A DNA stretch of 64,000 nt, taken from NCBI GenBank assembly GCA_001821395.1, contig MHLM01000012.1, forward strand, positions 84,107 through 148,106, given 5' to 3'. This document shows, one piece after another, positions 1 through 64,000 of the stretch (within the stretch, counting starts at the first letter, position 1; every line of letters begins with the position of its first letter). The translations under genes were made by a program, and so were the position numbers. Under the pieces are notes generated by a model, which worked only from the letters and a program-made list of their open reading frames with translations, searched no databases and had not been told where the DNA came from. The stretch comes from Candidatus Lloydbacteria bacterium RIFCSPHIGHO2_02_FULL_50_18 (GTDB taxonomy: Bacteria > Patescibacteriota > Minisyncoccia > Phycocordibacterales > UBA6899).

Positions 1-128
1 AAATACATAGGGCCACCCTATGTATAAAATATAGGTATATTTTTCAACGTTCTCTTGTGTGCTAGGGGCGTCGCCCGCGCAAATCGGTGAGATGGAGAGA
101 ATGGGGTTGTGCTATTTATTAAACTGTG

Positions 129-137
129 ATATAATAT
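129..137 (+). promoter_or_regulatory. extended -10 element (TGaTATAAT) upstream of CDS 182..961
   Basis: tgatataat at 129-137 is 45 nt upstream of the ATG. GGAGGT RBS lies 7 nt before the ATG at 182. Confidence 0.3.
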
Positions 138-181
138 ATCCGCGTTTGTTTGTTCTTTAATTTACTTATGGAGGTGCCATC

Positions 182-961
182 ATGGCCCAAACTCTCGGTT
201 CTCTCAATGCGAGTGTCCGCAAGGTCACTCTGCAGTTTTCAATGTCACATGGAAATCAGGTCCCCCGCTGGGTGACGTGGATCAAGCCCGAATGTTTCGC
301 TGAGCGTAGCCTGCGCAAGGCAGCCGCTGTTCCTGGAGAACAATTCTTGATCCCGGAAAACGATGCATCGGGTCGTGGTGTCAACGATGTCAGTTTGATT
401 TATGTCGTCGATGACCTTATTGCTGCCGGTTTCACGCTTGTTGAGGCGATCGCTCAGGAGCGTTCTTCCAACAAGGCCGGTGCCCCGGCTTATGCGATGG
501 TGCGGTATTCATTCTATCGGAATGAACTTGCCAAACATTCATCGGACTTCCTACAAAATATGGCGAACATTGTTCGTGATCTTCAAGAATTCCTCGAACT
601 CGCTCTGTGGCGCGTGCGGGGCTTCAGAAATCTGTATTTTCAGGAAGATGGCACAGTGATGGACGGTGCGTATGGCATCTCCGTCAATATGGAGGCGCGA
701 AACCCGCTCTTTGTCGGAAATGACATGACAAAGCCGCAGGTTCGCTGGCAAAAAGATGCTAACGGCGATCGCGTGGGCGATGCCCCTCTTCCGGTCGTTC
801 CGGGGTCCTATGTCAGCGTCATCGACAACGAGGTCAGTCTCTGCGTCGAGCAATCAGCCGAGGTTTCCGACGCTGAGATGCTCGATAGTCAGGGTCGCAC
901 ATGGTCGCAGGTGCTGCGCGAAGAAGATCAAGTGCGTGAAGCATTGTTTGCACAATCGTAA
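182..961 (+). CDS. hypothetical protein (259 aa)
   Basis: Long ORF with GGAGGT RBS. A hairpin plus T-run terminator follows immediately. No family motif recognised. Confidence 0.55.
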   Translation: MAQTLGSLNASVRKVTLQFSMSHGNQVPRWVTWIKPECFAERSLRKAAAVPGEQFLIPENDASGRGVNDVSLIYVVDDLIAAGFTLVEAIAQERSSNKAGAPAYAMVRYSFYRNELAKHSSDFLQNMANIVRDLQEFLELALWRVRGFRNLYFQEDGTVMDGAYGISVNMEARNPLFVGNDMTKPQVRWQKDANGDRVGDAPLPVVPGSYVSVIDNEVSLCVEQSAEVSDAEMLDSQGRTWSQVLREEDQVREALFAQS

Positions 962-974
962 TTTACGTTACACA

Positions 975-1002
975 CACGCCTCCTTCGGGAGGCGTTTTTC
1001 TT
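975..1002 (+). terminator. rho-independent terminator
   Basis: gcctcc-ttcg-ggaggc stem followed by TTTTT. Confidence 0.6.
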
Positions 1003-1037
1003 TAACCGAACGATTCCTATTGTTTTAGGTTTTTGCA

Positions 1038-1066
1038 ACAAAAAACATCCGTGAGGATGTTTTTCT
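1038..1066. terminator. bidirectional hairpin terminator (serves rpmB on minus strand)
   Basis: acatcc-gtga-ggatgt stem flanked by an A-run on the 5' side and a T-run on the 3' side. Confidence 0.5.
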
Positions 1067-1074
1067 ACTTTTGT

Positions 1075-1305
1075 CTACTTGGCCTTTAATTCAAGATGTT
1101 TGCTTGCCTTCATGCAGCGCGTGCAGATCTTGATGCGTCCCCCTGAAAGTCCAGATGCGGTCTTCGCGAGCGCGACCCATTGCAGATTCGGATATTTACG
1201 GCGGTCACCGCTTGGGTTGAACTTGGTCGCACGGATACGGTTCGAATAGCCCCCTGCCATTTTGGAGCCCTTGTCGCAAAGTTTACATACATTTGATGAT
1301 GCCAT
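1075..1305 (-). CDS. rpmB: 50S ribosomal protein L28
   Basis: Translation MASSNVCKLCDKGSKMAGGYSNRIRATKFNPSGDRRKYPNLQWV matches the L28 core (NKTKRRFLPNLQ-like). GGAGGG RBS precedes the ATG at 1305. The ORF-track start at 1368 is an upstream extension. Confidence 0.7.
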   Translation of the reverse strand: MASSNVCKLCDKGSKMAGGYSNRIRATKFNPSGDRRKYPNLQWVALAKTASGLSGGRIKICTRCMKASKHLELKAK

Positions 1306-1381
1306 ATGGTTTTTCCCTCCCCGCACATTACTTTCGTGCTTAGAGTTTGGTGACCGCCATGCTATCATGGGAGCTAATCAC

Positions 1382-2002
1382 ATGCAAGACGTCGACCTCA
1401 TCCAGACTATTTTTTCTATAGCGATCCTTATTTTTTCCGTCGTTGCGCACGAAGTGTCTCACGGCTATATGGCTCAATACCTCGGAGATCCAACCGCACG
1501 GCTGGCGGGTCGACTAACCATGAACCCACTGCGGCATATCGACCCGATAGGGTCAATCTTGGTTCCGCTCATCACACTCTTGATTCCACCCCATTTCGTT
1601 TTTGGATGGGCGAAGCCGGTACCCTATAATCCATACAATCTCCGTGATCAAAAATGGGGGGATTCCAAGGTCGCACTCGCCGGGCCGCTCACGAACCTCG
1701 CTATCGCCTTTATTTTTGGACTGTTTATCCGCTTCGGAGGCGACCTCTTTTCCGGATCAATGATAACCATCATGCATCTTATTGTGTATATCAATATCCT
1801 TCTCGCGGTGTTCAATCTCGTTCCGATCCCGCCGTTTGATGGTTCAAAAGTGGTCTTGAATGCACTACCACTGCGCCGGCGCTATATCGGCGACTACTTA
1901 CAGCGCTATTCGCTCCTACTGCTCGTCATTTTTGCATTTTTCCTTTGGGGGCCATTTTTGCAGCTTATTGATCTGATTTACTCACTATTCGTCGGTCTTT
2001 GA
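1382..2002 (+). CDS. peptidase M50 / site-2-protease-like membrane zinc metalloprotease
   Basis: HEVSHG (HExxH) sits in a TM helix and a downstream NLVPIPPFDG motif is present, with multiple hydrophobic segments. Start chosen at the ATG at 1382, preceded by GGGAG. An alternative start is 1367. Confidence 0.7.
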   Translation: MQDVDLIQTIFSIAILIFSVVAHEVSHGYMAQYLGDPTARLAGRLTMNPLRHIDPIGSILVPLITLLIPPHFVFGWAKPVPYNPYNLRDQKWGDSKVALAGPLTNLAIAFIFGLFIRFGGDLFSGSMITIMHLIVYINILLAVFNLVPIPPFDGSKVVLNALPLRRRYIGDYLQRYSLLLLVIFAFFLWGPFLQLIDLIYSLFVGL

Positions 2003-2144
2003 TCGAATTCGGGCGCTTAAATGCTCGACCTCCTCACGAAAGGTTGCACTTTTCCACCTCTTATAGTAGATTACCGCTACCTAGCCGTACTCCATAAGCG
2101 CGTGCGATCAGGATCACAAATTTCATTTATCGAATATTTAAGTT

Positions 2145-2561
2145 ATGCCAACGATCAACCAACTCGTAAAAAGCAGCAGAAAGCAGGTCGCCCAAAAATC
2201 GAAGGCGATTGCGATGGGTCGCGGTTTCAACTCGATCCAGAATCGACCGATCTTTTACAATTCCCCGTTTAAGCGTGGTGTTTGTACGAAGGTGACGACC
2301 ATGACTCCCCGCAAGCCGAACTCCGCTATCCGAAAGATCGCACGTGTACGCCTCACGAATGGCATGGAGGTCACTGCCTACATCCCGGGAATCGGACACA
2401 AGCTCCAGGAGCACTCAGTGGTCATCGTGCGCGGCGGCCGCGTGAAGGACCTTGGTCTTCGCTATCATATCGTTCGCGGACGACTCGATGCTACCGGTGT
2501 GGACAAGCGCCAGCAGGGCCGCTCGTTGTACGGTGCAAAGCGTGCAGAGGTGAAGAAGTAG
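2145..2561 (+). CDS. rpsL: 30S ribosomal protein S12
   Basis: MPTINQLVK...PKKPNSALRK-like...GGRVKDLPGVRYH are canonical S12 motifs. Confidence 0.95.
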
Positions 2562-2645
2562 TAGTATTCAAGTCTTTACAGAAACTAATATCGCACTGGA
2601 GTACCGACGACTTGCGGGAAAGACCAGTCGAACAAATAAAACAAT

Positions 2646-3116
2646 ATGCGCGGACCAGTAAAGAATCGTAATATCCGAAAGCCGGATGCAAAGTATCATT
2701 CAGTAGAAGTTTCGACACTCATCAACTACGTGATGTGGGAAGGAAAAAAGACCATCGCAACGACGGTCGTTTATGATGCACTTGAGCTCATCAAAACTCA
2801 GCTAAAAGTAGAGGACCCTATCGAAGTCTACAAGGAAGCACTGCGCAACGCCGGACCGATCATGGAAATTCGTTCACGCCGCGTCGGTGGCGCCAATTAT
2901 CAGGTTCCCCGTGAGGTCCGACCCGAGCGCCGCATCTTCCTCGCGCTGCGCTGGATCATCGATGCCGCTCGCTCAAAGAAGGGAGCCGGAATGGCCAAGA
3001 AGCTTGCCGATGAGATCATCTCCGCTTCAAAGAACGAGGGTGAAGCTATCAAGAAACGTGAGAATGTGCACAAGATGGCGGAAGCGAACAAAGCCTTCGC
3101 GCACTTCGCCTGGTAA
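2646..3116 (+). CDS. rpsG: 30S ribosomal protein S7
   Basis: Full-length S7-like sequence (KKTIATTVVYDALELIK ... ENVHKMAEANKAFAHFAW). Confidence 0.95.
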   Translation: MRGPVKNRNIRKPDAKYHSVEVSTLINYVMWEGKKTIATTVVYDALELIKTQLKVEDPIEVYKEALRNAGPIMEIRSRRVGGANYQVPREVRPERRIFLALRWIIDAARSKKGAGMAKKLADEIISASKNEGEAIKKRENVHKMAEANKAFAHFAW

Positions 3117-3274
3117 AAATTTTGTAATTCTGGCGCCCTTCGCGCTTGACTTTGAACGCGAGTCCGACGAACGTACTATGAGGAGTACGTCCGCACGGAC
3201 ATCGCATTCTTGCCGCGCGCGAATTGCATCCAGAATAACAAAATTTTTCGTATCGGCTGCAAAATGCAGCAAAT

Positions 3275-3306
3275 AAAATTCCCTCGAAAGGGGAATTTTA
3301 ATTTTA
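3275..3306 (+). terminator. hairpin plus T-rich tract after rpsG
   Basis: aaattccc-tcgaaa-gggaattt followed by ttttaatttt. Confidence 0.4.
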
Positions 3307-3381
3307 CTAAATCGCGTTGCGGACGTAGTGTTTTATGTTATGGTGACGGAAGATCGTTCAAATTTAATGGAGGAGTGCGTT

Positions 3382-3969
3382 ATGTCCAAGAATTCTTGTG
3401 TCACCGTCATCTACCCGAAATCAATTCCAGTGAATAATGGAGCGGAGAATTGTTTTCTCCTTGGGCCCTGCACAAACGCGCCGCCATATCACGAGGATGT
3501 TATTGATATTTTTGCCCGACTCGCGAGAGAAGACAAAAAAATGATCTCCTTGCGCATCAATTGCCCGAAGCGAGAAGGGGAGATGGTCCGTGCGCTTGAT
3601 GTTGTTGCTCCTCCCGCAGAGATCCATCATACCTATGCCCGTCAGCGGGAATGGGAGTTCGAGACTCAGGAGAGTGCCGCATTTTCTGCCGGTCTCTTGT
3701 TCTGTTTCGTTAAGCAGGGGAATAATGCTGTTCCCGAGAAGGTCTACGGAGCGATCACCCAAGTGGAGTTTGGCTATTGGCTTGCGCGGGCATCGGTCGA
3801 TAGGCGCATACGCATCGCGTATTACTCTGATGGGATATACAACCACCAACTCCGCGTGCTCCTCCATGACATTGAGCGTCTTGCACCATGGCTTCTCCCG
3901 ATGCATACTTCGTTTGAGTCATTGTGTGCGCAGTCGCTCGCATGGGCCAAGCAAGGCCCCTCAAAATAG
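3382..3969 (+). CDS. hypothetical protein (196 aa)
   Basis: ATG at 3382 is preceded by GGAGGAG. A strong terminator follows. This ORF is preferred over the overlapping minus-strand ORF 3421..3906. Confidence 0.45.
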   Translation: MSKNSCVTVIYPKSIPVNNGAENCFLLGPCTNAPPYHEDVIDIFARLAREDKKMISLRINCPKREGEMVRALDVVAPPAEIHHTYARQREWEFETQESAAFSAGLLFCFVKQGNNAVPEKVYGAITQVEFGYWLARASVDRRIRIAYYSDGIYNHQLRVLLHDIERLAPWLLPMHTSFESLCAQSLAWAKQGPSK

Positions 3970-3987
3970 TCCATCAAGCAAGCAATA

Positions 3988-4012
3988 CGAACCGATCCTC
4001 GGTTCGTTTTTC
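3988..4012 (+). terminator. rho-independent terminator
   Basis: gaaccga-tcct-cggttc stem plus TTTTT. Confidence 0.6.
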
Positions 4013-4052
4013 ATTGCAATTTGTGATTCTTAGCCATATTTTCCCGCTTTTT

Positions 4053-4073
4053 TGTCAAGGTTAAACCTTGACA
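4053..4073. promoter_or_regulatory. 21-bp palindrome TGTCAAGGTT-a-AACCTTGACA (candidate operator; contains TTGACA)
   Basis: Perfect 10-1-10 inverted repeat. The same motif recurs at 24929-24951. Confidence 0.4.
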
Positions 4074-4085
4074 TTGATATATAAA

Positions 4086-4117
4086 GAAAAAACCTCCGAT
4101 GAGTCGGAGGTATTTTT
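4086..4117. terminator. bidirectional terminator hairpin
   Basis: cctccga-tgag-tcggagg stem with an A-run upstream and a T-run downstream. The minus-strand gene ends at 4116. Confidence 0.55.
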
Positions 4118-4328
4118 ACGTTTGTTTGCTTGGAACTTTTTCTACTCGGTCGCGAGAGTAGTGCCCGTCAAGCCCGGGAATGTCCGTTGAAGTGCATACG
4201 TTGCTTCCATCACAGTGCCGGACAATGTAGATATTGCCGACCGTGAGCGGTAACGTACGCGATGTTTGCCCCGTTGGCTTCGAAAGCAATTTGACTCGGT
4301 CATTCGAGCGCAGTGTTTGATCAGACAT
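4116..4328 (-). CDS. hypothetical small protein (70 aa), translationally coupled to the upstream gene
   Basis: ATG at 4328 overlaps the stop of the 4321..4671 gene by 8 nt (ATGTCTGA). GGAGGA RBS. Terminator lies immediately downstream. Confidence 0.4.
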   Translation of the reverse strand: MSDQTLRSNDRVKLLSKPTGQTSRTLPLTVGNIYIVRHCDGSNVCTSTDIPGLDGHYSRDRVEKVPSKQT

Positions 4329-4671
4329 GAGCATCCTCCATAAATAGATCCGTTTCCGGGGTGATCCCAATACTTTTGATGATCTGCCCGTTGTCACTCC
4401 GTTCGTTCAGGGTGAAACATACCGTTGCAGTACTGTATCCCACGTGACACTTGCTCAGTTTTCCGAGTAATTTGCCTTGCGCGTAGGCGCTGACTGTTTT
4501 ACCGGTGAGCGTGCAAAGTGCAGTGAGATATTGGTCGTTGCGTGCATGGCCCAAGGCTACCGCACTTAGCTCTTTTGCCAACGGATGTCCCATTTTATTG
4601 AGTACATTGACGGCATTTCGGTATTGTTCCTCACGGTACTTGTGGAGTACGTAGGGAATGGGGAATTGCAT
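4321..4671 (-). CDS. hypothetical protein (116 aa)
   Basis: Clean ORF divergent from fusA. No confident family assignment. Confidence 0.45.
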   Translation of the reverse strand: MQFPIPYVLHKYREEQYRNAVNVLNKMGHPLAKELSAVALGHARNDQYLTALCTLTGKTVSAYAQGKLLGKLSKCHVGYSTATVCFTLNERSDNGQIIKSIGITPETDLFMEDAHV

Positions 4672-4869
4672 TTGCCTCTCCTTGTTTTGATTTTGAACTC
4701 CTGTGTAAAACTATACATAAGATATTGTTCTTGTAAAGATTCTTTGCAGGTTGCTCAAAAGGGGAGTTTTCTATATAGTAACGCCATTAAGTGCCCTTTG
4801 TGGCGTTTTTGTTTACGCGGCAGTTCGCGTTACGGGGAAGATCATTTATTCGTTTTTTATTCACTTTTT

Positions 4870-7017
<2,148 letters not shown>

Positions 7018-7088
7018 ATATATTTCTCGTAGATAAATAAAAGCGATCATTATTTAATGGTCGCTTTTATTTTTGCTATACTATATCC

Positions 7089-7640
7089 ATGTACGATGAT
7101 GAAGATGATGACGACGAAGACGAGGGTGAAATAGGGCTTGATGCAGAAACAGTGCGACGCGAAGAGGCCGAGGTCGTGCAGGGGAAAGCATCCCGTGCTT
7201 TTTATGATGACCTCGCAAAAAAAGAAGATGATCGTCACAATGCGATGCGTCTTGACATGCAACAGCGCGCACTTGCCGCGGGTGAACTCCGTCAAAAATT
7301 ACGCAATAAAGAAACCGAGCTGCACGCGCTCCAACTCAAGATCACTATTGAGGAAGACCGTATCGATTATGAAAAAAAGAAAGCGTACCGTCTTGGAGGA
7401 GGTGAATCTATCGCTACGGGAGATGGAGCAACACGATCTGTCCCGATCCCCATACTCTCAAAAGATGTTGACGCTAAGGATGCTGATCAAGAATTTTCGG
7501 TAGAACACGCTGAAATACACATCAAGCAATTGCAGAGTGAAAAATTGGAGCTTGAAAAGGTGTTGAGCGGAATGAAGGAGCATTTGAATGAAGAAGAGCG
7601 TGCGTTGTCACAACTTCAGCATCAACTCGTTCGCATGTAA
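7089..7640 (+). CDS. hypothetical acidic coiled-coil protein
   Basis: N-terminal poly-D/E tract (DDEDDDDEDEGE) followed by heptad-like E/K/L-rich sequence. Confidence 0.5.
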   Translation: MYDDEDDDDEDEGEIGLDAETVRREEAEVVQGKASRAFYDDLAKKEDDRHNAMRLDMQQRALAAGELRQKLRNKETELHALQLKITIEEDRIDYEKKKAYRLGGGESIATGDGATRSVPIPILSKDVDAKDADQEFSVEHAEIHIKQLQSEKLELEKVLSGMKEHLNEEERALSQLQHQLVRM

Positions 7641-7677
7641 TGGCGTTCTTCTTTTTGTTGCATGATATAATTTGGTC

Positions 7678-8937
7678 ATGCCCGAAGATGAAGCCAACCA
7701 ATCCTCAGCCGCATCCGGGAGTCTAGGCGGTCTTCCCGATAGTGTAGCTCCTTCGGCCAGCGTGGAACCAAAAATAATTTCATCACCAGCACCAATGGTC
7801 TCCTCTGTTGTGTTACCCGTGGCGAATCCTATCGATCCTGCGGCGACAGAGAGTTCCGCAAATAATGAGAAGCATCTGCTACTCATTGCGCATCTATTGA
7901 ATCAGGTTCGCATCAAAAAGTCTGAGATAGGTGCTGCTCGCGATAAGATGGGTCAATTGGGGCGCGAGAGCGCGCAATTGCAAACCGAAATGCACCATAT
8001 TGAGCAAGACGTGCGCCGTGTTGAGGGAGAGTTGTACCAGGTCAAGCTTGATGCCAATAAGCAAGAGAGCACGTCAAAAGGAGAGCAGGTTGGCATGAAC
8101 GATAAAGATACGGAACTGAAAAGGCGGAGCGATGGCATCGCGAGGCTCGAGCGAGATATCGATAAATTGAAGCAAGCGATCGCCGAGCGAGAGCAACGAA
8201 TAGCTGAGATAAAAACTGAAAATAGTTCACTTGCGAAATCAAAGGAGGACCTCAGGCGAAAGATCGAGCTCGAACTTGCAGGCATCAGGGTCAAGGCCGA
8301 AAAAGCACGCGAGAAGGAAACCGCGATACGGCGCATAAAACAAGATCATGAACGGAAAAAGATGGAGATCTTTCACAAGAAGAGTGCGCCTGTTGACCGC
8401 TTACACTCAGCTCTAGATAACCAGCGGGAGGTTTCCCGACTGGAGTCCGACCTGCGGCATATTGAGCAGGAACTGTCGCGCACAGAGGGCGAGCTCCGTC
8501 TTATCGAAACGAGTGAGCACCAAGAAGAGAATACATCAAGGGTGGATCAGGGTGAGATGCGCAATAGGGATATGGTGATCTATAAAACAGGAGATGAGGT
8601 TGTTAAGCTCGGCAGAGAGATAGGGCGGCTGAACGTTGAGATTGCCGAGAAGGAAAGTGAGATAGCAAAGCTGGGCGGTGAAGGTCAGGAGTTGAGAAAG
8701 GGAAGAGAGGAGTTACGGCGACGGTATGAACTCGAGCATTTTAGTGCAAACTCAGGATTTACGCTTGCGCATGAGAAAGAGCTTCAGCTCTCTCGTTTTA
8801 AGCAGGGATTTCTTTTGAAGGAGGATAAGATCAAAAAGAACGAACATGCGCAAATACAACTACGCCATGACCTCATCTCCCTTGAGCAAGATCTGGCAAC
8901 GGTTGAAGCAGAATTGCGTCATGCTAACAGTGCATAG
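7678..8937 (+). CDS. hypothetical long coiled-coil protein (419 aa)
   Basis: ATG at 7678; the ORF track began at a TTG at 7672. Repetitive E/R/K/L-rich segments. Confidence 0.5.
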   Translation: MPEDEANQSSAASGSLGGLPDSVAPSASVEPKIISSPAPMVSSVVLPVANPIDPAATESSANNEKHLLLIAHLLNQVRIKKSEIGAARDKMGQLGRESAQLQTEMHHIEQDVRRVEGELYQVKLDANKQESTSKGEQVGMNDKDTELKRRSDGIARLERDIDKLKQAIAEREQRIAEIKTENSSLAKSKEDLRRKIELELAGIRVKAEKAREKETAIRRIKQDHERKKMEIFHKKSAPVDRLHSALDNQREVSRLESDLRHIEQELSRTEGELRLIETSEHQEENTSRVDQGEMRNRDMVIYKTGDEVVKLGREIGRLNVEIAEKESEIAKLGGEGQELRKGREELRRRYELEHFSANSGFTLAHEKELQLSRFKQGFLLKEDKIKKNEHAQIQLRHDLISLEQDLATVEAELRHANSA

Positions 8938-9049
8938 CTCTTGATGTGTAACACACTCTGCCGTCACGGGAGACGAACTCTTGCGGGGAAATCTAAGGAC
9001 AACGTCAGGTGATGATATGGTTGTGCTTCGATAGTTTATTGTTCAGTAA

Positions 9050-9146
9050 AAGGTATTAAACCCCAGGGCAAGCCCTGGGCTCGCGATGGGCTCGCAAAGC
9101 CTCGCGCGAGTCTAGGGCTGTGCCGCAGGGTATTAAACCTTTTTTA
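9050..9146. other. GC-rich structured element flanked by 11-bp direct repeats GGTATTAAACC
   Basis: ccagggcaagccctgg hairpin and ctcgcgcgag palindrome lie between two GGTATTAAACC copies (9051-9061 and 9131-9141). Confidence 0.3.
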
Positions 9147-9189
9147 GCTCTCCTCGGCACCACGGAGAGTACTTCATTTTTTTATGTTC

Positions 9190-9237
9190 AGAATATTATC
9201 TTAACCTATGCTATAGCATAGGTTAAGATAATATTCT
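9190..9237. repeat. 48-bp perfect palindrome
   Basis: agaatattatcttaacctatgcta|tagcataggttaagataatattct is an exact inverted repeat with no spacer. It is flanked by direct repeats CACCACG(G)AGAGTACTTC at 9159-9179 and 9267-9287. Confidence 0.9.
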
Positions 9238-9388
9238 TGATGTAGATATACATGTGTACACTTTTTTAATCGCACCACGAGAGTACTTCCATTCTTCTAA
9301 GGTGGAGTACCACCAAGAAGAATTGGTCGCTCGATGAAATCGCTCTACATCGGCAATAAAAAAACGAACCCGAGGGTTCGTTTTGTCT

Positions 9389-10129
9389 TCATTCAGTGTG
9401 CTGGCGCATTTTTCGCGCTTCGGCAACAAGTCGCTCGAGCGTGTCCGTTGCGATATGGTTTACCATCTCCGATTCAGTCATTGTGGTCGTATCGATGAGT
9501 TGGATCTGCGGATATTTCGGCGAAAGTTCTTCATGCATCGTCCGATAGCGGTCCACGAGTTTGCGGATCGACGCGGGGTTCGATGTCTCACCGAGCTTGT
9601 CCGAGAGTGCGATACGTTGTCCGCGGCGCATTGCTTCTTCAGGTTCACATACCACGACATAGGAGGCGATGATACGGTCTACCCAAAAACGCAGCAGGAA
9701 GAATTGCTGGATGAGTTCACGCTCTTCACCGGAGAGCAGTCCCTTGTCTTGCCAGTACATCATCCACGCGTACGGGTCAAAGATCGAACGATCAAAGATC
9801 ACCACATCGTAAGCATGACCATGTGTGTAGTCGATGACCATCTCGAGCGCATAGAGTGCGGTGCGGATGTTGTATTCCGGAGTCGTACGCGGAATATGTC
9901 CGATTACTTCGGCGCCTTCTTGCGGAATGTGCACGCGCAATCCTCTGCGTTTCAAGAATTTATAAAGTTCCTTGATGCAGGTCGTTTTTCCCGAATCCGG
10001 AGAACCGGTGAATTCGATAAGGAATGGGCGTGGCAAGAATGTACCTCCGTAACGCACGTCCGTTCGCAGGTATCCGTGCAGCATGTCCGCCATGAGTTCG
10101 AGGCGGGCAATGTCGATGGTTTTTGACAT
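9389..10129 (-). CDS. deoxynucleoside-kinase-like P-loop kinase
   Basis: Walker A FTGSPDSGKTT and an ERS-like IFDRSIFD motif. The plus-strand ORF 9383..10126 is its shadow. Confidence 0.6.
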   Translation of the reverse strand: MSKTIDIARLELMADMLHGYLRTDVRYGGTFLPRPFLIEFTGSPDSGKTTCIKELYKFLKRRGLRVHIPQEGAEVIGHIPRTTPEYNIRTALYALEMVIDYTHGHAYDVVIFDRSIFDPYAWMMYWQDKGLLSGEERELIQQFFLLRFWVDRIIASYVVVCEPEEAMRRGQRIALSDKLGETSNPASIRKLVDRYRTMHEELSPKYPQIQLIDTTTMTESEMVNHIATDTLERLVAEARKMRQHTE

Positions 10130-10182
10130 GAAATACTCTCTTTCTTTTGAAAAAGTACCAAGCTGTGTTTTACTATACCTGA

Positions 10183-10776
10183 ATGATGCTCAAAAATAAT
10201 ACTATACAAACAGGGCCCCGTATTGTGGGCTTTGACATGGATGGGGTGATCATCAACCATGCTCCGAATAAGATCATGCTTGCAAAGCGTTATGCCGTAA
10301 CACTGCGTCCCGAGGAGACGCACTCGGAACTCCTGCCCGGCAAATTCCCCCGCGAGGAGTATCTTGCCTTCCAGAATATGCTTTATGGTAATTCGGATTT
10401 TGCGCTTTCGGCACCGCTCATGCTCGGTGCATTCGATGTTTTGCACGAGATGAAAGATCGTGGCATCCCCTTCGTGCTGATATCCCGCCGCAGGGAACCC
10501 GAAAATGCCATCAGACTTCTTAAGGAGCGCAAATTGTGGGGCGACTTTTTTACCGAAGCAAATGCTTTTTTTGTCGGCACACCGGAAGAAAAGAATGTCG
10601 CAAGCGTACGAGAGGGCGTCACTCATTTCTTTGATGATGAGCGTAAGGTGTTGCGCGCCATACCGGACGTGAAAAGGAGATTTCTCTTTGATTCACTTCG
10701 CCAATTCAATGATGAAGATGAGTTTGAGCGTGTATTTGATTGGAAAATGCTCCGTCAGATCGTTTTTGAGGAATAG
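10183..10776 (+). CDS. HAD-superfamily hydrolase, 5'(3')-deoxyribonucleotidase-like
   Basis: N-terminal motif I VGFDMDGVII, which is DxDG(V/T). Confidence 0.6.
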   Translation: MMLKNNTIQTGPRIVGFDMDGVIINHAPNKIMLAKRYAVTLRPEETHSELLPGKFPREEYLAFQNMLYGNSDFALSAPLMLGAFDVLHEMKDRGIPFVLISRRREPENAIRLLKERKLWGDFFTEANAFFVGTPEEKNVASVREGVTHFFDDERKVLRAIPDVKRRFLFDSLRQFNDEDEFERVFDWKMLRQIVFEE

Positions 10777-10850
10777 GACAAAACGCGGAAGGTGCATAAG
10801 TCGCTTTGAAGGCTGCGGGGGTCTGATACGATGAAGATGAGGAACCTCTT

Positions 10851-11438
10851 ATGACCATTATGCACGAAGAAGGAATAGTCCTTGGGTTTGATCTCGACGG
10901 GGTCATCATCGACCACACGCAAAATAAAATGCTGATCGCTTCGCGCTACGGTATTGAATTAAGTCCAAAAGATACTCACGCCGAGCACATGGGTACGCAT
11001 TTTACTCCTGAACTCTATCGCGTGATCAAATCCCAGCTTTATGATTCAACTGCGCTCGCGCTCGAGGCTCCTTTGATGGCGGGAGCTTTCGCGACATTGG
11101 CAAAACTCCGCGAACAAGGGATCCCATATTTCCTCGTTTCGCTTCAGAAGAATCCCATGCATGCTGCGCATTTGCTCGAAGAGCGGGGTTTGTGGGGTAC
11201 GTACTTCACTCCCGAGAATACGTTATTCGCACGGAATGCTGATGAAAAGCATGCACTCGCGGCGCAGATCGGTGTCACCCACTTCATTGATGATGAACCA
11301 AATATCCTCGACGTGATGATCTCGATCCCGAACCGTATATTATTTGATGCGCGCGGACTGTTTCCCGAAAAAACTGACTATTGCCATGTAGAGAGCTGGA
11401 GTGAGCTTGCTGAAACACTGGGAATGGCGAATCGTTAG
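10851..11438 (+). CDS. HAD-superfamily hydrolase, tandem paralog of 10183..10776
   Basis: LGFDLDGVIIDH. Collinear similarity to the upstream gene across its full length. Confidence 0.6.
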   Translation: MTIMHEEGIVLGFDLDGVIIDHTQNKMLIASRYGIELSPKDTHAEHMGTHFTPELYRVIKSQLYDSTALALEAPLMAGAFATLAKLREQGIPYFLVSLQKNPMHAAHLLEERGLWGTYFTPENTLFARNADEKHALAAQIGVTHFIDDEPNILDVMISIPNRILFDARGLFPEKTDYCHVESWSELAETLGMANR

Positions 11439-11548
11439 CCTCGTACCAGTATCTCAGGTTCATTTTTGCGCTTTGTGGATTTTATGTTATGTTTTTTCAT
11501 ACGCTGTGAATACCGCGCGTAAGTTCTTTTGAATAAAGGAGTTCGAGT

Positions 11549-11860
11549 ATGACTGAGGCATTGCCTTCTTGTCGGGACATGCTGTGTGACGCGTTTGTCC
11601 GTGAATTTGATGAATTGCCGACAGATTCGATCTGGCTGGTAAGCAAGATAGGTTCCGAATTCGCGCTGTCCTCCGCGACGTCGATCGCTTTTAAGGAGTG
11701 GCTTCGACAACATCAGGGATTTTTCAGTAAATTTCCCCGCAGATATTGTGACTGGAAACGGAGCGATGTGCTGCGGTCGTCAAAGATCATCTCCGCTTAC
11801 CGATCGACTTTTTACGTATACATCCTGCCCGATGAGCTAAAGACTTTTCCGGAGTCATGA
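11549..11860 (+). CDS. hypothetical protein (103 aa)
   Basis: AAGGAG RBS 8 nt before the ATG. A terminator follows. Confidence 0.5.
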   Translation: MTEALPSCRDMLCDAFVREFDELPTDSIWLVSKIGSEFALSSATSIAFKEWLRQHQGFFSKFPRRYCDWKRSDVLRSSKIISAYRSTFYVYILPDELKTFPES

Positions 11861-11890
11861 GCATTCCCCGTACCTTTTTGTGTTTCAACA

Positions 11891-11913
11891 CCGAGCATTG
11901 CTCGGTTTTTTAT
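11891..11913 (+). terminator. rho-independent terminator
   Basis: ccgagc-att-gctcgg plus TTTTTT. This invalidates the ORF-track start at 11880. Confidence 0.55.
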
Positions 11914-11924
11914 TTTCACACACG

Positions 11925-12446
11925 ATGACGTACAATAGCACTATGGATATCATTTCACATGGTCTCTATGGCGGTGTGCTTGTCGGCAGAAGGAGCCGTA
12001 AAAGTTTTTGGACTTCGTGTTTTTTTGGTATCGCTCCGGATTTGTTCTCTTTTGGCATTTTTACCGCGAGTATTTGGCTGCAGCTTGCTTCCGGTCCGGA
12101 CTGGTCTTCGGATCACCCTGACGTTTCGCAGATACCCGATTATGTGAATTTGCTCTATGGTATTACCCATAGCCTTGTTATTTTTGCGCTCGTATTCCTC
12201 ATTGTTTGGTTTATAAAAAAGAAACCCGTCTGGGAAATGCTGGCGTGGGGTTTTCACGTTGTACTGGACATTTTCACCCACAATCTCCATTTTTTCCCGA
12301 CACCATTCCTCTGGCCAATATCAGGGTACTATTTTAATGGACATAGCTGGGGTACGTTGGAGGTATTCATCCCGAATCTTACCGTACTTGCCATTCTTTA
12401 TGGCTGGTGGTGGTTTCAAAAAAGGAAGAAACGGGCTACCTCTTAG
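11925..12446 (+). CDS. integral membrane protein (possible membrane-bound metal-dependent hydrolase type)
   Basis: Four or five hydrophobic helices with conserved His residues (ISHGLYGG, HSLVIF, HVVLDIFTHNLH). Start at the ATG at 11925 or 11943. Confidence 0.4.
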   Translation: MTYNSTMDIISHGLYGGVLVGRRSRKSFWTSCFFGIAPDLFSFGIFTASIWLQLASGPDWSSDHPDVSQIPDYVNLLYGITHSLVIFALVFLIVWFIKKKPVWEMLAWGFHVVLDIFTHNLHFFPTPFLWPISGYYFNGHSWGTLEVFIPNLTVLAILYGWWWFQKRKKRATS

Positions 12447-12548
12447 CATATCGCGGGACGGCGCCTCACTTTTCATGCGCAGTTCTCTCTCGATATGAAC
12501 TTCGGATAATTGGGTGCCCCATCATTTAATATCCGCTTAACGTACAAA

Positions 12549-12569
12549 TGTGGAAAAAGCTGTGGATAA
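12549..12569. promoter_or_regulatory. DnaA-box-like 9-mers (TGTGGAAAA, TGTGGATAA) upstream of tuf
   Basis: Perfect reverse-complement DnaA box TGTGGATAA at 12561-12569. Confidence 0.3.
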
Positions 12570-12829
12570 GCAGTGAATAAGGCGGATCGCTAAGAGAGAT
12601 TGACTCTCAGCCCACATCTGGTATCCTGTGCAGACGTTGCTTCATGTGAGTTTTTAGGTTTGAGCCATTCAGTCGAAAGTATGGCTTAAAACAAGGAGGA
12701 AAACGAGCAGTGCACGTGGAATAAAGTTATACGACCATCTCGTATAACCTCTTGTTTTTACAGTATTGGTCATTTCGGTATTATCCGATGTTTCCAACGC
12801 TGAATTATTTAACTAATCAAAAAAGCTTT

Positions 12830-14020
12830 ATGGCAGATTTTGATCGTTCGAAACCGCATGTGAACGTCGGTACCATTGGTCACGTTGACCACGGAAAAAC
12901 CACACTCACCGCTGCGATATTACACGTGCTGCACATGGGTGGATTCGAAGTGAAGATGAAGGGAGTCAACGAGATCGACTCTGCTCCTGAGGAGCGCGAG
13001 CGCGGTATCACCATCGCCCTTTCGCACAATGAGTACTCGACTGCAACTCGCCACTACGCACATATCGATGCGCCGGGCCATGCAGACTATATTAAGAACA
13101 TGATCACCGGTGCCGCTCAGATGGACGGTGCGATCATCGTGGTTGCGGCAACCGACGGCGTTATGCCTCAGACCCGCGAGCATGTCCTTCTTGCAAAGCA
13201 GGTTGGTGTGCCAAAGATCATCGTCTTCTTGAATAAAGTAGACATGGTTGATGACCAGGACTTGGTTGAGCTCGTTGAGGAAGAGGTTCGTGAATTGCTC
13301 ACCAAGCAGGGATTTGACGGTGCAAACTGCCCCGTTATCCGTGGTTCAGCATTGAAGGCTCTTGAGTCAAAGACCATTGATGATCCTTGGGCTGTGAAGA
13401 TCCTTGATCTTGCAAAGGCACTCGATGAGTACATCCCGGTTCCCGTTCGTGAACTCGACAAGCCATTCCTTATGCCCGTTGAAGACGTCTTTTCTATCGA
13501 AGGACGTGGCACGGTCGTTACCGGCCGTATCGAGCGCGGTGTTTGTAAGGTTGGGCAGGAGGTCGAGATCGTTGGTCTCGCAAAGACCGCAAAGTCGACC
13601 ATCACCGGTATCGAAATGTTCAACAAGTCCCTCTCAGAAGGACAGGCTGGAGACAACGCCGGCATCCTTATTCGCGGCATCAAGAAAGAAGATGTTACCC
13701 GCGGACAGGTTTTGGCCGCAACCGGTACTGTTACCCCACACACTGACTTTGAGTCAGAAGTCTATATCCTTTCCAAGGAGGAGGGTGGACGACACACACC
13801 GTTCTTCTCAGGCTATAAGCCACAATTCTATATCCGTACTACTGACGTGACCGGAGAGGTGACGCTCGCAGAGGGTGTCGAAATGGTCATGCCGGGAGAC
13901 ACGGTGACCTTCAAGGTGAAGCTCATCGCGCCTGTCGCGCTTGAGGCACAAATGCACTTTGCTATCCGCGAGGGTGGCAGGACCGTCGGTGCTGGTGTTA
14001 TTACCAAGATCGTTGCATAA
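12830..14020 (+). CDS. tuf: elongation factor Tu
   Basis: [38 protein letters not shown] and NKVDMVDD motifs. Confidence 0.95.
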
Positions 14021-14058
14021 GGCACCATCACCCCATTGTTACTCAACCATAGAATGTC

Positions 14059-14421
14059 ATGACTACAGGAACGGAACACACAAAGAAAGCCGCAAGTGCA
14101 AAGACGAAAGAGGTAGTCTCGAAGCTGCGCATCCGCGTACGCGCATATGAGTACAAGATCCTCGACGCATCGGTGCGTCAGATCATGGATACGGCATTGC
14201 GCTATGATGCAAAGCTTGTCGGGCCGATCCCTCTTCCGACTCAGATCACGAAGTACACGGTCAATCGTTCAGCGTTCATCTATAAGGATGCTCGTGAGCA
14301 GTTCGAGATGCGCGTCCACAAGCGCTTGATCGACATCATGAACCCGACACCAAAGGTGATCGAGGCGCTGACTAACCTTACACTTCCTTCAGGCGTCAAT
14401 ATCGACGTGAAGATGATGTAA
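14059..14421 (+). CDS. rpsJ: 30S ribosomal protein S10 (with N-terminal extension)
   Basis: IRVRAYEYKILDASVRQIMDTA...GPIPLPT match the S10 core. Confidence 0.9.
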   Translation: MTTGTEHTKKAASAKTKEVVSKLRIRVRAYEYKILDASVRQIMDTALRYDAKLVGPIPLPTQITKYTVNRSAFIYKDAREQFEMRVHKRLIDIMNPTPKVIEALTNLTLPSGVNIDVKMM

Positions 14422-14424
14422 TTT

Positions 14425-14523
14425 GAGCGCGAGACTTTGTTATCTTCGCTATAAACCCCGCTCACCGTATATGAATACGGCTCGGGTGGTTCGCAGCTCG
14501 ATGCCTCGTCTCGCATCTCAAAT
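14425..14523 (+). repeat. conserved structured intergenic element, copy A (after rpsJ)
   Basis: About 75% identical to 17334-17424 over about 100 nt (AACCCCGCTC...CTCGGG...GCCTCG...GCATC). The internal hairpin shows compensatory substitutions. Confidence 0.45.
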
Positions 14524-14680
14524 TTCAACATCTTCTTCAGGGTGCTGAACATTTTCTCTGCAAATTTGATCGAATGTCTTACCGTTTTCCGGAAGGAAAG
14601 CGGGGGCTTCGGTTATTACGGAGCAAAGTACTATTCTTTCTTTCGTTTATTCCCATGACATTCCTACTTAAATTACGGAC

Positions 14681-15304
14681 ATGAAATTCCTATTAGCAAC
14701 AAAACAAGAGATGACGCAATACTTCTCGGAAGACGGGAAGTGTATCGCTGCGACGCTTCTTTCCGCGGGCCCAATCACGGTGACCGAGGTGCGTACGAAA
14801 GAGCGCGACGGCTACGAAGCCGTTCAGTTCGGTTTTGGGACGCAGCTTCCAAAACGCGTCAACAAGCCACAGCTCGGCGCCCTCAAGGAGCTCGGTGTAT
14901 TCCGCTTCATGCGTGAATTCCGCCCTAAAACGGGTGGCACTGAGTCATTGAAAGCAGGCGACAAGATCACCGTTGAAGCATTTACTCCCGGAGACGACAT
15001 CGAGGTTTCGGGTATCTCAAAGGGTAAAGGTTTCCAGGGTGTCGTGAAGCGCCACGGTTTCCATGGCGGACCTCGTTCACACGGTCAGAAGCATTCTGAG
15101 CGTGAGCCGGGATCCATCGGTGCGACCGGACCTCAGCGCGTGGTACCGGGTACCCGCATGGCAGGCCGTATGGGCTCGGATCGTGTGACCATCAAGGGTC
15201 TCAAGGTTCTTGCCATTGATCCGACAAACAATCTTCTTCTCGTGTCGGGAGCGATCCCGGGTCGTCGCGGGACATTGATCGAAATTAAGGCAGCTCTTTC
15301 ATAG
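14681..15304 (+). CDS. rplC: 50S ribosomal protein L3
   Basis: Full-length L3-like sequence (KGKGFQGVVKRHGFHGGPRSHGQ). Confidence 0.93.
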   Translation: MKFLLATKQEMTQYFSEDGKCIAATLLSAGPITVTEVRTKERDGYEAVQFGFGTQLPKRVNKPQLGALKELGVFRFMREFRPKTGGTESLKAGDKITVEAFTPGDDIEVSGISKGKGFQGVVKRHGFHGGPRSHGQKHSEREPGSIGATGPQRVVPGTRMAGRMGSDRVTIKGLKVLAIDPTNNLLLVSGAIPGRRGTLIEIKAALS

Positions 15305-15308
15305 GCTT

Positions 15309-16022
15309 ATGACAACAGAAACAACGACAAAGAAAGTTATTGCAAAGAAGGCCATTGATCTCGATGCAACTGTCTACACAATGGACGGAAAGAAGTCGGG
15401 AAACATCAAGCTTCCTGAAACAGTATTCGCAGAAAAATGGAACGCAGACCTCGTACATCAGGTCGTTATCGGTATGCAGGCAAATGCCCGTCAGCCGATT
15501 GCGCACACGAAGGATCGTTCCGAAGTTCGCGGTGGAGGCAAGAAGCCATGGGCCCAGAAGGGTACCGGTCGTGCCCGTCACGGTTCGTCTCGCTCACCGA
15601 TCTGGCGCCACGGTGGTGTCACTCATGGTCCGCGTAATGACCGCGATTTTTCACAGAAGATCAACAAGAAGATGCGCGTAAAGGCATTGTTCGTCGTACT
15701 CTCAAAGAAATTTGCAGACGGACAGCTCCTCTTCATGCATGATCTTTCAATGAAAGAGCCAAAGACGAAAGACGCTCGCGCAATGCTTACGACGTGGGGC
15801 ACTATCGACGGTTTTACACCGCTTGCAACGCGCCGAAAGAACGCACTCTATGTGGTGCTCTCAAAGGCGGATGCATCGGTAAAGAAATCATTCCAGAACA
15901 TGGGCAATGTATTAGTCGGAACAATGGGAACCGTGAATCCGGTCGACCTTCTCTCGTACCGCTATGTCCTCTTTGCAAATCCCGAAGAGTGCATGAAGAT
16001 AATGGAGGCTAAACTGAAATAA
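15309..16022 (+). CDS. rplD: 50S ribosomal protein L4
   Basis: GGGKKPWAQKGTGRARHGS matches the L4 signature. Confidence 0.93.
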   Translation: MTTETTTKKVIAKKAIDLDATVYTMDGKKSGNIKLPETVFAEKWNADLVHQVVIGMQANARQPIAHTKDRSEVRGGGKKPWAQKGTGRARHGSSRSPIWRHGGVTHGPRNDRDFSQKINKKMRVKALFVVLSKKFADGQLLFMHDLSMKEPKTKDARAMLTTWGTIDGFTPLATRRKNALYVVLSKADASVKKSFQNMGNVLVGTMGTVNPVDLLSYRYVLFANPEECMKIMEAKLK

Positions 16023-16023
16023 T

Positions 16024-16470
16024 ATGGCAACACTCTTCAATAAAAAGTCTCCCGTCAAAAAGACGGTAGCAACAACCGATGTTGCAAAGGCGAAAGCCGC
16101 AAAAGTGGAGAAGGCAGACAAGAAGGACGAGGTCGCAGCACTCAAGGTCAAGGAGGCCGGAAGTGTGCGCGCAAAGAAGGGGGGACTCGAGCTCAACATG
16201 ATACTCGTTCGTCCGCATATCACCGAGAAAGCAACCGATCTATCCGAGCACAACGTCTACGCATTTGAGATCGCACGTATGGCGAACAAGGCGCAGGTCC
16301 GTCAGGCGATCGAGAAGTTCTACAAAGTGAAACCCGTCAAGATCGCGATCATCATGGGTATCGCAAAGTACATGAAGAATCCTCGTACCGGTCGAATGCA
16401 GACAAAAAAGATTGCAATTAAAAAGGCGCTCGTCTACTTGAAAAAAGGAGACAAGATTGAGTTTGTATAA
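16024..16470 (+). CDS. rplW: 50S ribosomal protein L23 (K/A-rich N-terminal extension)
   Basis: L23 core ILVRPHITEKAT...YAFEIARMANKAQVRQAIEKFY. Confidence 0.9.
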   Translation: MATLFNKKSPVKKTVATTDVAKAKAAKVEKADKKDEVAALKVKEAGSVRAKKGGLELNMILVRPHITEKATDLSEHNVYAFEIARMANKAQVRQAIEKFYKVKPVKIAIIMGIAKYMKNPRTGRMQTKKIAIKKALVYLKKGDKIEFV

Positions 16471-16481
16471 ATCTTATCAAC

Positions 16482-17327
16482 ATGAAAACATTCAAACCAT
16501 TAACGCCTAGTCTGCGTAACACCGTCCTCACTCCCTATAAGGAGCTCCTCTCCGGCGATTCGAAAGCAATCCCGAAGAGTCTTACGAAAGGAAAGCGAAA
16601 GACCGGTGGCCGCAATAACCAGGGTCGCATCACCATGCGGCACATTGGCGGAGGCAACAAGAACCTGAAGCGCGATGTCGACTTCAAATACAAGAAGCGT
16701 GACGTCTTGGGTCGCGTCGAAGCGGTCCAGTACGATCCCTTGCGCACCGCATTCATCGCCCTCGTTGTCTACAAGGACGGAGAGCGCGTGTATGTCGTCG
16801 CACCGAAGGGGATGAAGAAGGGAGACACGATGATCACGAGTGAGAAGGCCGCCCCTACGGTAGGGAACCGACTTCCGCTCAAGAAGATCGCCGTCGGTAC
16901 CTTCGTGTACAACGTTGAGGTCCAGCCCGATGGAGGAGCAAAGCTTGCTCGCTCTGCCGGAAACTTCATCGAAGTCATCGCCAACGATATGGGCTACGCA
17001 TTCTTGAAGATGCCGTCATCCGAGGTCCGCAAGGTCCCCGAGAATTGTTGGGCATCGATCGGAGGAGCTTCGAACGATCAGCACAAGCTCCGCAAGGAGG
17101 GAAAGGCCGGTCGTAACCGCTGGAAGGGTATCCGACCACACGTGCGCGGTTCAGCCATGAACGCCGTCGACCATCCTCATGGAGGTGGAGAAGGCCGCAT
17201 GGGTCGCGGTATGCGACGCCAGAAGTCACGCACCGGTAAGTTCATCGGCAAGGGACAGAAGACCAGATCGCCGAAGAAGTATTCGAACGTGTTCATTGTC
17301 TCTCGCCGAAAGGTGGGCAAGAAGTAA
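16482..17327 (+). CDS. rplB: 50S ribosomal protein L2
   Basis: GGGNKNLKR...RSAGN...HPHGGGEGR are L2 motifs. Confidence 0.95.
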   Translation: MKTFKPLTPSLRNTVLTPYKELLSGDSKAIPKSLTKGKRKTGGRNNQGRITMRHIGGGNKNLKRDVDFKYKKRDVLGRVEAVQYDPLRTAFIALVVYKDGERVYVVAPKGMKKGDTMITSEKAAPTVGNRLPLKKIAVGTFVYNVEVQPDGGAKLARSAGNFIEVIANDMGYAFLKMPSSEVRKVPENCWASIGGASNDQHKLRKEGKAGRNRWKGIRPHVRGSAMNAVDHPHGGGEGRMGRGMRRQKSRTGKFIGKGQKTRSPKKYSNVFIVSRRKVGKK

Positions 17328-17333
17328 AAATTT

Positions 17334-17424
17334 TCGCGCATTGCTTTGTTGTCATCGTCGCGAACCCCGCTCGTCATATACGAATATGCCTCGGGAGGTA
17401 TCGCAACTCGACGCCTCGCACTGC
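17334..17424 (+). repeat. conserved structured intergenic element, copy B (after rplB)
   Basis: See copy A. It sits directly after the rplB stop. Confidence 0.45.
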
Positions 17425-17462
17425 ATCGAAAATATTTACTTCTTTCTAAGATTGAAGGAAAA

Positions 17463-17492
17463 CAAAACCGCTTACTAAGCGGTTTTGTTGTA
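17463..17492 (+). terminator. rho-independent terminator
   Basis: aaccgctta-ct-aagcggtt plus TTTGTTG. Confidence 0.6.
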
Positions 17493-17567
17493 TACAAGCA
17501 CTTATGTGTCAAAAGTTTTTATACATAAGAAAATTGACATTCTTATGTATGAGGATATAATACTTCA

Positions 17568-18654
17568 ATGAGTAAAAAACCAGCTATTGTCGAACCCCTC
17601 AAATTAGATGGCTTAGGGCTAGACTACAACAGGTTTGCAGAAGAACTTTCAACCGCCGAATATGCGCTCGGGTTAATTGAGGGTATGCAAAAAAACTACT
17701 AAACCCAAATCTTTTGATTAGTCCCCTAACCGCCAAGGAAGCAGCTGCGAGTTCTAAGATAGAAGGAACACAAAGTGATGTGTCCGATGTATTTATGTTT
17801 GAGGCGGGTGGGGAAACTAAACATGCAGATACACGTGAGGTTGTGAATTACCGTCGAGCAATGCGTTTGGCCATGACGGAGATTAAAAAAGGAAGAGAGG
17901 TAAGCAGTCATCTGGTAGAGACCCTTCACGGAGTATTATTGAAAGATGTCCGTCATATTGGCAATCTTGGAAAATATAGAGAAGGACAAGTTTGGATTGC
18001 CGAACGATCTGGTGATCCAATTGAGAAAGCGATATACGTCCCACCCGAGGCAATACACGTGCGCGGGTTGGCTCAGAATTTGATTGAATACATAAACGTG
18101 GGGAAGGAGAATGCATTGATTAAGGCAGGCGTTGCACACTATCAGTTTGAGGCAACTCATCCATTTGATGATGGGAATGGGAGAATTGGGAGACTCCTTA
18201 TTCCAATTGTGTTACACAGACATCAGAGATTGTCATCACCAATTCTTTATCTTAGCGGCTACTTTGATGATCATCGAGATGAATATATCGCGAGGCTCCA
18301 TGCATTGGATGATGGTGCTGATATGGAAGATTGGTTAAAATTTTTTTACATTCGGTTAGCCAGCAGCTCGGTCAAACACAAAAAATAATTGAAGGAATTT
18401 ATGAACTCTATGACCAGCTTAGACTTGAAAATAGGGGGATAAAATCACCATTCGTTATTCCCCTCATTGATATGATGTTTGAGATGCCAATTTTTACGTT
18501 GGCCATGGTGCAAGAATCAACTAAATGCTCGAGCTATATAACTGCATCGACACTAATTAAGAGAATGATTGATGCGGGTCATGTTGAAAATGTAGGAAAG
18601 GTTGGAAGGGAAAAGCTTTATGAATTCCGCTCGCTTGTAAAAGTATTAAAATAA
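17568..18654 (+). pseudogene. Fic/Doc-family protein interrupted by two -1 frameshifts at homopolymers
   Basis: HPFDDGNGRIGRLL is the Fic motif. The N-terminus (frame of 17568) stops at 17700. The middle is ORF 17714..18388 and the C-terminus is ORF 18331..18654. Frame switches occur at A7 (17689-17695) and T7 (18341-18347). Confidence 0.7.
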
Positions 18655-18782
18655 TCAATGAATCTGTCCTGGTAAGGAAATTAATCACAATTGATTTCAC
18701 AAAATTTTTACTTCCTTTACTTCCCACTGAAACCCATGTAGTTTGACGGGGGATTGATACGTACTTTAACAGGAGAAATCCG

Positions 18783-19440
18783 ATGAGTATTGGTGAAAAT
18801 GTTTTTGAGCGTACGGGTCCTTCGACCATGTCGGCGCGCGGTTTCTACGGCGCACTGGGATTGATCGTCGCGTTTGGGCTCTGGTTATCAAGTCTCGTGG
18901 CGGCAGAGTTCACTGCATGGCAGCCGTCACTCATGGTGATACTGCTTGTCGGGCTCGGCATCCCGATCATCGGCATTGTGATCGCTGCGAAGTCTGAGAC
19001 TCCAGCGATCTCATTCCTCGGCTACCTCATGGTGGCGGTGCCATTCGGGATGCTCCTGGGGCCAACGCTCAATCAGTATTCGCCCGAGGTCGTGCAAAAG
19101 GCGATGTTCTACACCGCGGCGACCACGCTCGTCATGGGTGCGGCGGGCGTGCTCTATCCGAATTTCTTTGCGCGGATCGGCGGCGCACTCTTCATGGCTC
19201 ATGGCACTCATCGGGCTTGTCGTTGTGCGCGTCATCGGCATCTTTATTCCCGCATTGGGCAACATGTCGGCCATCGACTATATTTCTGCGGGTATCTTCT
19301 CGCTTTACATCGGCTACGATATGTACCGTGCAAGTGCAATGCCGCACACGCTCGACAATGCCGTTGACGCCGCATTGTCCCTGTATCTCGACATCATCAA
19401 TTTGTTCCTCAGTTTGCTCCGGATATTCGGCAAGAATTGA
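18783..19440 (+). pseudogene. Bax-inhibitor-1/YccA-family membrane protein disrupted by a 7-bp tandem duplication
   Basis: The C-terminal frame encodes LYLDIINLFLSLLRIF, the BI-1 signature. tcatggc is tandemly duplicated at 19192-19198 and 19199-19205. Removing one copy restores a single 218-aa ORF. Confidence 0.65.
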
Positions 19441-19592
19441 TCGTTTCGTTTTAAACTCGGCATACGCCGGGTTTTTTGTTGCATGTATTTGTCACGATGG
19501 TTGATCTCAGCCTCGCGAGCTGGTGGTGTTGCGTCTCACAGCCACTTGTGTTTGTATGGTCACAGCGTTCATTTGATCACAAAGGAGAATTC

Positions 19593-20093
19593 ATGTTGCT
19601 CGACAAATTGGTTCCCGTTCTCGGTACGCCCATTCGCATTGGTGTACTTATGGAAAGCAGTGGCGATGGAACAAAAATACCATTTTTCCTCATCGATTTT
19701 GGTAAAGAGTATCCATCGATCGAACCGTTGATCGCCAGAAATGGCACAATGACGCTCGACATCGTACCGGATGGTGACCACTGTACTTTCCACGTCACTG
19801 GAGATCGGATGGTCAGCGAGCTCACTCCCGAGCTTTTGAATCGCGCGCTCGCCGCACCGCCTGAGACGAGGAACCAAGTATTGTTCGGGCAGGGAAGGCC
19901 CGAATTCGCTTCAAGTGTTACGCTTTCAGGCGAATCATGCGAGCAATTCATCGAAGCATTCACTGCAGGCGGCGGGTTCTGGCTTCTCGTCACGCTCAGT
20001 CAGTCCGGAACTCGATCCGTGATCGCTCCAGACGGTGAGATCATTCGTACTGAGTCGTGTTCGCGCTTGGAACTTGAGTATCTCTTGGGTTAA
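19593..20093 (+). CDS. hypothetical protein (166 aa)
   Basis: AAGGAG RBS at 19581. A strong terminator follows. Confidence 0.45.
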   Translation: MLLDKLVPVLGTPIRIGVLMESSGDGTKIPFFLIDFGKEYPSIEPLIARNGTMTLDIVPDGDHCTFHVTGDRMVSELTPELLNRALAAPPETRNQVLFGQGRPEFASSVTLSGESCEQFIEAFTAGGGFWLLVTLSQSGTRSVIAPDGEIIRTESCSRLELEYLLG

Positions 20094-20114
20094 GGTTTGC
20101 CGTGCAACACCCCG

Positions 20115-20150
20115 ACGTGTCGGGGTGTTTTTGTTTTTTCGGTAAATAAA
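20115..20150 (+). terminator. rho-independent terminator
   Basis: acaccccgac-gtgt-cggggtgt plus TTTTTGTTTTTT. Confidence 0.6.
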
Positions 20151-20168
20151 AACTCCGCAGATGCGGAG

Positions 20169-20528
20169 TCAGTCGGGCTTGAAAAGTTTTGCAAGAAGTT
20201 CTTGCGGGAGAATGTTCGGATCGAGCGGCAATGCATCCAATTCGTCAGCCGACCCTATCGTCTCTCGCGACTCAGCGATCTCGAGTGTGCGGACGAGGAG
20301 CAATATCAATGCAGTGATATATTGCCGGAATTCATCAGCGGTCTGCGTAGCTACCTCTTCGTGTGCACTTTTTGCACGCTCCCCGATCAGTTCAATGAGT
20401 CCTCCAAGAGAGGGATTAATTTCTTTTAATCGCAGTACGTGAGTCGTAATGTGTGCAATGAGGGCCGGCCGTAATTGTGGAAGTTCACGGCTTGCCGCCA
20501 AAACATCCAAGGGCATGACATGTTTCAT
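20169..20528 (-). CDS. hypothetical protein (119 aa), predicted all-alpha
   Basis: ORF is followed on the minus strand by the ctccgc/gcggag hairpin plus a T-run (20156-20178). No confident family. Confidence 0.4.
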   Translation of the reverse strand: MKHVMPLDVLAASRELPQLRPALIAHITTHVLRLKEINPSLGGLIELIGERAKSAHEEVATQTADEFRQYITALILLLVRTLEIAESRETIGSADELDALPLDPNILPQELLAKLFKPD

Positions 20529-20689
20529 GGATACTCCATGTGGTGAACAGTGCGCTTACTCTGTTGTACGCGCGAGCGTATGTTGTGTCAAGAAATAGCG
20601 ACTGCATCCCATTTTGTTGTTGAATGGAATGTTTCATCCCGCCCCGTCTGCTCGCTTTACATCTTTTATTGTTGCGTTAGAGTAAGCAT

Positions 20690-21010
20690 ATGTTTAACTT
20701 CAATAAAAAACCGATCCCTGAAGATCGAATAATGACGTGGGAGGAGGAGGCGACCTTCCCCATTGAGCTCCAAGAAGCAGCTCTCTCGAGTTTGATAGAA
20801 GTCGCACAGCGGCAAGGAGCATCTTCGGTCGATCTTGAAAAACAATTGAATACGATTGAGATCAAGAGACGGGTCATTCTCTGGCTCGGAACTTTTCCTG
20901 ATATAGCAGAGAAGAATGCTGCGATCGAACGGGCAAATGCGGAGGGTTTGCCGCCGGAGATATTCACTACTCCGGAGTTTGTTGCTCCGGAAGTTGAGAC
21001 GCTCCAATAG
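20690..21010 (+). CDS. hypothetical protein
   Basis: ORF only. A terminator-like hairpin lies at 21058-21090. Confidence 0.35.
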   Translation: MFNFNKKPIPEDRIMTWEEEATFPIELQEAALSSLIEVAQRQGASSVDLEKQLNTIEIKRRVILWLGTFPDIAEKNAAIERANAEGLPPEIFTTPEFVAPEVETLQ

Positions 21011-21057
21011 GCGGTGTGCCGTGGTCTTTTGACCTTGCCACCCCTGGTCTTTGAACG

Positions 21058-21090
21058 AAAAACCCGCTCATTAGTAGCGGGTTTTTGTAA
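21058..21090. terminator. bidirectional hairpin terminator
   Basis: cccgct-cattagt-agcggg flanked by A- and T-runs. Confidence 0.4.
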
Positions 21091-21918
21091 CAGAGCTCCC
21101 CTATTTCTTTCCTCCCTTCTTCGGCTTCTTTGCCTCCTTCTTGATGTTGTTGTCTCCGCGTCCCATGTTGTATGCGTCTATTGATAATATTGCACAATTA
21201 TATCATGACACAGCAAAACACCACCGCACATTTGTGCGGTGGTGTTTTGCTTGTTGTTATTTCACTACGACCTTCTTTGGCTTTTTCTTATTTTTCTGCT
21301 GTGCATTGTTTCCTTTTGCCATGACGTATTGCTTATACTGCTAATGAACGAACGTATCTTCAGTGTAGCAGATTTTCGTCATGACATGAAAATGCCCGGT
21401 TGTACCCATGTTGATAGTGGTCATACGGACCGACCCATGCTTATTTGCAAAAACAGGGGATAACTTTCACTACGGAAGGCGCTTTGAGGCTATAATGGTG
21501 ACAACATTTTCGCACATTACGCGCTGGGTGCTTTTGGAGTAAAAAGCGAGCAGGACGTAGTGTGAGAAGATCCACAAAATGGATCCTTATGCTATGTTCC
21601 AGCGAATGGACATATCGTTGCGGAGAAACAAAAACTTCGTTAACGGTAGAGGTTAGTCGTATATCTTTCTTATCAACATCGTGGATACGCGTTCGTTGCC
21701 TACAGCAAGGAATGTGAAAAGTGATGAAGAGAAGTACTCTGGAGCCAATTTTTATGAATCCGTTGTCGAGTGCTAAAAAGCAAAAGTAACGATCGCCAAT
21801 CGTCCTCCCGCATAAAAAAGTATCTGTAGTACTTTTTATGCCAGAGTGCATGCTCATCGAAAGATATCAACGAATTGTCATAGCGCCGCGTTCAGGCAAG
21901 AACGCGGCGTTATGTATT

Positions 21919-22041
21919 GAGGATTGAGAACATAGCAAATTTCTTTGTTGAAACATGAACATGCAAGCAAGCCGTACTCCGAGTACGGCTTGCTTGCATG
22001 TTCATGTTTCGTCTCGAACTTTGCATATGTTCTCAATCCTA
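21919..22041. repeat. about 123-bp nested imperfect palindrome with a near-perfect 59-bp core at 21951-22009
   Basis: aaacatgaacatgcaagcaagccgtactc-c-gagtacggcttgcttgcatgttcatgttt is flanked by the outer inverted repeat aggattgagaacata / tatgttctcaatcct. Confidence 0.7.
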
Positions 22042-22125
22042 AAGGATGAATGTCCAATCGCTACTGTTGCGATTTTTTTATTATCTGGCAGTCTGAGTAC
22101 AGAATGGTCTTCGAGGGAGGCAGGA

Positions 22126-22812
22126 ATGGTTCAAGCATCAGTCAACAAAGAGCAACTAGATAAGCTTCGAAATACTTATTGCGATGCAGCGCAGTACTTG
22201 GGTGTCCCACGCACAAGTGCAGAACGATGTTTCACGAAACTCGCGCAATACTATGCTGAACCGCATCGGCGCTATCATACGCTGGCTCATCTGCACCAGT
22301 GCATGGTTGAGTTTGCGGATGTAGTGTGGCACAGTCAGGATCCTGCGCTCATTGTCATGGCTATTTTTTACCATGATATTACGTACGACGTTCATCGCAA
22401 CGATAACGAAGCGAAGAGTGCGTTGTATTGGAAATTCATTGCCCGCCATGTACTCGAAGTGAAGAACGAAGGATTCATCGCCGAGGTCGCCCGATTGATC
22501 GAACTTAGCGGCGAACATCGTACGGACCCTGTCACTGATCCTGATGCCGCGCTCTTCCTCGACGTCGACATGTCGATTCTAGGAGCTGACGCACCGGAGT
22601 ACGACGCATATGCGGCCGCAGTGCGACAGGAGTATGCGCACTGCAGTGACGATGAATGGGCGTTTGGTCGCGTTGCGAAGTTCCTTGATCCGACCTTGTG
22701 TGAGGACAGAATATTTCTCACTGATATCTTTCGTCAAAAATATGAAGAAAATGCGCGCGCAAACCTGATGGAAGAGCGTTGCCGCTATCAAAAAAACCTA
22801 CCGCTCGCATGA
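22126..22812 (+). CDS. HD-domain metal-dependent phosphohydrolase
   Basis: Ordered H...HD...D motifs: YHTLAHLHQ, IFYHDITYD, FLDVDMSILG. GAGGGAGG RBS precedes the ATG at 22126. Confidence 0.55.
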   Translation: MVQASVNKEQLDKLRNTYCDAAQYLGVPRTSAERCFTKLAQYYAEPHRRYHTLAHLHQCMVEFADVVWHSQDPALIVMAIFYHDITYDVHRNDNEAKSALYWKFIARHVLEVKNEGFIAEVARLIELSGEHRTDPVTDPDAALFLDVDMSILGADAPEYDAYAAAVRQEYAHCSDDEWAFGRVAKFLDPTLCEDRIFLTDIFRQKYEENARANLMEERCRYQKNLPLA

Positions 22813-22824
22813 GCGGTTTTTTCT
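22799..22824 (+). terminator. rho-independent terminator overlapping the stop codon
   Basis: ccgctc-gcat-gagcgg plus TTTTTT. Confidence 0.6.
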
Positions 22825-22911
22825 TGACAAAGAGTATTTGTTGTGGAGAATCAAGAACGGCAGTCCCAATAGGGAAAGCCGTTCTTTTACAACCAACCGA
22901 AAGGATAACTC

Positions 22912-23760
22912 ATGAGCGAGATAGCCGAAAAAGTAAACCCATCGACCGATGGGCAGATGAAAGACCTCACCAGCGTTCTGGTGACCGCCATGCCCGATCA
23001 CGAAAAATTCCCACGGGAACAAATCGAGTATTGGATGAAAAACAAGCGCTTGCTCGCGGCAAAGGTGCGCGCAGTGCTTGAGGGGGCCCCACGTGGCCTT
23101 GGGCAAACAACGCAAGAAGTGCTGCAATCCTGGGAGCGATTTTATCGCGAGATACTCAAAATAAAAGTCGACTTCTCGGATATCGATACTCCGCCACGTT
23201 TTAGTGAATTTAAGGCCATTATTCCCGTGATCTCATCTATTTCCGCAGAAGAAATTGTCGGTTTACTCACGAAAAATTTCAATCATGAATTTAGTTTGAG
23301 AGACTTTCAGTGCAACTTAGATGAGCTCTCGCACTTGCGTCCGGAGGGGCACTATGCGGTTTTGCACCGAGGTACTCGAATGCCCGATCTCGATATGCAG
23401 ATCACCAGGCAGCGAGCTACTGAGGGTGTGGTCGCGAGGTACACTTGCGTACATCCTCCCGTCGATGCTTCTTCATTTATGAATCCAAGGGAGTACATCC
23501 TTTTTGCGGCGTTCAACGTCTGGATGACATCTGGTCGTCACTCGTCACCATGGTTCGACTACGACATTGCTGGCACTAATTTTATTGGCGAGAGAGCGCT
23601 CCCTGGAACCGCGTTCCCACAGATGGATGCTTTTGATCGACCACTGGCCGCGTGTTGCCACTCTAGCAATAACCATGAGTGCCACATTGAACACCCTTGT
23701 GGCTTTGAAAATTCCTACGGGCGACTTGTGAAAGTACTTTCTTCCTTGCGCATCGCATAA
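22912..23760 (+). CDS. hypothetical protein, paralog of 30268..31089
   Basis: AAAGGA RBS. Collinear similarity to the other copy (W..F..+D...IIP ... Y.V.HRG...PD). Confidence 0.5.
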   Translation: MSEIAEKVNPSTDGQMKDLTSVLVTAMPDHEKFPREQIEYWMKNKRLLAAKVRAVLEGAPRGLGQTTQEVLQSWERFYREILKIKVDFSDIDTPPRFSEFKAIIPVISSISAEEIVGLLTKNFNHEFSLRDFQCNLDELSHLRPEGHYAVLHRGTRMPDLDMQITRQRATEGVVARYTCVHPPVDASSFMNPREYILFAAFNVWMTSGRHSSPWFDYDIAGTNFIGERALPGTAFPQMDAFDRPLAACCHSSNNHECHIEHPCGFENSYGRLVKVLSSLRIA

Positions 23761-23793
23761 CGTGTTTATCACCACCGAGAAATCGGTGGTTTT

Positions 23794-24864
23794 TTATATG
23801 ATGAGCATTCCGTCGCCGAATGAGTAGAAGCGGAATTTTTCCCTTATGGCGATGTCGTAGAGCGCGAGGATGTCGCGCTTCGCTCTTTTGTGTTTGAGGA
23901 GTGCGTCGACCAAGAGCATGAGTGATGAGCGAGGGACGTGGAAGTTCGTAATAAGCCCATCTGCAATCTTGAATTCGTACGGCGGGTAGATAAATATATT
24001 CGTAGGCTTAGAACATTGCTCAACACTCCAAGGTTCCACCTTGGAGTGTTGGATTGCAGCGGATTCGAGGGTACGCATGGCGGTAGTGCCGACGGGGATG
24101 ATGGGAATACCCGCCGCTTTTGCACTATTTATTTTTTTTGCGCTTTCCTTTGTGATATCGAGATACTCCGCAAAAAGTTTTTTACTTTTGAAATTTTGTT
24201 CATCAATCGGCGCAAAGGTACCCGCACCTACATGAAGCGTGACCTCCGTACGCGTGATGTGTTCACGTTTCATTTTTTCGAGTAAGCGATCGGTGAAATG
24301 GAGCGACGCCGTTGGTGCTGCAATTGACGCGGGATATTTCGCGAGAATACTTTGGTATTTTTCACGCAATGTGTGCTCGGACATCGTATTGCCCTTGATA
24401 TATGGGGGTATTGGCGTCACACCCTCTTTCTCGAGCAAACTCCAAAGGCTGCCTTTGGATACACTGGGATTGAAAAAGAAAAATTGCTCTTCTTGTCTTT
24501 CGACCTCAAGGTGCGCCCCTGACTTAAAGAAGAGTTTGGCACCGGGAAGGATCTTGCGGTCGACCACTCCTTTAATAGAGATGTCGCCGGGACGGAATTC
24601 ATTCATCATGAGAAGCACCTCGATCTTGCCGCCCGTTTCTTTGGAAAGCCACAATCGGGCAGGAACGACCTTTGTATCATTAAAGACAAGCAGGCTGGGT
24701 TTGGGGAGATATTGGTCAATATTCCGGAAAACATCAAAATGCACCTTATCAGTTTTCGTATCGTAGACGAACAATCGAGCGGAATCTCGCGGAGAAGCGG
24801 GCTCATTGGCGATAAGCCCCTCAGGGAGGTGGTAGTTATAATCATCGAGAGAGATCATGTGCAC
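23794..24864 (-). CDS. queA: S-adenosylmethionine:tRNA ribosyltransferase-isomerase
   Basis: VFNDTKVVPARL, GGKIEVLL, IPPYI, AAPTASLHFT, TLHVGAGTF, VGTT..R.LES, TNFH.P.S.L are all canonical QueA blocks. Confidence 0.9.
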   Translation of the reverse strand: MHMISLDDYNYHLPEGLIANEPASPRDSARLFVYDTKTDKVHFDVFRNIDQYLPKPSLLVFNDTKVVPARLWLSKETGGKIEVLLMMNEFRPGDISIKGVVDRKILPGAKLFFKSGAHLEVERQEEQFFFFNPSVSKGSLWSLLEKEGVTPIPPYIKGNTMSEHTLREKYQSILAKYPASIAAPTASLHFTDRLLEKMKREHITRTEVTLHVGAGTFAPIDEQNFKSKKLFAEYLDITKESAKKINSAKAAGIPIIPVGTTAMRTLESAAIQHSKVEPWSVEQCSKPTNIFIYPPYEFKIADGLITNFHVPRSSLMLLVDALLKHKRAKRDILALYDIAIREKFRFYSFGDGMLII

Positions 24865-24928
24865 ATGCTATCAGGTGAAGCAATATGGGCAAGCTTTTCT
24901 ATGTTTAGCAACGTATTTTCGACTTTTT

Positions 24929-24951
24929 TTGTCAAGGTTTAACCTTGACAA
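24929..24951. promoter_or_regulatory. second copy of the TGTCAAGGTT-N-AACCTTGACA palindrome, upstream of queA
   Basis: ttgtcaaggtt-t-aaccttgacaa lies 65 bp upstream of the queA start on its template side. Confidence 0.4.
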
Positions 24952-25034
24952 TTTTAAGTGGTGCGTTTGCGGCTACGATAATATTCCACAGATAATCCAC
25001 AGAGTTATCAACAGCAAAATGTAATAATTATGGC

Positions 25035-25069
25035 AAAAAATAACCCCAACCCTTCGGTCGGGGTTGGGG
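25035..25069 (-). terminator. terminator for minus-strand gene 25074..25313
   Basis: ccccaaccc-ttcggtc-gggttgggg hairpin with a plus-strand A-run, which reads as a T-run on the minus strand. Confidence 0.5.
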
Positions 25070-25073
25070 TAGG

Positions 25074-25313
25074 TCAGTCGACCTCTGTGATGGTAAACTT
25101 TTCGCTGCAGGAGTAGAGGAAGCCCTCCTCGAGTCCCCAACAGAAAAAGAACATCCCGTCGCCCTCCTTGGGGGGCACCCCATCCTTATTCGAAACGGTC
25201 GTTACTCCACCTTCGCGAGTGACTTTGACGTCAACGTAGGACCTGGTGGAACTTAAATCTTCCATAAATTCTGCGTGCTCATCTTCGGTGAGTATCGCTG
25301 TGGCTATTTTCAT
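25074..25313 (-). CDS. hypothetical small protein (79 aa)
   Basis: AAGGAG RBS 6 nt before the ATG. A terminator lies downstream. Confidence 0.5.
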   Translation of the reverse strand: MKIATAILTEDEHAEFMEDLSSTRSYVDVKVTREGGVTTVSNKDGVPPKEGDGMFFFCWGLEEGFLYSCSEKFTITEVD

Positions 25314-25476
25314 TGTTGCTCCTTCGGTTTGGTTTTTGAGTCTGACATGACATTAGCACGAAAAATATTTATGTCAATAATTTGATATTCCTATATTTTA
25401 TAACATATTTTGACTTAATTCGAACGCCACACCTAGGAAGTGAGGGAAATAGGTCTTTTGGGAGACTTCACGGGCT

Positions 25477-25585
25477 TGAAATACGCACCTGGGAGCGAGG
25501 TATTGCTTTTTGAGGGGCTACGGACCGCGGCGGCGGGAGTTTGAGGAAAAAGTCAGCAGACTTTTATCCGTGCCCTCAAAAAGCA
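25477..25585 (+). repeat. hairpin-forming repeat element, copy 1 (family TTGCTTTTTGAGRG...CYCTCAAAAAGCAA)
   Basis: It is the reverse complement of 29479-29636 at both ends, each about 45 nt at over 90% identity. It contains an internal long-range inverted repeat. Confidence 0.6.
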
Positions 25586-25750
25586 ATGCCGAGCGTATAC
25601 ATTGACTTCTTTGGGCTGTTTAAGTAGTATCTAGCACAAGGTATTTCAAATAGTTTCACTCTACGCCGTGGGAGGATCAGGGGCGTTGGGAAATCTATAT
25701 CGAAAAATCGCCAAATCGCCCAAAAGGCTTAGAAAAACTTTTATAAACAT

Positions 25751-26095
25751 ATGACAAGATCACTAAAAAAGGGACCATACGTGTACGAGAAATTGCTCAA
25801 GAAGATCGAGGGCAAGAAGCCGGATGTTGCCGGTGTAATTAAGACCTGGGCGCGTGCGTCGCAGATCTCACCTGAGATGGTGGGGCATACCTTCGGTGTG
25901 CACAATGGCAAGGACTTCATTGAGGTAAAGGTCAGCGAGGAGATGGTTGGACATCGTCTCGGTGAATTCTCAGGAACCCGCAAATTCTATCGTCACGGTG
26001 GAAAGATGCAAAAGGACCTTGAGGCTAAACAGAAGGAAGCCGAGATCTCTGCAGCAAAGGCCGCAAAGGGAGCTGATGCCGCTAAGAAAAAATAA
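25751..26095 (+). CDS. rpsS: 30S ribosomal protein S19 (K/A-rich C-terminal tail)
   Basis: KKGPYV...[25 protein letters not shown] match the S19 core. Confidence 0.95.
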
Positions 26096-26104
26096 TTCAT
26101 TACT

Positions 26105-26560
26105 ATGGAAATCACCGCTAAACTCTCTCAGTATCGTCAGGCTCCCCGCAAGGTCCGGCTTGTTGCTACCCTCTTAAAGGGTATGACTGTCGAAAACGCG
26201 CTTGTTGAACTTTCTCATCGCACAAAACGTGTTGCCCCGATCTTTCACAAGCTCGTCTTGTCTGCCGTTGCAAATGCAAAGATGCAAGGACTCGACGAGA
26301 AGACACTCATCGTTAAAGGCATCCGTGTCGACAAAGGACCGGTGCTGAAACGTTCCCGCCCTCGCGCACAAGGTCGCGCATTCCCGATTCATAAGCATAC
26401 GAGTCATATCGTAGTAACGCTTACCGATGGAGCAGTCGCCGACACAAAGACAACAACAACCGCAACCGCCGACACAAAGACCGTAAAGGTAGCTGTTGCA
26501 AAAAAGGTCGTTGCAAAGAAGTCCGTTACCAAGAAAAAAGTAGCCGCCACGGCGAAGTAA
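26105..26560 (+). CDS. rplV: 50S ribosomal protein L22 (C-terminal T/A/K-rich extension)
   Basis: L22 core AKLSQYRQAPRKVRLVATLLKGMTVENAL. Confidence 0.93.
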   Translation: MEITAKLSQYRQAPRKVRLVATLLKGMTVENALVELSHRTKRVAPIFHKLVLSAVANAKMQGLDEKTLIVKGIRVDKGPVLKRSRPRAQGRAFPIHKHTSHIVVTLTDGAVADTKTTTTATADTKTVKVAVAKKVVAKKSVTKKKVAATAK

Positions 26561-26570
26561 TTTTTATCCT

Positions 26571-27275
26571 ATGTCACATCATGTACATCCATATGCACAT
26601 CGGTTAGGAATCCTCCGTGATTGGAAGTCGCGTTGGTTCGCCGATCGTGGTCAGTATCAAGAATATTTAAAAGGTGACGTTCTTTTGCGTGAGTTTCTTG
26701 AGAAGAAGCTTCGCGGCTCACACGTCTCCGAAATTGTCATGGAGCGCAATGACAAAACTTGGAAGATCCTCATCAAGACTGCACGACCGGGACTCATTAT
26801 CGGTCGCAGCGGAGAGGGCGCAGTAAAATTGAAGAATGACGTACTTTCGAAACTCGCCCGCTTAAAGATGAAGCATCCGAAAGACATCAAGATCGAGATA
26901 GAGGAAGTGCGCAGTCCTGAGTCGAATGCGGCGATAGTCGGTCAGATGACTGCCGAGGGACTTGAGAAGCGTATGCCATTCAAGCGTGTGATCAAGCAGT
27001 TGCTTGAGAAGGTGATGGCGAATCGCGACGTTAAGGGAGCACGCATCGAACTTTCCGGACGTTTGGGTGGTGCAGATATGTCTCGCCGCGAGTTTGTGAA
27101 GGCAGGCAATATTCCACTGCAGACCATTCGTGCCGATGTTGATTTTGCACGAGAGAAGGCTTTCCTTCCTTACGGCATCATCGGTATTCAGGTGTGGATA
27201 TACAAGGGTGAAGTGTTTGCCGAGAAGGCAAAGGCTGTGGTCGCACCAAAGGCACAGGGGGCTCATCACTCATAA
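26571..27275 (+). CDS. rpsC: 30S ribosomal protein S3
   Basis: KH and S3-C domains (IIGRSGEGAVKLK, ELSGRLGGADMSRREFVKAGNIPLQTIRADVDF). Confidence 0.95.
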   Translation: MSHHVHPYAHRLGILRDWKSRWFADRGQYQEYLKGDVLLREFLEKKLRGSHVSEIVMERNDKTWKILIKTARPGLIIGRSGEGAVKLKNDVLSKLARLKMKHPKDIKIEIEEVRSPESNAAIVGQMTAEGLEKRMPFKRVIKQLLEKVMANRDVKGARIELSGRLGGADMSRREFVKAGNIPLQTIRADVDFAREKAFLPYGIIGIQVWIYKGEVFAEKAKAVVAPKAQGAHHS

Positions 27276-27288
27276 TCAGAACAGGCTT

Positions 27289-27714
27289 ATGTTATTTCCA
27301 AAAAAAGTAAAACATCGTAAATGGCAGTCGGATCGCTGGAACCGCAAGAAGAATCGCATCGAGTCGCGCGGAACGACCCTCGCCTATGGTGCATATGGAT
27401 TGAAGGCGGAGACCGAGTCACGCATCACTTCAAATCAGATCGAAGCTGCACGCCGCGTATTATCGCGCAACGTCGGAAAAACAGGACGCGTATGGATCCG
27501 CGTATTCCCGGATAGACCATATACACAGAAAGGAGCCGAAGTTCCGATGGGTAAGGGTAAGGGAGATCCTCAGGGGTTTGTCGCAGAAATACTTCCGGGT
27601 CGCATCATCTTTGAGATCGACGGAGTGACGTTTGTGCAGGCAAAGGAAGCAATTAGAAAAGCCGGGTCGAAACTTGCAGTCCTCTCACGTATGGTTACTC
27701 GCGATATTGTCTAA
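27289..27714 (+). CDS. rplP: 50S ribosomal protein L16
   Basis: MLFPKKVKHRKWQSDR...; the ORF-track start at 27130 is an upstream extension through rpsC. Confidence 0.93.
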   Translation: MLFPKKVKHRKWQSDRWNRKKNRIESRGTTLAYGAYGLKAETESRITSNQIEAARRVLSRNVGKTGRVWIRVFPDRPYTQKGAEVPMGKGKGDPQGFVAEILPGRIIFEIDGVTFVQAKEAIRKAGSKLAVLSRMVTRDIV

Positions 27715-27724
27715 TCCCATCTAT

Positions 27725-27916
27725 ATGAAAATCACAGAAATACGAAAGATGTCGGACAAAGAAATCGAGAAGGCACTCGTTGAACAGCGCGCAGAGGTCA
27801 AGCAATTCCGTTTTGATATTACGGGAAGCAAGGCAAAAGATCTGAAAGCAGGTGCAAATGCAAAGAAGGCCGTTGCGCGTCTCTTGACCGAACTTTCATC
27901 TCGGAACGAGAATTAA
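27725..27916 (+). CDS. rpmC: 50S ribosomal protein L29
   Basis: MKITEIRKMSDKEIEKALVEQRAEVKQFRF. Confidence 0.9.
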   Translation: MKITEIRKMSDKEIEKALVEQRAEVKQFRFDITGSKAKDLKAGANAKKAVARLLTELSSRNEN

Positions 27917-27918
27917 TC

Positions 27919-28227
27919 ATGACGACTATGGAAACCAAAACAATACAAACGAAAAAGCAGTCGATGGTCGGGGTCGTTGTGTCCGACAAGATGGACAAAA
28001 CACGAGTCGTCCTGGTTACTCGCTACGAGCAGCATCCAAAGTATAAGAAGTACGTGAAGCATCACAAACGCTACAAGGTGCACGATGCAAAAAATGAGTT
28101 CAAGGTCGGGGACAAAGTGCGTATCGAAACATGTGCGCCACTTTCAAAGCATAAGGCCTTCACCGTGGTCGAAAAGGTCGGAACTCAGGACGTTGAACAG
28201 TACATGAAGACGCGCGGAGCAGCATAA
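27919..28227 (+). CDS. rpsQ: 30S ribosomal protein S17
   Basis: VGVVVSDKMDKTRVVLVTRYEQHPKYKKYVK...FKVGDKVRIETCAPLSKHKAFTVVE. Confidence 0.93.
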   Translation: MTTMETKTIQTKKQSMVGVVVSDKMDKTRVVLVTRYEQHPKYKKYVKHHKRYKVHDAKNEFKVGDKVRIETCAPLSKHKAFTVVEKVGTQDVEQYMKTRGAA

Positions 28228-28239
28228 TCAGACAAATAT

Positions 28240-28608
28240 ATGATACAACCACGCACAATAGTAAAGATCGCTGATAATTCCGGAGGAAAGGTCGGACGTA
28301 TCTTTAAGGTTCTCGGCGGTTCGAAGAAGCGCTATGCGGGTCTCGGTGATCTCGTCGTGCTTTCTGTACAGACCGCAGAACCACGTAAGGGAGTGAAGAA
28401 GGGCGAGGTCTGCCGCGCGGTCGTCGTGCGCGTAGCAAATGCTTTTCGCCGACATGACGGATCGTACATCCGTTTTGACGAGAATGCGGTCGTGCTGATC
28501 GATGCAAAGAATGAGCCTCGTGCCGGTCGCGTTTTTGGCCCGATCCCTCGTGAGATCTCAGAAAAGGGATTCAAAAAGATTATTTCTTTGGCCCCTGAGG
28601 TCGTTTAA
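28240..28608 (+). CDS. rplN: 50S ribosomal protein L14
   Basis: MIQPRTIVKIADNSGGK... Confidence 0.95.
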   Translation: MIQPRTIVKIADNSGGKVGRIFKVLGGSKKRYAGLGDLVVLSVQTAEPRKGVKKGEVCRAVVVRVANAFRRHDGSYIRFDENAVVLIDAKNEPRAGRVFGPIPREISEKGFKKIISLAPEVV

Positions 28609-28621
28609 TTTCAATCGGCTT

Positions 28622-28855
28622 ATGCATATAAAAAAAGGAGACGAAGTAGTGATCCTCTCGGGAGATGATAAGGGGAAAAAGGGTAAGGTCGCTCATGTGA
28701 TGCCGAAGCTCGGCACCGCGGTCGTCGAGGGCCTCAACATGCGAAAGAAGCATCAGCATGCTCGTCAGGATGGAAAGAAGGGGCAAGTCATCGAAATAGC
28801 CATGCCGCTCCGTGTGTCCAAGTTGGCATTGGCAGACAAGCCAAAGAAGAAATAA
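28622..28855 (+). CDS. rplX: 50S ribosomal protein L24
   Basis: MHIKKGDEVVILSGDDKGKKGKV... Confidence 0.9.
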   Translation: MHIKKGDEVVILSGDDKGKKGKVAHVMPKLGTAVVEGLNMRKKHQHARQDGKKGQVIEIAMPLRVSKLALADKPKKK

Positions 28856-28865
28856 TTGAACAACC

Positions 28866-29477
28866 ATGAACGTCCCAACAATAAAAGAAAAGATAAAGTC
28901 CGCATATCCAAAGCTGAAAGAGAAGCATGGATATAAGAACGTCATGCAGGCACCTAAGGTGGAGAAGGTCATCATTTCCGTGGGCACCGGTAAGATGTCC
29001 CGCAATGACAAGAAGAAGAATGAGTTCGTCGCGAGCCGGCTTGGTATGATCACCGGACAGAAGGCGTCTGCACGAAAGGCAAAACAATCGATCGCTTCGT
29101 TCAAGCTTCGTGAGGGTGATGTCATCGGACAGATGGTCACGATGCGCGGGAGCAAAATGATGGGTTTCCTCGACAAGCTTGTGAACGTGGCTATCCCGCG
29201 TACGCGCGACTTCCGAGGATTCCGTGCCGCCTCGATCGATGCAATGGGGAATTTCACCCTTGGTATCAAGGAGCACACGATCTTCCCTGAGACTGCAGAT
29301 GAAGACCTGAAAGACGTCTTCAGCCTCGCACTCACTGTCGTTCTTTCAACGAGGAACAAGGAGGAGTCCATTGATTTCTTGGAGCACCTTGGTTTCCCGT
29401 TCCGCGAAACTGCGAACGAGGGAAAGAAAAAGAAAGAGAAGAAGGTTGACGCCCCAAGTAAGAAGTGGAAGAAGTAA
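28866..29477 (+). CDS. rplE: 50S ribosomal protein L5 (K-rich C-terminal tail)
   Basis: L5 core (NVMQAPKVEKVIISVGTGK ... FRGFRAASIDAMGNFTLGIKEHTIFPE). Confidence 0.95.
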   Translation: MNVPTIKEKIKSAYPKLKEKHGYKNVMQAPKVEKVIISVGTGKMSRNDKKKNEFVASRLGMITGQKASARKAKQSIASFKLREGDVIGQMVTMRGSKMMGFLDKLVNVAIPRTRDFRGFRAASIDAMGNFTLGIKEHTIFPETADEDLKDVFSLALTVVLSTRNKEESIDFLEHLGFPFRETANEGKKKKEKKVDAPSKKWKK

Positions 29478-29478
29478 T

Positions 29479-29636
29479 TACCGCTCAGCATTGCTTTTTG
29501 AGAGCACGGATAAAAGTCTGCTGACTTTTTCCACCGCAAGGGTACTTCCAATTTCATACTCCCTATGGTCGTTGAAATTTAGGTCGCTCACACCTCGCAC
29601 TGCCCGGCTCCGTAGCCTCTCAAAAAGCAATACTTC
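29479..29636 (-). repeat. hairpin-forming repeat element, copy 2 (inverted relative to copy 1; about 70-nt extra internal segment)
   Basis: It starts immediately after the rplE stop. Both ends are reverse-complementary to 25477-25585. An internal long-range stem GCATTGCTTTTTGAGAG / CTCTCAAAAAGCAATAC is present. Confidence 0.6.
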
Positions 29637-29719
29637 GCTCCCAGGTTCGTTTTTCGAGCGGGGATCCGAAAAGACTTATTGTCTTCGCCCAAGAGGATCG
29701 GAGTTCGCGTTTGAAATAC

Positions 29720-29750
29720 AAAACCCGCTCATTTGAGCGGGTTTTGTTCT
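29720..29750 (+). terminator. rho-independent terminator
   Basis: cccgctc-atttg-agcggg plus TTTTGTT. Confidence 0.6.
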
Positions 29751-29833
29751 TTTGAGAATAAGCTCAATGAGGCCCTTTACTTTTTTGAAAAAAAGCAGAA
29801 TCTGAGAAGAGTTGTTTTTATTGAGAGGTAGAG

Positions 29834-30202
29834 ATGCAGATCCGCTTTCGGGTTCGCGAACTCGCTTTGGCAATTCGGGAATTTCTCGTCGGTGTCTTTG
29901 TCTTCTTCCGGCGGTCAGTGAAAAGAAGGGATGAAGTACGATATTGCTTCATGTGCCAAGAGTACGGCCATCCGCTTACTAAAGTATCGTTCATGATCCG
30001 CACAGAAGCGCGGAGGGGGGCAAAGAAGGAGGCGCCATTCTCGGTCATGGAACTCCACGTGTGCAGTATGCATCATCCTGACAAGGACGTCGTCGGGGCA
30101 GACCTGTCCGAGGAAACACGATCATTTCTTCGAAACAATGATGCTGCCGCAGCGTGTGTCTACTATTACCATGATCCCGATCATGTTTTCCGCCTCGGAT
30201 AA
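29834..30202 (+). CDS. hypothetical Cys/His-rich protein (122 aa)
   Basis: GAGGT RBS. Its 3' end plus terminator are duplicated at 31107-31179. Confidence 0.35.
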   Translation: MQIRFRVRELALAIREFLVGVFVFFRRSVKRRDEVRYCFMCQEYGHPLTKVSFMIRTEARRGAKKEAPFSVMELHVCSMHHPDKDVVGADLSEETRSFLRNNDAAAACVYYYHDPDHVFRLG

Positions 30203-30216
30203 GAGGTGGTTTTTTT
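30143..30216 (+). repeat. 73-bp direct repeat, copy 1 (includes terminator hairpin ccgcctcggataagaggtgg plus T7)
   Basis: About 93% identical to 31107-31179. Confidence 0.7.
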
Positions 30217-30267
30217 ATACTCCGTACGTTATCCAAAGGTAATTGGACAAAGTAGCAAAAATGCAAT

Positions 30268-31089
30268 ATGGTCAGTACGGAAAAGCTAGCCCCGGGCTCC
30301 ATCGTGGGAATATTCTTTGAGAAGGAACAGTCCATGCAAACAGATAAGACAGACTCGGCTTCTGCAACGCCGGAACAACTCGCGATGCTTACTGGCGAGT
30401 TCGCTCTGGCTCTGGCTAAGGCAAAGCCATCCGCCGCTCTCATGCAGCATCTGCTCCGAAGCAGGGTGGCAACACGGAAGATGATCATCGCGGCCCTATC
30501 GACGCAGGGAAGAATCAGTCACACGATTGATCCTCGCCTCGTGCAGTGTCAAAAGCTATGGGAGAAACTCGGAGTGGTGCTCGACTGCATGGACAATCTT
30601 GTCATGCCGGAAATCCCATCCGGTTGGCGCGGTATCGCCATCATCCCACCACTCACAAATGAAGCACTCCTCGCTCTTTGCAAAAAGCACTTTCCGATAT
30701 GGTCGAAACGCGATGGCCTCGACAATATCTTGAGAGAACAAAATCGACCACGATGCACCTACGTCGTCGTCCATCGTGGTGGTATGGAGCCGGATAAAGA
30801 GCATCGTAATAAGAGTCATGATGATGCGGTCAATGAAGGTTTGTATTTTTTGACGCTGAAGGAGCGTATCTGCATCGAGCTTCTTCATTTCATAAAAACA
30901 GGCAAGCATTTTGATGTTAAGGGGACCATGACAGTCACATCCTCGCTGACGATGGGTGGCGATGCGTTTAATGTGTATTGGAGTTCGCATATTCAGACGT
31001 TCATTGTGGATGGTTGCCGTACGGTGACTTCGTACTCGACGAATGGGCTTCGTCAGGCCGTTTTCTTTGGATTGAAGCCTTACCGTTGA
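30268..31089 (+). CDS. hypothetical protein, paralog of 22912..23760
   Basis: Flanked by the 73-bp direct repeats. The start may be the ATG at 30334 (GAGAAGGAA RBS). Confidence 0.5.
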   Translation: MVSTEKLAPGSIVGIFFEKEQSMQTDKTDSASATPEQLAMLTGEFALALAKAKPSAALMQHLLRSRVATRKMIIAALSTQGRISHTIDPRLVQCQKLWEKLGVVLDCMDNLVMPEIPSGWRGIAIIPPLTNEALLALCKKHFPIWSKRDGLDNILREQNRPRCTYVVVHRGGMEPDKEHRNKSHDDAVNEGLYFLTLKERICIELLHFIKTGKHFDVKGTMTVTSSLTMGGDAFNVYWSSHIQTFIVDGCRTVTSYSTNGLRQAVFFGLKPYR

Positions 31090-31106
31090 TTGCTGAGCCG
31101 ACACTT

Positions 31107-31179
31107 GTGCCGCAGCGTGTGTCTACTATTATCATGATCCCGATCATGTTTTCCGCCTCGGTTAAGAGGCGGTTTTTTT
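31107..31179 (+). repeat. 73-bp direct repeat, copy 2
   Basis: See copy 1. It ends in ccgcctcggttaagaggcgg plus T7. Confidence 0.7.
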
Positions 31180-31211
31180 ATAAGACAAATTTTTGACTTT
31201 CCTGAAAGTTA

Positions 31212-32261
31212 ATGTATGGTGAGCACTGGTTTTGTACTTTTATATCTAACCTGAGGAAAGACATGGACATTAATACGTCTGACCCCGGTGACAATGGACG
31301 ACGGGGTATCGATAGGGGTTTGAGCGACAGGCGCGAGTATGACCTTGCCAGGACCCTCATTGGAACGTTGCTGTTCGTTAAGTTATATCGAGCTGCAGGC
31401 GCTCTCAAGTTCCTGAAGGCGCTCAAGGTTCTTGGTCCTCTCATGATGGTGGTCTCCGGAATTTTCACGGGAGAGATCTATTCTCTCGTCATGAAAACCT
31501 CCCTTGTTGTGGGGCTGCTATTTTCTCTTGCGGTGCATGAGCTCGGTCACTATGTTGCGACGAAGCGATGCGGCCTCCGCGCGGCGTGGTGGCTCTTCAT
31601 TCCATTCGTCGGAGCGTGGATGGAAGCGCCGGATTTTCGTTCCCGCAATGACGAGGCGTGCATCGCTTTTGGTGGTCCTTTCATCGGAGGGATATTTTCT
31701 CTGATATTGTTCTGTGCATGGTTGGTACTACCGCTGTCCAATGAATGGGGAAATATTCTCTTCACCATAGCTTTCCTTTCGACGATGTTGAATCTCTTCA
31801 ATATGATCCCGCTTTCGCCGCTTGATGGCGGAAGGATCACCGAAGGGGTGAGTATCTGGTTTCGCGTCGCAGGGTTCGTTGTATTGATCACGCTTTCTCT
31901 CTATACCGCTCAAGCATCGATGGCTCTTGTGTGGTTGCTGGTGATGAGTGAAGTTCGGATGTCCGCACGATTGAGGTTTGTCACGGCGGCGCTCATGCTG
32001 ATCCTTATGGCGGTACTCATTATACTGGGGTATCACGGGCCTTCCGCTCTTGAAGATTGGTGCTATTTTGCGGTCGGCGTATGGCTGCTCTCCGCTTTTT
32101 ATAAGCGTTGGAAGAATCCGCCCCCTCGGCATGATCATCGCAATGTCAGATTGACTCCAGCGGAGCGAAAAAAATGGAAACGTTCGTACTGTGGGCTCCT
32201 TCTTTTCCTCATCGTATTGTTTGCCGCATTTTTCCCTCACATGAGCAAACTTGCTTTTTGA
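31212..32261 (+). CDS. peptidase M50 / site-2-protease-family membrane metalloprotease
   Basis: HELGHYV (HExxH) in a TM helix and NLFNMIPLSPLDGGRI, the S2P LDG motif. Multiple TM helices. Start may be 31263. Confidence 0.7.
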   Translation: MYGEHWFCTFISNLRKDMDINTSDPGDNGRRGIDRGLSDRREYDLARTLIGTLLFVKLYRAAGALKFLKALKVLGPLMMVVSGIFTGEIYSLVMKTSLVVGLLFSLAVHELGHYVATKRCGLRAAWWLFIPFVGAWMEAPDFRSRNDEACIAFGGPFIGGIFSLILFCAWLVLPLSNEWGNILFTIAFLSTMLNLFNMIPLSPLDGGRITEGVSIWFRVAGFVVLITLSLYTAQASMALVWLLVMSEVRMSARLRFVTAALMLILMAVLIILGYHGPSALEDWCYFAVGVWLLSAFYKRWKNPPPRHDHRNVRLTPAERKKWKRSYCGLLLFLIVLFAAFFPHMSKLAF

Positions 32262-32267
32262 GTTGAA

Positions 32268-32298
32268 TAACTCGCCGATAATCTCGGCGAGTTTTTTG
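32268..32298 (+). terminator. rho-independent terminator
   Basis: ctcgccga-taat-ctcggcgag plus TTTTTT. Confidence 0.6.
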
Positions 32299-32368
32299 TG
32301 CATTGTTGAATTGCATACTGTTGAGAGCAGTACTATACTTTATGTACATTAATATATATCCTCTCGTC

Positions 32369-35113
32369 ATGTCCTCAACAAAAAGGTTTTTTTCACTGTG
32401 CATGTTTGGCATATTCCTCCTTCCCTCACTCGCCGCTGCTGACACCACCATCTCCTCCAACATCACCACGAATCAAACCTGGACCACGGCAAGCAGTACA
32501 TACATCGTCACCACCGGTATTGCGATCAACGCAGGTGTCACCCTCACCATCAACCCCGGAGTGATCGTGAAGTTCAGCGGGATCATGTCCGGCATCACCG
32601 TGAATGGGACGTTAAACGCCCAAGGAACCGCACTTGCACCGATATACTTCACCTCATACAAAGATGACACCGTGAATGGTGATACGAATGGCGATGCGAC
32701 CTCAACAACCCCAGCCGGGGGCGACTGGTTTTGGTTCTCCATTCCCGCGGGCGGAGCAGCAACGATCGACAACGCGATCATCCGCTATGGCGGCAGTTTC
32801 AATACTGCGCTGTTCTATAATAACGGAGGTAACCTCACCCTTGCGAACTCCGAAGTCGCATCCAGTTCCAAGTATGGCATCTGGACATATTCCGGCATAT
32901 CAACTATCGCTTCTTCCACCATCGATCACAACGCGAGCTACGGTATCTATCATACGGGAGGCACCACTACCGTTGCCACGAGTACGATCCGCGATCACAG
33001 CACCTATGGCTTCTCCACCCAGAGCGGAACTGGAAATCTCATCCTCACCAACAATATCTTTTCCGGTAATCTTCAAGGTGGAGGACTGGTGAACTTGGCC
33101 GACAGTGCAAACGTGACCCATACGAACAACAGTGCAACGGGGCAAGGAAAGGGTGGCATGGTCATCTATGGTTCTCCCAATAAGGCACAGACATGGGGAG
33201 CAGACCCGCTCTTCCCGTATATTATCTCAACGACAACAGGGTCGGTCACCGTGAGTACGTATGCCATCACCCTCAATCCCGGTGCGATCATCAAATTTGA
33301 AGGAACAACCGCAGGGTTTGCGGGCAATTCAGGCACCTTCACTGCCGCGGGAACTACACAATCTCCCGTATATTTCACCTCCATCAAGGACGACACCGTG
33401 GGTGGCGACACCAATGGGAATGGCACGGGTACCACTCCATCTGCGGGGGATTGGGATGGTCTCATGTCCCAGAACTATAGCAATCTCACGTTGAACAATA
33501 CCGTGATCCGCTACGGTGGCTCAAAGATGCTCTATGCCAACGGTGTGAACAGCGTCATCAACCTATTCAACTCAGAAGTTGCCAGCAGTTCAAGTGCGGG
33601 AATCTATAGTGATGCAGGAACAGTGAATGCCACCGGTACGAGCATTCACGACAATCGCTACGGCTATTATCACGGCAATGTCCAAGGCAATAGCATTGCC
33701 CACATTGCCAATGCCGGCAACACCATCTATCGCAATAGCACCTATGGTATTTATAACAATGGAACCGCCCTCGTGAATGCCGAGCAGGTATACTGGCCGG
33801 CGACAACAACGGGAGCGACGATGAATGGGCCGTATAGTACAAGCACCAACCCAGGGGGGCATGGAGATGCTGTGCTCCCCACATACATCGACTTTGATCC
33901 TTGGCTCTCTACCGTGTCAGGAAATATCGCAACGAATACCACGTGGACTGCTTCGAGTACATATGTCATTGATGGAACGCTCACGGTGAATGCGGGGACG
34001 ACACTCACGATTCCTGCAGCTACGGTGGTGAAGTTTGCCAATGCAACCTCAAAGATCAGCGTCTCGGGGAGCTTGGTTGCAGATTCTGCAGCGTCTTCCT
34101 CACGAATATATTTCACGTCAATCAAGGATGATGCGGTGGGAGGGGATACCAATGGAGATGGGGGTGCGACTTCACCTGCTGCGGGAGATTGGGATGGGAT
34201 CAAAGTGAATGCGGGAGGCGTTGCAACACTGAACTTCATTTCTGCTCGCTATGGAGGAAGTGGTGGGCCCATGCTTTGGAACTATGCAGGAACGTTGGAT
34301 CTTAATAATTCAGAAATTGCGAGCAGTAGTAATACGGGAATCTTCCATTCCTCGGGTGCCACGCAATTAATAGTTCGAGCTTGTGATATTCACAACAATA
34401 ATTATGGCATATTTGTTGACGACAGCTCGCTTGTGACAATCGGCAGCAACAATATTCATGGCAATGTTGTGGGAGTAAATGATAATACTTTTTTTGGGAT
34501 TGATATTAGATATAACTATTGGGGTGATGCAAGTGGCCCATATAATTCTGTCTATCACCCGACTGGGACCGGTGATACCATCGTTGAGAATGCGTTTACG
34601 CTTGTTTCTCCATGGTTAGACAGGGTACATTATTTGTATTTCTTAAACCACAATTTGGTTACTTCGATTACCAGTGGAGTATTGGATTGGAATTGGTTCA
34701 ACGGCACATCTACTTATGCGACGGCTTGGTATGCAGGAGTTAACACATGGAACACATATGGAAATTCGGTTGGAGGAGTTACTTTTGCAACAAGTACCAC
34801 GGCAACATCCTCAGCTGATTTACTCGTTTTGGACATGGCTAGCTCATCTAGTGATTTATTCTATGCCATCTACGACCCCTTTGTTACTCCTACGGAAATT
34901 AAATTTAACCCTTATTATATGAACACTGCAACTGCTAATATAAGGCAAATGACCACAACTCATGAACTTGGTCATGCCCTAGGGCTTTGGCACAGTTATA
35001 TAAACAACATCATGATTGCATCCCCAGCTTCAACTACTGGTCAGGTTTCACTGGGCACTCAAGATATGTTGGATTACGATTATTGTTGGGTGAGTCATAA
35101 TTGTGGGATATAA
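32369..35113 (+). CDS. secreted beta-helix repeat protein with C-terminal metzincin-type zinc protease motif (914 aa)
   Basis: Signal peptide MSSTKRFFSLCMFGIFLLPSLAAA. Three modules of about 250 aa each end in (I/A)RYGGS and carry repeated NSEVASSS, IYFTS(I/Y)KDD, GDTNG and GDWDG motifs. C-terminal THELGHALGLWHS matches HExxHxxGxxH. Confidence 0.6.
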   Translation: MSSTKRFFSLCMFGIFLLPSLAAADTTISSNITTNQTWTTASSTYIVTTGIAINAGVTLTINPGVIVKFSGIMSGITVNGTLNAQGTALAPIYFTSYKDDTVNGDTNGDATSTTPAGGDWFWFSIPAGGAATIDNAIIRYGGSFNTALFYNNGGNLTLANSEVASSSKYGIWTYSGISTIASSTIDHNASYGIYHTGGTTTVATSTIRDHSTYGFSTQSGTGNLILTNNIFSGNLQGGGLVNLADSANVTHTNNSATGQGKGGMVIYGSPNKAQTWGADPLFPYIISTTTGSVTVSTYAITLNPGAIIKFEGTTAGFAGNSGTFTAAGTTQSPVYFTSIKDDTVGGDTNGNGTGTTPSAGDWDGLMSQNYSNLTLNNTVIRYGGSKMLYANGVNSVINLFNSEVASSSSAGIYSDAGTVNATGTSIHDNRYGYYHGNVQGNSIAHIANAGNTIYRNSTYGIYNNGTALVNAEQVYWPATTTGATMNGPYSTSTNPGGHGDAVLPTYIDFDPWLSTVSGNIATNTTWTASSTYVIDGTLTVNAGTTLTIPAATVVKFANATSKISVSGSLVADSAASSSRIYFTSIKDDAVGGDTNGDGGATSPAAGDWDGIKVNAGGVATLNFISARYGGSGGPMLWNYAGTLDLNNSEIASSSNTGIFHSSGATQLIVRACDIHNNNYGIFVDDSSLVTIGSNNIHGNVVGVNDNTFFGIDIRYNYWGDASGPYNSVYHPTGTGDTIVENAFTLVSPWLDRVHYLYFLNHNLVTSITSGVLDWNWFNGTSTYATAWYAGVNTWNTYGNSVGGVTFATSTTATSSADLLVLDMASSSSDLFYAIYDPFVTPTEIKFNPYYMNTATANIRQMTTTHELGHALGLWHSYINNIMIASPASTTGQVSLGTQDMLDYDYCWVSHNCGI

Positions 35114-35124
35114 CATTGAAAACC

Positions 35125-35853
35125 ATGAACAAAGATATAAAAGATATAATAATCCTTCTTACTGCACTCCTGCTCTCTGCCATCGTCATTGCTGGAATAT
35201 ATTACAGAGCAAAAAGAATACCCGAAGAAACTCCAGGAACCTTGAAAAGATATCAGCTCCAAGGAACACCTGATCATCCGGCGATGTTTTATCCTACCGA
35301 TCTGACTAAAGATATAAACCTATTGGGCTCATCTCATGATGTTTTCATAGGAAAAGTCATTTCTCAAACTGGTGACAAAGAAACTCAGATTGGACCACGC
35401 ACACAATATTCGGTGGAAGTTATTGATAATATTAAGGGTAAGTTAAAAGATATTGTAACCATTGACATGCTGGGTGGTTATGACAAAGATGGCAAGTTGG
35501 TAGTAATCGAAGAAAATGATTCAACTGATTTTCTCCTTAAACCAGGCTCAACTTACCTCTTTGCTACCCGTTATAACGAAGAAGAGGATTGGTATACTCT
35601 AATTTCTCACCCGAATGCTCGAAAAATTATAAGTACAGATAACACAAAAAATGAAGCCGCTCTCATGGCTCTCATCGACCAAGACGAAAAGGTAAAATCC
35701 TTTGAATCCGCATACGCCCATGAAGTTCTCCTCGACGCCGACATCGCCCACGGAAATACTCGTAACTCCTTCCAGTCTCTCGCACCAGCGGAAAAAGCCG
35801 CCGCCCAATCCCGCGCTGATGCGGCAAGAGCCTTGCTTGAGGCAATGCAGTAA
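35125..35853 (+). CDS. hypothetical N-terminally membrane-anchored protein
   Basis: MNKDIKDIIILLTALLLSAIVIAGIYY TM anchor. Its 5' region is duplicated at 36093-36276. Confidence 0.45.
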   Translation: MNKDIKDIIILLTALLLSAIVIAGIYYRAKRIPEETPGTLKRYQLQGTPDHPAMFYPTDLTKDINLLGSSHDVFIGKVISQTGDKETQIGPRTQYSVEVIDNIKGKLKDIVTIDMLGGYDKDGKLVVIEENDSTDFLLKPGSTYLFATRYNEEEDWYTLISHPNARKIISTDNTKNEAALMALIDQDEKVKSFESAYAHEVLLDADIAHGNTRNSFQSLAPAEKAAAQSRADAARALLEAMQ

Positions 35854-36092
35854 GATGCTTCTGCGGGGGTATACTTATTTGTGAACACAACGGCTCATGA
35901 ACAAAAAAATACTAAAATACACACTTGTCATCTTTGGGATATTCCTGCTCGGAGGCGTCGCGTTGTCGATCCATTTGTTCATCCAAAGTAAATTTGGTGT
36001 TTACGCTCCTCTAGATCGCGGATTTCCGGTAAGGACATTCCATCCAACGGGTATTAGTATTGATCAACCCAGCATTTGAATGGATACCTATC

Positions 36093-36276
36093 ATAATTGT
36101 GGGATATAACATTGAAAACTATGAACAAAGACATAAAAGATATAATGATTCTTCTTATTGCACTTCTACTCTCCATCGTCGTCATTGCTGGAATATATTA
36201 CGGAATAAAAAGTACTCAAGGAACTGTAGTTTCAACATATTCTCATCAGGGAACGCCTGAAAATCCGGCAATGTAG
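36093..36276 (+). pseudogene. truncated duplicate of the 35096-35290 junction (gene fragment encoding MNKDIKDIMILLIALLLSIVVIAGIYY...)
   Basis: About 80% nucleotide identity over about 185 bp. It includes the last 20 nt of the upstream gene (HNCGI stop) and the first 51 codons of the downstream gene, then a stop. Confidence 0.4.
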
Positions 36277-36791
36277 AATTTCATAGAAAACAATAATTAT
36301 GGAAGCTCTAAAAAATGAATTAAAGAAAACAATGGTCGTATGGAGAGATGCGTTAATCTGAGAAAAAAGATTTGCTAATCTGAAAAAGCTATTCCTCGTT
36401 ATTTTGGGTGTGGCTGTGTTTATCATTATCTTTCCGATGCCAACGAGGTGCAGGATAGAAAATCATGGAGCATATAGGCCGGCTAACGATTTAGTAATTG
36501 GTGCATACGTGGTTCGTGATTGTTACCCACCAAACCGTGCTGAATTTTGGCAGAACCCACAATTGAGTTTTGAATTTCGCTGGTTATTTGTTCCCACGTT
36601 AGACAGTATAACTGGTCATCGAGGTGTCAGTGTAATAAATATCCATCTATAAGGTAATCCCACATTCGCGTAAGCAATAAAAACTGCTACAAGGCGGGTC
36701 TTTGTTTTTTGTCTGGGCTATTCCTCGCGAGCACTAAGGTGTTCGCATATTGCTGGTCTGCGATAATCTAGTCTTATATAATAGACTCATA

Positions 36792-37214
36792 ATGAAACAA
36801 AATATACTCCTCGCGCTTACTGTTGCGGGCTTACTTTTCTCGGGTTATCTCGGCGGACTGAAGTTGTTTTCCGACACGTGTGCATTTAACGAGACATGCG
36901 CGACATTTTTAGGGTACCCGACGTGTTATTACGGCTTTGCGATGTACCTCTTGATCTTTGTCCTTCTTCTCGCGTCGCGTTTCGGGAAGATGGGCGTTTC
37001 CCGCGCTCGGTACGGAGTAGCCGGTATCTCTTTTGCGGGCATTCTTTTTTCCGGATATTACAGTTTCCGCGAGTTATCAACTCTTCTTCGTGGGGATATT
37101 TCCGATTTTTTGCTCGGATTGCCGACCTGCGCATACGGATTCATCATGTATGTGGCTATTTTGGGCTTTGCGTTGTCATCGATACGAGAAATTCAAAAGA
37201 AGAAGTTGAACTAG
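36792..37214 (+). CDS. hypothetical 4-TM membrane protein with internal duplication (PTC(Y/A)YGF motif twice)
   Basis: The two halves share FSGY...G(Y/L)PTCxYGF(A/I)MY. The ATG at 36792 follows a terminator-free AT-rich leader. Confidence 0.45.
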   Translation: MKQNILLALTVAGLLFSGYLGGLKLFSDTCAFNETCATFLGYPTCYYGFAMYLLIFVLLLASRFGKMGVSRARYGVAGISFAGILFSGYYSFRELSTLLRGDISDFLLGLPTCAYGFIMYVAILGFALSSIREIQKKKLN

Positions 37215-37423
37215 CTGCTATTTTGCAGAAAAATTGAGATATTTTATTCTGTGTCGTCACAAATTGACAGTCGTTGAGCCATTTGTTAGTATCCAAGCAC
37301 GTTTCTTTTGATCCGCCTTTCTCCTTTTTGACCCCAAATCTTGGGAGCAAGAAGAAAACAGGCGTGATATTGAAAGGGCGTATTATGTCCGACCGCGTCG
37401 AGGTTGGTATTTATCTATTTATT

Positions 37424-37606
37424 ATGGCAAAAAAATCAACAATTGCACGACAACTCACCCCGAAATTTCCGGGTCGAGCAGTCAATCGCTGTTTTAAGTG
37501 CGGGCGAAAACGCGGCTATATGAGAGCTTTCGATCTCTGCCGTATCTGTTTTCGTGAATTAGCAAACGAGGGAAAGGTCCCCGGAATAAAGAAATCATCA
37601 TGGTAA
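37424..37606 (+). CDS. rpsN: 30S ribosomal protein S14 type Z (zinc-ribbon form)
   Basis: [10 protein letters not shown]...[38 protein letters not shown] includes a CxxC...CxxC ribbon. Confidence 0.9.
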
Positions 37607-38007
37607 TCACCGACCCAATCGCAGACATGTTCATGCGCATCAGGAATGGCGGTGCCGCCAAGAAGACGGTGGTGTATATCCCATTTTCTGATCTCAAGAT
37701 GCGTATCGCAAATACGCTTATGAAGGAAGGATATTTAAGTTCAGTGTCAAAGAAGATACTCAAAGGCCGTATCACGGAGCGCATGATCGCCGTTGGTATC
37801 ATTTATAGTGAGGACAAGCTTCCCCTCGTTCGAGGAATGGAGCGTGTCTCTCGTCCGTCGTGTCGTTCATATATTGGTGCAAAGGAACTGCGTCCGGTCA
37901 ACCAGGGTCACGGCATCATGCTTCTTTCGACTCCAAAGGGTATTCTCACGGGAGAAGAAGCCCGCAAGGAGCACGTGGGAGGTGAAATTATTGGCAAAAT
38001 CTGGTAA
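37600..38007 (+). CDS. rpsH: 30S ribosomal protein S8
   Basis: [17 protein letters not shown]... Confidence 0.95.
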
Positions 38008-38018
38008 TTCCCATCACT

Positions 38019-38552
38019 ATGTCCCGTTTAGCTAAAAAACCAATAATCATTCCCGAGAAGACGACCGTCACACTTCTTGACCACGTTGTCACTGTTAAGG
38101 GTCCGCTTGGAACACTTTCACGCGCATTTCCAAAGGTCATCGACGTAGCCATCACCGAAGGTCAGATCAATGTTTCACTCAATAATCCTAGCCGAGATTT
38201 CAAGGCACTTCTTGGTACCGCCTGCTCGCATATCAAGAATATGATCGCAGGGGTCAATAAGGTCTATGAAAAGAAGCTCATCATCGAAGGTATCGGCTAT
38301 AAGGCAGACGCGAAGGGCCAGTTACTCACGATGGCGCTCGGCTTTTCACATCCCGTGAAGCTTGAGGCACCGGAGGGGGTCACCGTTGTCACTGAGAAGG
38401 GTTCCATGACGATCTCCGGTATCAGTAAGGAGGCGGTCGGACAATTCGCTGCGACTGTACGCTCTTGGAAGGTCCCTGAGCCGTATAAGGGAAAAGGCAT
38501 TCGTTACTCCGATGAGGTTATTCGCCGTAAACAGGGTAAGAAAACCGCATAA
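38019..38552 (+). CDS. rplF: 50S ribosomal protein L6
   Basis: MSRLAKKPIIIPEKTTVTL... Confidence 0.95.
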   Translation: MSRLAKKPIIIPEKTTVTLLDHVVTVKGPLGTLSRAFPKVIDVAITEGQINVSLNNPSRDFKALLGTACSHIKNMIAGVNKVYEKKLIIEGIGYKADAKGQLLTMALGFSHPVKLEAPEGVTVVTEKGSMTISGISKEAVGQFAATVRSWKVPEPYKGKGIRYSDEVIRRKQGKKTA

Positions 38553-38553
38553 T

Positions 38554-38904
38554 ATGAAAAAGACAGAACTCAAAAACTATCATCGCATGCGACGACACAA
38601 TCGCATCCGTGCAAAAGTGTCGGGTACCGCAGCGATCCCTCGTTTGGCGATATTCCGATCTGCACGACACATCACCGCACAATTGATCGACGACGAGAAG
38701 TCATTCACGATCGCCGCTTCAGGTGACGTGAAGAGCGTGAAGGGCACGAAGCTCGAGCACGCAACTGCCGTCGGTACGGACATCGCAGCAAAAGCAAAGG
38801 AGAAAAAGATCACCAAGGTCGTATTTGATCGCGGTGGATTCCTCTACGCAGGTCGCGTGAAGGCACTCGCCATCGCTGCACGGGCTGCTGGTCTCATATT
38901 TTAA
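38554..38904 (+). CDS. rplR: 50S ribosomal protein L18
   Basis: MKKTELKNYHRMRRHNRIRAKVSGTAAIPRLAIFRS... Confidence 0.93.
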   Translation: MKKTELKNYHRMRRHNRIRAKVSGTAAIPRLAIFRSARHITAQLIDDEKSFTIAASGDVKSVKGTKLEHATAVGTDIAAKAKEKKITKVVFDRGGFLYAGRVKALAIAARAAGLIF

Positions 38905-38918
38905 TCTTGACTATTACT

Positions 38919-39590
38919 ATGGAAGAAAAAACACAACAAACAGCTCCAGTAGCTCCGGCCAAGGTCGCAACACAAGGCGGCGTACCGGTGCGTGCGTATA
39001 CCCCTCGCCCTGCAGGCGGTGCTCCCCGATCTTCGGGCGGAGCACGCGTAGGAACGGGACGTGGCGGTGCAAAACCGCCTGAGCGCCGAGGTGGCGGTCG
39101 CGGTGGACGCACTGATCGTCCGAAACCAGAATATGACCAGAAGTCAATCGATGTGCGACGCGTTGCACGTGTCGTTGCAGGAGGTCGCCGCTTCTCTTTT
39201 TCGGTCGCAATGATCATCGGCGATAGGAAGGGCAAGGTCGGAGTCGGTACCGGGAAGGCCGGTGATATCTCGATGGCCATGGACAAGGCGGCAAAGGATG
39301 CCAAGAAGCACATGATCACCGTGAAGCTCACGAAGACGAACTCGATCCCGCATGAAGTGTTCGCGAAGGCGTCGAGTGCGGTCGTAGAGATCCTTCCCGC
39401 ACCATCGCGCGGACTGGTCGCAGGATCAGCGATGCGTAACTTGCTTGAACTCGCAGGTATCACGGATGTTTCGGCAAAGATTCGCAGCGGTTCAAAGAAC
39501 AAGCTTAATATGGCACGCGCTGGGATCAAGGCGCTTTCCACTCTTCGTCCTCGTGTACGAAAGGAGGCCGCAGTTACTCAAGAGAAATAA
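38919..39590 (+). CDS. rpsE: 30S ribosomal protein S5 (G/R-rich N-terminal extension)
   Basis: S5 dsRBD and C-terminal domain (VRRVARVVAGGRRFSFSVAMIIGD...GTGKAGDISMAMDKA). rplO follows directly, with no L30 gene. Confidence 0.93.
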   Translation: MEEKTQQTAPVAPAKVATQGGVPVRAYTPRPAGGAPRSSGGARVGTGRGGAKPPERRGGGRGGRTDRPKPEYDQKSIDVRRVARVVAGGRRFSFSVAMIIGDRKGKVGVGTGKAGDISMAMDKAAKDAKKHMITVKLTKTNSIPHEVFAKASSAVVEILPAPSRGLVAGSAMRNLLELAGITDVSAKIRSGSKNKLNMARAGIKALSTLRPRVRKEAAVTQEK

Positions 39591-39601
39591 GCCACAGACA
39601 T

Positions 39602-40033
39602 ATGCAACTCAATCAACTAAAACGCGTTCACAGGAACAAGGATGACAAGCGTGTCGCACGCGGTGGAAAACGCGGAAAGACTGCGGGCCGCGGAACGAAG
39701 GGTCAGAAGGCTCGCGCCGGACATCGTATGCGTCCTGAAATGCGTGACATCATCAAGAAGTTCCCGAAGAATCGCGGATACAAGAATCAGTCTTTCGAGG
39801 TGAAACCACAGCCGGTCAATCTTCTCGTCATCGAGACCTCGTTTGCCGCAGGCGAAGCAGTCAATCCGGAGACACTGCTCGCAAAGAAGCTTATCAACAG
39901 GGTGGGCGGAAGGATGCCAAAGGTCAAGATCCTCGCAATGGGCAAGCTCACAAAGAAAGTGATCGTTACCGGTTGTGCGTTCTCGAAGACCGCACAGGAG
40001 CACATTGAGGCAGCGGGAGGGACAATTCAATAA
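39602..40033 (+). CDS. rplO: 50S ribosomal protein L15
   Basis: MQLNQLKRVHRNKDDKRVARGGKRGKTAGRGTKGQKAR... Confidence 0.93.
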   Translation: MQLNQLKRVHRNKDDKRVARGGKRGKTAGRGTKGQKARAGHRMRPEMRDIIKKFPKNRGYKNQSFEVKPQPVNLLVIETSFAAGEAVNPETLLAKKLINRVGGRMPKVKILAMGKLTKKVIVTGCAFSKTAQEHIEAAGGTIQ

Positions 40034-40036
40034 TCG

Positions 40037-41332
40037 TTGGGCAAGAGCCCCACATTAACCATGAACAATTTTTTCTACAAACTACGCTTGATGATCTCTG
40101 ATCCGTCACTACGAGGGCGACTCCTCTTTGTTGTCGGAGCACTGGCCGTCTTCCGTATCGCCGCTTCGATCCCAATTCCGGGAGTCGATCACGCTGCACT
40201 GCTCCAGTTTTTCCAGAACAATCAGTTCCTGGGACTCTTGAATGTGTTTTCGGGATCGGGACTCTCAACACTCTCCATTGTCATGCTTGGTGTCGGACCG
40301 TATATCACGGGTTCCATCATCATGCAGCTCCTTACGATGATGTCGCCAAAACTGAAGGCGATGTATCACGAGGAAGGGGAGATCGGTCGCAAGAAATTCA
40401 CTCAGTATTCACGCTTACTTACGGTGCCACTCGCAATGCTTCAGGGGTATGGATTGCTTGTATTGCTGGCGCGCCAGGGGGTGCTCGGAGATCTGAATCC
40501 ATTCCAGTTGTTCGTAAACGTACTCATTGTTACGGCAGGTTCCCTTTTCCTGATGTGGATCGGTGAGCTAATCTCTGAGTTCGGTATCGGCAATGGCGTC
40601 TCGATCCTCATCTTCGCAGGTATCGTCTCGCGTATTCCTACGGTTGCCTCTCAGACCTTGGTCTCCTACAACCCTCAGGATATACCGCTCTATCTTGCCT
40701 TCACCATCGCGGCAGTGGTTATCATCGCCGGGGTCATCGTCATGACCGAAGCGGAGCGACCGGTGCCGATCACGTATGCGAAGCGCGTGCGTGGCGGAAA
40801 GATGTACGGAGGAGTCTCTACTTACTTGCCGCTTCGTGTGAACCAGGCAGGTGTGATCCCGATCATTTTTGCTCTTTCGATCTTGCTTTTTCCTCAGCTT
40901 ATCGGAGGATTTCTCTCTGGGCTCGCTAATCCGACGGCGCAGATGATCGGTGAATTCATGAAGACGAACTTTTCGCAGGGATGGATCTATTCGATCTGCT
41001 ACTTTGCGCTTGTCTTCCTCTTCACGTTCTTCTATACCGCAGTGACGTTCGATCCGGAAGCGGTTGCAACCAACCTTCAAAAGTCGGGTGCGTTCATTCC
41101 GGGAGTTCGACCGGGTGCAGCGACGGCAGAGCATATTGCGAAGATCCTCACTCGTACGACATTTGCAGGAGCATTATTCCTCGCAGGGGTCGCAGTATTG
41201 CCGCTTATCATGCAGTCGTTCACGGGAAACCAATCGCTTGCGATCGGTGGTACCGCACTCTTGATCGTTGTGTCGGTTGTGCTTGATCTTATCAAGAAAA
41301 TGGACGCACAACTCTCGATGCGCGAGTATTAA
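40037..41332 (+). CDS. secY: preprotein translocase subunit SecY
   Basis: Ten TM segments. Conserved LNVFSGSGLSTLSIVMLGVGPYITGSIIMQLL and GISILIFAGIV blocks. Confidence 0.95.
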   Translation: MGKSPTLTMNNFFYKLRLMISDPSLRGRLLFVVGALAVFRIAASIPIPGVDHAALLQFFQNNQFLGLLNVFSGSGLSTLSIVMLGVGPYITGSIIMQLLTMMSPKLKAMYHEEGEIGRKKFTQYSRLLTVPLAMLQGYGLLVLLARQGVLGDLNPFQLFVNVLIVTAGSLFLMWIGELISEFGIGNGVSILIFAGIVSRIPTVASQTLVSYNPQDIPLYLAFTIAAVVIIAGVIVMTEAERPVPITYAKRVRGGKMYGGVSTYLPLRVNQAGVIPIIFALSILLFPQLIGGFLSGLANPTAQMIGEFMKTNFSQGWIYSICYFALVFLFTFFYTAVTFDPEAVATNLQKSGAFIPGVRPGAATAEHIAKILTRTTFAGALFLAGVAVLPLIMQSFTGNQSLAIGGTALLIVVSVVLDLIKKMDAQLSMREY

Positions 41333-41579
41333 AAAACGAGCAATTTGGGCGCACTACAGGTTTGTCATCGGGTATGACCCCACGTCAACGTACGAGAGTA
41401 CGTCTCGTGAGGATCATCCCTCGACGCACCCGTATTGCATCCCAAATTGTTCGTTTTTGTTTTGTCTTAAAATCATGAACATTTGGTTGTCGCGAATATC
41501 GTTGTAGCCGGCAAGTAGATCAAAACACAAAAGACCCGAAAGGGTTTTTTGTTTTATCGTTTTTTGATACACTCTCTTT

Positions 41580-42185
41580 ATGAATAAAGAAACATTTATC
41601 TTCATTGGGGCATCGGGATCAGGAAAAGGAACGCAGGTTGCCTTGCTCAAAGAAGAACTGCTCAAAAAAGATCCGACTACTCCGATCTTCTATCTTCAGA
41701 CCGGACAGTACTTTCGTGAATTCATCAAAGATGATACTCTCGCGTCGCGTATCGCAAAAGATGCGATCAACAATGGCGAGCGTGCACCGGACTTTTTGGC
41801 GATGTATATCTGGTCAAAGGTGTTCGTCGAAAATCTCAAAGGAGAGGAGCATCTCATTATTGATGGTTCCCCGCGGTCGTTGAATGAAGCGCGAAATCTC
41901 GATATCGCGCTCAAGTTCTTTAAACGCGAACATCCCGCCGTCATTTATATCAATGTATCACGGAAGTGGTCGTTCGATCATTTGATGGCACGCGCAACGA
42001 AGGAGGGTCGCATTGACGATAACGCGGAGAGTATCAATAAGCGCATTGCATGGTTCGATGCAGATGTTCTTCCCGCCATCGAAAAATTCCGTCGCGATAG
42101 AGATTATGATTTTGTGGAGGTGAACGGTGAGCAATCGATCGAGGCTGTCCATCGCGACATCATGGCGAATGTGTTTGGGGTGTAA
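41580..42185 (+). CDS. adk: adenylate kinase
   Basis: FIGASGSGKGTQ P-loop and LID region. Confidence 0.93.
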   Translation: MNKETFIFIGASGSGKGTQVALLKEELLKKDPTTPIFYLQTGQYFREFIKDDTLASRIAKDAINNGERAPDFLAMYIWSKVFVENLKGEEHLIIDGSPRSLNEARNLDIALKFFKREHPAVIYINVSRKWSFDHLMARATKEGRIDDNAESINKRIAWFDADVLPAIEKFRRDRDYDFVEVNGEQSIEAVHRDIMANVFGV

Positions 42186-42283
42186 CGTTCACTTTTGAGC
42201 ACAAAATAGTGTTGATCAAACAGACTCGTGCTCACACCCGATCGCCGCTTTTTTATTCCGGAGAACGATGCTAGTATGCCGAT

Positions 42284-43048
42284 ATGGCCAAATTTAAGAC
42301 AAAAGAGGAGATCGTCCTTCTGCGAGAGTCCGGAAAACGCTTGGCGCGGGTACTCCATGCCGTAGCAAAGGAGATCAAGCCGGGGGTGACCACGCAATAT
42401 CTCGATGAAGTCGCCGAGCGGCTCATTCGTGAAACGGGCGATACTCCGCCATTTTTGAACTACACTCCGGTCGGTGCACGAAGACCGTACCCCGCGGCGC
42501 TTTGTGTGTCGGTGAATGACGAGATCGTGCACGGCATCCCGAGTGATCGCGTACTGAAGGAGGGCGATATCGTCTCTATCGATCTTGGACTCACACACAA
42601 AGGAATGATCACTGATGCGGCGCTTACTGTCCCGGTGGGCAAGGTCTCAAATAAGATATTGGAATTGATCTCAGAAACAGAACGCTCACTCAAGGAGGGC
42701 ATTCGCGCTATGCATCCCGGAGGACACATCGGGGATATCGGTGCAGCCGTTGAGCGTGTTGCGCATCAGCATGGGTACGGTATCGTGCGTGAGCTTGGCG
42801 GTCATGGGGTAGGGCATGCGGTGCACGAAGACCCCTATGTTCCCAATTACGGAAAAAAACATTCCGGTCCGATACTCAAGCCCGGTATGGTCTTGGCGCT
42901 TGAGCCGATGTTCATGTTGGGAAGTGAAGATATTCGGCTTATGCCGGACGGGTATACGATCATTACGGAAGACGGCTCTCTCTCTGCGCACTTTGAACAT
43001 ACGGTTGTCGTCACTGAAACAGGAGTAGAGATACTGACGAAGGAATAG
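42284..43048 (+). CDS. map: methionine aminopeptidase type I
   Basis: Pita-bread fold motifs (VCVSVNDEIVHGIP, DIVSIDLG, HGVGHAVHEDP, LEPMF). Confidence 0.93.
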   Translation: MAKFKTKEEIVLLRESGKRLARVLHAVAKEIKPGVTTQYLDEVAERLIRETGDTPPFLNYTPVGARRPYPAALCVSVNDEIVHGIPSDRVLKEGDIVSIDLGLTHKGMITDAALTVPVGKVSNKILELISETERSLKEGIRAMHPGGHIGDIGAAVERVAHQHGYGIVRELGGHGVGHAVHEDPYVPNYGKKHSGPILKPGMVLALEPMFMLGSEDIRLMPDGYTIITEDGSLSAHFEHTVVVTETGVEILTKE

Positions 43049-43056
43049 CGATCACC

Positions 43057-43260
43057 ATGTCGATACAGTCAACAGTTCGATATGAATGTGAGCAAGAACA
43101 GGTGAGTGTTCGCTCTGCTTTTGATGTGTTCGTCGCGGAACTGGATGCTATCGATCAGGAGCATGAACTCTTGCTTCAGGATGCGGTGCAGATATTAGAA
43201 GAGCGGGCTGTGAACAAACTCCGTGCACAGATAAGTAATCCCTTTCAACATGGAACCTAA
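43057..43260 (+). CDS. hypothetical small protein (67 aa)
   Basis: ORF immediately after map. It overlaps the start of the next gene by 11 nt. Confidence 0.35.
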   Translation: MSIQSTVRYECEQEQVSVRSAFDVFVAELDAIDQEHELLLQDAVQILEERAVNKLRAQISNPFQHGT

Positions 43261-44644
43261 CGAATTTCCATCGGATGAATTGCAGCCCTCCGCCTACCAT
43301 CCCGAAGAAACAGCGGAGTCGGCAGACCTTTCTCTACTTGAGGATGCTCTCTACCCTGAGGAAAACACTGAAAATGCTGCAGCAGCAGCGGTTGTAGGAG
43401 AGCATGAGGCTATGGCGCTCCGGCAATCGGAGCGAGATCTATCGCAGGAGATAGTCACGCTCCAAGAAAAATTTGAAACGTTGCTCAAGGAGAGCGAGGT
43501 GGAACTATCGCTTGGTGCGAGCAGTCTTGATGCGTCTGCGCATGCGTTTGGTTTGGATGCTGCTGAAAAAAATGAAGCGCTTGAAACGATAGGGTGGAGC
43601 GCTCGCGAGCAAGATCTCCGAGAGCGTCTGCATCAAAGCACCGAGCGATTAGCTAAAGCACTAAGAGAAGGCGCGGGGGTTGTGTCGACTGCTTTTGTGC
43701 TCGGTATTTCAACTCCTGCGTATGCTGAAACGCCCACCGCGCCACTCGAGTCGCTCACCCGAGCGAGTGTTGCTACAGAGACGGGGGAACGGAGCCCGCT
43801 TCCGTCGTACGAGGAGGTGAAAGAACAATTCCGCGCATCAGCACTCATCGCCCTGACAGAAGAGCGAGCGGTCTTTGTGCGGACAAAGGACGGCGAACCA
43901 ATGAAGACGATGATACTCACGAAGGGGAAGTCCGTGTCGGTGGGATTTTCTGATACTGAGCTGAAGGAGCTTTCTGCCGCAATGAAGTCGAGCACGGCGG
44001 AGATCGAAGACGTGCATACTCATCCGATCAATGCCTTAAAGGCCGTCGGCTTGATCAGCGGGGAGGATGCCGACAAGATGGTCCGCGGCGAACTAGCGCC
44101 TGCTTCTGCGGAGCCGTCATCGCAGGACTGGAACATTCTTTTTATGAATGATGAGACCTATAATTTTCCTCCTGGGCAGATGTCTCAACGCGTGATCGAT
44201 GCCACAGGTGAGTGGACGCAGGGAATAAGCGACAGCGGCTCTCCATTCATCGTCGGCATGCGCAAGGGGATGAAGGAGCTGAAACAGATCGGACTAGACG
44301 GCTTTGATCTCACTGCTGACGAGAAAGCGTATCTGGAAGAGAGCATCGCCCAAGATGAGACCTCGTTCCATGCGCTTCAGAAGATCATAAACAGTGATAG
44401 TGTCGACCCTCTTGCGAGTGCGACACGAAAGAAACTGGTAAATGGCATAGGGAAGGTGATGAGTAAATATGTTTCTCTTGAAGATGTGAGAAAATATAGT
44501 GAGCTGACGGAGCCGCGCTCCGCAGCAATGAATAGGGAGGAGCGGAAAGCCCGCGTGCTTCGCATGGAGGAGCTTGCCCCCCTGCTTGGTTTTCGGCTGA
44601 AATACACGCCGCATGAGGTTCCGCCGGATGCTACAGTTAAATAA
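43250..44644 (+). CDS. hypothetical protein (464 aa) with one predicted TM/signal-anchor segment
   Basis: Acidic N-terminus and a hydrophobic GAGVVSTAFVLGISTPAYA segment. The stop is 3 nt before the next start. Confidence 0.5.
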   Translation: MEPNEFPSDELQPSAYHPEETAESADLSLLEDALYPEENTENAAAAAVVGEHEAMALRQSERDLSQEIVTLQEKFETLLKESEVELSLGASSLDASAHAFGLDAAEKNEALETIGWSAREQDLRERLHQSTERLAKALREGAGVVSTAFVLGISTPAYAETPTAPLESLTRASVATETGERSPLPSYEEVKEQFRASALIALTEERAVFVRTKDGEPMKTMILTKGKSVSVGFSDTELKELSAAMKSSTAEIEDVHTHPINALKAVGLISGEDADKMVRGELAPASAEPSSQDWNILFMNDETYNFPPGQMSQRVIDATGEWTQGISDSGSPFIVGMRKGMKELKQIGLDGFDLTADEKAYLEESIAQDETSFHALQKIINSDSVDPLASATRKKLVNGIGKVMSKYVSLEDVRKYSELTEPRSAAMNREERKARVLRMEELAPLLGFRLKYTPHEVPPDATVK

Positions 44645-44646
44645 TA

Positions 44647-45927
44647 TTGAACGCCTTATATCATATGGAACGATCCGAGAGACAATGTGAATCATCAAGA
44701 GCAACAACCACCGAAGGACGACCCTCCGTCCCCGAGGATGCGCCGAAGCTCGCAGACTGGATCGAGGAAGAACTCGGAGATACGGAGCTTGCGGATTTTT
44801 TGCGCGCGCATCCGGAGGGAGTGGAACTTCTCTCGAACGGAGAGGCGATACTGCCACACACGGTATTTGATGTTGTCGAAGATCTTATTGATGCAGACCC
44901 TGCGTTTGCTCAAGAACTTGCCTGCACACTGGATCGGGAGCGACTTTTTCCCGAACTTTCATATCAGAAGGGGGTGGGGAATGTGACTGAGGAGGAGGTC
45001 GCTGATGCATTCAGAGAAAGAAAATTCATTGTCGCACGAGATCGCACTGCACTACATGAGGGTCAGGTGGAAATGAGTGAAGTTGATCGGCACATTACCC
45101 ATGCTGCGAATATTGCGCTTTCTCAGCTGAGAGAAATATACGGACTCCCTGAATTTACTGTTCCTGACGAAGCCGTACGCATCATTTTCGGAACCGACGA
45201 CGTATTTGTCCATGAATCGGGGAAACCACTGACGGCTTCTTTTTCACAAGGACTGCAAAACGTGTATTTCCCGGAGGATGCAAATGTTAAACAGCGTCTG
45301 AACAGTATATTTCACGAATTCACCCATTTTCATTCCTACGGTTCATTTCAGGTGGACCGTATGCAAGATGGAGGTTCTGCGACAAGCGACTATCGCGTTG
45401 GGCTAAAGGTCCGAGCGCGACAAGTGAAGGGCTCGCCAACCACCGCCTATCTTGAGTCGCTCAATGAGGCGGTCACCGAAGAAACCGCAAATCGTCTTTG
45501 TCGCGATATCTCTGAGGATGACCCCGATCTTGGTATGTTTGCGAAAGATGGACATGACTTTTCAAAATACATCACTGAGGAATATCCGGAGATGCTCACG
45601 GAGGGCAACTTGCGTCCATATTGGATCAGCTACGGGAAAACAAAAGAAAATGGTGATGTTCCGGTCTTTTCCTCATATGCAGAAGAAAGAAATGTGATGT
45701 TTGATATGTTCAAAAAGATCTACGAGAGAAATCCGAACCTATTCGACGGGAAGTCTCCCGATGAAGCAGAGAATGAGCTTTTTGAGATGCTGCAAAAAGC
45801 CATGTTCACCGGCAACATCCTTCCTTTTGGCCGGTTATTCAATGACACATTCGGTCGGGGGAAATTTCGTGAGTTTGGACACTTACAAACGATCGGGGAG
45901 CAGCAGTCTTTTGTCGAAGGGCTGTAG
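44647..45927 (+). CDS. hypothetical protein with HExxH motif (candidate zincin-like metallopeptidase)
   Basis: IFHEFTHFH in an otherwise unrecognised 426-aa soluble protein. Confidence 0.5.
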   Translation: MNALYHMERSERQCESSRATTTEGRPSVPEDAPKLADWIEEELGDTELADFLRAHPEGVELLSNGEAILPHTVFDVVEDLIDADPAFAQELACTLDRERLFPELSYQKGVGNVTEEEVADAFRERKFIVARDRTALHEGQVEMSEVDRHITHAANIALSQLREIYGLPEFTVPDEAVRIIFGTDDVFVHESGKPLTASFSQGLQNVYFPEDANVKQRLNSIFHEFTHFHSYGSFQVDRMQDGGSATSDYRVGLKVRARQVKGSPTTAYLESLNEAVTEETANRLCRDISEDDPDLGMFAKDGHDFSKYITEEYPEMLTEGNLRPYWISYGKTKENGDVPVFSSYAEERNVMFDMFKKIYERNPNLFDGKSPDEAENELFEMLQKAMFTGNILPFGRLFNDTFGRGKFREFGHLQTIGEQQSFVEGL

Positions 45928-46048
45928 GGCATTTCCTGCTTCGTCCGCCGCGCTGTAGGACCATCGCGTGCTATTGATGCTGAACACGCGGTTTTCTGCT
46001 GAAATACACGCCACATCCATCTTTCTCAAGCGCTGCTGTGCGGATAAT

Positions 46049-46079
46049 CTTACTCACGTGACAGAATGTGTTATATAAT
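46049..46079 (+). promoter_or_regulatory. sigma70-type promoter (TTACTC ... tgtTATATAAT) for the ATPase gene, near-leaderless
   Basis: TATAAT at 46074-46079 lies 9 nt upstream of the ATG at 46089. Confidence 0.4.
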
Positions 46080-46088
46080 GAACATTCC

Positions 46089-49000
46089 ATGGAGCATCAT
46101 GAAGGACAATTTGAGTCACCCAAGTTTTCTTCGCCGGAAGAAGAGCTGAAGTATCTGCGTGAGCGCGTCGCGCAAAAGGAGCAACAGTTGTGGCAGGAGC
46201 AGGAGCCCGTACAAAAAGAATCAGTGATCTCAGGTCAGGTCCTTGAATATGCAGAGTCGTCACCCGCAGCAAGACTGGAAGAGCACATGATCATCGAAAA
46301 TCCGCAGTTCGAGACGGTAGTTGAGCACTTGAGCTCCCTTCCTCATCGTGAGAAAGTGCGCGAACTATATCGTATCCTTGCCGAAAAAGGCGTCTTGAAT
46401 GCGATCAACGTCGCGCGGGCGCAGAATAATCCGCATATTGAAGAAGACTTCCATCGTGTGCTTGTTGAATATGTAAAGACGGGCGTTCTGGTTCCCGGTC
46501 TTGATAAGGAGAGGGAGCTTGCCAAGGAATTACGTATGACCGTGTTTGAGGTGACTCTTCCCTACGCCGGAGCACAGGAAGGTGTTACACTTGCATCATT
46601 TCATGACGTCGTGACCGCAATGGAGCGCTTTTATATCGGCATGATCCCTCCACCCGGTTCCTCCGCAGCACCGTATGGTCCGATTGCACTCGAGCTCGTG
46701 TTGTCTAATTTTTCAAGTGATATTGTTTTCTTTATCACCGTAGAAGAGCACATGAAGGATCTTTTTGTGAAGCAGATCCTCGGCTCATTCCCCACGGCGA
46801 AGATCGAAGAGTGTCCCGGTGACTTTAATATCTTCAATGAATTCGGTATTTCGGTGGCATCCTATGCTGAACCATTGGGAAATTTTATCTATCCGATACA
46901 ATTAATGGAGGAGGCAGAGAAGGATCCGCTCACGACCATCCTTAATTCTTTCACGAAGATCGAGAGGAACGGTGAGGGTGCCGCAATCCAGATCATACTT
47001 TATCCTGATACCGGAAATATCGACGGAAAGATCAAGTACGGCATCCATCAGTTGGGACAACACGTTCCCGCGTCTCGCGCCACGAATATCCCTCTTTCTA
47101 CGGGGGGTGTCATCACTAAATCGCTGACGGAATTTTTTCATACTCAGCTGAAGACCGAGAAAAAGGATGAGGCCACGCAGGCAAAGGAAGCAGAAACGAA
47201 TGCGAAAGCAAAAGAACTCATGGAAGAGAAGATCAAGGCACCGCTCATCCGGGCAAATATCCGCATCGTTGCTTCTTCGACGACGCGTGAGCGTGCCGAA
47301 ATGATTCGCATGTCGATAGAGGCGGCGTTCAGTCAATTCAATCGACCGCAAGCGGGAGGGGTCAAGTTCACGAAGACGGTGAATAAAAAACTTGAAGAGT
47401 TGCTCCATCATTTTACCTATCGCGAGGTGAACGACAGTGAGGCGCTTATCTTCAATTCAAGAGAACTTGCATATCTTTACCATCTTCCGCTTACGGTATC
47501 TCAAAAGGATGCACCACAACTGAAGACCGTACAGGCATCATCCGCTCCCGCGCCGGCTGACTTGCCGCATGAGGGGACATTGATCGGCGTCAACAAGTAT
47601 CGCGGTGAGTCGCGCGAGATACGGCTAACGAAGGCGGACCGCCTGCGGCATCTCTATACGATCGGACAAACAGGAACAGGGAAGTCCGTCTTCCTCAAAA
47701 ATCTTGCGGTCCAGGACATTTTGGCCGGGAATGGCGTCTGTTTCATTGATCCGCACGGTTCCGACGTACAGGATGTGCTTGCGGCTATACCAAAGGAGCG
47801 CATCGATGACGTGATCTATTTTGATCCTTCCTACACGAAGCGGCCATTTGCACTGAATATGCTGGAATACGATGTTGACCATCCCGAGCAAAAGATCTTT
47901 GTCGTGAATGAAATGCTTGCGATATTCAAGAAACTCTACTCCTCGAGTCCTGAATCAATGGGTCCCGCTTTTGAGCAGTATTTCAGAAATGCGACAATGC
48001 TCGTGATGGAGGATCCTGAAAGCGGGAACACGCTGCTTGAGATACCGCGCGTGCTTGCGGATCCCGCATTTCGCAATCTCAAACTATCGCGTTGCAAGAA
48101 CCCCATTGTGGTGCAGTTCTGGAGAGATATAGCAACGAAGACATCGGGCGAATCCGGTTTGCAGAACATGATTCCCTATATCACCAATAAGTTCGACGTA
48201 TTCATCTCGAATGACGTGATGCGTCCGATCATCGCACAGGAGAAATCCTCGTTCAATTTCCGCGATATTATGGACAACAAGAAGATCCTTCTGGTGAATC
48301 TCGCAAAAGGCAGCCTTGGGGAGATGAATGCAAATCTCCTTGGGCTCATCATTATCGGAAAATTCCTTATGGCGGCAATGTCGCGCGTTGATTCATTCGG
48401 AAAATCGCTTCCTGATTTTTATCTGTACGTCGATGAATTCCAGAACATCGCTACTCCATCGATCTCGGCCATCCTCTCTGAGGCGCGCAAATACGGACTC
48501 TCACTCAATCTTGCTCATCAATTCATCGGTCAACTTCCCGAAGACATCAAGGCGGCAGTTTTTGGTAATGTCGGCAATATGGTGGTGTTCCGCGTCGGCA
48601 CCGAAGACGCGCAGTTTCTGGAGTCTCAGTTTGCGCCGATATTCAAGGCGTCTGACATCATGAAGATCGAGAATCGCAATGCCTATGCGAAGATCCTGAT
48701 TAACGGAAAGCCGGTATCTCCGTTCAATGTCGAAATGCTTCCACCGCCCGAGGGGCACCCCGAAGTTGTTGAGCAGCTGAAGAATCTGTCTTATCTGAAG
48801 TACGGACGGGACCGAAAGATCGTCGATGATGCAATATTGAAACGTTATATGTCCGCGCAACAAAATCCTCAGCCCGCAGGCGTGGCGGCAGTGAGATCAG
48901 TCACACCGATAGCTTCGGTACCCGTCCAATCCGGAGCCGTCGCCCCGGTTCAGTCACAAATTCTTCGTCCGGTCGTTATGTCGGCACCTCTTTCGGTTCC

Positions 49001-49265
49001 CACAGTTCCGGTAAGTGTCCCTCCAGCAACGGCAGTCGTTCCGTTTCCAGCAGTCCCGTTGCCGTCCAGTCCCGTATCTCCTCTCAATACTGCGCCACAA
49101 GCCACAACGCAGTTTGCGCAAGCATTCGTGCGTGCGGATCAAGTGGCACCCTCGAACGTTTCACTCTCTCTACCCGAGATGCCCGCATTCAAGATGGCTG
49201 AGGAGCCGGACAACAAGGTCCCCCCAGTCCCTGGAGCTTTTGGCAGTGTATTTTCCCAAAAATAG
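46089..49265 (+). CDS. HerA/FtsK/TraD-VirD4-superfamily P-loop ATPase with large N-terminal domain and Pro/Val-rich C-terminal tail (1059 aa)
   Basis: Walker A IGQTGTGKS and Walker B LYVDEFQNI precede the LNLAHQ sensor. About 470 aa of unassigned N-terminal sequence. The ORF track began at a GTG at 46068. Confidence 0.65.
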   Translation: MEHHEGQFESPKFSSPEEELKYLRERVAQKEQQLWQEQEPVQKESVISGQVLEYAESSPAARLEEHMIIENPQFETVVEHLSSLPHREKVRELYRILAEKGVLNAINVARAQNNPHIEEDFHRVLVEYVKTGVLVPGLDKERELAKELRMTVFEVTLPYAGAQEGVTLASFHDVVTAMERFYIGMIPPPGSSAAPYGPIALELVLSNFSSDIVFFITVEEHMKDLFVKQILGSFPTAKIEECPGDFNIFNEFGISVASYAEPLGNFIYPIQLMEEAEKDPLTTILNSFTKIERNGEGAAIQIILYPDTGNIDGKIKYGIHQLGQHVPASRATNIPLSTGGVITKSLTEFFHTQLKTEKKDEATQAKEAETNAKAKELMEEKIKAPLIRANIRIVASSTTRERAEMIRMSIEAAFSQFNRPQAGGVKFTKTVNKKLEELLHHFTYREVNDSEALIFNSRELAYLYHLPLTVSQKDAPQLKTVQASSAPAPADLPHEGTLIGVNKYRGESREIRLTKADRLRHLYTIGQTGTGKSVFLKNLAVQDILAGNGVCFIDPHGSDVQDVLAAIPKERIDDVIYFDPSYTKRPFALNMLEYDVDHPEQKIFVVNEMLAIFKKLYSSSPESMGPAFEQYFRNATMLVMEDPESGNTLLEIPRVLADPAFRNLKLSRCKNPIVVQFWRDIATKTSGESGLQNMIPYITNKFDVFISNDVMRPIIAQEKSSFNFRDIMDNKKILLVNLAKGSLGEMNANLLGLIIIGKFLMAAMSRVDSFGKSLPDFYLYVDEFQNIATPSISAILSEARKYGLSLNLAHQFIGQLPEDIKAAVFGNVGNMVVFRVGTEDAQFLESQFAPIFKASDIMKIENRNAYAKILINGKPVSPFNVEMLPPPEGHPEVVEQLKNLSYLKYGRDRKIVDDAILKRYMSAQQNPQPAGVAAVRSVTPIASVPVQSGAVAPVQSQILRPVVMSAPLSVPTVPVSVPPATAVVPFPAVPLPSSPVSPLNTAPQATTQFAQAFVRADQVAPSNVSLSLPEMPAFKMAEEPDNKVPPVPGAFGSVFSQK

Positions 49266-49354
49266 TCTTTAAGTGTCGAAGAATTTCGCTGAAACGTACT
49301 GTTTTTTCGGCATCTTTGCTACAATAAGTTGGCTAACGGGCGCGGAAAATATCT

Positions 49355-49384
49355 TTTGACAAAGTACAAAATTATTGATATAAT
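49355..49384 (+). promoter_or_regulatory. perfect consensus sigma70 promoter TTGACA-N18-TGaTATAAT driving a leaderless mRNA of the giant gene
   Basis: TTGACA at 49355-49360, TG at 49376-49377, TATAAT at 49379-49384. The ATG at 49391 is 6 nt after the -10 hexamer. Confidence 0.6.
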
Positions 49385-49390
49385 GATAAT

Positions 49391-52300
49391 ATGAACGAAT
49401 TTCCTGAAGACATTAAGGTGCAAGGGGAGACGGTTGAAGCGCGCGGTCTGCGCTGGAAAACGGAAGAAGACGATCTGCAGCGCTTGCTTCTGGAAAATAA
49501 TGTTTCGACTGAGGCGTCGGATATGTTGATTGACCAGCTTGCCCGGAAACATCGGACGGAGGAAGAGAACAACGACGTCTTTCCGACCATGGATGATTTC
49601 GACCGCTATGAAAGGGCGATGTCTTTTGGCACATCTGAACGGGGAGAGGATGTATCACCCGCACAAAATGAACCACCTGCCGCGATCGAAGCCGTTGCGA
49701 CGATCGTTGAACGTGAAGAAGAGGATAAGCCCGGGCAACTGTCACAAGAGATGAAGGAGGCGCTCGTGAGAGAATTGAATACGACCAAAGACGAGATCGA
49801 TCAGGCGTGGAGTGTCATTCGCGTCTATGGCGGTGAGAAAAAGGACGGCATCATTCCCGAAAAAAGAACGTACACTGAAGAAGAATTCTTGAATGCAAGG
49901 AGAACATACGATCAATTGCGTACGAAGGCGAAAGAGTTGGCGCTTGAAGTAGCCGGAGGAGAGCAGCTCTTTGGTGCGGTCAAGATTCCCGATCTTGTGG
50001 TGATGGATAGTTATAACGAGAAGGTTTCAGCGAGGACGAGGGATGAGCGTAAAGTAAGGGAGCGTGCACTCCCAAAAGAGGAACGAGATGCATATTACGA
50101 TGCGCTTGCTCGTAAGCGAGCGTTTGTGCAGGCGCTTACCGATAACGGCGTGCGAAAGGATATGGCACTTGGTCTCTATGGCGAGTTCGCCGACAAAGCG
50201 ATCGCTCTTGATAAGTTTTCGCAAGTGCTTGAACATGAATTGAAAGAGGGAGATGCGCCGAAGCTCTCGGGGGGACGAGAATACCATCTGCTGAAGTGGC
50301 ATGGCATCAAAGAAGGTTCGTCGTGGGATGAGATCGCGGCACAGGTCCATGCGCTGCTTGATGCATATCATACCGTTCCTCCTCATGTGGAACGCGTGCG
50401 CGAAGAAGTGCCATCATTAGTACCTCTTATGGATGCAAAGGAGGCAGGGGTCGTTCCCACTACTCAGTCACATGCCGATACTGCAGGAATACCGAGCGCA
50501 CCTTTTTCCGAAATGGATGAGCAGTTTCCGTCCGATGCCGGTGCGGTGGACGAGGCCGTTCCACAGGAGGTGATCGATGGGTGGAAAGAACAGGGCATCA
50601 TGATCAAGCCGGGCACGACGGGAGCGGAGTTAGGAACGATATTGCGAAATGTTGGTGGCGCACGCGGGATGGAATCGATTGCAGCGACCCAAGCGCAGGT
50701 TGAGCTTACGGAGATTGCTCCGGTGGAAGAGACCGACTCGGTCGTACTAGCTCCATTGGTGACTACCGATACAGAGACACCGGCAGAAACACCTATTGAA
50801 GAGGAGGCATTACCTCCCCCGATCGAGGCTGTCGTGTCGGCTCCTTCAGGTGTGGAGGATGTTTTGCCACAAGTGGAGATAAGTCCCGAGCAGCAATCAC
50901 TCACACCGCTATCGTGGGAAGAGGTTGATGCGCAGATGGCAGGTTCTGATCTTGAAGTAGTACAACATGCACGAGCTGAATGGGAGCGGCGGACAAATGC
51001 GGCATTAGCATACAGTAAAGAAAAAGGCACGTTTGGTGCTCTGCGGGAAACTCTGCGTACGATCAGGGATGGTTTTGGTAATACGATCCCCGAAAAATGG
51101 TTGAAAGAATTTCATGAAGTCCCCGATGTGGCACGATATTTGCGCGAACATCCGATTGCCGAGGGAGTCAGTGCCGCGCCGGAAGTTGTTACGACGGTAT
51201 TGTCGAATAAGCAGCTCGAGGATATGGCTGAGGCCGGTCAGTGGGATAACAAAAAAGATACGACTGCAGAGACGGAGTTTGAGATGCGTGAAGGCGGGAA
51301 GAAGAATAAAGAGAATATCTTTCTTGAGAAAGCGATCAGTGCGTTCCGTGCTACCCCGAGTATGGATTTTGCGATGGTCAAGGCCGCGATCGATGCCGGC
51401 AATAAGCCGACAAGTGAAGTGATCGGGGATCTTCTTGCGCGAGGACTCGTCACGCTGACTCCCCCGGGGACATATACATGGGTTGAGACTGCCGATGCGC
51501 CTGAAATTTCCGTCATTCCTGAAACGGAAGCTCTGGATATTCCTTTCATTCCAACTATTCCTACGATCCCGCAGCCGGTGGTTCCTGCCGCATCGCTACC
51601 TGTTGTACCAGAATCTATTCCTCAACTGACACCGCTCCATGAAGCTCCCGCTACGCTCTCTTCCTACGATGCAGCTCTTGAAGAGCAGTGGAACGCACGG
51701 GATAAAAAATTTCAAGCGCCTGACTGGGAGCTTGTTCCGATGGAAAAAGCGGAGTCTGAAGCATCTCCTCAATTAACCGCGGAAGAAGAAAAAGAACTGA
51801 ATGAGGTTGGTACATTATGGGCTTCATTTCTTGATCGTGAATACGGGCTTGATATCGAGGGAAAAGAAATTGCGCCGATTACCGAGGAGGCGGTCATTGC
51901 AAACGGGGAAGCGTTGGAGACACTTGCACTTACTTCAGGTTTACCGGAAGAGGCACTTGGACGTGTCCAAGCCGCGGAAGCGGTCGGCGACACCGTTCCC
52001 GGCGATGTCACATATCAGTTCGAAAGAAAATTCGGAGTGAGCGGAGCAATGCTCGAAAGGATAGCGTCATTCAGCGGCCTCTCGGCCGGGCAGCAATTAC
52101 TTGTCCTCAAAAATCTCGAGCAGCTTACACTTACTGATATCACCAAAGAGGCAAAAGCAAAACAGCAGGCGGAATGGGGAAATACGAAGTGGTGGAAAAG
52201 AGGACTGCAGATGATCGCATCTCTCGGCATGAAGCCGGAGTATCGCACCGCAGAGCTCGAAAAAGAACTGCTCGCAAAAACACAAGAGTCAAAAGCACAG

Positions 52301-54622
52301 CCCGAAACCCCTGAAGCGGTCCACCGAAAGGCGAAGACGCTTTCATACATTGAATCGCTCGCGAAGGTCGCACAAGAAGGACCGGAAGTGATCGTCGAGA
52401 ATGGGGAGCCCCGTACCAATTATCTTTCTTCTAAGGACCTCATTCCACAGAAGGAGGGGGGTACAGTGAGCGAAGAACAGAAAATTACGATCGAGAATTT
52501 CAATCGTTCTGCCAGCGCTTATGCAACAATCCCACATGGATGGACATACGGAACGACCGAACTTTCGAAGGAAGATCGTGCGCAATTTGAGCAAACCAAA
52601 CTTGCTTATGATGTTGCACGTGCGTCCCTGCTTTATTCGTACAAAGACCGCTTCAAAGAAGAGGGAGAAGCTCCCGCTCGTGCGGAGATGCATGCGCTTC
52701 GCGAGATGAACAAGCTTGATGAGCGGGTCACGCTCGATCAGTTGTTCAATAGTAATCCTGATGCTGAAGCGGCTTTGCAGAATATTGCGGACACCTCCGC
52801 GATGACCCGTGCGGCGAAAGAGTTCTGGAAATCGAAGGGCATGTTCATTCTCTATGGTGGTCTTACGCGTGCGGCAGCGGTCTCCGCAGCGGGAGTACTT
52901 GCGGTGCCGACCATGGGCGCATCGATCTATGCCGCTCTCGCCGTGGGCGGGGTGGGCTACGGGGCAGCACTCGGAGCGGGCTATGGCGTAGGACACGGCA
53001 TCGGTCAAAAAGAGGGAAAGAAACTGATGAAAGAAAAGCGTGAAGACGGACGCATGGGTGAGGACGATAAACGAGAGGAGTTTGAATACTCGAGCCCTAT
53101 GCATGATGAAAAGGGGGCGGTCGTGAAGGATCAATTTGGTGAAGCGGTGGTGGAAACAAAGAAGCGCAAGATCAAAGCATTCACCGATGCGACCTTTTTC
53201 ACTGACCGTATCGATACGCTTACCGCAAAGCTTGAGCAATCCCCGACGCCTGAATCTCGCATGTTGATCGAAAAAAAGATCGCGGAGACGGTCGCGCTCA
53301 TGTCTGCAAAACTTTCACGTGGCATGATCAACTTTGCCGGATCCTCGCTTCCCGGAAATGACGTGCGTAAGGGGGAGACGATAGGGAATCGATTGTCATT
53401 TATGCAAGCCATGACGAAGGGTGCGATCGAGACGAGTGTTGATGGTGCAAAACTGGAACAAGAGGCGGAGCGACTGGTCGGTCTTCGCGAGGCTATCATC
53501 ACGGAGGCACAGAAGAATGAGATCAAGCATATCGCCGCAAAAGCAGCAAAAACACGAGCTGCGTTTGCTCTTGCCGGTGCGGGGCTGTCACGTGTTATGA
53601 GTTTTGGTGTTGGGGTCTACCGAGACGGAATGCCAGATATTGCAAAGAATATCGCACGACTTGATCATACTATTGCACAACGTATCTCAAGTGGAGCACC
53701 GGAAAGCATCGAGGAGATCACCGAGATTCCTGCGCCGGAGGAAATAGCTTCAGTACCCAAGTTGGAAATGAGCGCTCATGGCGCGCCGGAACTTGATTTT
53801 CGTGATCCGGCAAGCTACGCCGTTTATATGAAAGAAATGAACAGCGTTTTCGAGCGACAGGTCTCAGCATCTGAGGTGCGGGCATTATGGCAAACAGACG
53901 TACCATCTTCCTCTATGTCGTCTGAATACTATGAGAGTATCCAAGGGAAGACACACAACGCCATTGTCGGGGCAATGTTGGACAAAAATACTCCGCTCAC
54001 CGAGGAAGAGCTCGCTGATATTTATCGGCATTTCGGATACAACGAAACAATGGGGAGACAATTTCCGAATGAAATGGGGCTGGACAAGAATGAAACGATC
54101 ATTGGAGCAGTGAAGCCGTCGCTTCCACTACCGCCACTCCCGTCGGAAATGCCACCGTCACTTCCTCTTCCACCAAATACCTCAACACCCGGAACCGAAA
54201 CATGGGCGAAATTACGGAGGCCGATGCCGGAGGATGCCGTGCTTTCGGACCAGCGAACATTCGGCAGTCAGCCGGAGAATATCTCTCCGCGCATGCCCTT
54301 GAATGAAGTGGCACCACACGTTCCGACCGATGCAGAGATGGCGCTGTCAGTTGCACGAATTGAGACAAGCATTCACCGTTACCTTACGAGTAACGAGGTT
54401 GTTACTTTTAAAAGTCTGAAAACGCTCGAGTTGAGCACGTCAGACCACGAGACGCGCGATATGGTGATCGATGCAGAAAACTTTCTCGTTGAAGAGATGA
54501 CAAAAGGGCCGCTTTCACCTTCGCAAATGTATCATCTCCTCGAACAATATTCGCTCCAAGAAACGATAACCGTCGTTCGGGATGCGGACCTTGAACGAGA
54601 GTTGTTCCAACGAAGACCATAG
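49391..54622 (+). CDS. giant hypothetical protein (1743 aa) with Pro-rich linkers and Gly-zipper TM segments
   Basis: Single uninterrupted ORF. Predicted TM or amphipathic segments lie near residues 1150-1200 (AAVSAAGVLAVPTMGASIYAALAVGGVGYGAALGAGYGVG) and near 1390. All internal opposite-strand ORFs are shadows. Confidence 0.6.
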   Translation: MNEFPEDIKVQGETVEARGLRWKTEEDDLQRLLLENNVSTEASDMLIDQLARKHRTEEENNDVFPTMDDFDRYERAMSFGTSERGEDVSPAQNEPPAAIEAVATIVEREEEDKPGQLSQEMKEALVRELNTTKDEIDQAWSVIRVYGGEKKDGIIPEKRTYTEEEFLNARRTYDQLRTKAKELALEVAGGEQLFGAVKIPDLVVMDSYNEKVSARTRDERKVRERALPKEERDAYYDALARKRAFVQALTDNGVRKDMALGLYGEFADKAIALDKFSQVLEHELKEGDAPKLSGGREYHLLKWHGIKEGSSWDEIAAQVHALLDAYHTVPPHVERVREEVPSLVPLMDAKEAGVVPTTQSHADTAGIPSAPFSEMDEQFPSDAGAVDEAVPQEVIDGWKEQGIMIKPGTTGAELGTILRNVGGARGMESIAATQAQVELTEIAPVEETDSVVLAPLVTTDTETPAETPIEEEALPPPIEAVVSAPSGVEDVLPQVEISPEQQSLTPLSWEEVDAQMAGSDLEVVQHARAEWERRTNAALAYSKEKGTFGALRETLRTIRDGFGNTIPEKWLKEFHEVPDVARYLREHPIAEGVSAAPEVVTTVLSNKQLEDMAEAGQWDNKKDTTAETEFEMREGGKKNKENIFLEKAISAFRATPSMDFAMVKAAIDAGNKPTSEVIGDLLARGLVTLTPPGTYTWVETADAPEISVIPETEALDIPFIPTIPTIPQPVVPAASLPVVPESIPQLTPLHEAPATLSSYDAALEEQWNARDKKFQAPDWELVPMEKAESEASPQLTAEEEKELNEVGTLWASFLDREYGLDIEGKEIAPITEEAVIANGEALETLALTSGLPEEALGRVQAAEAVGDTVPGDVTYQFERKFGVSGAMLERIASFSGLSAGQQLLVLKNLEQLTLTDITKEAKAKQQAEWGNTKWWKRGLQMIASLGMKPEYRTAELEKELLAKTQESKAQPETPEAVHRKAKTLSYIESLAKVAQEGPEVIVENGEPRTNYLSSKDLIPQKEGGTVSEEQKITIENFNRSASAYATIPHGWTYGTTELSKEDRAQFEQTKLAYDVARASLLYSYKDRFKEEGEAPARAEMHALREMNKLDERVTLDQLFNSNPDAEAALQNIADTSAMTRAAKEFWKSKGMFILYGGLTRAAAVSAAGVLAVPTMGASIYAALAVGGVGYGAALGAGYGVGHGIGQKEGKKLMKEKREDGRMGEDDKREEFEYSSPMHDEKGAVVKDQFGEAVVETKKRKIKAFTDATFFTDRIDTLTAKLEQSPTPESRMLIEKKIAETVALMSAKLSRGMINFAGSSLPGNDVRKGETIGNRLSFMQAMTKGAIETSVDGAKLEQEAERLVGLREAIITEAQKNEIKHIAAKAAKTRAAFALAGAGLSRVMSFGVGVYRDGMPDIAKNIARLDHTIAQRISSGAPESIEEITEIPAPEEIASVPKLEMSAHGAPELDFRDPASYAVYMKEMNSVFERQVSASEVRALWQTDVPSSSMSSEYYESIQGKTHNAIVGAMLDKNTPLTEEELADIYRHFGYNETMGRQFPNEMGLDKNETIIGAVKPSLPLPPLPSEMPPSLPLPPNTSTPGTETWAKLRRPMPEDAVLSDQRTFGSQPENISPRMPLNEVAPHVPTDAEMALSVARIETSIHRYLTSNEVVTFKSLKTLELSTSDHETRDMVIDAENFLVEEMTKGPLSPSQMYHLLEQYSLQETITVVRDADLERELFQRRP

Positions 54623-54772
54623 GAACAGAGCGTGAGACTGATTCCTCCGCGCTTTTACAAGACCAACACCCCCCCCCTAATGTGTGGGGGTGTTGTGCTA
54701 TTCATCCATGAAGTTGCGTGCTTTCTCGTATCTGCTACGATGGAGCACAATTAGGAATAATCTAAACTTCGT

Positions 54773-55381
54773 ATGGAGAAAAAGCATCCCAAATTCGAGC
54801 GCACATTCGTCATCCTTAAGCCGGATGCAATACAGCGCACGCTTATCGGAGAAGTCATTAAGCGTTTTGAGCGTACGGGGTTGAAGACGGTCGGTATGAA
54901 AATGATCGTCGCAACACGTGAACAGACCGCAGCGCATTATGGAAAGGATGATGCGTGGTGCGAAAAAGTAGGTGGACGCATCATCGGGGATATAGAGCGA
55001 GAGGGAGGTAAGGCTGAGAAGTCGGCTTTGGAGTATGGCCGTGACATATTGAACGGTCTGTTGGATTTCCTGACTTCTTCACCGATCGTGATCATGGCTC
55101 TTGAAGGCAATCAGGCGGTCGGCGTCGTCAAAAAGATCGTTGGTGGGACGGAACCCCTTTCCTCGGATGTCGGTACTATCCGCGGTGATTTCACGAGTGA
55201 TTCATACGAGATCGCTGGTGTGGACGGACGAGCGGTGCGAAACATCGTGCATTGTTCCGATCAGGTGTCCGAAGCGGAACGTGAGCTCAAGGTCTGGTTC
55301 AAAGAAGGCGAATTGATCAAGTACACACATGTCGGGGAGCGAATGCTGTACGATGTGAACATGGACGGCATCCTCGAGTAA
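54773..55381 (+). CDS. ndk: nucleoside diphosphate kinase (with internal insertion)
   Basis: FVILKPDAIQRTLIGEVIKRFERTGLK and the active-site NIVHCSD (NxxHxSD). Confidence 0.9.
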   Translation: MEKKHPKFERTFVILKPDAIQRTLIGEVIKRFERTGLKTVGMKMIVATREQTAAHYGKDDAWCEKVGGRIIGDIEREGGKAEKSALEYGRDILNGLLDFLTSSPIVIMALEGNQAVGVVKKIVGGTEPLSSDVGTIRGDFTSDSYEIAGVDGRAVRNIVHCSDQVSEAERELKVWFKEGELIKYTHVGERMLYDVNMDGILE

Positions 55382-55514
55382 TCGCAAATTTGGGCACATG
55401 ACCGCGTTGTGTTCGGCGTGAACTCCCGCGATGTATATGAATACACCTTGGGAGTATCACTTCTCCACGCCTTGTCCTGTATCCCCAATATGCAATTGCT
55501 CACATGAGACTTGG

Positions 55515-55543
55515 GGAAAACCTTGTAAAAACAAGGTTTTTTC
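55515..55543 (+). terminator. rho-independent terminator after ndk
   Basis: accttg-taaaaa-caaggt plus TTTTTT. Confidence 0.5.
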
Positions 55544-55621
55544 TGTGGATAAACACGGGAAAAGGCTGTGGAGAAGTCTGAGCGAGATAGGTGTATAAGC
55601 TGTGGATTGCCTGTGGGTAAA
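55544..55621 (+). promoter_or_regulatory. cluster of four same-orientation DnaA-box-like 9-mers
   Basis: TGTGGATAA (perfect), TGTGGAGAA, TGTGGATTG and TGTGGGTAA within 78 bp. Confidence 0.35.
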
Positions 55622-55888
55622 AGGTGTATAATAAAAAGGTATTCGGAAAAACCCTAGTTCTGGAACAGGGCTGACCGAATCACCATGACCCCAGGGTCAC
55701 TGGTTGAGGTTGCCCACTTGTATACACATTAGGTTCCCTCCGGATACAGTTTCTTTTTAAGACATCTCGCGCCGTTATGTACGGGCGAGATGTTTTTCTT
55801 ATAAAAGAATTCATAGCGGATCTTATCTGCGCATGACGGCACTACTTCGTTCCGTAAATATTTGTTACGATTGACGCACAACTTCCGT

Positions 55889-56296
55889 ATGGCAAAAAAA
55901 TTTCCAACCTGGGTACTCGCGTTGCTCGTCATCCTCATTGGATCGGTCAATGGGTTAGCAGAGTATAAACATCTCTATTTTTATATTTGGTGGCTTGATA
56001 TTCCAATGCATCTCTTCGGTGGGTTATGGGTAGGCCTCTCCATCCTGACCTATGTTTTTTCCTATCGACAGGAGTGGGTAAAGAGCGATACGCTACGCAC
56101 GGCATTTCTGCTCGCGGTATCGGGTACTTTTTTTGTCGGTATCGGGTGGGAGCTCTTTGAATTTTACGTCGACCGCGTGGACGGCCTTATTCGTTTTGAT
56201 TTAATTGATACAATTTCTGACGTCTGCAACGGGATGATCGGTGCCGGTGTGGGGACAGCGTTATTCTTTTGGAGAGGGTATAATAGGATGACATGA
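55889..56296 (+). CDS. hypothetical membrane protein (4 TM)
   Basis: Hydrophobic ORF. ATG at 55889. Confidence 0.45.
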   Translation: MAKKFPTWVLALLVILIGSVNGLAEYKHLYFYIWWLDIPMHLFGGLWVGLSILTYVFSYRQEWVKSDTLRTAFLLAVSGTFFVGIGWELFEFYVDRVDGLIRFDLIDTISDVCNGMIGAGVGTALFFWRGYNRMT

Positions 56297-56410
56297 TTCA
56301 TTGGGGATGCGAACTGCGGTGCTCAGATGCTGTGCTGATATTATCTGCCGCCGACCGCTACTCCTGTATCGGCTTGTGCCCCAAATTTATACACGATAAT
56401 CGCTAAGGAA

Positions 56411-57778
56411 ATGTCACAACAAGCAAAAGTCGGTTTTTTCGGCGGAGTCGATTCAGTTACCGGTTCGAACTTTCTGTTTGAGGCGGACGGAAAGCGCATC
56501 CTTATCGATTGCGGTCTGTATCAAGGAGAAAAATACGCCGATGATCGGAATCGTGAGGAATTTGGGTTTGACCCAAAGTCGATCGATATTTTGCTCGTGA
56601 CACACGCACATATTGATCATATCGGACGGATCCCAAAACTCGTGCGCGAAGGTTTCAGCGGGAAAATATATTCAACGCCGCCAACTGAAGAGCTTACGGA
56701 AATAATGCTACTCGACACGACGCGCATACTCGCACATGAAGCGATCGTTGACGGCAGAGAGCCGATCTATACTGAGCGCGACGTGCGCGACACCATGAAA
56801 CTTTGGACATCACACGAGTACTATGCGTCATTTGCCATCACCCCGGCGCTCTCGTGCGAATTCAAGGATGCCGGACATATCCTCGGATCGGCGATGATGT
56901 TCCTCACATGGAACGGAACGACCATGGTATTCACTGGTGACCTCGGTAATTCTCCGACACCGCTCCTTCGTGACACAGACTCGATCAAGGGTGCAACCTA
57001 TCTGCTCATGGAGTCGGTCTATGGTGACCGCAACCACGAGGGACGTGAAGAGCGTAAAGAATTACTCCGTGGGATCATCACCGACTCTATCGCACACGGT
57101 GGAGTGCTCATGATTCCCGCATTCTCGATCGAACGTACACAAGAACTCTTGTTCGAGCTGAATGATCTTGTTGAGCATCATAATCTTCCCGACGTGAAGA
57201 TCTATCTCGATTCACCGCTCGCGATAAAAGCGACCGAAGTCTATCGGAAGAGCGATAAATATTTCAATCAAAATGCGCAGCACATCATCAAGACCGGCGA
57301 TGATGTATTTAAGTTCCCACGGCTCTATTTTACGGAAACAAAGCAGGAATCAATGGAGATATGGGAAACGAAGGGTCCGAAGGTCATCATGGCGGGTTCC
57401 GGAATGGCTAACGGCGGACGCATCGTGCATCACCTGAAGCATTATTTGCATGACTCGAAGAATGTCGTCTTGCTTGTTGGATATCAGGCAGCTGGAACTC
57501 CCGGTCGGAAGCTTGCCGAGGGTGCGAAAGTTGTCCGATTGAACGGTGATGACGTTGCCGTCAAAGCGAAGGTTCTCCAATTGCACGGCTATTCAGGGCA
57601 CAAAGACATGGATCACCTCATGGAGTTTGTTGAGGGTGGGAAAGATACCCTCAAAAAGATTTTTGTTACTATCGGTGAGCCGAAATCCTCGATGTTCCTG
57701 GCGCAGCGTATCCGTGACTATCTCGGTCTCGATGCCATCGTCCCAAGTCCGAAGGATGAGCACACCTTGGAATTTTAA
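56411..57778 (+). CDS. metallo-beta-lactamase / beta-CASP family RNA-metabolising hydrolase (RNase J-like)
   Basis: THAHIDH motif 2, and the Asp/His motifs of the MBL fold. beta-CASP-like C-terminal region (HLSGHADMDHL-like YSGHKDMDHL). Confidence 0.8.
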   Translation: MSQQAKVGFFGGVDSVTGSNFLFEADGKRILIDCGLYQGEKYADDRNREEFGFDPKSIDILLVTHAHIDHIGRIPKLVREGFSGKIYSTPPTEELTEIMLLDTTRILAHEAIVDGREPIYTERDVRDTMKLWTSHEYYASFAITPALSCEFKDAGHILGSAMMFLTWNGTTMVFTGDLGNSPTPLLRDTDSIKGATYLLMESVYGDRNHEGREERKELLRGIITDSIAHGGVLMIPAFSIERTQELLFELNDLVEHHNLPDVKIYLDSPLAIKATEVYRKSDKYFNQNAQHIIKTGDDVFKFPRLYFTETKQESMEIWETKGPKVIMAGSGMANGGRIVHHLKHYLHDSKNVVLLVGYQAAGTPGRKLAEGAKVVRLNGDDVAVKAKVLQLHGYSGHKDMDHLMEFVEGGKDTLKKIFVTIGEPKSSMFLAQRIRDYLGLDAIVPSPKDEHTLEF

Positions 57779-57780
57779 TT

Positions 57781-58461
57781 ATGGATTCGGGCGAGATAAA
57801 CATAGCGATCAGTACTTCGTGGGAAATATTTCTTCACGATGAGTTGGCGAAGCCATACTTTGTGAAATTACGCGAGAGTATGAGCGACGCATATCGTTCT
57901 GGTCCGGTATTTCCGTCGGCGCAAAACATATTTCGCGCTTTTGAATTATGCGCACCTGATGACGTGAAGGTGGTTATTTTAGGGCAGGATCCGTACCATA
58001 CGCCCGGCGTTGCCGATGGACTCGCATTCTCGAGTTTTCCTCAAAATCCGATACCTCCATCACTAAAAAATATTTACAAAGAGATAGAAAACGAGTTTGG
58101 GTATACCTGCGAACCAACTCCCGATCTCTCCCGCTTCGCATCGCAGGGAGTCCTTCTTTTGAATGCATCTCTGACTGTTCAGTCTGGACTTGCGAATTCA
58201 CACGCATTATTCGGATGGCACACATTCACCAATGCGGTCATCAGCATTATCTCCCGTGAATGTGAACACGTGGTTTTTGTTCTCTGGGGAAATTATGCTC
58301 GCGAAAAGCGCACACTAATCGACGGAACAAAACACCTCATTCTCGAATCTCCACATCCGTCACCTCTCTCTGCTCACAGAGGATTCTTTGGAAACGGCCA
58401 TTTCAAAAAGGCGAATGAGTATCTGAAGAGGCATGGAAAAAGGGAGATCGTCTGGTGCTAG
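57781..58461 (+). CDS. ung: uracil-DNA glycosylase family 1
   Basis: GQDPYHTPG, VLLLNASLTV, HPSPLSAHRGFFG. Confidence 0.9.
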   Translation: MDSGEINIAISTSWEIFLHDELAKPYFVKLRESMSDAYRSGPVFPSAQNIFRAFELCAPDDVKVVILGQDPYHTPGVADGLAFSSFPQNPIPPSLKNIYKEIENEFGYTCEPTPDLSRFASQGVLLLNASLTVQSGLANSHALFGWHTFTNAVISIISRECEHVVFVLWGNYAREKRTLIDGTKHLILESPHPSPLSAHRGFFGNGHFKKANEYLKRHGKREIVWC

Positions 58462-59651
58462 AGACTGTCTGCATTGAATACGTGCGAGCAGCCCCGGCAC
58501 TCCATATTTGGTATACTCACAGAATGGCCGGAATAATGGTGATCAATAAAATATCCAAGCATTGGGGAGGACTGCTCTCGCTGCTTCGGCGCCATGGGCA
58601 TCACATCTCACTCATGATGTGTCTCACCGGCTTTGTACTTGATTCGACCTTTTTACCAAGCATCGACCATATCGCGACGCAGATCATCAGCGTATGTTAT
58701 TTTGGTATTGCAATAATCGCGCTCTTTTTTTCGCAGGCAATCACGACAAACAAAATTCGGGCCCCTTGGCTATTGTTGATCTCCCCGCTCTTTCCGCTCA
58801 TCATTCAATTTGTATTCGGAGGACTCTTGAGTGTCGTTTTTGTTTACTATTTCCGTAGTGCATCGCTGTCGGTAAGCTGGCCGCTCATACTCTTACTCGG
58901 TGCACTCATGGCGGGGAATGAGCTGTGGAGGAAGCGTCTCGAACAGCTAGAATTTCAAGTAACCGTACTTTTTCTTTTATTTTTATTCTTTAGCATATTC
59001 ACGATACCGCTTTTTCTCGGGTCGATCGGCACGATGACATTCCTACTGTCTGTGCTTGTGAGCATCGGGATGTTGTGGCTCCTCCTCCTCTTGTTGTCGG
59101 TCGTTGCGTTCGGTGCACTGAAAAAAAAGATATACCGGCTTTTCCTTATGCCCTTCTTCTCCGCTTTACTTGTGGTCGGTCTCTACTTTGCCAATATATT
59201 GCCGCCTATTCCGCTTGTCACGCGTGCTGATGGGGTCTTTCACTCACTCGCTCGCAATGTGTCAGGTGAATACGTCGGTAGCCGAGAAGATGAGACGTGG
59301 AGACAGCGCTATTTTTCGCTTTGGTACCCTCCAGTCTACCATCGCTTTCCCGGAGAATCCATCTTTTTTTATAGTGCGGTATACGCACCGGTCCAACTGC
59401 ATACGCCCATCATTCATTTGTGGCAGTACCGAGATACGGCGAGCGGTCGTTGGGTCGATGCTGTGCGTGTTGAGTTTCCCATGAGTGGAGGAAGGGAAGC
59501 GGGGTATCGCGGATATTCTGAAAAGCAGTATGCACCGGCCGGATCATGGAGAGTGCTTGTCGAGACCGTGGACGGGCGGACGATCAGCCGAAAGAAGTTT
59601 GTCGTTGTTGATGTCGACAGCCATGCGCTCACAAGGCAAATAGCATTATGA
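58455..59651 (+). CDS. hypothetical polytopic membrane protein with C-terminal soluble domain
   Basis: About 8 TM helices. Start uncertain (58455 or the ATG at 58524). Confidence 0.45.
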   Translation: MLETVCIEYVRAAPALHIWYTHRMAGIMVINKISKHWGGLLSLLRRHGHHISLMMCLTGFVLDSTFLPSIDHIATQIISVCYFGIAIIALFFSQAITTNKIRAPWLLLISPLFPLIIQFVFGGLLSVVFVYYFRSASLSVSWPLILLLGALMAGNELWRKRLEQLEFQVTVLFLLFLFFSIFTIPLFLGSIGTMTFLLSVLVSIGMLWLLLLLLSVVAFGALKKKIYRLFLMPFFSALLVVGLYFANILPPIPLVTRADGVFHSLARNVSGEYVGSREDETWRQRYFSLWYPPVYHRFPGESIFFYSAVYAPVQLHTPIIHLWQYRDTASGRWVDAVRVEFPMSGGREAGYRGYSEKQYAPAGSWRVLVETVDGRTISRKKFVVVDVDSHALTRQIAL

Positions 59652-59711
59652 TCGCAGCTGATCAAATAAAAACCGCTCTAATGATAGAGCGGTTTTTGTC
59701 TGAGCTGCTGT

Positions 59712-60059
59712 TTATTTCATTACCTCTTTCGCAACGCGATTGAAGGTTTCAGTATTGAATTCGGCGAGGGTCGCGAAGATTTTACGATCGATAAGAATCT
59801 TTTTCTTTGTCGCGACACCGATGAATTTTGAGTATGAGTAGCCGAGTGGGCGCAGTGCTGCGTTCATTTTGACCTGCCACATACGGCGGAAGTCGTTTTT
59901 CTTGTCCTTGCGATGGGTGAACTGGTAGACGCCGGCTTTCCTGAGTGCGACCTTTGCCTCGATCTCTTTCTTGGAACGGCCGTGACGGTAGCCCTTTGCG
60001 GCTGTGAGTACCTTCTTGCGACGTTTATTGGATGTGACTCCTCGTTTTACGCGTGACAT
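59712..60059 (-). CDS. rplT: 50S ribosomal protein L20
   Basis: MSRVKRGVTSNKRRKKVLTAAKGYRHGRSK... Confidence 0.95.
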   Translation of the reverse strand: MSRVKRGVTSNKRRKKVLTAAKGYRHGRSKKEIEAKVALRKAGVYQFTHRKDKKNDFRRMWQVKMNAALRPLGYSYSKFIGVATKKKILIDRKIFATLAEFNTETFNRVAKEVMK

Positions 60060-60094
60060 ATAATGGTGTTAGCGGTGATTGCGGTAATGAGTAA

Positions 60095-60286
60095 TTAGAC
60101 CCCGAGAAGAAAACGCTGCTTTGCCTTGCTCGACATCGGAAGGTCAACACGATGTTTCTTGATGAGCTGCTTACTGCGGCTCTCTTTTGCATTGAAGTGG
60201 TTGATCCCCGGCTTACGAAGGAGCACTTTGCCCGTCTTTGTGACCTTGACGCGCTTTGCGTATGATTTATGTGTTTTTGTTTTCAT
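60095..60286 (-). CDS. rpmI: 50S ribosomal protein L35
   Basis: MKTKTHKSYAKRVKVTKTGKVLLRKPGINHF... Start taken at the internal M to avoid overlap with infC. The ORF-track start is 60301. Confidence 0.85.
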   Translation of the reverse strand: MKTKTHKSYAKRVKVTKTGKVLLRKPGINHFNAKESRSKQLIKKHRVDLPMSSKAKQRFLLGV

Positions 60287-60287
60287 A

Positions 60288-60860
60288 TTATTTTGCTTCA
60301 ATTGTTGGCGGCGGTACCGCCTTGTCGGTCTTTTCGGTTACTTCTTTCTTCTTACTGCCTCTTTCAATTACTATCGTTAGTCCCTTCGGGCTCTTTTTCG
60401 GTTCCTCTGCGACCTTATAGTCCTCGGAAACAAGGCGCAGTATTCGGTCAAGCCGCTCTTCGAGAAACTTGGGCTCCATGTACTTGGTACGTCCCGGAAG
60501 GAAGAGGTCCAGCTTCACTCGGTGCGACTCTCGAAGCCATTCCGAGGCTTTCTTTGCCTTAAGTTCGAGATCTCGCTCTGATGTTCCTATCTTTATTTGG
60601 ACGTTCTTCGTCTCTGTGACATGTGCTTTCGCCCGTGCATCCCTATCTTTCTTTTGGGTCGTGTACTGGAATCTACCATAGTCCGTTATTTTTGCAACGG
60701 GGGGGGTGGCGTTGGGGGATATTTCGATCAGATCGAGACCCCTTTCCATTGCAAGTTTGATGGCTTCCGTGGTTGTCATGTTGCCGAGACTGCCATCATC
60801 GTCGATGACGCGAAGCATCGGAGCCTTAATCTGGTGGTTTATTCGAGTTTTTTCTTTCAT
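60288..60860 (-). CDS. infC: translation initiation factor IF-3 (K/E-rich C-terminal extension)
   Basis: INHQIKAPMLRVIDDDGSLGNM...GLDLIEISPNATPPVAKITDYGRF. IF3 may use a non-canonical start; the ORF extends to 60926. Confidence 0.85.
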   Translation of the reverse strand: MKEKTRINHQIKAPMLRVIDDDGSLGNMTTTEAIKLAMERGLDLIEISPNATPPVAKITDYGRFQYTTQKKDRDARAKAHVTETKNVQIKIGTSERDLELKAKKASEWLRESHRVKLDLFLPGRTKYMEPKFLEERLDRILRLVSEDYKVAEEPKKSPKGLTIVIERGSKKKEVTEKTDKAVPPPTIEAK

Positions 60861-60974
60861 GAGATTGAGACCGACAGTGTAGCAGATATCGTAAAAAACG
60901 TACAGTCTGTAAGGCTTTTTTGCCAAAATGAAGACCCCCGCGATCAGGCGGGGGCGTTGATGGAAGGTCGGAAC

Positions 60975-61172
60975 TTAAATACCCTTTTGCTCCGGCGTAG
61001 TACTTGCTTCTTGCAGCATCCGGATGAGCTCATCAGGGATACTGGCTTCCTCACCAAGAAAGATGCTTTCAACAGGGGCTTTTTTGCCAGAATTGGCCTT
61101 AGTTCCCACTTTCTTGTTCATTCCGAACATGTCTTTTATGAACGCGACGATACGATCTTTTTTCACGGTCAT
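60975..61172 (-). CDS. hypothetical small protein (65 aa)
   Basis: GGAGA directly upstream of the ATG at 61172. Hairpin cccccgc-gatcag-gcggggg downstream at 60943-60962. Confidence 0.4.
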   Translation of the reverse strand: MTVKKDRIVAFIKDMFGMNKKVGTKANSGKKAPVESIFLGEEASIPDELIRMLQEASTTPEQKGI

Positions 61173-61271
61173 TCTCCTATGGTAGTGTGGGGTGAAATAA
61201 ATACTTTTGAATTGTAGCACAATCGTCACTCTGTGTCAAATAATAACCCCCTCTTTTGTGAGGGGGTTTGT

Positions 61272-62570
61272 TCAGAGCATTCCGCACTGCATCATTGATT
61301 CGATCTCATCCGGATCTTTCGGCGCAAGATGAGAAAGGGTCACGGGACCACTTCGTGTGATGAGTATGTCATCTTCGATGCGGATCCCGATATCTTTGTA
61401 TTCTTTTGCCCCCTTCGCTTCCCGAACATAGAGACCCGGTTCGACGGTGAGTATCATTCCTTCGGAAAGGAATCGCTCCGCCCGCGCTGTTTCTTTGTTC
61501 CACGCATAGTCGCCGACGTCATGCACGTCCAGTCCAAGCCAGTGGCTCGTTCCGTGTGGAAAGAATCTTCTGTCTAAGTCGCGAAGTACAGCGTCATCAG
61601 GATCCTTTGCTGTGATGAGTCCGACCCGCAGCAATCCCTCGGCGATGAATTTTCTCGCGACCTCATCGAGGTATCCAACAGAGATCCCCACCTTGGCGCA
61701 CTTGATCGCTTCCGTCTGTGCACGAAGGACGATCTCGTAGAGCGTGCGTTGCGGCTTGTTCCATAGTCCGGAAACGGGAAATGTTCGCGTGATGTCGGAG
61801 GCGTAACCCTCGAGTTCACATCCTGCATCGATAAGCAGCAGTTCGCCGTCTTTTAATTGCGCGCTGTTTCTCGTGTAGTGCAGCGTGCAGGCATTTTTTC
61901 CGCTTGCGACGATCGAGGGATAGGCGTGAAGCGGATCTCCTCCCGCCCGACGGAACGCACGGGAGAGCTCTGCTTCGACCTCGTATTCATACATCCCCGG
62001 TTTGACGAGGAAAAGAATGTCACGATGTGCCGCACCACTCACGGTACATGCTCTCCGCATGATGTCTATCTCGTGAGCATCTTTTATGAGTCGCATTTCC
62101 CCGATGAGATACTTTATGTCGTGACCTCTTCCGTTGCGCTCTAGTCCCTGCACGGCCGAAGCAAATGGTCCGGTGTGGGCCGAGGTGCATGCAACGACTT
62201 GAGCATGATCAGTGATACTTCTCACTTTTTTGTAGAGTAGATCGGCGCTGGTCAGTCCGTATGCTTCATCAAACCCAAAGATGCGTACCGCGGCCTTAGG
62301 TCCGATGCTTTTCCCCGCAAACAGTTCAGTGGATTTATTATTTTTCTGATAGAACAGTATTGAGCAAGGTTTCTCACCGCCCTTAATGAGCAGTAGCGCA
62401 TCGTGTTCTTGCCAGCCGGTCAGATAAAAGAAATCGCTATCCTGTTTGAACGGGTATTCCACGTCGCGATTACGCAGGCGCGTGGTGTTTCCGGGAATGA
62501 GGGCAATACACCCCTCCCCGATCCGTAGTCCAAGTGCATGGCGACGTTGTGCGTATCTGTTGCGAAACAT
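61272..62570 (-). CDS. pepP: Xaa-Pro aminopeptidase, M24B family
   Basis: HGTSHWLGLDVHDVG and other pita-bread metal ligands. N-terminal creatinase-like domain. Confidence 0.85.
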   Translation of the reverse strand: MFRNRYAQRRHALGLRIGEGCIALIPGNTTRLRNRDVEYPFKQDSDFFYLTGWQEHDALLLIKGGEKPCSILFYQKNNKSTELFAGKSIGPKAAVRIFGFDEAYGLTSADLLYKKVRSITDHAQVVACTSAHTGPFASAVQGLERNGRGHDIKYLIGEMRLIKDAHEIDIMRRACTVSGAAHRDILFLVKPGMYEYEVEAELSRAFRRAGGDPLHAYPSIVASGKNACTLHYTRNSAQLKDGELLLIDAGCELEGYASDITRTFPVSGLWNKPQRTLYEIVLRAQTEAIKCAKVGISVGYLDEVARKFIAEGLLRVGLITAKDPDDAVLRDLDRRFFPHGTSHWLGLDVHDVGDYAWNKETARAERFLSEGMILTVEPGLYVREAKGAKEYKDIGIRIEDDILITRSGPVTLSHLAPKDPDEIESMMQCGML

Positions 62571-62680
62571 TAGTCTTCCTTTCGAAGAAATAAAAAGTAC
62601 TACTGAAATTCAGGCTAGCGAAAAATATGGATATAGTCGAGCGAACAAGCCGCAAGATATGTGGCGTGCACATTTGCATA

Positions 62681-62727
62681 TTTCAACCACGGTGCGCTAG
62701 GGCGTATGGTGGTTGAAATTTTTTTGC
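62681..62727 (+). terminator. orphan plus-strand hairpin plus T7 (possible sRNA 3' end)
   Basis: tttcaaccac-17nt-gtggttgaaa plus TTTTTTT. No plus-strand CDS upstream. Confidence 0.3.
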
Positions 62728-62743
62728 CATAAAAAAGCCGCAC

Positions 62744-62766
62744 CTGTTTTTGGTGCGGCGGTGATA
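62744..62766 (-). terminator. terminator for the minus-strand Ubl gene
   Basis: gccgcacc-tgtttttg-ggtgcggc preceded on the plus strand by AAAAAA. Confidence 0.5.
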
Positions 62767-62798
62767 TTGTGTCCTCTGTGCGAGACGGACGAAAGAAC

Positions 62799-63044
62799 TC
62801 AGGAGCCTTGGGGACGTTCAGTGACGCGCAGTTCGACCTTTGCGTCGGCCGGGACAACGGTATCTTCGGTGGCCGGTTTGCCGTTGACGCTCACGTTGCG
62901 ATTCTTGAGGTCAAGGCCAAGTGTTTTGGCCATTTCGCTCACGGTCGTTGCGGTCATCGGGACTTCGACGTCCTTCGTCTCAGTTTTCCCCTTGAGGGGG
63001 ATCTGACTCAGGGTCACGGTCATCGAACCTTTTACTTTTGCCAT
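62799..63044 (-). CDS. small beta-grasp (ThiS/MoaD/ubiquitin-like) protein, 81 aa
   Basis: MAKVKGSMTVTL...VSVNGKPATEDTVVPADAKVELRV matches the ThiS/MoaD pattern. AAGGAG RBS. The C-terminus is ...ERPQGS, with no terminal GG. Confidence 0.55.
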   Translation of the reverse strand: MAKVKGSMTVTLSQIPLKGKTETKDVEVPMTATTVSEMAKTLGLDLKNRNVSVNGKPATEDTVVPADAKVELRVTERPQGS

Positions 63045-63045
63045 T

Positions 63046-63723
63046 TCAATTCTCCTTGATGGGTTGGGGATACACGAACACTTCGGACTCATTTCGTTCG
63101 AGGTGTGCGTACTCGGTTCTACCAGACTTCCAGAACTTTGCCAAGCCCTTCACGGCTTCGGCGGCCACAGCGCTCGAGATATAGATGATGCTGTGCAGCC
63201 CGCACATTTGCCGTGCTGCGTGGCTTGAGTCATAGCTCAGGTAGTGCTCGTAGTGTGCAATGTCTTCCACTTTGCATGGGCGGATGGTGAACACCTGGAA
63301 GAATTCCTCTGCGACCCGAGTATCAATGAGGATGTCCACGAATGGATTCTTTTTCACTATTCGCCAGATTGTTTGCCGTGCTTCCATTGTGTCGACGCAG
63401 CAAACGACGCTTCCTTTGATCGCTTCACCTTCGTATTTTCTCCTTTCGGTTTTGACGACGACTCCGGTATCGCGTAGGATCGTTGCCGCGAGTGCGTCGA
63501 CTTTGTACTTCCCGTAGTCCGAGCGACCATAGAGTGACGGTCCGATGTTGTGCGAATCGATGGAGTCATGATCCCACACGGTGAGATCGGTGACGCCGAT
63601 GCGTGCCAACATTGACGCGACGTGACTTCCGACCGAGCCTGCGCCCAAGAGGTGGACCGCCCTGACTTCTTTAGGGGAAATGAAATTACGCTGCTGAGAG
63701 AAATTTAGCTCATTCGAACTCAT
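63046..63723 (-). CDS. E1-like ThiF/MoeB-family adenylyltransferase (225 aa)
   Basis: Rossmann LLGAGSVGSHVASMLARIGVTDLTVWDHDSIDSHNI and VCCVDTMEARQ. GGAGG RBS. ATGA overlap with the upstream gene. Confidence 0.7.
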   Translation of the reverse strand: MSSNELNFSQQRNFISPKEVRAVHLLGAGSVGSHVASMLARIGVTDLTVWDHDSIDSHNIGPSLYGRSDYGKYKVDALAATILRDTGVVVKTERRKYEGEAIKGSVVCCVDTMEARQTIWRIVKKNPFVDILIDTRVAEEFFQVFTIRPCKVEDIAHYEHYLSYDSSHAARQMCGLHSIIYISSAVAAEAVKGLAKFWKSGRTEYAHLERNESEVFVYPQPIKEN

Positions 63724-64000
63724 GTATTTACCTCCGTTGTGTTCGATTCTTCGAGTGGCCATTCTTCGATCTTATGCCATATGACGAGGTCCGGCGTGTA
63801 GCTCTCAAGCCACAAAAGAATGTAGTTGAGTGCATCCGCATATTCATGCTCCACCAAAGCGTCGTCGACAGTCGCGCCGATATTTCCGAGGCATTGGCCG
63901 TTATGGGCTGAGATGTGTGGATGGGGCTCGCCCGTCGGGTGACATGATTCTTCCACCCATACGAGTGCGGCACCATCGAGTTCGAAGTGAACGGTAAATG
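63720..64000 (-). CDS. UBC/E2-like protein, 5'-truncated by window edge
   Basis: HPHISAHNGQCL has the same spacing as the E2 HPN-x7-C motif HPNIxxxGxICL. It is followed by ALNYILLWLESYTPD, similar to E2 LLSIxxLLxxPNPxxP. Confidence 0.45.
   Translation of the reverse strand, partial: FTVHFELDGAALVWVEESCHPTGEPHPHISAHNGQCLGNIGATVDDALVEHEYADALNYILLWLESYTPDLVIWHKIEEWPLEESNTTEVNT

What the first reader, a model, noticed from the sequence alone, without database searches (positions are those of the whole stretch)
43057..54622. 11.5 kb cluster of unknown genes replaces infA-rpmJ-rpsM-rpsK-rpsD-rpoA-rplQ after map
In nearly all bacteria map is followed by infA-rpmJ-rpsM-rpsK-rpsD-rpoA-rplQ. Here it is followed by five co-directional genes with no recognisable housekeeping function, then ndk.
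- A 67-aa protein.
- A 464-aa protein with a signal anchor.
- A 426-aa HExxH protein.
- A 1059-aa HerA/FtsK/TraD-VirD4-superfamily P-loop ATPase with Walker A GQTGTGKS, Walker B YVDEFQ and about 470 aa of novel N-terminus.
- A 1743-aa protein with Gly-zipper TM segments and Pro-rich linkers.

There are at least three transcription units; the ATPase and the giant gene each have their own -10 elements. ATPases of this superfamily energise conjugative, type IV and DNA-translocation machines. Giant surface proteins are typical of episymbiotic CPR bacteria. Together this looks like an uncharacterised secretion or host-interaction module embedded in the ribosomal superoperon.
Basis: partly seen in the sequence, partly recalled or inferred. 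Interest (0 to 1): 0.75.

Follow-up and report, generated by a model that had tools for sequence, protein, structure and literature searches.

The report
Conserved coupling-type ATPase after map
In this groundwater Lloydbacteria genome, and in hundreds of related ultra-small Paceibacteria, the ribosomal gene string ends not with the usual rpoA block but with a highly conserved motor protein descended from plasmid-transfer coupling ATPases; the four other unknown genes around it are fast-evolving, clade-specific additions, not parts of one fixed machine.

Summary
Five co-directional ORFs fill 43057-54622 between map and ndk, and no infA, rpmJ, rpsM, rpsK, rpsD, rpoA or rplQ lies anywhere in the window.

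The region is not one accessory module.
- **ATPase (46089-49265).** It has a DUF8128 N-domain, a VirD4/TrwB-like P-loop domain and no TM segment. It is a lineage-wide core gene, with 466 confirmed matches in one-genome-per-species GTDB. It sits at secY-adk-map-ATPase-ndk in most loci, often with nothing else between. It evolves as slowly as ribosomal proteins and tracks SecY divergence.
- **Closest annotated relatives.** These are TM-less ATPases beside the relaxase in Bacillaceae conjugation modules, plus a Herelleviridae phage family.
- **The other four genes.** All are clade-specific and fast-evolving: a gluzincin-fold HExxH/NEAxTE protein, a protein with a RadC/JAB-like motif, a 67-aa ORF and a giant membrane protein with its own perfect promoter.

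The secretion idea survives only as homology-based inference: a domesticated coupling-type translocase, perhaps serving the Patescibacteria T4SS. The ATPase's function is still unknown.

The parts
43057..43260 (+). c67: 67-aa ORF. It starts 8 nt after the map stop and overlaps c464 by 11 nt, so it is probably co-transcribed with map.
   Evidence: It is called as a gene in the same organism's ENA contig. The only detectable homologue is in L008 (phmmer 1.2e-10).
43250..44644 (+). c464: an acidic N-region, one conserved weakly hydrophobic segment (aa 141-159, nt 43670-43726), then a domain with a RadC/JAB-like motif. The motif is EERAVF (43859-43882), HTHP (44015-44026) and PSSQD (44114-44128).
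   Evidence: There are only 4 database homologues plus L008, and the motif residues are invariant in all 5. One member gives a weak Pfam RadC hit (E 0.028). A co-linear but weak alignment to E. coli YicR was found, using a sequence recalled from memory (E about 0.015). The PDB profile search was negative. The JAB assignment is inference.
44665..45927 (+). c426: a cytoplasmic gluzincin-fold metalloprotease-like protein. It carries HEFTH (45313-45327), LNEAVTEE (45460-45483) and an ultra-conserved C-terminal block FTGNILPFGRLFNDTFGRGKFREFGHLQT (45805-45891).
45960..46016 (+). A decayed duplicate of the 3' end of c464. It encodes GFLLKYTPH against GFRLKYTPH in c464, and lies downstream of c426. 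It is a scar of a local rearrangement that placed c426 between c464 and the ATPase.
   Evidence: A 27-nt direct repeat is 93% identical, at 44588-44614 and 45990-46016. L008 has the order c426-c67-c464 instead.
46074..46079 (+). A TATAAT -10 element 9 nt before the ATPase ATG. The -35 is weak.
   Evidence: Read directly from the sequence. The consensus scan did not list it.
46089..49265 (+). Core ATPase of 1058 aa. The N-terminal DUF8128 region spans about aa 1-470. The P-loop domain carries Walker A (47664-47687), a helical insert (aa about 600-730), Walker B (48417-48443) and a T4CP-like RKxG...HQxxxQL motif (48483-48536). The C-terminal tail is rich in Pro, Val and Ala (aa 927-1058). No TM segment is present.
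   Evidence: Lineage-wide synteny is shown.
49356..49384 (+). Perfect sigma-70-type promoter of the giant gene: TTGACA, 17 nt, TG-extended TATAAT. It ends 6 nt before the ATG, which predicts a leaderless mRNA.
   Evidence: It is the only 12/12 match in 15 kb.
49391..54622 (+). Giant 1743-aa acidic protein. The conserved core is aa 870-1410 (51998-53620). Gly-rich hydrophobic segments lie at aa 1152-1205 (52844-53005) and aa 1391-1409 (53561-53617). Pro-rich linkers lie at 51539-51634 and 54122-54175.
   Evidence: The core family has 383 cluster representatives, and no Pfam domain was found in the window's protein or in 8 members. It lies downstream of the ATPase, directly or within two genes, in L005-L010, L085, L086, L094, L097 and L098. 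Distant members are encoded elsewhere.
54664..54697 (+). A GC-rich hairpin (CCAACACCCCC...GGGGGTGTTG) after the giant's stop codon. It is terminator-like but has no T run.
   Evidence: Read directly from the sequence. The terminator scan did not list it.

Best explanation
**Shown**
- The 11.5 kb is a composite, not one system.
- Its centre is a vertically inherited, slowly evolving core gene of class Paceibacteria. The protein is soluble and has a DUF8128 N-domain fused to a VirD4/TrwB-type P-loop translocase domain.
- This gene is fixed at the end of the spc operon as secY-adk-map-ATPase-ndk.
- In this lineage the infA-to-rplQ block is not attached there.
- The junctions on either side of the ATPase are slots that hold different, fast-evolving, clade-specific genes.
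  - In this genome the slots hold c67, c464 (RadC/JAB-like motif), c426 (gluzincin fold) and a giant membrane-associated protein with its own strong, leaderless-type promoter.

**Inferred**
- The ATPase descends from the TM-less coupling-position ATPases of monoderm conjugation modules, which sit between a primase gene and the relaxase gene.
- It probably still works as they are thought to: a ring ATPase that uses ATP to bind a macromolecular substrate (DNA or unfolded protein) and push it towards a membrane channel.
- The most likely partner is the chromosomal Patescibacteria T4SS, which is encoded elsewhere.
- The neighbouring zincin, JAB-like protein and giant protein are at best clade-specific clients or accessories. 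They are not required parts.
For: **Distribution**
- 311 homologues reach E <= 1e-5. The 120 listed are 48-94% identical over 68-100% of the length (over 85% for all but one).

**Synteny**
- 57 of 80 loci have map and/or ndk in the stretch fetched around the ATPase.
- In about half of the loci that hold map or ndk, the gaps are under 400 bp, down to 13 bp and -3 bp.
- Independent metagenome contigs give the same order.

**Constraint**
- Median identity to the window is 48% for the ATPase, against rplR 50, rplO 51, map 56, secY 63, adk 39 and ndk 42.
- ATPase and SecY pairwise identities correlate (r = 0.76, Mantel p = 0.001).
- In the closest relative the ATPase is 94% identical, while c426 is 81% and the giant 82%.

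**Ancestry**
- Pfam TraG-D_C passes its cut-off, and TrwB is the only PDB sequence hit.
- It is 26% identical over 563 aa (E 1e-35) to a Shouchella plasmid ATPase. That ATPase lies between a primase gene and a 'replication-relaxation' gene, with conjugal-transfer genes further downstream. A Peribacillus plasmid has the same layout, with a TcpE family gene among them.
- These relatives also lack TM segments.
- phrog_5156 matches aa 210-926 at 8.6e-76.

**Literature**
- 5,713 VirD4-type T4CP homologues were reported in 2,918 Patescibacteria genomes.
- Only 148 of them lie near virB4.
- The authors state that exaptation 'cannot be ruled out' (PMC12102498).

**No island signature**
- There are no tRNA genes and no flanking repeats.
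- GC is 0.48-0.525, like the flanks.
Against: - No T4SS gene, relaxase or other partner is seen within 10 kb in any locus, so context gives no functional link.
- The T4CP homologue of Southlakia is reported as non-essential although its T4SS is essential (PMC12102498). Orthology to this family was not tested.
- All NCBIfam conjugation models score far below their cut-offs, and Pfam TrwB_AAD_bind is below its cut-off.
- In 23 loci neither map nor ndk lies in the fetched stretch. A recurrent context there is the dcw cluster upstream and RmuC downstream, which would fit a DNA or division role.
- The giant is consistently downstream of the ATPase across a deep clade, even where map is gone (L094). 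Some functional link between the two therefore cannot be excluded.
Confidence: 0.6

Rival explanations
1. All five genes form one uncharacterised secretion or host-interaction machine: an ATPase motor, a membrane or surface giant, and protease accessories or effectors, inserted as an accessory module into the ribosomal superoperon.
For: - The ATPase is T4CP-like.
- Zincin and RadC/JAB-like proteins are typical cargo of conjugative elements. This is general knowledge; the domain calls here come.
- The giant follows the ATPase in every member of the Lloydbacteria-like clade whose downstream sequence was obtained, except L087.
- c426 is always between map and the ATPase when present.
- A Herelleviridae phage homologue also has a metallopeptidase gene just upstream.
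Against: - The ATPase stands directly between map and ndk in about half of the loci that hold them.
- c67 and c464 occur in 1 of 80 genomes and c426 in 5 of 80.
- An unrelated 535-aa multipass membrane protein takes c464's place in sister genomes.
- Distant members of the giant family are encoded away from any such ATPase.
- Gene order is shuffled between relatives and has left a duplication scar.
- The ATPase evolves about three times more slowly than its neighbours.
Confidence: 0.15
2. The ATPase is a housekeeping DNA translocase. It would act as an FtsK-like chromosome-segregation motor or a HerA-like repair motor, has nothing to do with secretion, and its neighbours are unrelated fillers.
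For: - Its constraint is like that of ribosomal proteins.
- The alternative recurrent context is mraZ-mraW-PBP-Mur ligase upstream and RmuC downstream.
- It is operonic with map and ndk in many genomes.
Against: - Sequence-level matches are to T4CP families (TraG-D_C, TrwB, SXT TraD, CD1115) and to plasmid coupling-position ATPases.
- No NurA-like partner was seen, and there is no N-terminal membrane anchor.
- No FtsK family reached significance in Pfam or NCBIfam. The FtsK gamma domain was not specifically tested.
- Whether these genomes lack canonical FtsK was not tested.
Confidence: 0.2
3. The region is a recently integrated mobile element, an ICE or plasmid remnant specific to this strain.
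For: - The ATPase has homologues on 337 plasmids and 27 phages.
- Own promoters are present.
- There is a local duplication scar.
Against: - No integrase, relaxase or tRNA genes and no flanking repeats were found.
- GC matches the flanks.
- The ATPase sits at the same site in a large share of 80 sampled species, and its divergence tracks SecY.
- No match was found in IMG/VR viral contigs.
Confidence: 0.03

Closest known systems
Type IV coupling proteins (VirD4/TraG/TrwB; Pfam TraG-D_C, TrwB_AAD_bind)
   Same: - It has a P-loop domain with Walker A and B, a helical insert between them, and the RKxG...Q...QL motif that aligns with TrwB.
- TraG-D_C scores above its cut-off.
   Different: - There is no N-terminal transmembrane domain.
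- A 470-aa soluble DUF8128 N-domain is present instead.
- There is no linked relaxase or T4SS.
- It is chromosomal, lineage-wide and operonic with map and ndk.
- It scores far below all NCBIfam TraD/TraG/VirD4 cut-offs.
TM-less 'DUF87 domain-containing' ATPases of Bacillaceae conjugative-type plasmids (Shouchella clausii NZ_CP012476, Peribacillus NZ_CP068052), and phrog_5156 of Herelleviridae phages
   Same: - They are co-linear with the ATPase over about 560 aa, including the end of the N-domain (26% identity, E 1e-35).
- phrog_5156 covers aa 210-926.
- They also lack TM segments.
   Different: - They lie between a primase gene and a relaxase gene, with conjugal-transfer genes (including a TcpE family protein in Peribacillus) further downstream, or in phage genomes.
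- They are on mobile elements, not in a housekeeping operon.
- None is experimentally characterised, as far as the records show.
Patescibacteria T4CP homologues surveyed by Quinonero-Coronel et al. 2025 (PMC12102498)
   Same: That survey reports VirD4-type homologues as abundant in Patescibacteria, mostly far from virB4, with possible exaptation. This ATPase very probably belongs to that set.
   Different: - In the passages read, that paper does not describe the DUF8128 architecture, the map-ATPase-ndk position or the degree of conservation.
- Membership of its dataset was not checked.
HerA/FtsK/EccC ring translocases
   Different: - There is no sequence-level family match above threshold. PADLOC HerA hits are local and weak.
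- There is no NurA partner.
- There are no FtsK membrane or gamma domains.
Gluzincin metallopeptidases (M1 aminopeptidases, thermolysin, DPP III), compared with c426
   Same: - HExxH lies on a helix, followed by a second helix carrying NEAxTE. This resembles NEGFA of M1 and NEAxSD of thermolysin (motifs from general knowledge).
   Different: - There is no sequence-family hit.
- A 46-residue spacer holding a beta-hairpin separates the two motifs.
- The N-terminal helical domain and the invariant C-terminal block are unique to this family.
- Foldseek against the PDB found nothing significant.

Membership tests
Type IV coupling protein (VirD4/TraG/TrwB) | P-loop NTPase domain of the FtsK/HerA/VirB4/VirD4 clade with Walker A and B | tested here: met
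   [not shown]
Type IV coupling protein (VirD4/TraG/TrwB) | Score above curated family thresholds | tested here: inconclusive
   Pfam TraG-D_C scores 25.6 against a cut-off of 22, which is met. TrwB_AAD_bind scores 18.4 against 20.5, which is not met. NCBIfam TraD, TraG and CD1115 models score 17-40 bits against cut-offs of 250-650.
Type IV coupling protein (VirD4/TraG/TrwB) | All-alpha domain inserted in the nucleotide-binding domain | tested here: inconclusive
   The AF2 model shows ten helices at aa 600-730, between Walker A and B. pLDDT there is only 50-70.
Type IV coupling protein (VirD4/TraG/TrwB) | N-terminal transmembrane anchor | tested here: not met
   No hydrophobic segment is found in the N-terminal 470 aa. 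The segments that pass the threshold are internal strands or helices of the folded domains.
Type IV coupling protein (VirD4/TraG/TrwB) | Genetic linkage to a relaxase and/or mating-pair-formation genes | tested here: not met
   Where neighbours were identified, they are ribosomal, spc-operon, ndk, dcw or RmuC genes plus unknown ORFs. No T4SS or relaxase family was recognised among the annotated neighbours or in the Pfam-labelled loci.
Pfam DUF8128 (PF26449) | Match to the family model | tested here: met
   Precomputed Pfam hits are recorded on this exact protein and on most homologues. The local Pfam copy did not report it, presumably because the model is newer than that copy.
HerA helicase | HerA family match plus a NurA nuclease partner | tested here: not met
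   [not shown]
FtsK/SpoIIIE | N-terminal membrane domain and C-terminal gamma (KOPS-binding) domain | tested here: not met
   There is no TM segment. The C-terminus is a low-complexity tail rich in Pro, Val and Ala. No FtsK family match reached significance in Pfam or NCBIfam. The only FtsK-named hit is a weak PHROG match to phrog_1358, 'FtsK/SpoIIIE-like protein' (E 0.0066, 15 bits).
Gluzincin metallopeptidase (c426) | HExxH plus a downstream Glu ligand on a second helix, in a zincin fold | tested here: met
   [not shown]
RadC-like JAB/MPN+ domain (c464) | E ... HxH ... S-x-x-D metal-binding and catalytic motif in a JAB fold | tested here: inconclusive
   E204, H256-T-H258-P and P289-S-x-x-D293 are invariant in 5 sequences, but a 30-aa insert separates the last two. 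Pfam RadC gives E 0.028 in one member. The YicR alignment has E about 0.015 and HH probability 3.6%. No structure was predicted.
Mobile genomic island / ICE | Integrase or relaxase, flanking repeats or a tRNA target, atypical composition, patchy distribution | tested here: not met

The most novel reading that the evidence does not exclude
A conjugative coupling ATPase was domesticated at the base of Paceibacteria into an indispensable, ribosomal-operon-embedded motor. That motor would drive macromolecule exchange between these ultra-small cells and their hosts through the Patescibacteria T4SS. The clade-specific neighbours would be its clients or docking factors: a zincin with an invariant basic C-terminal block, a JAB-like protein, a giant membrane protein and, in sister genomes, a 535-aa multipass membrane protein. 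If so, the region would give the first handle on T4SS substrates in this class.
Probability: 0.15. Interest if true: 0.75.

Novelty: new variant of a known kind. Interest (0 to 1): 0.5.

Why it matters
- Patescibacteria make up a large share of bacterial diversity, and their core genes of unknown function are the main obstacle to understanding how they live.
- This ATPase is about 900 aa long and as conserved as ribosomal proteins. It is operonic with map and ndk in many species, yet uncharacterised apart from a DUF label and an aggregate count of 'T4CP homologues'.
- Showing that it is a domesticated coupling-type translocase at a fixed housekeeping locus makes it a concrete target.
  - Genetics could be done in the few cultivable Paceibacteria.
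  - Co-occurrence tests could be run against T4SS, FtsK and HerA.
- The result also corrects the tempting reading that any unknown cluster inside the ribosomal superoperon is an accessory island.
  - In this genome the superoperon is broken at several junctions.
  - Those junctions act as slots for fast-evolving genes.

Tried and rejected
- **Pfam, NCBIfam, PADLOC and PHROGs on all five proteins.** Only the ATPase gave hits.
- **PDB profile searches for c464 and c426.** These returned only spurious low-complexity matches.
- **IMG/VR viral contigs for the ATPase.** No relatives were found.
- **The ~540-aa ORF upstream of the ATPase in sister genomes as a diverged c464.** This was rejected.
  - hhalign probability is 0.1%.
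  - It is a multipass membrane protein.
  - It is absent from the window.
- **Obligate ATPase-giant linkage.** This was rejected because distant giant-family members lie in unrelated contexts.
- **DUF8128 in the literature.** No paper mentions it.
- **Patescibacteria or Parcubacteria with FtsK in the literature.** Nothing useful was found.
- **Location of the infA-to-rplQ block in this genome.** I could not find it.
  - The contig look-up is limited to window proteins.


Full report
**1. What is in the sequence**

The window is a stretch of the str-S10-spc ribosomal superoperon of a CPR bacterium. Source names on two of the cluster proteins identify it as Candidatus Lloydbacteria bacterium RIFCSPHIGHO2_01_FULL. 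The same organism's DNA occurs in an ENA assembly and in several Logan assemblies.

Pfam scans give this gene order on the + strand:
- fusA, tuf, rpsJ-rplC-rplD-rplW-rplB
- rpsS-rplV-rpsC ... rpsQ-rplN ... rplE
- rpsN-rpsH-rplF-rplR-rpsE-rplO-secY-adk-map
- the five ORFs of the finding
- ndk, DUF2238, a beta-CASP RNase and UDG
- rplT (Pfam label PF00453) follows on the - strand.

Three small corrections apply.
- The ATPase starts at ATG 46089 and is 1058 aa. Its first residues, M-E, are conserved in homologues.
- The HExxH protein probably starts at ATG 44665 and is 420 aa.
- The ATPase N-terminus is a registered Pfam family, DUF8128.

**2. The missing alpha-operon block**

I used E. coli IF1, L36, S13, S11, S4, RpoA and L17 as probes.
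- tblastn finds none of them in the 64 kb window.
- tblastn finds none of them in the 84 loci held at that point: 80 relatives' loci plus four from the same organism.
- Precomputed Pfam labels on nine metagenome or MAG loci show none within the up to 10 kb fetched on each side of the looked-up gene.

The block must lie elsewhere in the genome, but I could not locate it.

**3. The ATPase is a lineage-wide core gene**

- The word-indexed search found 311 homologues. The 120 listed are 48-94% identical over 68-100% of the protein (over 85% for all but one).
The record titles name Lloyd-, Nomura-, Taylor-, Zambryski- and Yonath-bacteria, Paceibacterota and Minisyncoccia.
- Mapping all window genes onto the 80 best loci shows secY-adk-map-ATPase-ndk-(DUF2238)-beta-CASP again and again.
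- In 23 of 49 loci that hold map, the ATPase starts within 400 bp of map. In 25 of 51 loci that hold ndk, ndk starts within 400 bp of the ATPase. Extremes are 13 bp and a 3-bp overlap.
- Median identity to the window protein is 48%. That is like rplR (50) and rplO (51), and higher than adk (39) and ndk (42).
- Pairwise identities correlate with those of SecY (r = 0.76, Mantel p = 0.001; mean 56% against 63%).
- In 23 loci neither map nor ndk lies in the fetched stretch. Several of these are too short to judge. A recurrent alternative context is the dcw cluster upstream (PBP, greA, lysS, mraZ, mraW, PBP, Mur ligase, DAGK) with RmuC and rplU downstream, which is again housekeeping.
- There is no tRNA gene, integrase, relaxase, flanking repeat or GC anomaly.

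It is therefore met for the ATPase. 'Universal' should be read as 'the majority arrangement in the sampled species'.

**4. What the ATPase is**

By sequence:
- Pfam TraG-D_C passes its threshold and TrwB_AAD_bind just misses.
- NCBIfam gives only weak local hits to TraD, TrbC, CD1115-VirD4 and VirB4 models.
- PADLOC gives weak mad8 and HerA hits.
- TrwB is the only PDB sequence match.

By predicted structure:
- An AF2 model built from 41 homologues has pLDDT 73. The N-domain is at 80-90 and the helical insert is lower.
- This is secure at superfamily level and ambiguous at subfamily level.

Relatives on mobile elements are more informative.
- tblastn finds relatives on 337 plasmids: Bacillus, Streptomyces, Staphylococcus, haloarchaea and Sulfolobus.
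- tblastn finds relatives in 27 phages, mostly Herelleviridae.
- phrog_5156 (function unknown) matches residues 210-926 at 8.6e-76.
- On a Shouchella clausii plasmid and a Peribacillus plasmid, the homologue lies between a primase gene and a 'replication-relaxation' gene. Conjugal-transfer genes follow further downstream, including a TcpE family gene in Peribacillus. This is the position of a coupling protein.
- The Shouchella protein is co-linear with the window ATPase over 563 aa (26% identity, E 1e-35), from the end of the N-domain through the whole NTPase.
- These plasmid proteins also lack TM segments.

The published survey of Patescibacteria T4SS reports 5,713 VirD4-type homologues in 2,918 genomes. 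Only 148 lie near virB4. It notes that exaptation cannot be ruled out, and that the Southlakia homologue is not essential (PMC12102498). Wang et al. saw no recognisable coupling protein in the Southlakia T4SS locus (PMC10633639).

My reading is that the window ATPase is a domesticated member of a TM-less, coupling-position ATPase family of monoderm mobile elements. It is now a core gene of Paceibacteria.

**5. The four neighbours are clade-specific**

*c426*
- It has 42 homologues, all Lloydbacteria-like.
- It was detected in 5 of 80 genomes, always between map and the ATPase.
- HExxH and NEAxTE are invariant, and the C-terminal 30 residues are almost invariant.
- The AF2 model is confident (pLDDT 86.9, pTM 0.81).
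- I call it a divergent gluzincin-fold protein, cytoplasmic by the lack of any signal sequence.

*c464*
- It has four database homologues plus one in L008.
- Its invariant residues spell E...HTHP...PSxxD, the RadC/JAB pattern with a 30-residue insert.
- Statistical support is weak: RadC E 0.028 in one member, and a co-linear alignment to YicR at E about 0.015.

*Replacement of c464 in sister genomes*
- The slot before the ATPase holds an unrelated 517-552-aa protein in sister genomes. The four copies tested are multipass membrane proteins of one family.

*The giant*
- Its core (aa 870-1410, including the Gly-rich hydrophobic segments) defines a family of 383 cluster representatives.
- No Pfam domain was found in the window's protein or in 8 members.
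- The family lies downstream of the ATPase, directly or within two genes, in all Lloydbacteria-like loci with downstream sequence except L087. This holds even where map is no longer upstream (L094).
- More distant members sit in unrelated contexts.

*Rates and rearrangement*
- In the closest relative the ATPase is 94% identical, ndk 98%, c426 81% and the giant 82%.
- A decayed copy of the c464 3' end lies downstream of c426.
- L008 has the order c426-c67-c464.
- The slot has therefore been reshuffled recently.

**6. Transcription**

- c67 starts 8 nt after map, overlaps c464, and c426 follows after 20 nt. These three are probably read through from map.
- The ATPase has TATAAT 9 nt before its ATG.
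- The giant has the only perfect sigma-70 consensus in 15 kb, with a TG extension, ending 6 nt before its ATG. This predicts a leaderless transcript.
- A GC-rich hairpin follows the giant's stop codon.
- Overall promoter-like and terminator-like counts do not exceed shuffled expectation. Only the 12/12 site is individually notable.

**7. Mechanism**

Shown:
- A TM-less P-loop ATPase of the ring-translocase superfamily.
- Intact Walker motifs and the T4CP-type post-Walker-B motif.
- Strong purifying selection.
- A fixed position in a housekeeping operon.

Inferred: by homology, the ATPase works like a coupling ATPase, a ring that binds a macromolecular substrate and feeds it to a membrane channel. 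My estimates, which are judgements and not computed values, are:
- about 0.4 that it serves the Patescibacteria T4SS encoded elsewhere;
- about 0.25 that it is a DNA-handling housekeeping motor (segregation or repair);
- the remainder for something else.

Context gives no partner. The non-essentiality of a T4CP homologue in Southlakia argues for caution. The neighbours could be clade-specific clients or anchors, but nothing requires this.

**8. Novelty and score**

- The family is registered (DUF8128) and has been counted in aggregate as 'T4CP homologues'. It is therefore not categorically new.
- I did not find the following described in the literature searched here:
  - the TM-less DUF8128-T4CP architecture as a class-wide core gene;
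  - its fixed position at the map-ndk junction in place of the alpha-operon block;
  - its conservation at the level of ribosomal proteins;
  - the variable slots around it.
- The rating is 'new variant of a known kind', with interest 0.5.

Noticed in passing
window 7089-12446, 17714-24864, 29834-37214: The ribosomal superoperon of this genome is interrupted at three further junctions.
- fusA|tuf holds unknown 183-, 421- and 247-aa ORFs, two NT5C/HAD-like genes and a YdjM-like gene.
- rplB|rpsS holds Fic, Bax1-I, four unknown ORFs and queA on the - strand.
- rplE|rpsN holds two unknown ORFs, an M50 peptidase, a 936-aa beta-helix protein, a 250-aa unknown ORF and a VKOR-like gene.

The rplE|rpsN junction is also expanded in many relatives, and an M50 homologue lies upstream of rpsN/rpsH in L006 and L086 (rplE is off those loci).
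   Followed up: partly
window 34000-37000: GC falls to 0.41-0.43 against about 0.49 elsewhere. The dip covers the 3' end of the 936-aa gene, the 250-aa ORF and the region up to the VKOR-like gene. It may be a more recent acquisition.
   Followed up: no
window 32303-35113: A 936-aa protein has a right-handed beta-helix domain (PF13229, 9.5e-21). Its C-terminal HExxH-type region gives weak hits to Peptidase_M43, Peptidase_M10 and the Legionella T4SS effector LegP model. It may be a secreted protease or adhesin.
   Followed up: no
window 41527-41552: A strong intrinsic-terminator-like hairpin (11-bp stem followed by a T run) lies between secY and adk. adk-map and the genes after them may therefore form a transcription unit separate from the spc genes.
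   Followed up: no
window 45960-46016 and 44540-44614: A decayed duplicate of the last ~60 nt of c464 lies downstream of c426. It still encodes GFLLKYTPH, against GFRLKYTPH in c464. It is a rearrangement scar.
   Followed up: yes
L005:1577-3190, L006:8190-9848, L014:8334-9935, L060:8254-9891; also L086:8391-9944, L087:8337-9941, L097:3119-4726: A 517-552-aa ORF with no Pfam hit lies immediately upstream of the ATPase in seven Lloydbacteria-like genomes. The four copies tested (L005, L006, L014, L060) form one conserved family, 42-55% identical to one another, with a ~320-aa soluble N-part and C-terminal TM helices. The L086, L087 and L097 ORFs were not compared with that family. The family is absent from the window. 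It is a candidate membrane partner of the TM-less ATPase.
   Followed up: partly
L092:3845-7283 (Bacillus phage YungSlug): The phage homologue of the ATPase overlaps the end of a 'peptidoglycan metallopeptidase' gene, and two small membrane-protein genes precede it. This is a possible minimal envelope-crossing module in Herelleviridae.
   Followed up: no
window 54773-55381: ndk encodes 202 aa. The NDK Pfam domain matches in two stretches, and the best one covers only residues 89-180. This suggests an N-terminal extension or an insertion compared with the usual ~140-aa enzyme.
   Followed up: no
L095:1-1903: An FtsH homologue in an unrelated metagenome contig carries intein and LAGLIDADG Pfam hits.
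   Followed up: no
window 46074-46089 and 49379-49393: Both the ATPase and the giant gene have a TATAAT box only 6-9 nt before the start codon and no Shine-Dalgarno sequence. Leaderless transcripts may be common in this organism.
   Followed up: no

Follow-up and report, generated by a model that had tools for sequence, protein, structure and literature searches.

A consensus extended -10 promoter just ahead of a giant gene's start codon points to leaderless expression in a Patescibacteria lineage

In the window analysed here (the whole stretch of DNA, 64,000 nt), the gene for a giant protein of 1743 aa begins a few nucleotides downstream of a consensus promoter, designated P1. As read from the DNA, this layout is real and is that of a standard bacterial leaderless gene, a known kind of organisation that corresponds to the 'group C' type of GeneMarkS-2. 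The lineage is one for which no description of leaderless organisation was found. P1 is probably a functional promoter of the housekeeping sigma factor and would give rise to a leaderless, monocistronic giant-gene mRNA of ~5.3 kb that carries no Shine–Dalgarno (SD) sequence. RNA polymerase is predicted to start at A49391 or within one base of it, as the -10 element ends 6 nt before the ATG, and AUG would thus constitute the first three bases of the message. With neither a leader nor an SD sequence available, the ribosome and initiator tRNA would bind directly to the 5'-terminal AUG, following the pathway established for leaderless mRNAs.

The motifs and their spacing are directly visible in the sequence (Table 1). 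P1 combines the features of a sigma-70 extended -10 promoter, namely a -35 element near TTGACA, a spacer of 17 ± 1 nt, and TGn joined to a hexamer near TATAAT. The original prediction recognised the TTGACA motif correctly but placed it one base off, at 49355-60 instead of 49356-61. It also counted a spacer of 18 nt, whereas both the promoter scan and the sequence give 17 nt, which brings P1 closer still to the consensus. The proposal that TG and TATAAT (49379-84) form an extended -10 element holds, the TG at 49376-77 lying one base before the hexamer, as does the placement of the ATG 6 nt past it: the intervening nucleotides are GATAAT, the start codon follows at 49391-93, and A49391 is the seventh base past the hexamer.

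Table 1. Coordinates of the promoter elements, genes and hairpins discussed in the text (positions within the window)
Feature	Position	Strand	Remarks
ATPase-gene -10 hexamer TATAAT	46074..46079	+	9 nt before ATG 46089; no TG, no good -35
VirD4/TraG-like coupling-protein-type ATPase, 1058 aa	46089..49265	+	Pfam TraG-D_C; N-terminus MEH..KFSSPEEEL conserved
Weak terminator-like hairpin GCUGAAA / UUUCGGC + short T run, 3' of ATPase gene	49288..49311	+	read from sequence
P2, extended -10-like TGcTACAAT	49317..49325	+	30 nt upstream of P1 -35; candidate second promoter
P1 -35 hexamer TTGACA	49356..49361	+	6/6 consensus match; TTGACA/TTGACT in 10/10 orthologous loci
TG of extended -10 (TGaTATAAT, 49376-84)	49376..49377	+	present in 10/10 orthologues
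P1 -10 hexamer TATAAT	49379..49384	+	6/6; spacer from -35 = 17 nt; orthologues TATAAT, TACAAT or TATAGT
ATG start codon of giant ORF and predicted transcription start	49391..49393	+	codon read from sequence; transcription start inferred
Giant ORF, 1743 aa	49391..54622	+	acidic, Cys-free, no signal peptide, one hydrophobic stretch ~1161-1188
Two hairpins 3' of giant ORF stop	54629..54695	+	54629-54653 then TTTT; 54664-54695 CAACACCCCC...GGGGGTGTTG

The position of the start codon is constrained from both sides. Upstream, the TG of the extended -10 element and A49378 together make an in-frame TGA (49376-78) that closes the giant-gene frame, so that the ATG at 49391 is the 5'-most start possible for this ORF. 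Downstream, residues ~24-58 of the protein are conserved with those encoded at three related loci (L011, L007 and L006), which places the translation start upstream of the next ATG (codon 45). An alternative start at ATG 49523, which has a GAGG 8 nt upstream, was rejected because the residues before codon 45 are conserved as protein. The tetramers GGAG, GAGG and AGGA are absent from the 45 nt upstream of ATG 49391. Also, the predicted 5' end of the giant-gene mRNA is unpaired, with structure weaker than that of shuffles (z +0.95). No known leader or riboswitch was detected with Rfam, either at gathering thresholds over the whole window or at E ≤ 1 within 49150-49650.

It is extremely improbable that P1 is a functionless match that arose by chance in an AT-rich intergenic spacer. 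Promoter-like sites as such are no more frequent than chance would produce, with 14 found between 42 and 58 kb against 14.2 expected from shuffles. However, P1 is the sole 12/12 match among those 14 sites, and the full pattern TTGACA-N14-TGnTATAAT with at most one mismatch, for which shuffles give an expectation of 0.03 per window, was observed twice, the exact occurrence being P1. Further, TATAAT shows a strand bias of 17:4 that follows gene orientation, and the same spacing is conserved in ten orthologous loci, by which the chance explanation is effectively refuted.

This conservation is observed throughout the orthologues. All ten distinct loci carry TTGAC(A/T), 16-18 nt, TGnTA(T/C)A(A/G)T and then ATG, and the claim of a near-ideal extended -10 sigma70 promoter, predicted to yield a leaderless mRNA without SD, gains from the recurrence of the complete -35/TG/-10/ATG layout in each of them. 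The -10 element and the ATG are 6 nt apart in eight of the ten loci; of the remaining two, one has a gap of 8 nt and one a gap of 9 nt. Over the first 150 codons, protein identity is meanwhile down to 11-36%, and the spacer around the promoter has diverged as well. Locus L007 had appeared to be an exception, as the first ATG past its ATPase gene has a TATAAT 32 nt ahead of it. This ATG, however, opens another gene, inserted at this place, and the giant-gene orthologue proper begins at L007:11995, with the layout TTGACA-17-TGgTATAGT-6-ATG.

The geometry of the giant gene extends to the lineage. A survey of TATAAT-like hexamers near start codons, suggested along with the original prediction, was run on ~1 Mb of related DNA comprising the window, close loci and 72 more distant loci, in which first-ATG ORFs of at least 120 aa served as a heuristic for gene starts in place of curated gene calls. 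It revealed a sharp peak at a gap of 6 nt in the window, in the close loci and in the distant loci alike. In the unbiased survey of the 72 distant loci, the first ATG was preceded by a -10-like hexamer in 77, 40, 50 and 26 cases at gaps of 6, 7, 8 and 9 nt, respectively, over a background of ~9.6 hexamers per position. SD tetramers, by comparison, occurred in the survey at 4-8%, which is the background level, and without a positional peak. The same geometry at about a third of unit-leading genes would make leaderless expression a normal mode in this lineage.

A different account of this pattern would deny that the TATAAT-like motif is a promoter and take it for an AT-rich signal that directs translation of leadered mRNAs without SD, like the non-SD motifs for ribosome binding in Bacteroidetes (GeneMarkS-2 group B). 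Such a signal might be expected in a lineage without SD motifs, and the motif is indeed also found before 20% of genes that lie ≤25 nt from the preceding ORF. It is, however, about twofold enriched before unit-leading genes (31-41%), and the sites bear the hallmarks of polymerase recognition: A2 and T6 of the invariant type, a TG one base upstream, a T at -17 and, at a distance of 17 nt, a -35-like TT(G). The logo of 225 sites displays TG at -15/-14 (G 0.56), the T at -17 and a weak TT at -35, and these are, by their positions, features of a promoter rather than of a ribosome-binding site. In addition, exactly 17 nt separate the hexamer of the giant gene from a perfect TTGACA, and a ribosome-binding signal needs no -35 element. 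We therefore consider a translation signal very unlikely and retain the promoter interpretation.

Among the promoters of the lineage, P1 is an unusually complete example. Most consist of TnTGnTATAAT only, and a -35 element matching at least 5/6 positions is present in just 9 of the 225 leaderless-type promoters; a wider promoter list includes 22 with a -35 reaching 5/6, ten of which come from the giant gene. The lineage consensus, TGnTATAAT with a T two bases further upstream, resembles the extended -10 (TGn) promoters of sigma-70/SigA, which include the Gram-positive promoters with a TRTGn '-16 region'. P1 departs from this lineage norm by the addition of a perfect -35 at the optimal distance of 17 nt. 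That a single promoter unites an extended -10 with a complete -35 and a 17-nt spacer suggests that very high affinity for the polymerase has been selected, and hence that the giant gene is probably abundantly expressed, in keeping with the strong expression proposed in the original prediction. A perfect consensus promoter does not assure high output, as promoter escape can be limiting.

The 125-nt spacer between the ATPase stop and the giant-gene ATG contains, besides P1, a terminator-like hairpin and a candidate second promoter, P2. The hairpin is weak: its fold is not significant (z -0.6), and it is absent from the terminator-scan list. A clearer hairpin, GCCGAA...TTCGGC-TTTTTT, occupies the corresponding place in L001 and L003. 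P2 may give a ~59-nt leader without SD, that is, a leadered transcript beside the leaderless one. It is conceivable, though unlikely, that the main mRNA is leadered and derives from P2 (with transcription starting near 49332) or from read-through of the ATPase gene, leaving P1 a secondary or regulatory role. Ribosomes would in that case have to locate the AUG on a leader that is AU-rich, unstructured and free of SD, as for other SD-less genes of the genome such as EF-Tu. Several observations fit this scenario. P2 forms an invariant T-TTTG-TACAAT island in alignment A4, in which the spacer has otherwise diverged, and most orthologues have a -10-like hexamer 23-39 nt before the -35, those comparable to P2 being found in L006 and L010-L013. 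The hairpin that follows the ATPase gene offers little barrier to read-through, and the leader derived from P2 lacks structure (centroid -2.2 kcal/mol, z +1.0). Leadered genes without SD also exist in the window, as in the case of EF-Tu, whose start at 12830 is preceded by 'aaaaagcttt'. Nevertheless, P1, with its 12/12 match and TG, is far better than P2, an extended -10 without a -35. The 6-nt gap is kept in most orthologues and is modal lineage-wide, and a secondary promoter needs no such distance. In L004, P2 lies ~165 nt from P1, and P2 thus tracks the terminator and not P1. Leaderless transcription from P1 hence remains the preferred reading, and given the conservation of P2 and the weakness of the terminator behind the ATPase gene, leadered transcripts may coexist. 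A small upstream ORF on a transcript from P2 (TTG 49329, its end overlapping the start codon in ATGA) was also considered and rejected, as it has no ATG and the TTG is 3 nt from the hexamer.

The upstream ATPase gene had been predicted to be arranged likewise (TATAAT 46074-79, ATG 46089), and the sequence agrees, with a gap of 9 nt. The same TATAAT, 9 nt and ATG recur in L004, L006, L007, L012, L013 and L019, and a -10 hexamer stands 6-9 nt ahead of the conserved 'ME' start in 60 of 78 related loci. NCBIfam matches of the protein to TraD/VirD4-like families are partial and fall under the curated cut-offs. The ATPase has 496 relatives; among the matches listed, the lineage names are all Patescibacteria/CPR (Paceibacterota, Lloydbacteria etc.), and the best relative is from 'Ca. 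Lloydbacteria', with 78% identity. These relatives locate the window within Patescibacteria (CPR), in the class Paceibacteria and close to 'Ca. Lloydbacteria'. In L001, the giant gene is preceded by one of 1028 aa, which, with only 19% identity to the ATPase, was left out of the ATPase alignment.

In Actinobacteria and Deinococcus-Thermus, it is normal for genes to be leaderless (group C of GeneMarkS-2); in this group, the Pribnow box lies 6-8 nt from where the operon's first gene begins, and 25-50% of transcripts are predicted to be leaderless (PMC6028130). The giant gene has the corresponding properties: a Pribnow box at ~6-8 nt, a start at the 5'-most ATG, no SD, a position at the head of its unit and a signal that recurs across genes. 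As in Mycobacterium, Streptomyces, Corynebacterium and Deinococcus, the ATG without SD occurs in a mixture with leadered genes, the modal gap here being 6 nt. The lineage differs from group C in that the organisms are Patescibacteria/Paceibacteria of moderate to low GC, and in that the leadered genes of the relatives lack SD enrichment, whereas the remaining genes of group C use SD. Archaeal leaderless genes (group D) have a TATA box ~26 nt upstream (PMC6028130). Like these, the giant gene has an mRNA predicted to begin on the start codon or right beside it, and leaves SD unused; unlike them, it shows conservation of a -35 and a -10 of bacterial type, the -10 ending 6 nt before the ATG, and not of a TATA box/BRE at ~26 nt. 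The original prediction had described leaderless translation as an archaeal/CPR-like trait. The relatives of the ATPase bear out the CPR assignment, but the trait is not specific to archaea or CPR, as group C and the bacterial geometry of P1 indicate.

In Parcubacteria, the anti-SD motif CCTCCT was found in only 48% of 16S genes, and SD helices were inferred not to form in members without anti-SD (Tsurumaki et al., 2022, PMC9297842). The lack of SD enrichment in the loci surveyed here agrees with that picture, although that study concerns the 16S anti-SD and not the 5' architecture of mRNAs, and several good SD sites occur in the window itself. SD-led starts include one with GGAGG before 182 and another with AGGAG before the GTG of a small ORF that follows a minus-strand promoter (61239-61211), and the organism is thus not purely leaderless. 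Because of these several good SD sites, it probably retains the anti-SD; no rRNA genes (including 16S) or tRNA genes were found in the window. In the literature searched, only incidental mentions and no description were found of leaderless genes in Patescibacteria/CPR, Saccharibacteria or Parcubacteria.

On a broader view, towards which we lean slightly, Paceibacteria would be a large class in which SD initiation is essentially unused and about one third of the units are leaderless; the ATPase layout would be class-wide, and the giant protein, with the strongest promoter, would be among the most abundant products. If SD pairing is unused, leaderless initiation and initiation on unstructured leaders must carry translation. 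CPR would then join Actinobacteria and Deinococcus-Thermus as a third major group of bacteria in which leaderless expression is pervasive. Leaderless expression would be linked to the reduced ribosomes and frequent anti-SD loss of CPR, and would supply a mechanistic counterpart to both features in Parcubacteria. Gene callers that rely on SD mis-place starts in such genomes, for which a -10 box 6-9 nt from the ATG is a usable CPR start signal.

The giant protein has no recognisable domain, and searches of Pfam, NCBIfam and PDB sequences returned nothing significant; yet its promoter is the most consensus-like in ~1 Mb of related DNA. Only three homologues were obtained in the database search. 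The conservation of P1 while the protein diverges makes the giant protein and the VirD4-like ATPase priorities for proteomics and localisation in uncultivated episymbionts. The exact gene is present in runs SRR3989338, SRR3989344 and SRR2090153. The contigs that carry it (7.3-11.7 kb) were considered as possible transcripts, but all three run ~975 nt past the ATG upstream and are hence uninformative for the transcription start. The gene order giant gene-NDK-DUF2238-beta-CASP-UDG is conserved, and the ATPase gene is upstream in L004. Immediately downstream of the giant ORF, the region 54615-54775 folds with an MFE of -52.5 kcal/mol (z -3.8), and the two hairpins within it likely mark the end of the monocistronic unit.

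The giant gene starts directly behind its promoter, P1, where the sequence reads ...tatcttTTGACAaagtacaaaattatTGaTATAATgataatATGaac... The spacer of P1 is 17 nt, the optimal length, rather than the 18 nt counted in the original prediction, and its TTGACA is at 49356-61, a shift of one base from the 49355-60 first given; the TG and TATAAT, the 6-nt distance from the -10 hexamer to the ATG and the absence of a Shine-Dalgarno (SD) signal are as described, with no SD-like tetramer upstream of ATG 49391. A promoter scan of 42-58 kb listed 14 promoter-like sites, of which P1 alone scores 12/12 and has the TG as well. The full pattern with at most one mismatch occurs twice, against 0.03 expected per window from dinucleotide shuffles, and the exact match of the two is P1. 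A TGA at 49376-78 is in frame, so the 1743-codon ORF (49391-54622) cannot begin further upstream than ATG 49391.

The promoter was compared in ten distinct orthologous loci (the window, L001, L003, L004, L006, L007 at 11995, and L010-L013). The -35 hexamer is TTGACA in 6/10 and TTGACT in 4/10, and the spacer is 17 nt in seven loci, 16 nt in two and 18 nt in one. All ten carry the TG extension, followed by TATAAT (seven), TACAAT (two) or TATAGT (one), and the gap to the ATG is 6 nt in eight loci, 8 nt in one and 9 nt in one. The first 150 residues of the giant proteins are just 11-36% identical, yet this layout is kept, which excludes P1 as a chance match; the remaining intergenic spacer has diverged between loci. 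A weaker version, TTGACT-16-CAAAAT-6-ATG, is found in L008. Also, a stretch at residues ~24-58 of the window's giant protein can be aligned with L011, L007 and L006 (a ...KHxxExEN... motif), so translation includes the codons that precede the next in-frame ATG, at codon 45.

The -10 hexamer normally occupies -12 to -7, so that a 6-nt gap places +1 on the A of the giant-gene ATG. The P1 mRNA would most likely have the AUG at its very 5' end, or one to two bases in from it, and would be translated through leaderless initiation. In the predicted fold its 5' end is unpaired, and over the first 60 nt there is, if anything, less structure than in shuffles (z +0.95), which is weakly consistent with this reading. 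A conserved extended -10-like element further upstream (P2) comes immediately behind the T run 3' of the ATPase gene. It may serve the giant gene as an additional promoter, weaker than P1 and with a ~59-nt unstructured, SD-less leader, or may be tied to the ATPase terminator. This island of T-tract and TGnTACAAT is separated from the downstream P1 -35 by 30 nt in the window, L001 and L003 and by 29 nt in L006; comparable hexamers lie 23-39 nt upstream of the -35 in L010-L013, while in L004 the element is ~165 nt away, adjoining the ATPase terminator. Partial read-through from the ATPase gene is also possible, as the hairpin 3' of that gene is weak in the window. Because P2 and read-through both leave the fixed -10-to-ATG distance unexplained, we consider it likely that the leaderless P1 transcript is the main product.

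The same arrangement had been claimed for the upstream ATPase gene, and it is present there with a 9-nt gap, and with neither TG nor a good -35. The conserved ATPase N-terminus (ME..KFSSPEEE) was located by tblastn in 78 loci, 60 of which carry a -10-like hexamer, mostly a perfect TATAAT, at 6 (19 loci), 7 (18), 8 (10) or 9 nt (13) before the ATG. The close relatives L004, L006, L007, L012, L013 and L019 have TATAAT, 9 nt and ATG exactly as in the window. The predicted leader of 0-3 nt would fall inside the class-wide distribution.

Further, the survey of -10 hexamers near start codons suggested in the original prediction was run on the first ATG of each ORF of at least 120 aa, on both strands, with at least 5/6 matches to TATAAT and with A2 and T6 required, counted per upstream distance; it gave a clear excess at gaps 6-9. 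In 72 more distant Paceibacteria loci (738 ORFs), 77, 40, 50 and 26 hexamers were found at gaps 6, 7, 8 and 9, where the background is flat at ~9.6 per position (gaps 12-44). Close loci gave 10, 4, 7 and 7, and the window has four at gap 6 and three at gap 9. SD tetramers had no peak upstream of starts in the relatives and a slight peak only in the window. The hexamer could in principle act as a translation signal, but the TG and -35 features speak against this: the logo of 225 leaderless-type sites reads TnTGnTATAAT with a weak TT at the -35 position, and these are signatures of RNA polymerase recognition rather than ribosome binding. The -10 motif precedes 41% of genes whose upstream neighbour is divergent, 31-40% of those that follow a gap >25 nt and 20% of those <=25 nt from the preceding ORF, with SD tetramers at 4-8% across these classes and without a positional peak. 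A -35 of at least 5/6 is present in just 9/225 sites. In a wider list (ORFs of at least 60 aa, run-off ORFs included, gaps 5-10), 22 promoters have a -35 of at least 5/6, ten of them giant-gene orthologues, and those also having TG are all giant-gene orthologues. Since the giant gene alone keeps a full -35 and extended -10 across orthologues, we infer that its consensus promoter would give high expression.

Leaderless genes are well described in Actinobacteria and Deinococcus-Thermus, and the Pribnow box of bacterial leaderless genes lies 6-8 nt from the start (GeneMarkS-2, PMC6028130). P1 has the architecture of these bacterial genes and differs from archaeal leaderless geometry; of the 'archaeal/CPR-like trait' first proposed, 'CPR-like' is right for the taxon, to judge by the ATPase relatives, but leaderless genes are specific neither to archaea nor to CPR bacteria. 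The layout is a correct observation with an ordinary mechanism, of a kind already known in bacteria. We found no description of leaderless genes of CPR bacteria in the searchable literature. In the nearest relevant report, an anti-SD motif was detected in just 48% of the 16S genes of Parcubacteria (PMC9297842), in keeping with the lack of SD enrichment in the surveyed loci. The giant-gene start is of modest interest in drawing attention to a lineage-level leaderless pattern.

Predicted promoter elements and leaderless-type starts in the window, with P2-like elements of related loci
Feature	Position	Strand	Sequence	Gap to ATG (nt)
P1 -35	49356-61	+	TTGACA	
P1 TG extension	49376-77	+	TG	
P1 -10	49379-84	+	TATAAT	6
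Giant ORF start	49391	+	ATG	
ATPase gene -10	46074-79	+	TATAAT	9
ATPase ORF start (1058 aa)	46089	+	ATG	
P2	49317-25		TGnTACAAT	
P2-like, L001	~3203-3211			
P2-like, L003	~499-507			
P2-like, L006	~7266-7274			
Start	7089		TGcTATACT	6
Start	7678		TGaTATAAT	6
Start	11943		TACAAT	6
Start, adenylate kinase	41580		TGaTACACT	6
Start, methionine aminopeptidase	42284		TGcTAGTAT	6
Start, DUF2914 protein	58524		TGgTATACT	6
Start	36792		TATAAT	9

TATAAT has a strand bias of 17:4 in the window, in line with gene orientation. SD-led starts occur at 182, 10851, 11549, 18783 and 62570, and at a small ORF (~61166 to ~60975, ~63 aa) with a leader and the SD AGGAG 7 nt before its GTG. This ORF is driven by a near-consensus extended -10 promoter at 61239-61211 (-), TTGACA-17-TGcTACAAT, which follows a clean terminator hairpin; its good SD indicates that the genome also uses SD-led starts. 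A second full-consensus leaderless-type promoter (within 17534-17702) reads TTGACA-16-TATAAT-6-ATG, with the ATG at 17568. The ORF has just 44 codons (MSKKPAIVEPLKLDGLGLDYNRFAEELSTAEYALGLIEGMQKNY*) and is followed by a 224-codon ORF from TTG 17714; a nonsense or frameshift mutation may have disrupted a gene here, or the ORF may encode a small protein. The conserved N-terminus of the EF-Tu-like ORF (within 12752-14020) begins at ATG 12830, preceded by 'caaaaaagcttt' with no SD and no adjacent -10, so that translation of this highly expressed gene apparently uses a leader without SD. The genes for adenylate kinase and methionine aminopeptidase usually lie at the end of the ribosomal-protein/secY operon. 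In the window, each follows a T-rich terminator-like stretch and then an extended -10 exactly 6 nt before the ATG (41540-41580 and 42245-42284), and the operon seems to have been divided into individual leaderless units. In addition, a 122-nt direct repeat (35095-35216 and 36091-36212; 89% identity, 996 nt apart) spans the starts of two adjacent genes, with a local GC of 0.43 vs ~0.49 elsewhere; the genes look like tandem paralogues sharing an N-terminal hydrophobic segment. No rRNA, tRNA or Rfam family was found in the window.

The ATPase has a TraG-D_C domain (Pfam) and partial TraD/VirD4-type matches under the curated cut-offs (NCBIfam); on these matches it is a type IV coupling-protein-like ATPase. 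A scan with one genome per species gave 496 relatives, and the titles of the best 80 of these name Patescibacteria/CPR lineages (Paceibacterota, Lloydbacteria, Zambryskibacteria, Nomurabacteria, Kaiserbacteria and others) or no lineage, the closest among them (78% and 75% identity) both being 'Candidatus Lloydbacteria'. VirD4-like coupling proteins are reportedly very common in Patescibacteria, mostly far from virB4 (PMC12102498). A search of 5.8 billion database proteins gave just three homologues of the giant protein, which has no significant match in Pfam, NCBIfam or PDB; it is acidic, without cysteine or signal peptide, and has a single hydrophobic stretch at ~residues 1161-1188. Downstream, the order giant gene, NDK, DUF2238, beta-CASP nuclease and UDG is conserved, and the giant gene is probably monocistronic, given two hairpins 3' of its ORF. 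The exact protein is present in runs SRR3989338, SRR3989344 and SRR2090153. Three contigs with the exact giant gene (L086, L087 and L088), independent assemblies from different runs, all break ~975 nt upstream of it, where the 3' part of the ATPase gene is Pro/Val/Ser-rich; this points to variability between strains or to an assembly problem in that low-complexity region. The gene that precedes the giant gene in L001 (1028 aa, 69-3155) is just 19% identical to the window's ATPase, and the true orthologue of that genome (75% identical) is on a separate contig, L060; the adjacency of ATPase and giant gene is therefore not universal.

Follow-up and report, generated by a model that had tools for sequence, protein, structure and literature searches.

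Near one edge of the window (the whole 64,000-nucleotide stretch of DNA that was analysed), three translationally coupled genes lie on the minus strand in the order E2L, E1 and Ubl, with a strong terminator at the end. The features are as follows.

63720 to 64000, minus strand: 3′ end of the E2-like gene E2L (last 92 codons and stop), by translation; the gene continues past the window.
63891 to 63923, minus strand: E2-type motif H404-P405-H406-x7-C414 of E2L, read from the sequence (P0001 numbering).
63046 to 63723, minus strand: E1-like adenylating enzyme, 225 amino acids, with a single ThiF-type domain (Pfam ThiF).
63628 to 63645, minus strand: E1 nucleotide-binding loop G27-A-G29-S-V-G32 (GAGSVG), read from the sequence.
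63202 to 63204, minus strand: TGC codon of E1 Cys174, candidate catalytic (thioester) cysteine, from conservation among E1s.
62799 to 63044, minus strand: Ubl, a putative beta-grasp protein of 81 amino acids with the C-terminus E-R-P-Q-G80-S81-stop, by translation.
62727 to 62759, minus strand: intrinsic terminator, an 8-bp stem with seven G-C pairs, then a T6 run.

The TGA of E2L (63722-63720) overlaps the ATG of E1 (63723-63721) in the sequence ATGA, and a single nucleotide separates the E1 stop codon from the Ubl start. The terminator RNA has a predicted fold of -23.8 kcal/mol (z = -3.7). All three reading frames are intact in the window; E1 and Ubl are complete, and E2L continues beyond it. 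The operon probably encodes a self-contained, three-gene ubiquitination-like cascade for protein conjugation in Candidatus Lloydbacteria (Parcubacteria/CPR).

The part of E2L within the window reads ...GEPHPHISAHNGQCLGN... and contains the motif codons for His (63923-63921), Pro (63920-63918), His (63917-63915) and Cys (63893-63891), the last of which would encode the thioester cysteine. The H-P-H-x7-C spacing is that of the E2 motif HPN-x7-C, so the His-Pro-x and Cys pair described in the first-pass annotation is confirmed at the level of codons. That annotation took the gene for a small, stand-alone E2, an idea that must be given up: on contigs that match the window exactly (L001-L003), the full gene encodes a multidomain protein of 470 amino acids (L001:7913-9325; NCBI OGZ06346.1, UniProt A0A1G2CY93). 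The three proteins of the operon are OGZ06344-6. About 340 residues, comprising two domains and a helical hairpin, precede the UBC-fold domain. The order is a variable N-terminal domain, a conserved GATase1/GH42-M-like middle domain, the long helical hairpin and the C-terminal UBC-fold domain.

Evidence of three independent kinds argues for a UBC/E2 fold in this C-terminal domain, with the Cys in its proper place, as had been anticipated. First, an AF2 model was made for P0001, a 92%-identical homologue of the window E2L whose residue numbers we follow; its pLDDT was 81 with a 23-sequence alignment and 50 with an 8-sequence alignment. The predicted domain has an N-terminal helix, a four-stranded beta-meander, an active-site loop and C-terminal helices, and the Cys sits in the loop that follows the meander, 8-10 residues downstream of the HPN-type motif. 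Second, an hhalign comparison of the domain profile with approximate sequences of five human E2s gave a probability of 86.5% (E 4.6e-6) and aligned HPH/C on HPN/C; negative controls gave 0.7% and 0.08%. Third, the only matches of the domain profile among PDB sequences were chains of UBE2L3, in register.

Other searches with E2L were negative. The full-length profile retrieved only coiled-coil noise from the PDB sequences, and Foldseek of the model against PDB and BFVD gave nothing significant. Across 86 E2-like proteins, Pfam and NCBIfam models, including those of E2 families, gave no match; for E2L itself, nothing in Pfam, NCBIfam or the PDB sequences reached significance, and PADLOC models left the window fragment unmatched. 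After the Cys, E2L departs from canonical E2s, with CFGN as opposed to CLDIL and no Trp at Cys+8. In the Ube2w family, too, HPH stands where other E2s have HPN (PMC4630614).

H404, P405, H406, C414 and G416 are invariant in all 86 diverse homologues of E2L, which extend down to 18% identity with P0001. Across the same alignment, no Cys, His or Ser that might act as a nucleophile is conserved in the middle domain. As an alternative to an E2 active site, H398, H404 and H406 could form a metal site with C414. RWD and UEV domains, which share the UBC fold, have no catalytic Cys. It is extremely unlikely that E2L is an inert protein of this type, or that the operon is a decaying remnant, a reading we rejected: the Cys and HPH are present in every E2L member, contrary to RWD and UEV proteins, the three reading frames are all intact, and the family spans about 1090 clusters at 50% identity.

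The E2L-E1-Ubl trio occurs in every related locus that is long enough to show all three genes (L001-3, L005, L007-9, L013-L019 and L020-L031). These loci range from 42 to 68% GC and have unrelated neighbourhoods. E2L and E1 are translationally coupled and are inherited together everywhere. Given this recurrence and the invariant HPH...C in 86 homologues, the observation in the window is not due to chance. The first-pass annotation had suggested a JAB peptidase further upstream, but none was found: the extended contigs and the called neighbours of the trio loci have no JAB or Prok-JAB domain, and no reading frame of the window has a JAMM motif. Distant phage-like relatives (L034-L036 and L038) do carry JAB. 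DUF6527 and CD-NTase are absent from all trio loci, ParB and PRTRC genes do not occur near the genes, and no export or immunity gene is conserved near the trio. A tblastn search of INPHARED phages and PLSDB plasmids with E2L was negative, and a scan with a degenerate DNA motif gave three chance matches in GTDB species genomes and none in IMG/VR. Literature searches turned up nothing relevant on ubiquitin-like systems of CPR/Patescibacteria, and nothing on the E2-like family.

Judged by its sequence, E1 is an adenylating enzyme of the ThiF superfamily with an invariant Cys. The ATGA-overlapped ThiF/MoeB-type gene and its intact GxGxxG loop were correctly recognized from the outset: the loop reads GAGSVG, and the Pfam ThiF match has an E-value of 2.7e-16 (59.9 bits, cutoff 28.1 bits). 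G27, G29 and G32 are each kept in 25 of 26 distinct E1s, and D51, D53, H58, N59, K74, D111, R116, R136 and C174 are conserved across the 26. Cys174 is present in all of them, including relatives with 26-33% identity. From its spacing after VD111-x-M-x-x-R116, it may be equivalent to C184 of ThiF, C187 of MoeB and C250 of UBA5. Family members are 215-225 amino acids long with one ThiF domain, and E1-E2 models of PADLOC match only residues 21-89 of E1, the Rossmann segment (E down to 1e-15). The score against the PRTRC ThiF equivalog is 37.9 bits, below the cutoff of 144.75.

The solved structures closest to E1 are UBA5, TcdA, MccB and Cap2, and PaaA is also among them. The presence of MccB and PaaA raises the prospect that E1 modifies the Ubl C-terminus in a maturation reaction and that no conjugation follows, with E2L as a scaffold or a cysteine peptidase that processes Ubl. 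The unusual Gly-Ser and Gly-Asn termini would fit such a role, as would the invariant Cys of E2L with three conserved His nearby, a possible protease dyad or metal site, and the rest of the operon encodes no peptidase. However, the substrate would be a folded protein of 80 amino acids with a probable beta-grasp, as opposed to a short peptide, conserved export and immunity genes are absent nearby, and the predicted fold and motif register of E2L fit E2s and no known peptidase fold. We regard this maturation as quite improbable.

The third gene had been described as an 81-residue beta-grasp protein, and profile comparison points the same way. A profile of 17 Ubl sequences matches PF1061 (1rws, E 3.4e-4) and SAMP2 (5lda_B, E 6.1e-4) almost from end to end, which suggests a SAMP2/ThiS-type beta-grasp protein. 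The Pfam SAMP2 model scores 19.1 bits, under its 27-bit cutoff, NCBIfam models likewise stay below cutoff, and the hhalign comparison with E. coli ThiS is weak. Of the kinds of family-model search proposed in the first-pass annotation, ThiF gave a match above cutoff, the models for the Ubl fell short and those for E2 gave no match.

A sulfur-carrier pair of the ordinary ThiS-ThiF or MoaD-MoeB kind, serving thiamine, molybdopterin or tRNA thiolation next to an unrelated upstream gene, might be suspected from the similarity of Ubl to ThiS and SAMP2 and from the best NCBIfam match of E1, which is ThiF PRK08644 (E 1.6e-14). Yet E1 reaches no NCBIfam equivalog cutoff, and its scores against the ThiF/MoeB equivalog models are far too low (at best 54 bits against a cutoff of 159, and 43.8 against 275). 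E1 also has no CxxC zinc motif, and Ubl ends in Gly-Ser in place of Gly-Gly. The trio neighbourhoods examined contain no thiG, thiC, thiH, moaE or rhodanese gene, and the gene coupled to E1 and always inherited with it encodes a domain that matches the UBC fold. Contradicted on all these counts, the sulfur-carrier reading was rejected, and we consider it to have almost no chance of being right. The recurrence of the trio and the lack of sulfur-pathway genes favour the original view of the three genes as one conjugation module.

The Ubl tail ends with codons for Gly (62807-62805) and Ser (62804-62802). The penultimate Gly never varies, and over the wider family no other tail residue is invariant; the residue after it is Ser in CPR and Asn or Ala in distant relatives. 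Among the 13 aligned CPR Ubls, which are 25-70% identical to the window Ubl, Ser occupies the last position in every case. In distant relatives with Gly-Ala or Gly-Asn tails, a Prok-JAB gene adjoins E1, and one distant relative (L033) encodes a head-to-tail tandem di-Ubl, both repeats of which end in KGN. The JAB genes of the distant phage-like relatives and the tandem di-Ubl suggest that Ubl is a capped precursor, in line with the processing that the QGS tail had hinted at; the arrangement of Gly plus one residue is conserved family-wide.

Eukaryotic ubiquitin precursors have variable caps. Because the Ser of the CPR Ubls is, by contrast, invariant despite their divergence, it may stay on the protein, and the chemistry may be of another kind. 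The same three proteins would then operate with Ser81 in place, E1 activating the Ser81 carboxylate, or would use non-canonical chemistry such as ester intermediates or non-lysine or N-terminal targets. All CPR trios are without a peptidase, E1-superfamily enzymes such as MccB use non-Gly termini, HPH is a Ube2w-type motif, and Bub shows that unexpected chemistry is possible in bacterial cascades. We nevertheless find an untrimmed Ser unlikely: across the family only the penultimate Gly is invariant, with Ser, Asn or Ala at the last position, relatives with Gly-Ala tails have an adjoining JAB peptidase, and the di-Ubl repeats resemble a precursor of polyubiquitin type.

From the gene anatomy, the assignments to folds and families, the invariant catalytic-type residues and the conservation of the operon, we infer a conjugation cascade, from Ser trimming and dimerisation to each chemical step and the target. 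The SAMP2/ThiS-like Ubl of 81 amino acids would be produced as a precursor (...Q-G-S) in which a single residue forms the cap. Removal of Ser81 would expose Gly80. The operon has no JAB, and this step may fall to the N-terminal half of E2L (residues 1-255), which is conserved, or to a host peptidase. The minimal single-domain E1, which probably forms a homodimer as ThiF, MoeB and UBA5 do, would adenylate the Ubl C-terminus and then hold Ubl on Cys174. Ubl would be handed to Cys414 in the UBC-fold domain of E2L, where His406 of HPH may stand in for the asparagine of HPN, and E2L would move it onto a target amine. The operon encodes no E3, and targeting may occur via the variable N-terminal domain, the GATase1/GH42-M-like domain and the helical hairpin of E2L. 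It is also possible, but improbable, that this is a CPR-specific, JAB-less pathway working unlike the characterised systems, in which Gly-Ser is activated untrimmed or the N-terminal half of E2L is a new Ubl-processing peptidase; the UBE2W-like HPH might then direct N-terminal or non-lysine modification.

Bil (BilABCD, formerly 6C/CEHH) is a bacterial ubiquitination-like antiphage system (PMC10557695). The trio resembles it in having separate genes for Ubl, E1 and a cysteine-type E2 within one operon, in encoding no E3, so that the E2 presumably chooses targets, and, by prediction, in a Ubl C-terminus that must be processed to expose Gly (PMC10557695). However, the JAB peptidase BilC is always present in Bil and missing here, the large Bil E1 has IAD, AAD and CYS domains whereas the trio E1 has a single domain of 225 amino acids, and the E2 of the trio is the C-terminal domain of a 470-residue protein with HPH-x7-C. 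The locus is accordingly not a Bil system, contrary to one earlier suggestion. Bub (6E/DUF6527) is likewise a bacterial cascade of E1, E2 and Ubl, often without JAB (Type II). It uses Tyr and Ser oxyesters, no catalytic cysteines and a DUF6527 serine protease, and its proteins are fused as Ubl-E2, JAB-E1 or E2-E1 (PMC11601596). By contrast, the trio has an invariant Cys in both E1 and E2L, separate genes and no DUF6527.

Type II CBASS shares the Rossmann core of its E1, and one of the solved E1 relatives is Cap2. This protein fuses E1 with E2, conjugates a CD-NTase and is accompanied by the JAB protein Cap3. The trio has no CD-NTase, effector, fusion or JAB, so membership in the CBASS Cap2 group, the other earlier suggestion, also fails. 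Operon types 6a-6e of Iyer, Burroughs and Aravind (2006) are likewise predicted operons in which E1-like and E2-like genes accompany a Ubl gene. A JAB domain invariably occurs there, as a fusion or next door (PMC1779556), whereas the CPR trio has none and only the distant phage-like loci do.

Archaeal sampylation through SAMP2 and UbaA is similar in its single-domain E1 and in SAMP2, which with PF1061 is the nearest match of our Ubl by profile. To our knowledge, sampylation uses no E2. SAMPs have a Gly-Gly C-terminus. The trio E1 scores 23 bits against the UbaA model, whose cutoff is 450 bits. The eukaryotic UFM1 system (UBA5 and UFC1) and the E2s of the Ube2w family have very low sequence identity to the trio, and E2L differs in its roughly 340 N-terminal residues and in the motifs after the Cys. 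The eukaryotic resemblance is a lead as opposed to membership, with no sign of direct descent. The E2L family is without a matching Pfam or NCBIfam model, and the trio does not correspond to any bacterial system described so far. We rate the locus as a new variant among bacterial ubiquitination-like systems, with a predicted biochemistry.

The E1/E2/Ubl cascades of CBASS-Cap2, Bil and Bub have recently altered views on the origin of ubiquitination. Their tie to antiphage immunity is experimental for CBASS and Bil and inferred for Bub. For the present locus, a link to defence would be by extension, and our leading, tentative guess at its biological role is a part in conflict with phages or mobile elements. 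The locus adds a compact, apparently complete cascade with a minimal UBA5/ThiF-like E1, no JAB and no E3, a cysteine E2 with a rare HPH motif that is fused to putative target-binding domains, and a SAMP2-like Ubl whose Gly-Ser terminus is conserved. Its hosts are ultra-small, uncultured CPR bacteria. If active, the trio would be small and tractable enough to serve as a model for the transfer from E1 to E2 and for targeting without an E3, and would add a new case to the gain and loss of processing peptidases in ubiquitination-like pathways.

The window encodes three closely packed reading frames at 62799-64000 on the minus strand: an E2-like protein (E2L), an E1 and a ubiquitin-like protein (Ubl).

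Running over the window edge, minus strand: last 92 codons of the E2L gene (...FTVHFELDGAALVWVEESCHPTGEPHPHISAHNGQCLGN...WHKIEEWPLEESNTTEVNT, stop), the rest lying beyond the edge
63723-63720, minus strand: ATGA in which the E2L TGA and the E1 ATG overlap
Starting in that overlap, minus strand: E1 reading frame, 225 aa
One base past the E1 stop, minus strand: Ubl reading frame, 81 aa, C-terminus ERPQGS, stop
62759-62737, minus strand: G+C-rich hairpin of 8 bp, then T6, 40 nt downstream of the Ubl reading frame

Because the packing, overlap, one-base gap and QGS end are all present, the description of this trio in the first-pass annotation is accurate. The hairpin RNA folds at -23.8 kcal/mol (z -3.7). 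The identical 81-aa Ubl occurs on longer contigs, including NCBI MHLI01000004.1 (Candidatus Lloydbacteria MAG), on which the truncated E2L gene encodes 470 aa (OGZ06346.1, annotated 'hypothetical'). Downstream of the trio, the longer exact-match contigs carry pepP, infC, rpmI and rplT. No thi, moa or JAB/MPN genes were found on these contigs, which extend past the window edge, so the JAB/MPN peptidase previously suggested upstream is not there.

Two other regions of the window are worth recording.

46068-54622, plus strand: two adjoining very large ORFs (1065 aa and 1743 aa), the larger without a Pfam match on record
56411-57778, plus strand: 455-aa metallo-beta-lactamase/beta-CASP protein

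The precomputed Pfam list for the latter has Anti-Pycsar_Apyc1 (PF23023), probably only because RNase J-like enzymes resemble MBL proteins in general.

The E1 matches Pfam ThiF above its cutoff (E 2.7e-16), and the nucleotide loop, D51, D53, H58, N59, K74, D111, R116 and R136 are kept in at least 25 of 26 distinct E1s; the match and the loop bear out its earlier assignment as a ThiF-type E1. It approached none of the NCBIfam equivalogs ThiF, MoeB, UbaA, PRTRC, TcdA and 6A-MBL cap2, and a profile search places it closest, among solved structures, to UBA5, TcdA, MccB, PaaA and Cap2. CxxC zinc motifs and extra domains are absent. Cys174 is present in all 26 distinct E1s from related loci and, judging by the VD111xMxxR116 spacing, presumably takes the place of ThiF C184, MoeB C187 and UBA5 C250.

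E2L has no Pfam or NCBIfam match, PADLOC gave none for its window fragment, and its family profile has no significant match among PDB sequences. An exhaustive HMM search found 1090 family clusters (50% identity) at E<=1e-3 and 308 at E<=1e-10, with proteins mostly of 440-560 aa. Among 86 members, whose identity to the reference homologue P0001 (92% identical to the window protein, and the basis of residue numbering) goes down to 18%, H404, P405, H406, C414, G416, Y445 and W458 are invariant and H398 is nearly so. The consensus is HPxGxPHPH[IV]xxxGxxC[FLY]GN...R[YF]ADA...WL..GY.P.LA..KIEEWP. An AF2 model of P0001 (pLDDT 81) has four parts.

About residues 15-94: small N-terminal domain
Residues 111-255: alpha/beta middle domain
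Residues 268-343: long helical hairpin
C-terminal domain: helix, beta-meander, loop with HPH...C, three helices

The C-terminal-domain profile matched five human E2s, whose sequences were entered by hand, with 86.5% probability (E 4.6e-6), compared with 0.7% and 0.08% for control comparisons, and the alignment places HPH and Cys exactly on the E2 HPN and Cys. Against PDB sequences, this profile found only UBE2L3 chains, in register, at an E of about 0.12 that is not significant alone. HPH in place of HPN, with unchanged spacing, is reported as a hallmark of the Ube2w family, in which the second His is thought to replace the oxyanion-stabilising Asn (PMC4630614). The C-terminal domain is probably a diverged, catalytic UBC-fold E2 domain, with the caveats that Foldseek did not find the UBC-fold likeness and that features past the Cys deviate from canonical E2s. 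The HPx-Cys pair of the first-pass annotation is confirmed. Pfam and NCBIfam E2 families matched 0/86 diverse relatives.

As a single sequence, the Ubl matches Pfam SAMP2 (E 0.0018) and NCBIfam PRK06437 (E 1.6e-6) weakly, under both cutoffs. A profile built from 17 sequences matches PF1061 of Pyrococcus (E 3.4e-4) and also SAMP2 (E 6.1e-4), with alignments that span nearly the full length. Only P16, G19 and the penultimate Gly are invariant across all 17 Ubls, and 13/13 aligned CPR Ubls end in E-[RLK]-x-[QKR]-G-S.

More distant E1s, with 26-33% identity, lie on phage-like metagenome contigs of low GC (L numbers denote related loci).

L036:58-1846: short 200-aa E2L-like protein, Prok-JAB gene (E 1.5e-5), E1
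L038:1459-2900: JAB-like gene adjoining E1
L034:619-2089 and L035:73-1539: Ubl with KGA end, weakly JAB-like 233-aa protein, E1
L033:1988-5023 (metagenome contig Ga0233432_10000750, GC 41%): E1, Ubl, 596-aa E2L

The L033 Ubl, like polyubiquitin, comprises head-to-tail units, here two beta-grasp units each closed by VKEVKGN, and the L033 E2L carries APH-x7-C. Neighbours of L033 include genes for an HNH endonuclease and a DHH phosphoesterase, the latter matching a phage PHROG; L038 also has Cas4-like exonuclease and DnaB genes. The ending in Gly plus one residue, the adjacent JAB and the polyubiquitin-like repeats argue that the last Ubl residue is a removable cap, which would be cut off to free the Gly. 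JAB has been lost from the CPR trio, whose E2L bears a long N-terminal region. The weakest points of the mechanism proposed below are that the terminal Ser is strictly conserved and that no peptidase to take off Ser81 was found; they leave room for a less likely variant in which Ser81 is retained.

Wherever a related locus is long enough to show the gene order, it is E2L-E1-Ubl, with genes overlapping or nearly abutting. Trio-bearing loci have a GC of 42-68%. Their source names are Patescibacteria or Parcubacteria, except for two MAGs that carry the labels Binatia and Eisenbacteria. Their surroundings vary.

L001 (exact-match contig), L007: pepP-infC-rpmI-rplT
L021: infC alone
L009:2483-12761 (MAG): trio in a ~10-kb insertion between rpsS and rplB, splitting the S10 ribosomal-protein operon
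L013:1-2440, L015:238-1458, L016:5330-7857, L018:700-4582, L029:2967-4181: Exo_endo_phos (PF03372) genes directly 5' of the trio, same strand
L019, L025: divergent RNase_H_2 gene beside the trio
L021:4534-6484: LexA repressor gene divergent from an ADP-ribosylglycohydrolase gene, the latter directly before E2L

The L009 insertion also holds NUDIX, LigB, MFS, DUF2726, RelA_SpoT and MerR genes. Exo_endo_phos paralogues of roughly 400 aa occur one to three in tandem in the high-GC clade, and once about 5 kb upstream of the L007 trio; they could be effectors or targets. The LexA gene of L021, a single case, hints at SOS control. No neighbour is conserved with the trio across all loci, and given these differing neighbourhoods we consider the trio a self-contained module.

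A degenerate DNA pattern that covers 75/157 collected family proteins (the window gene included by design) found no true family member in 185,579 GTDB species genomes or IMG/VR. Several NCBI MAGs carry the E2L gene despite this null; perhaps these MAGs are not among the species representatives, or the trio sits in regions that bin poorly.

In its general plan the trio works like Bil, Bub and CBASS-Cap2, yet it lacks the defining features of each: the JAB and multidomain E1 of Bil, the DUF6527 and Ser/Tyr chemistry of Bub, and the CD-NTase and E1-E2 fusion of CBASS. Without JAB, it also differs from types 6a-6e of a 2006 survey, in which JAB is reported to be always adjacent or fused (PMC1779556). 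The trio also falls short of the sulfur-carrier, PRTRC and SAMP/UbaA models.

Given its anatomy and homology, a ubiquitination-like cascade is the best-supported reading of the trio, although we infer the chemistry. Removal of Ser81 would mature the Ubl, which the E1 would adenylate and then hold as a thioester on Cys174. The Ubl would be handed to Cys414 of E2L and, without an E3, would go to a target picked by the N-terminal domains of E2L.
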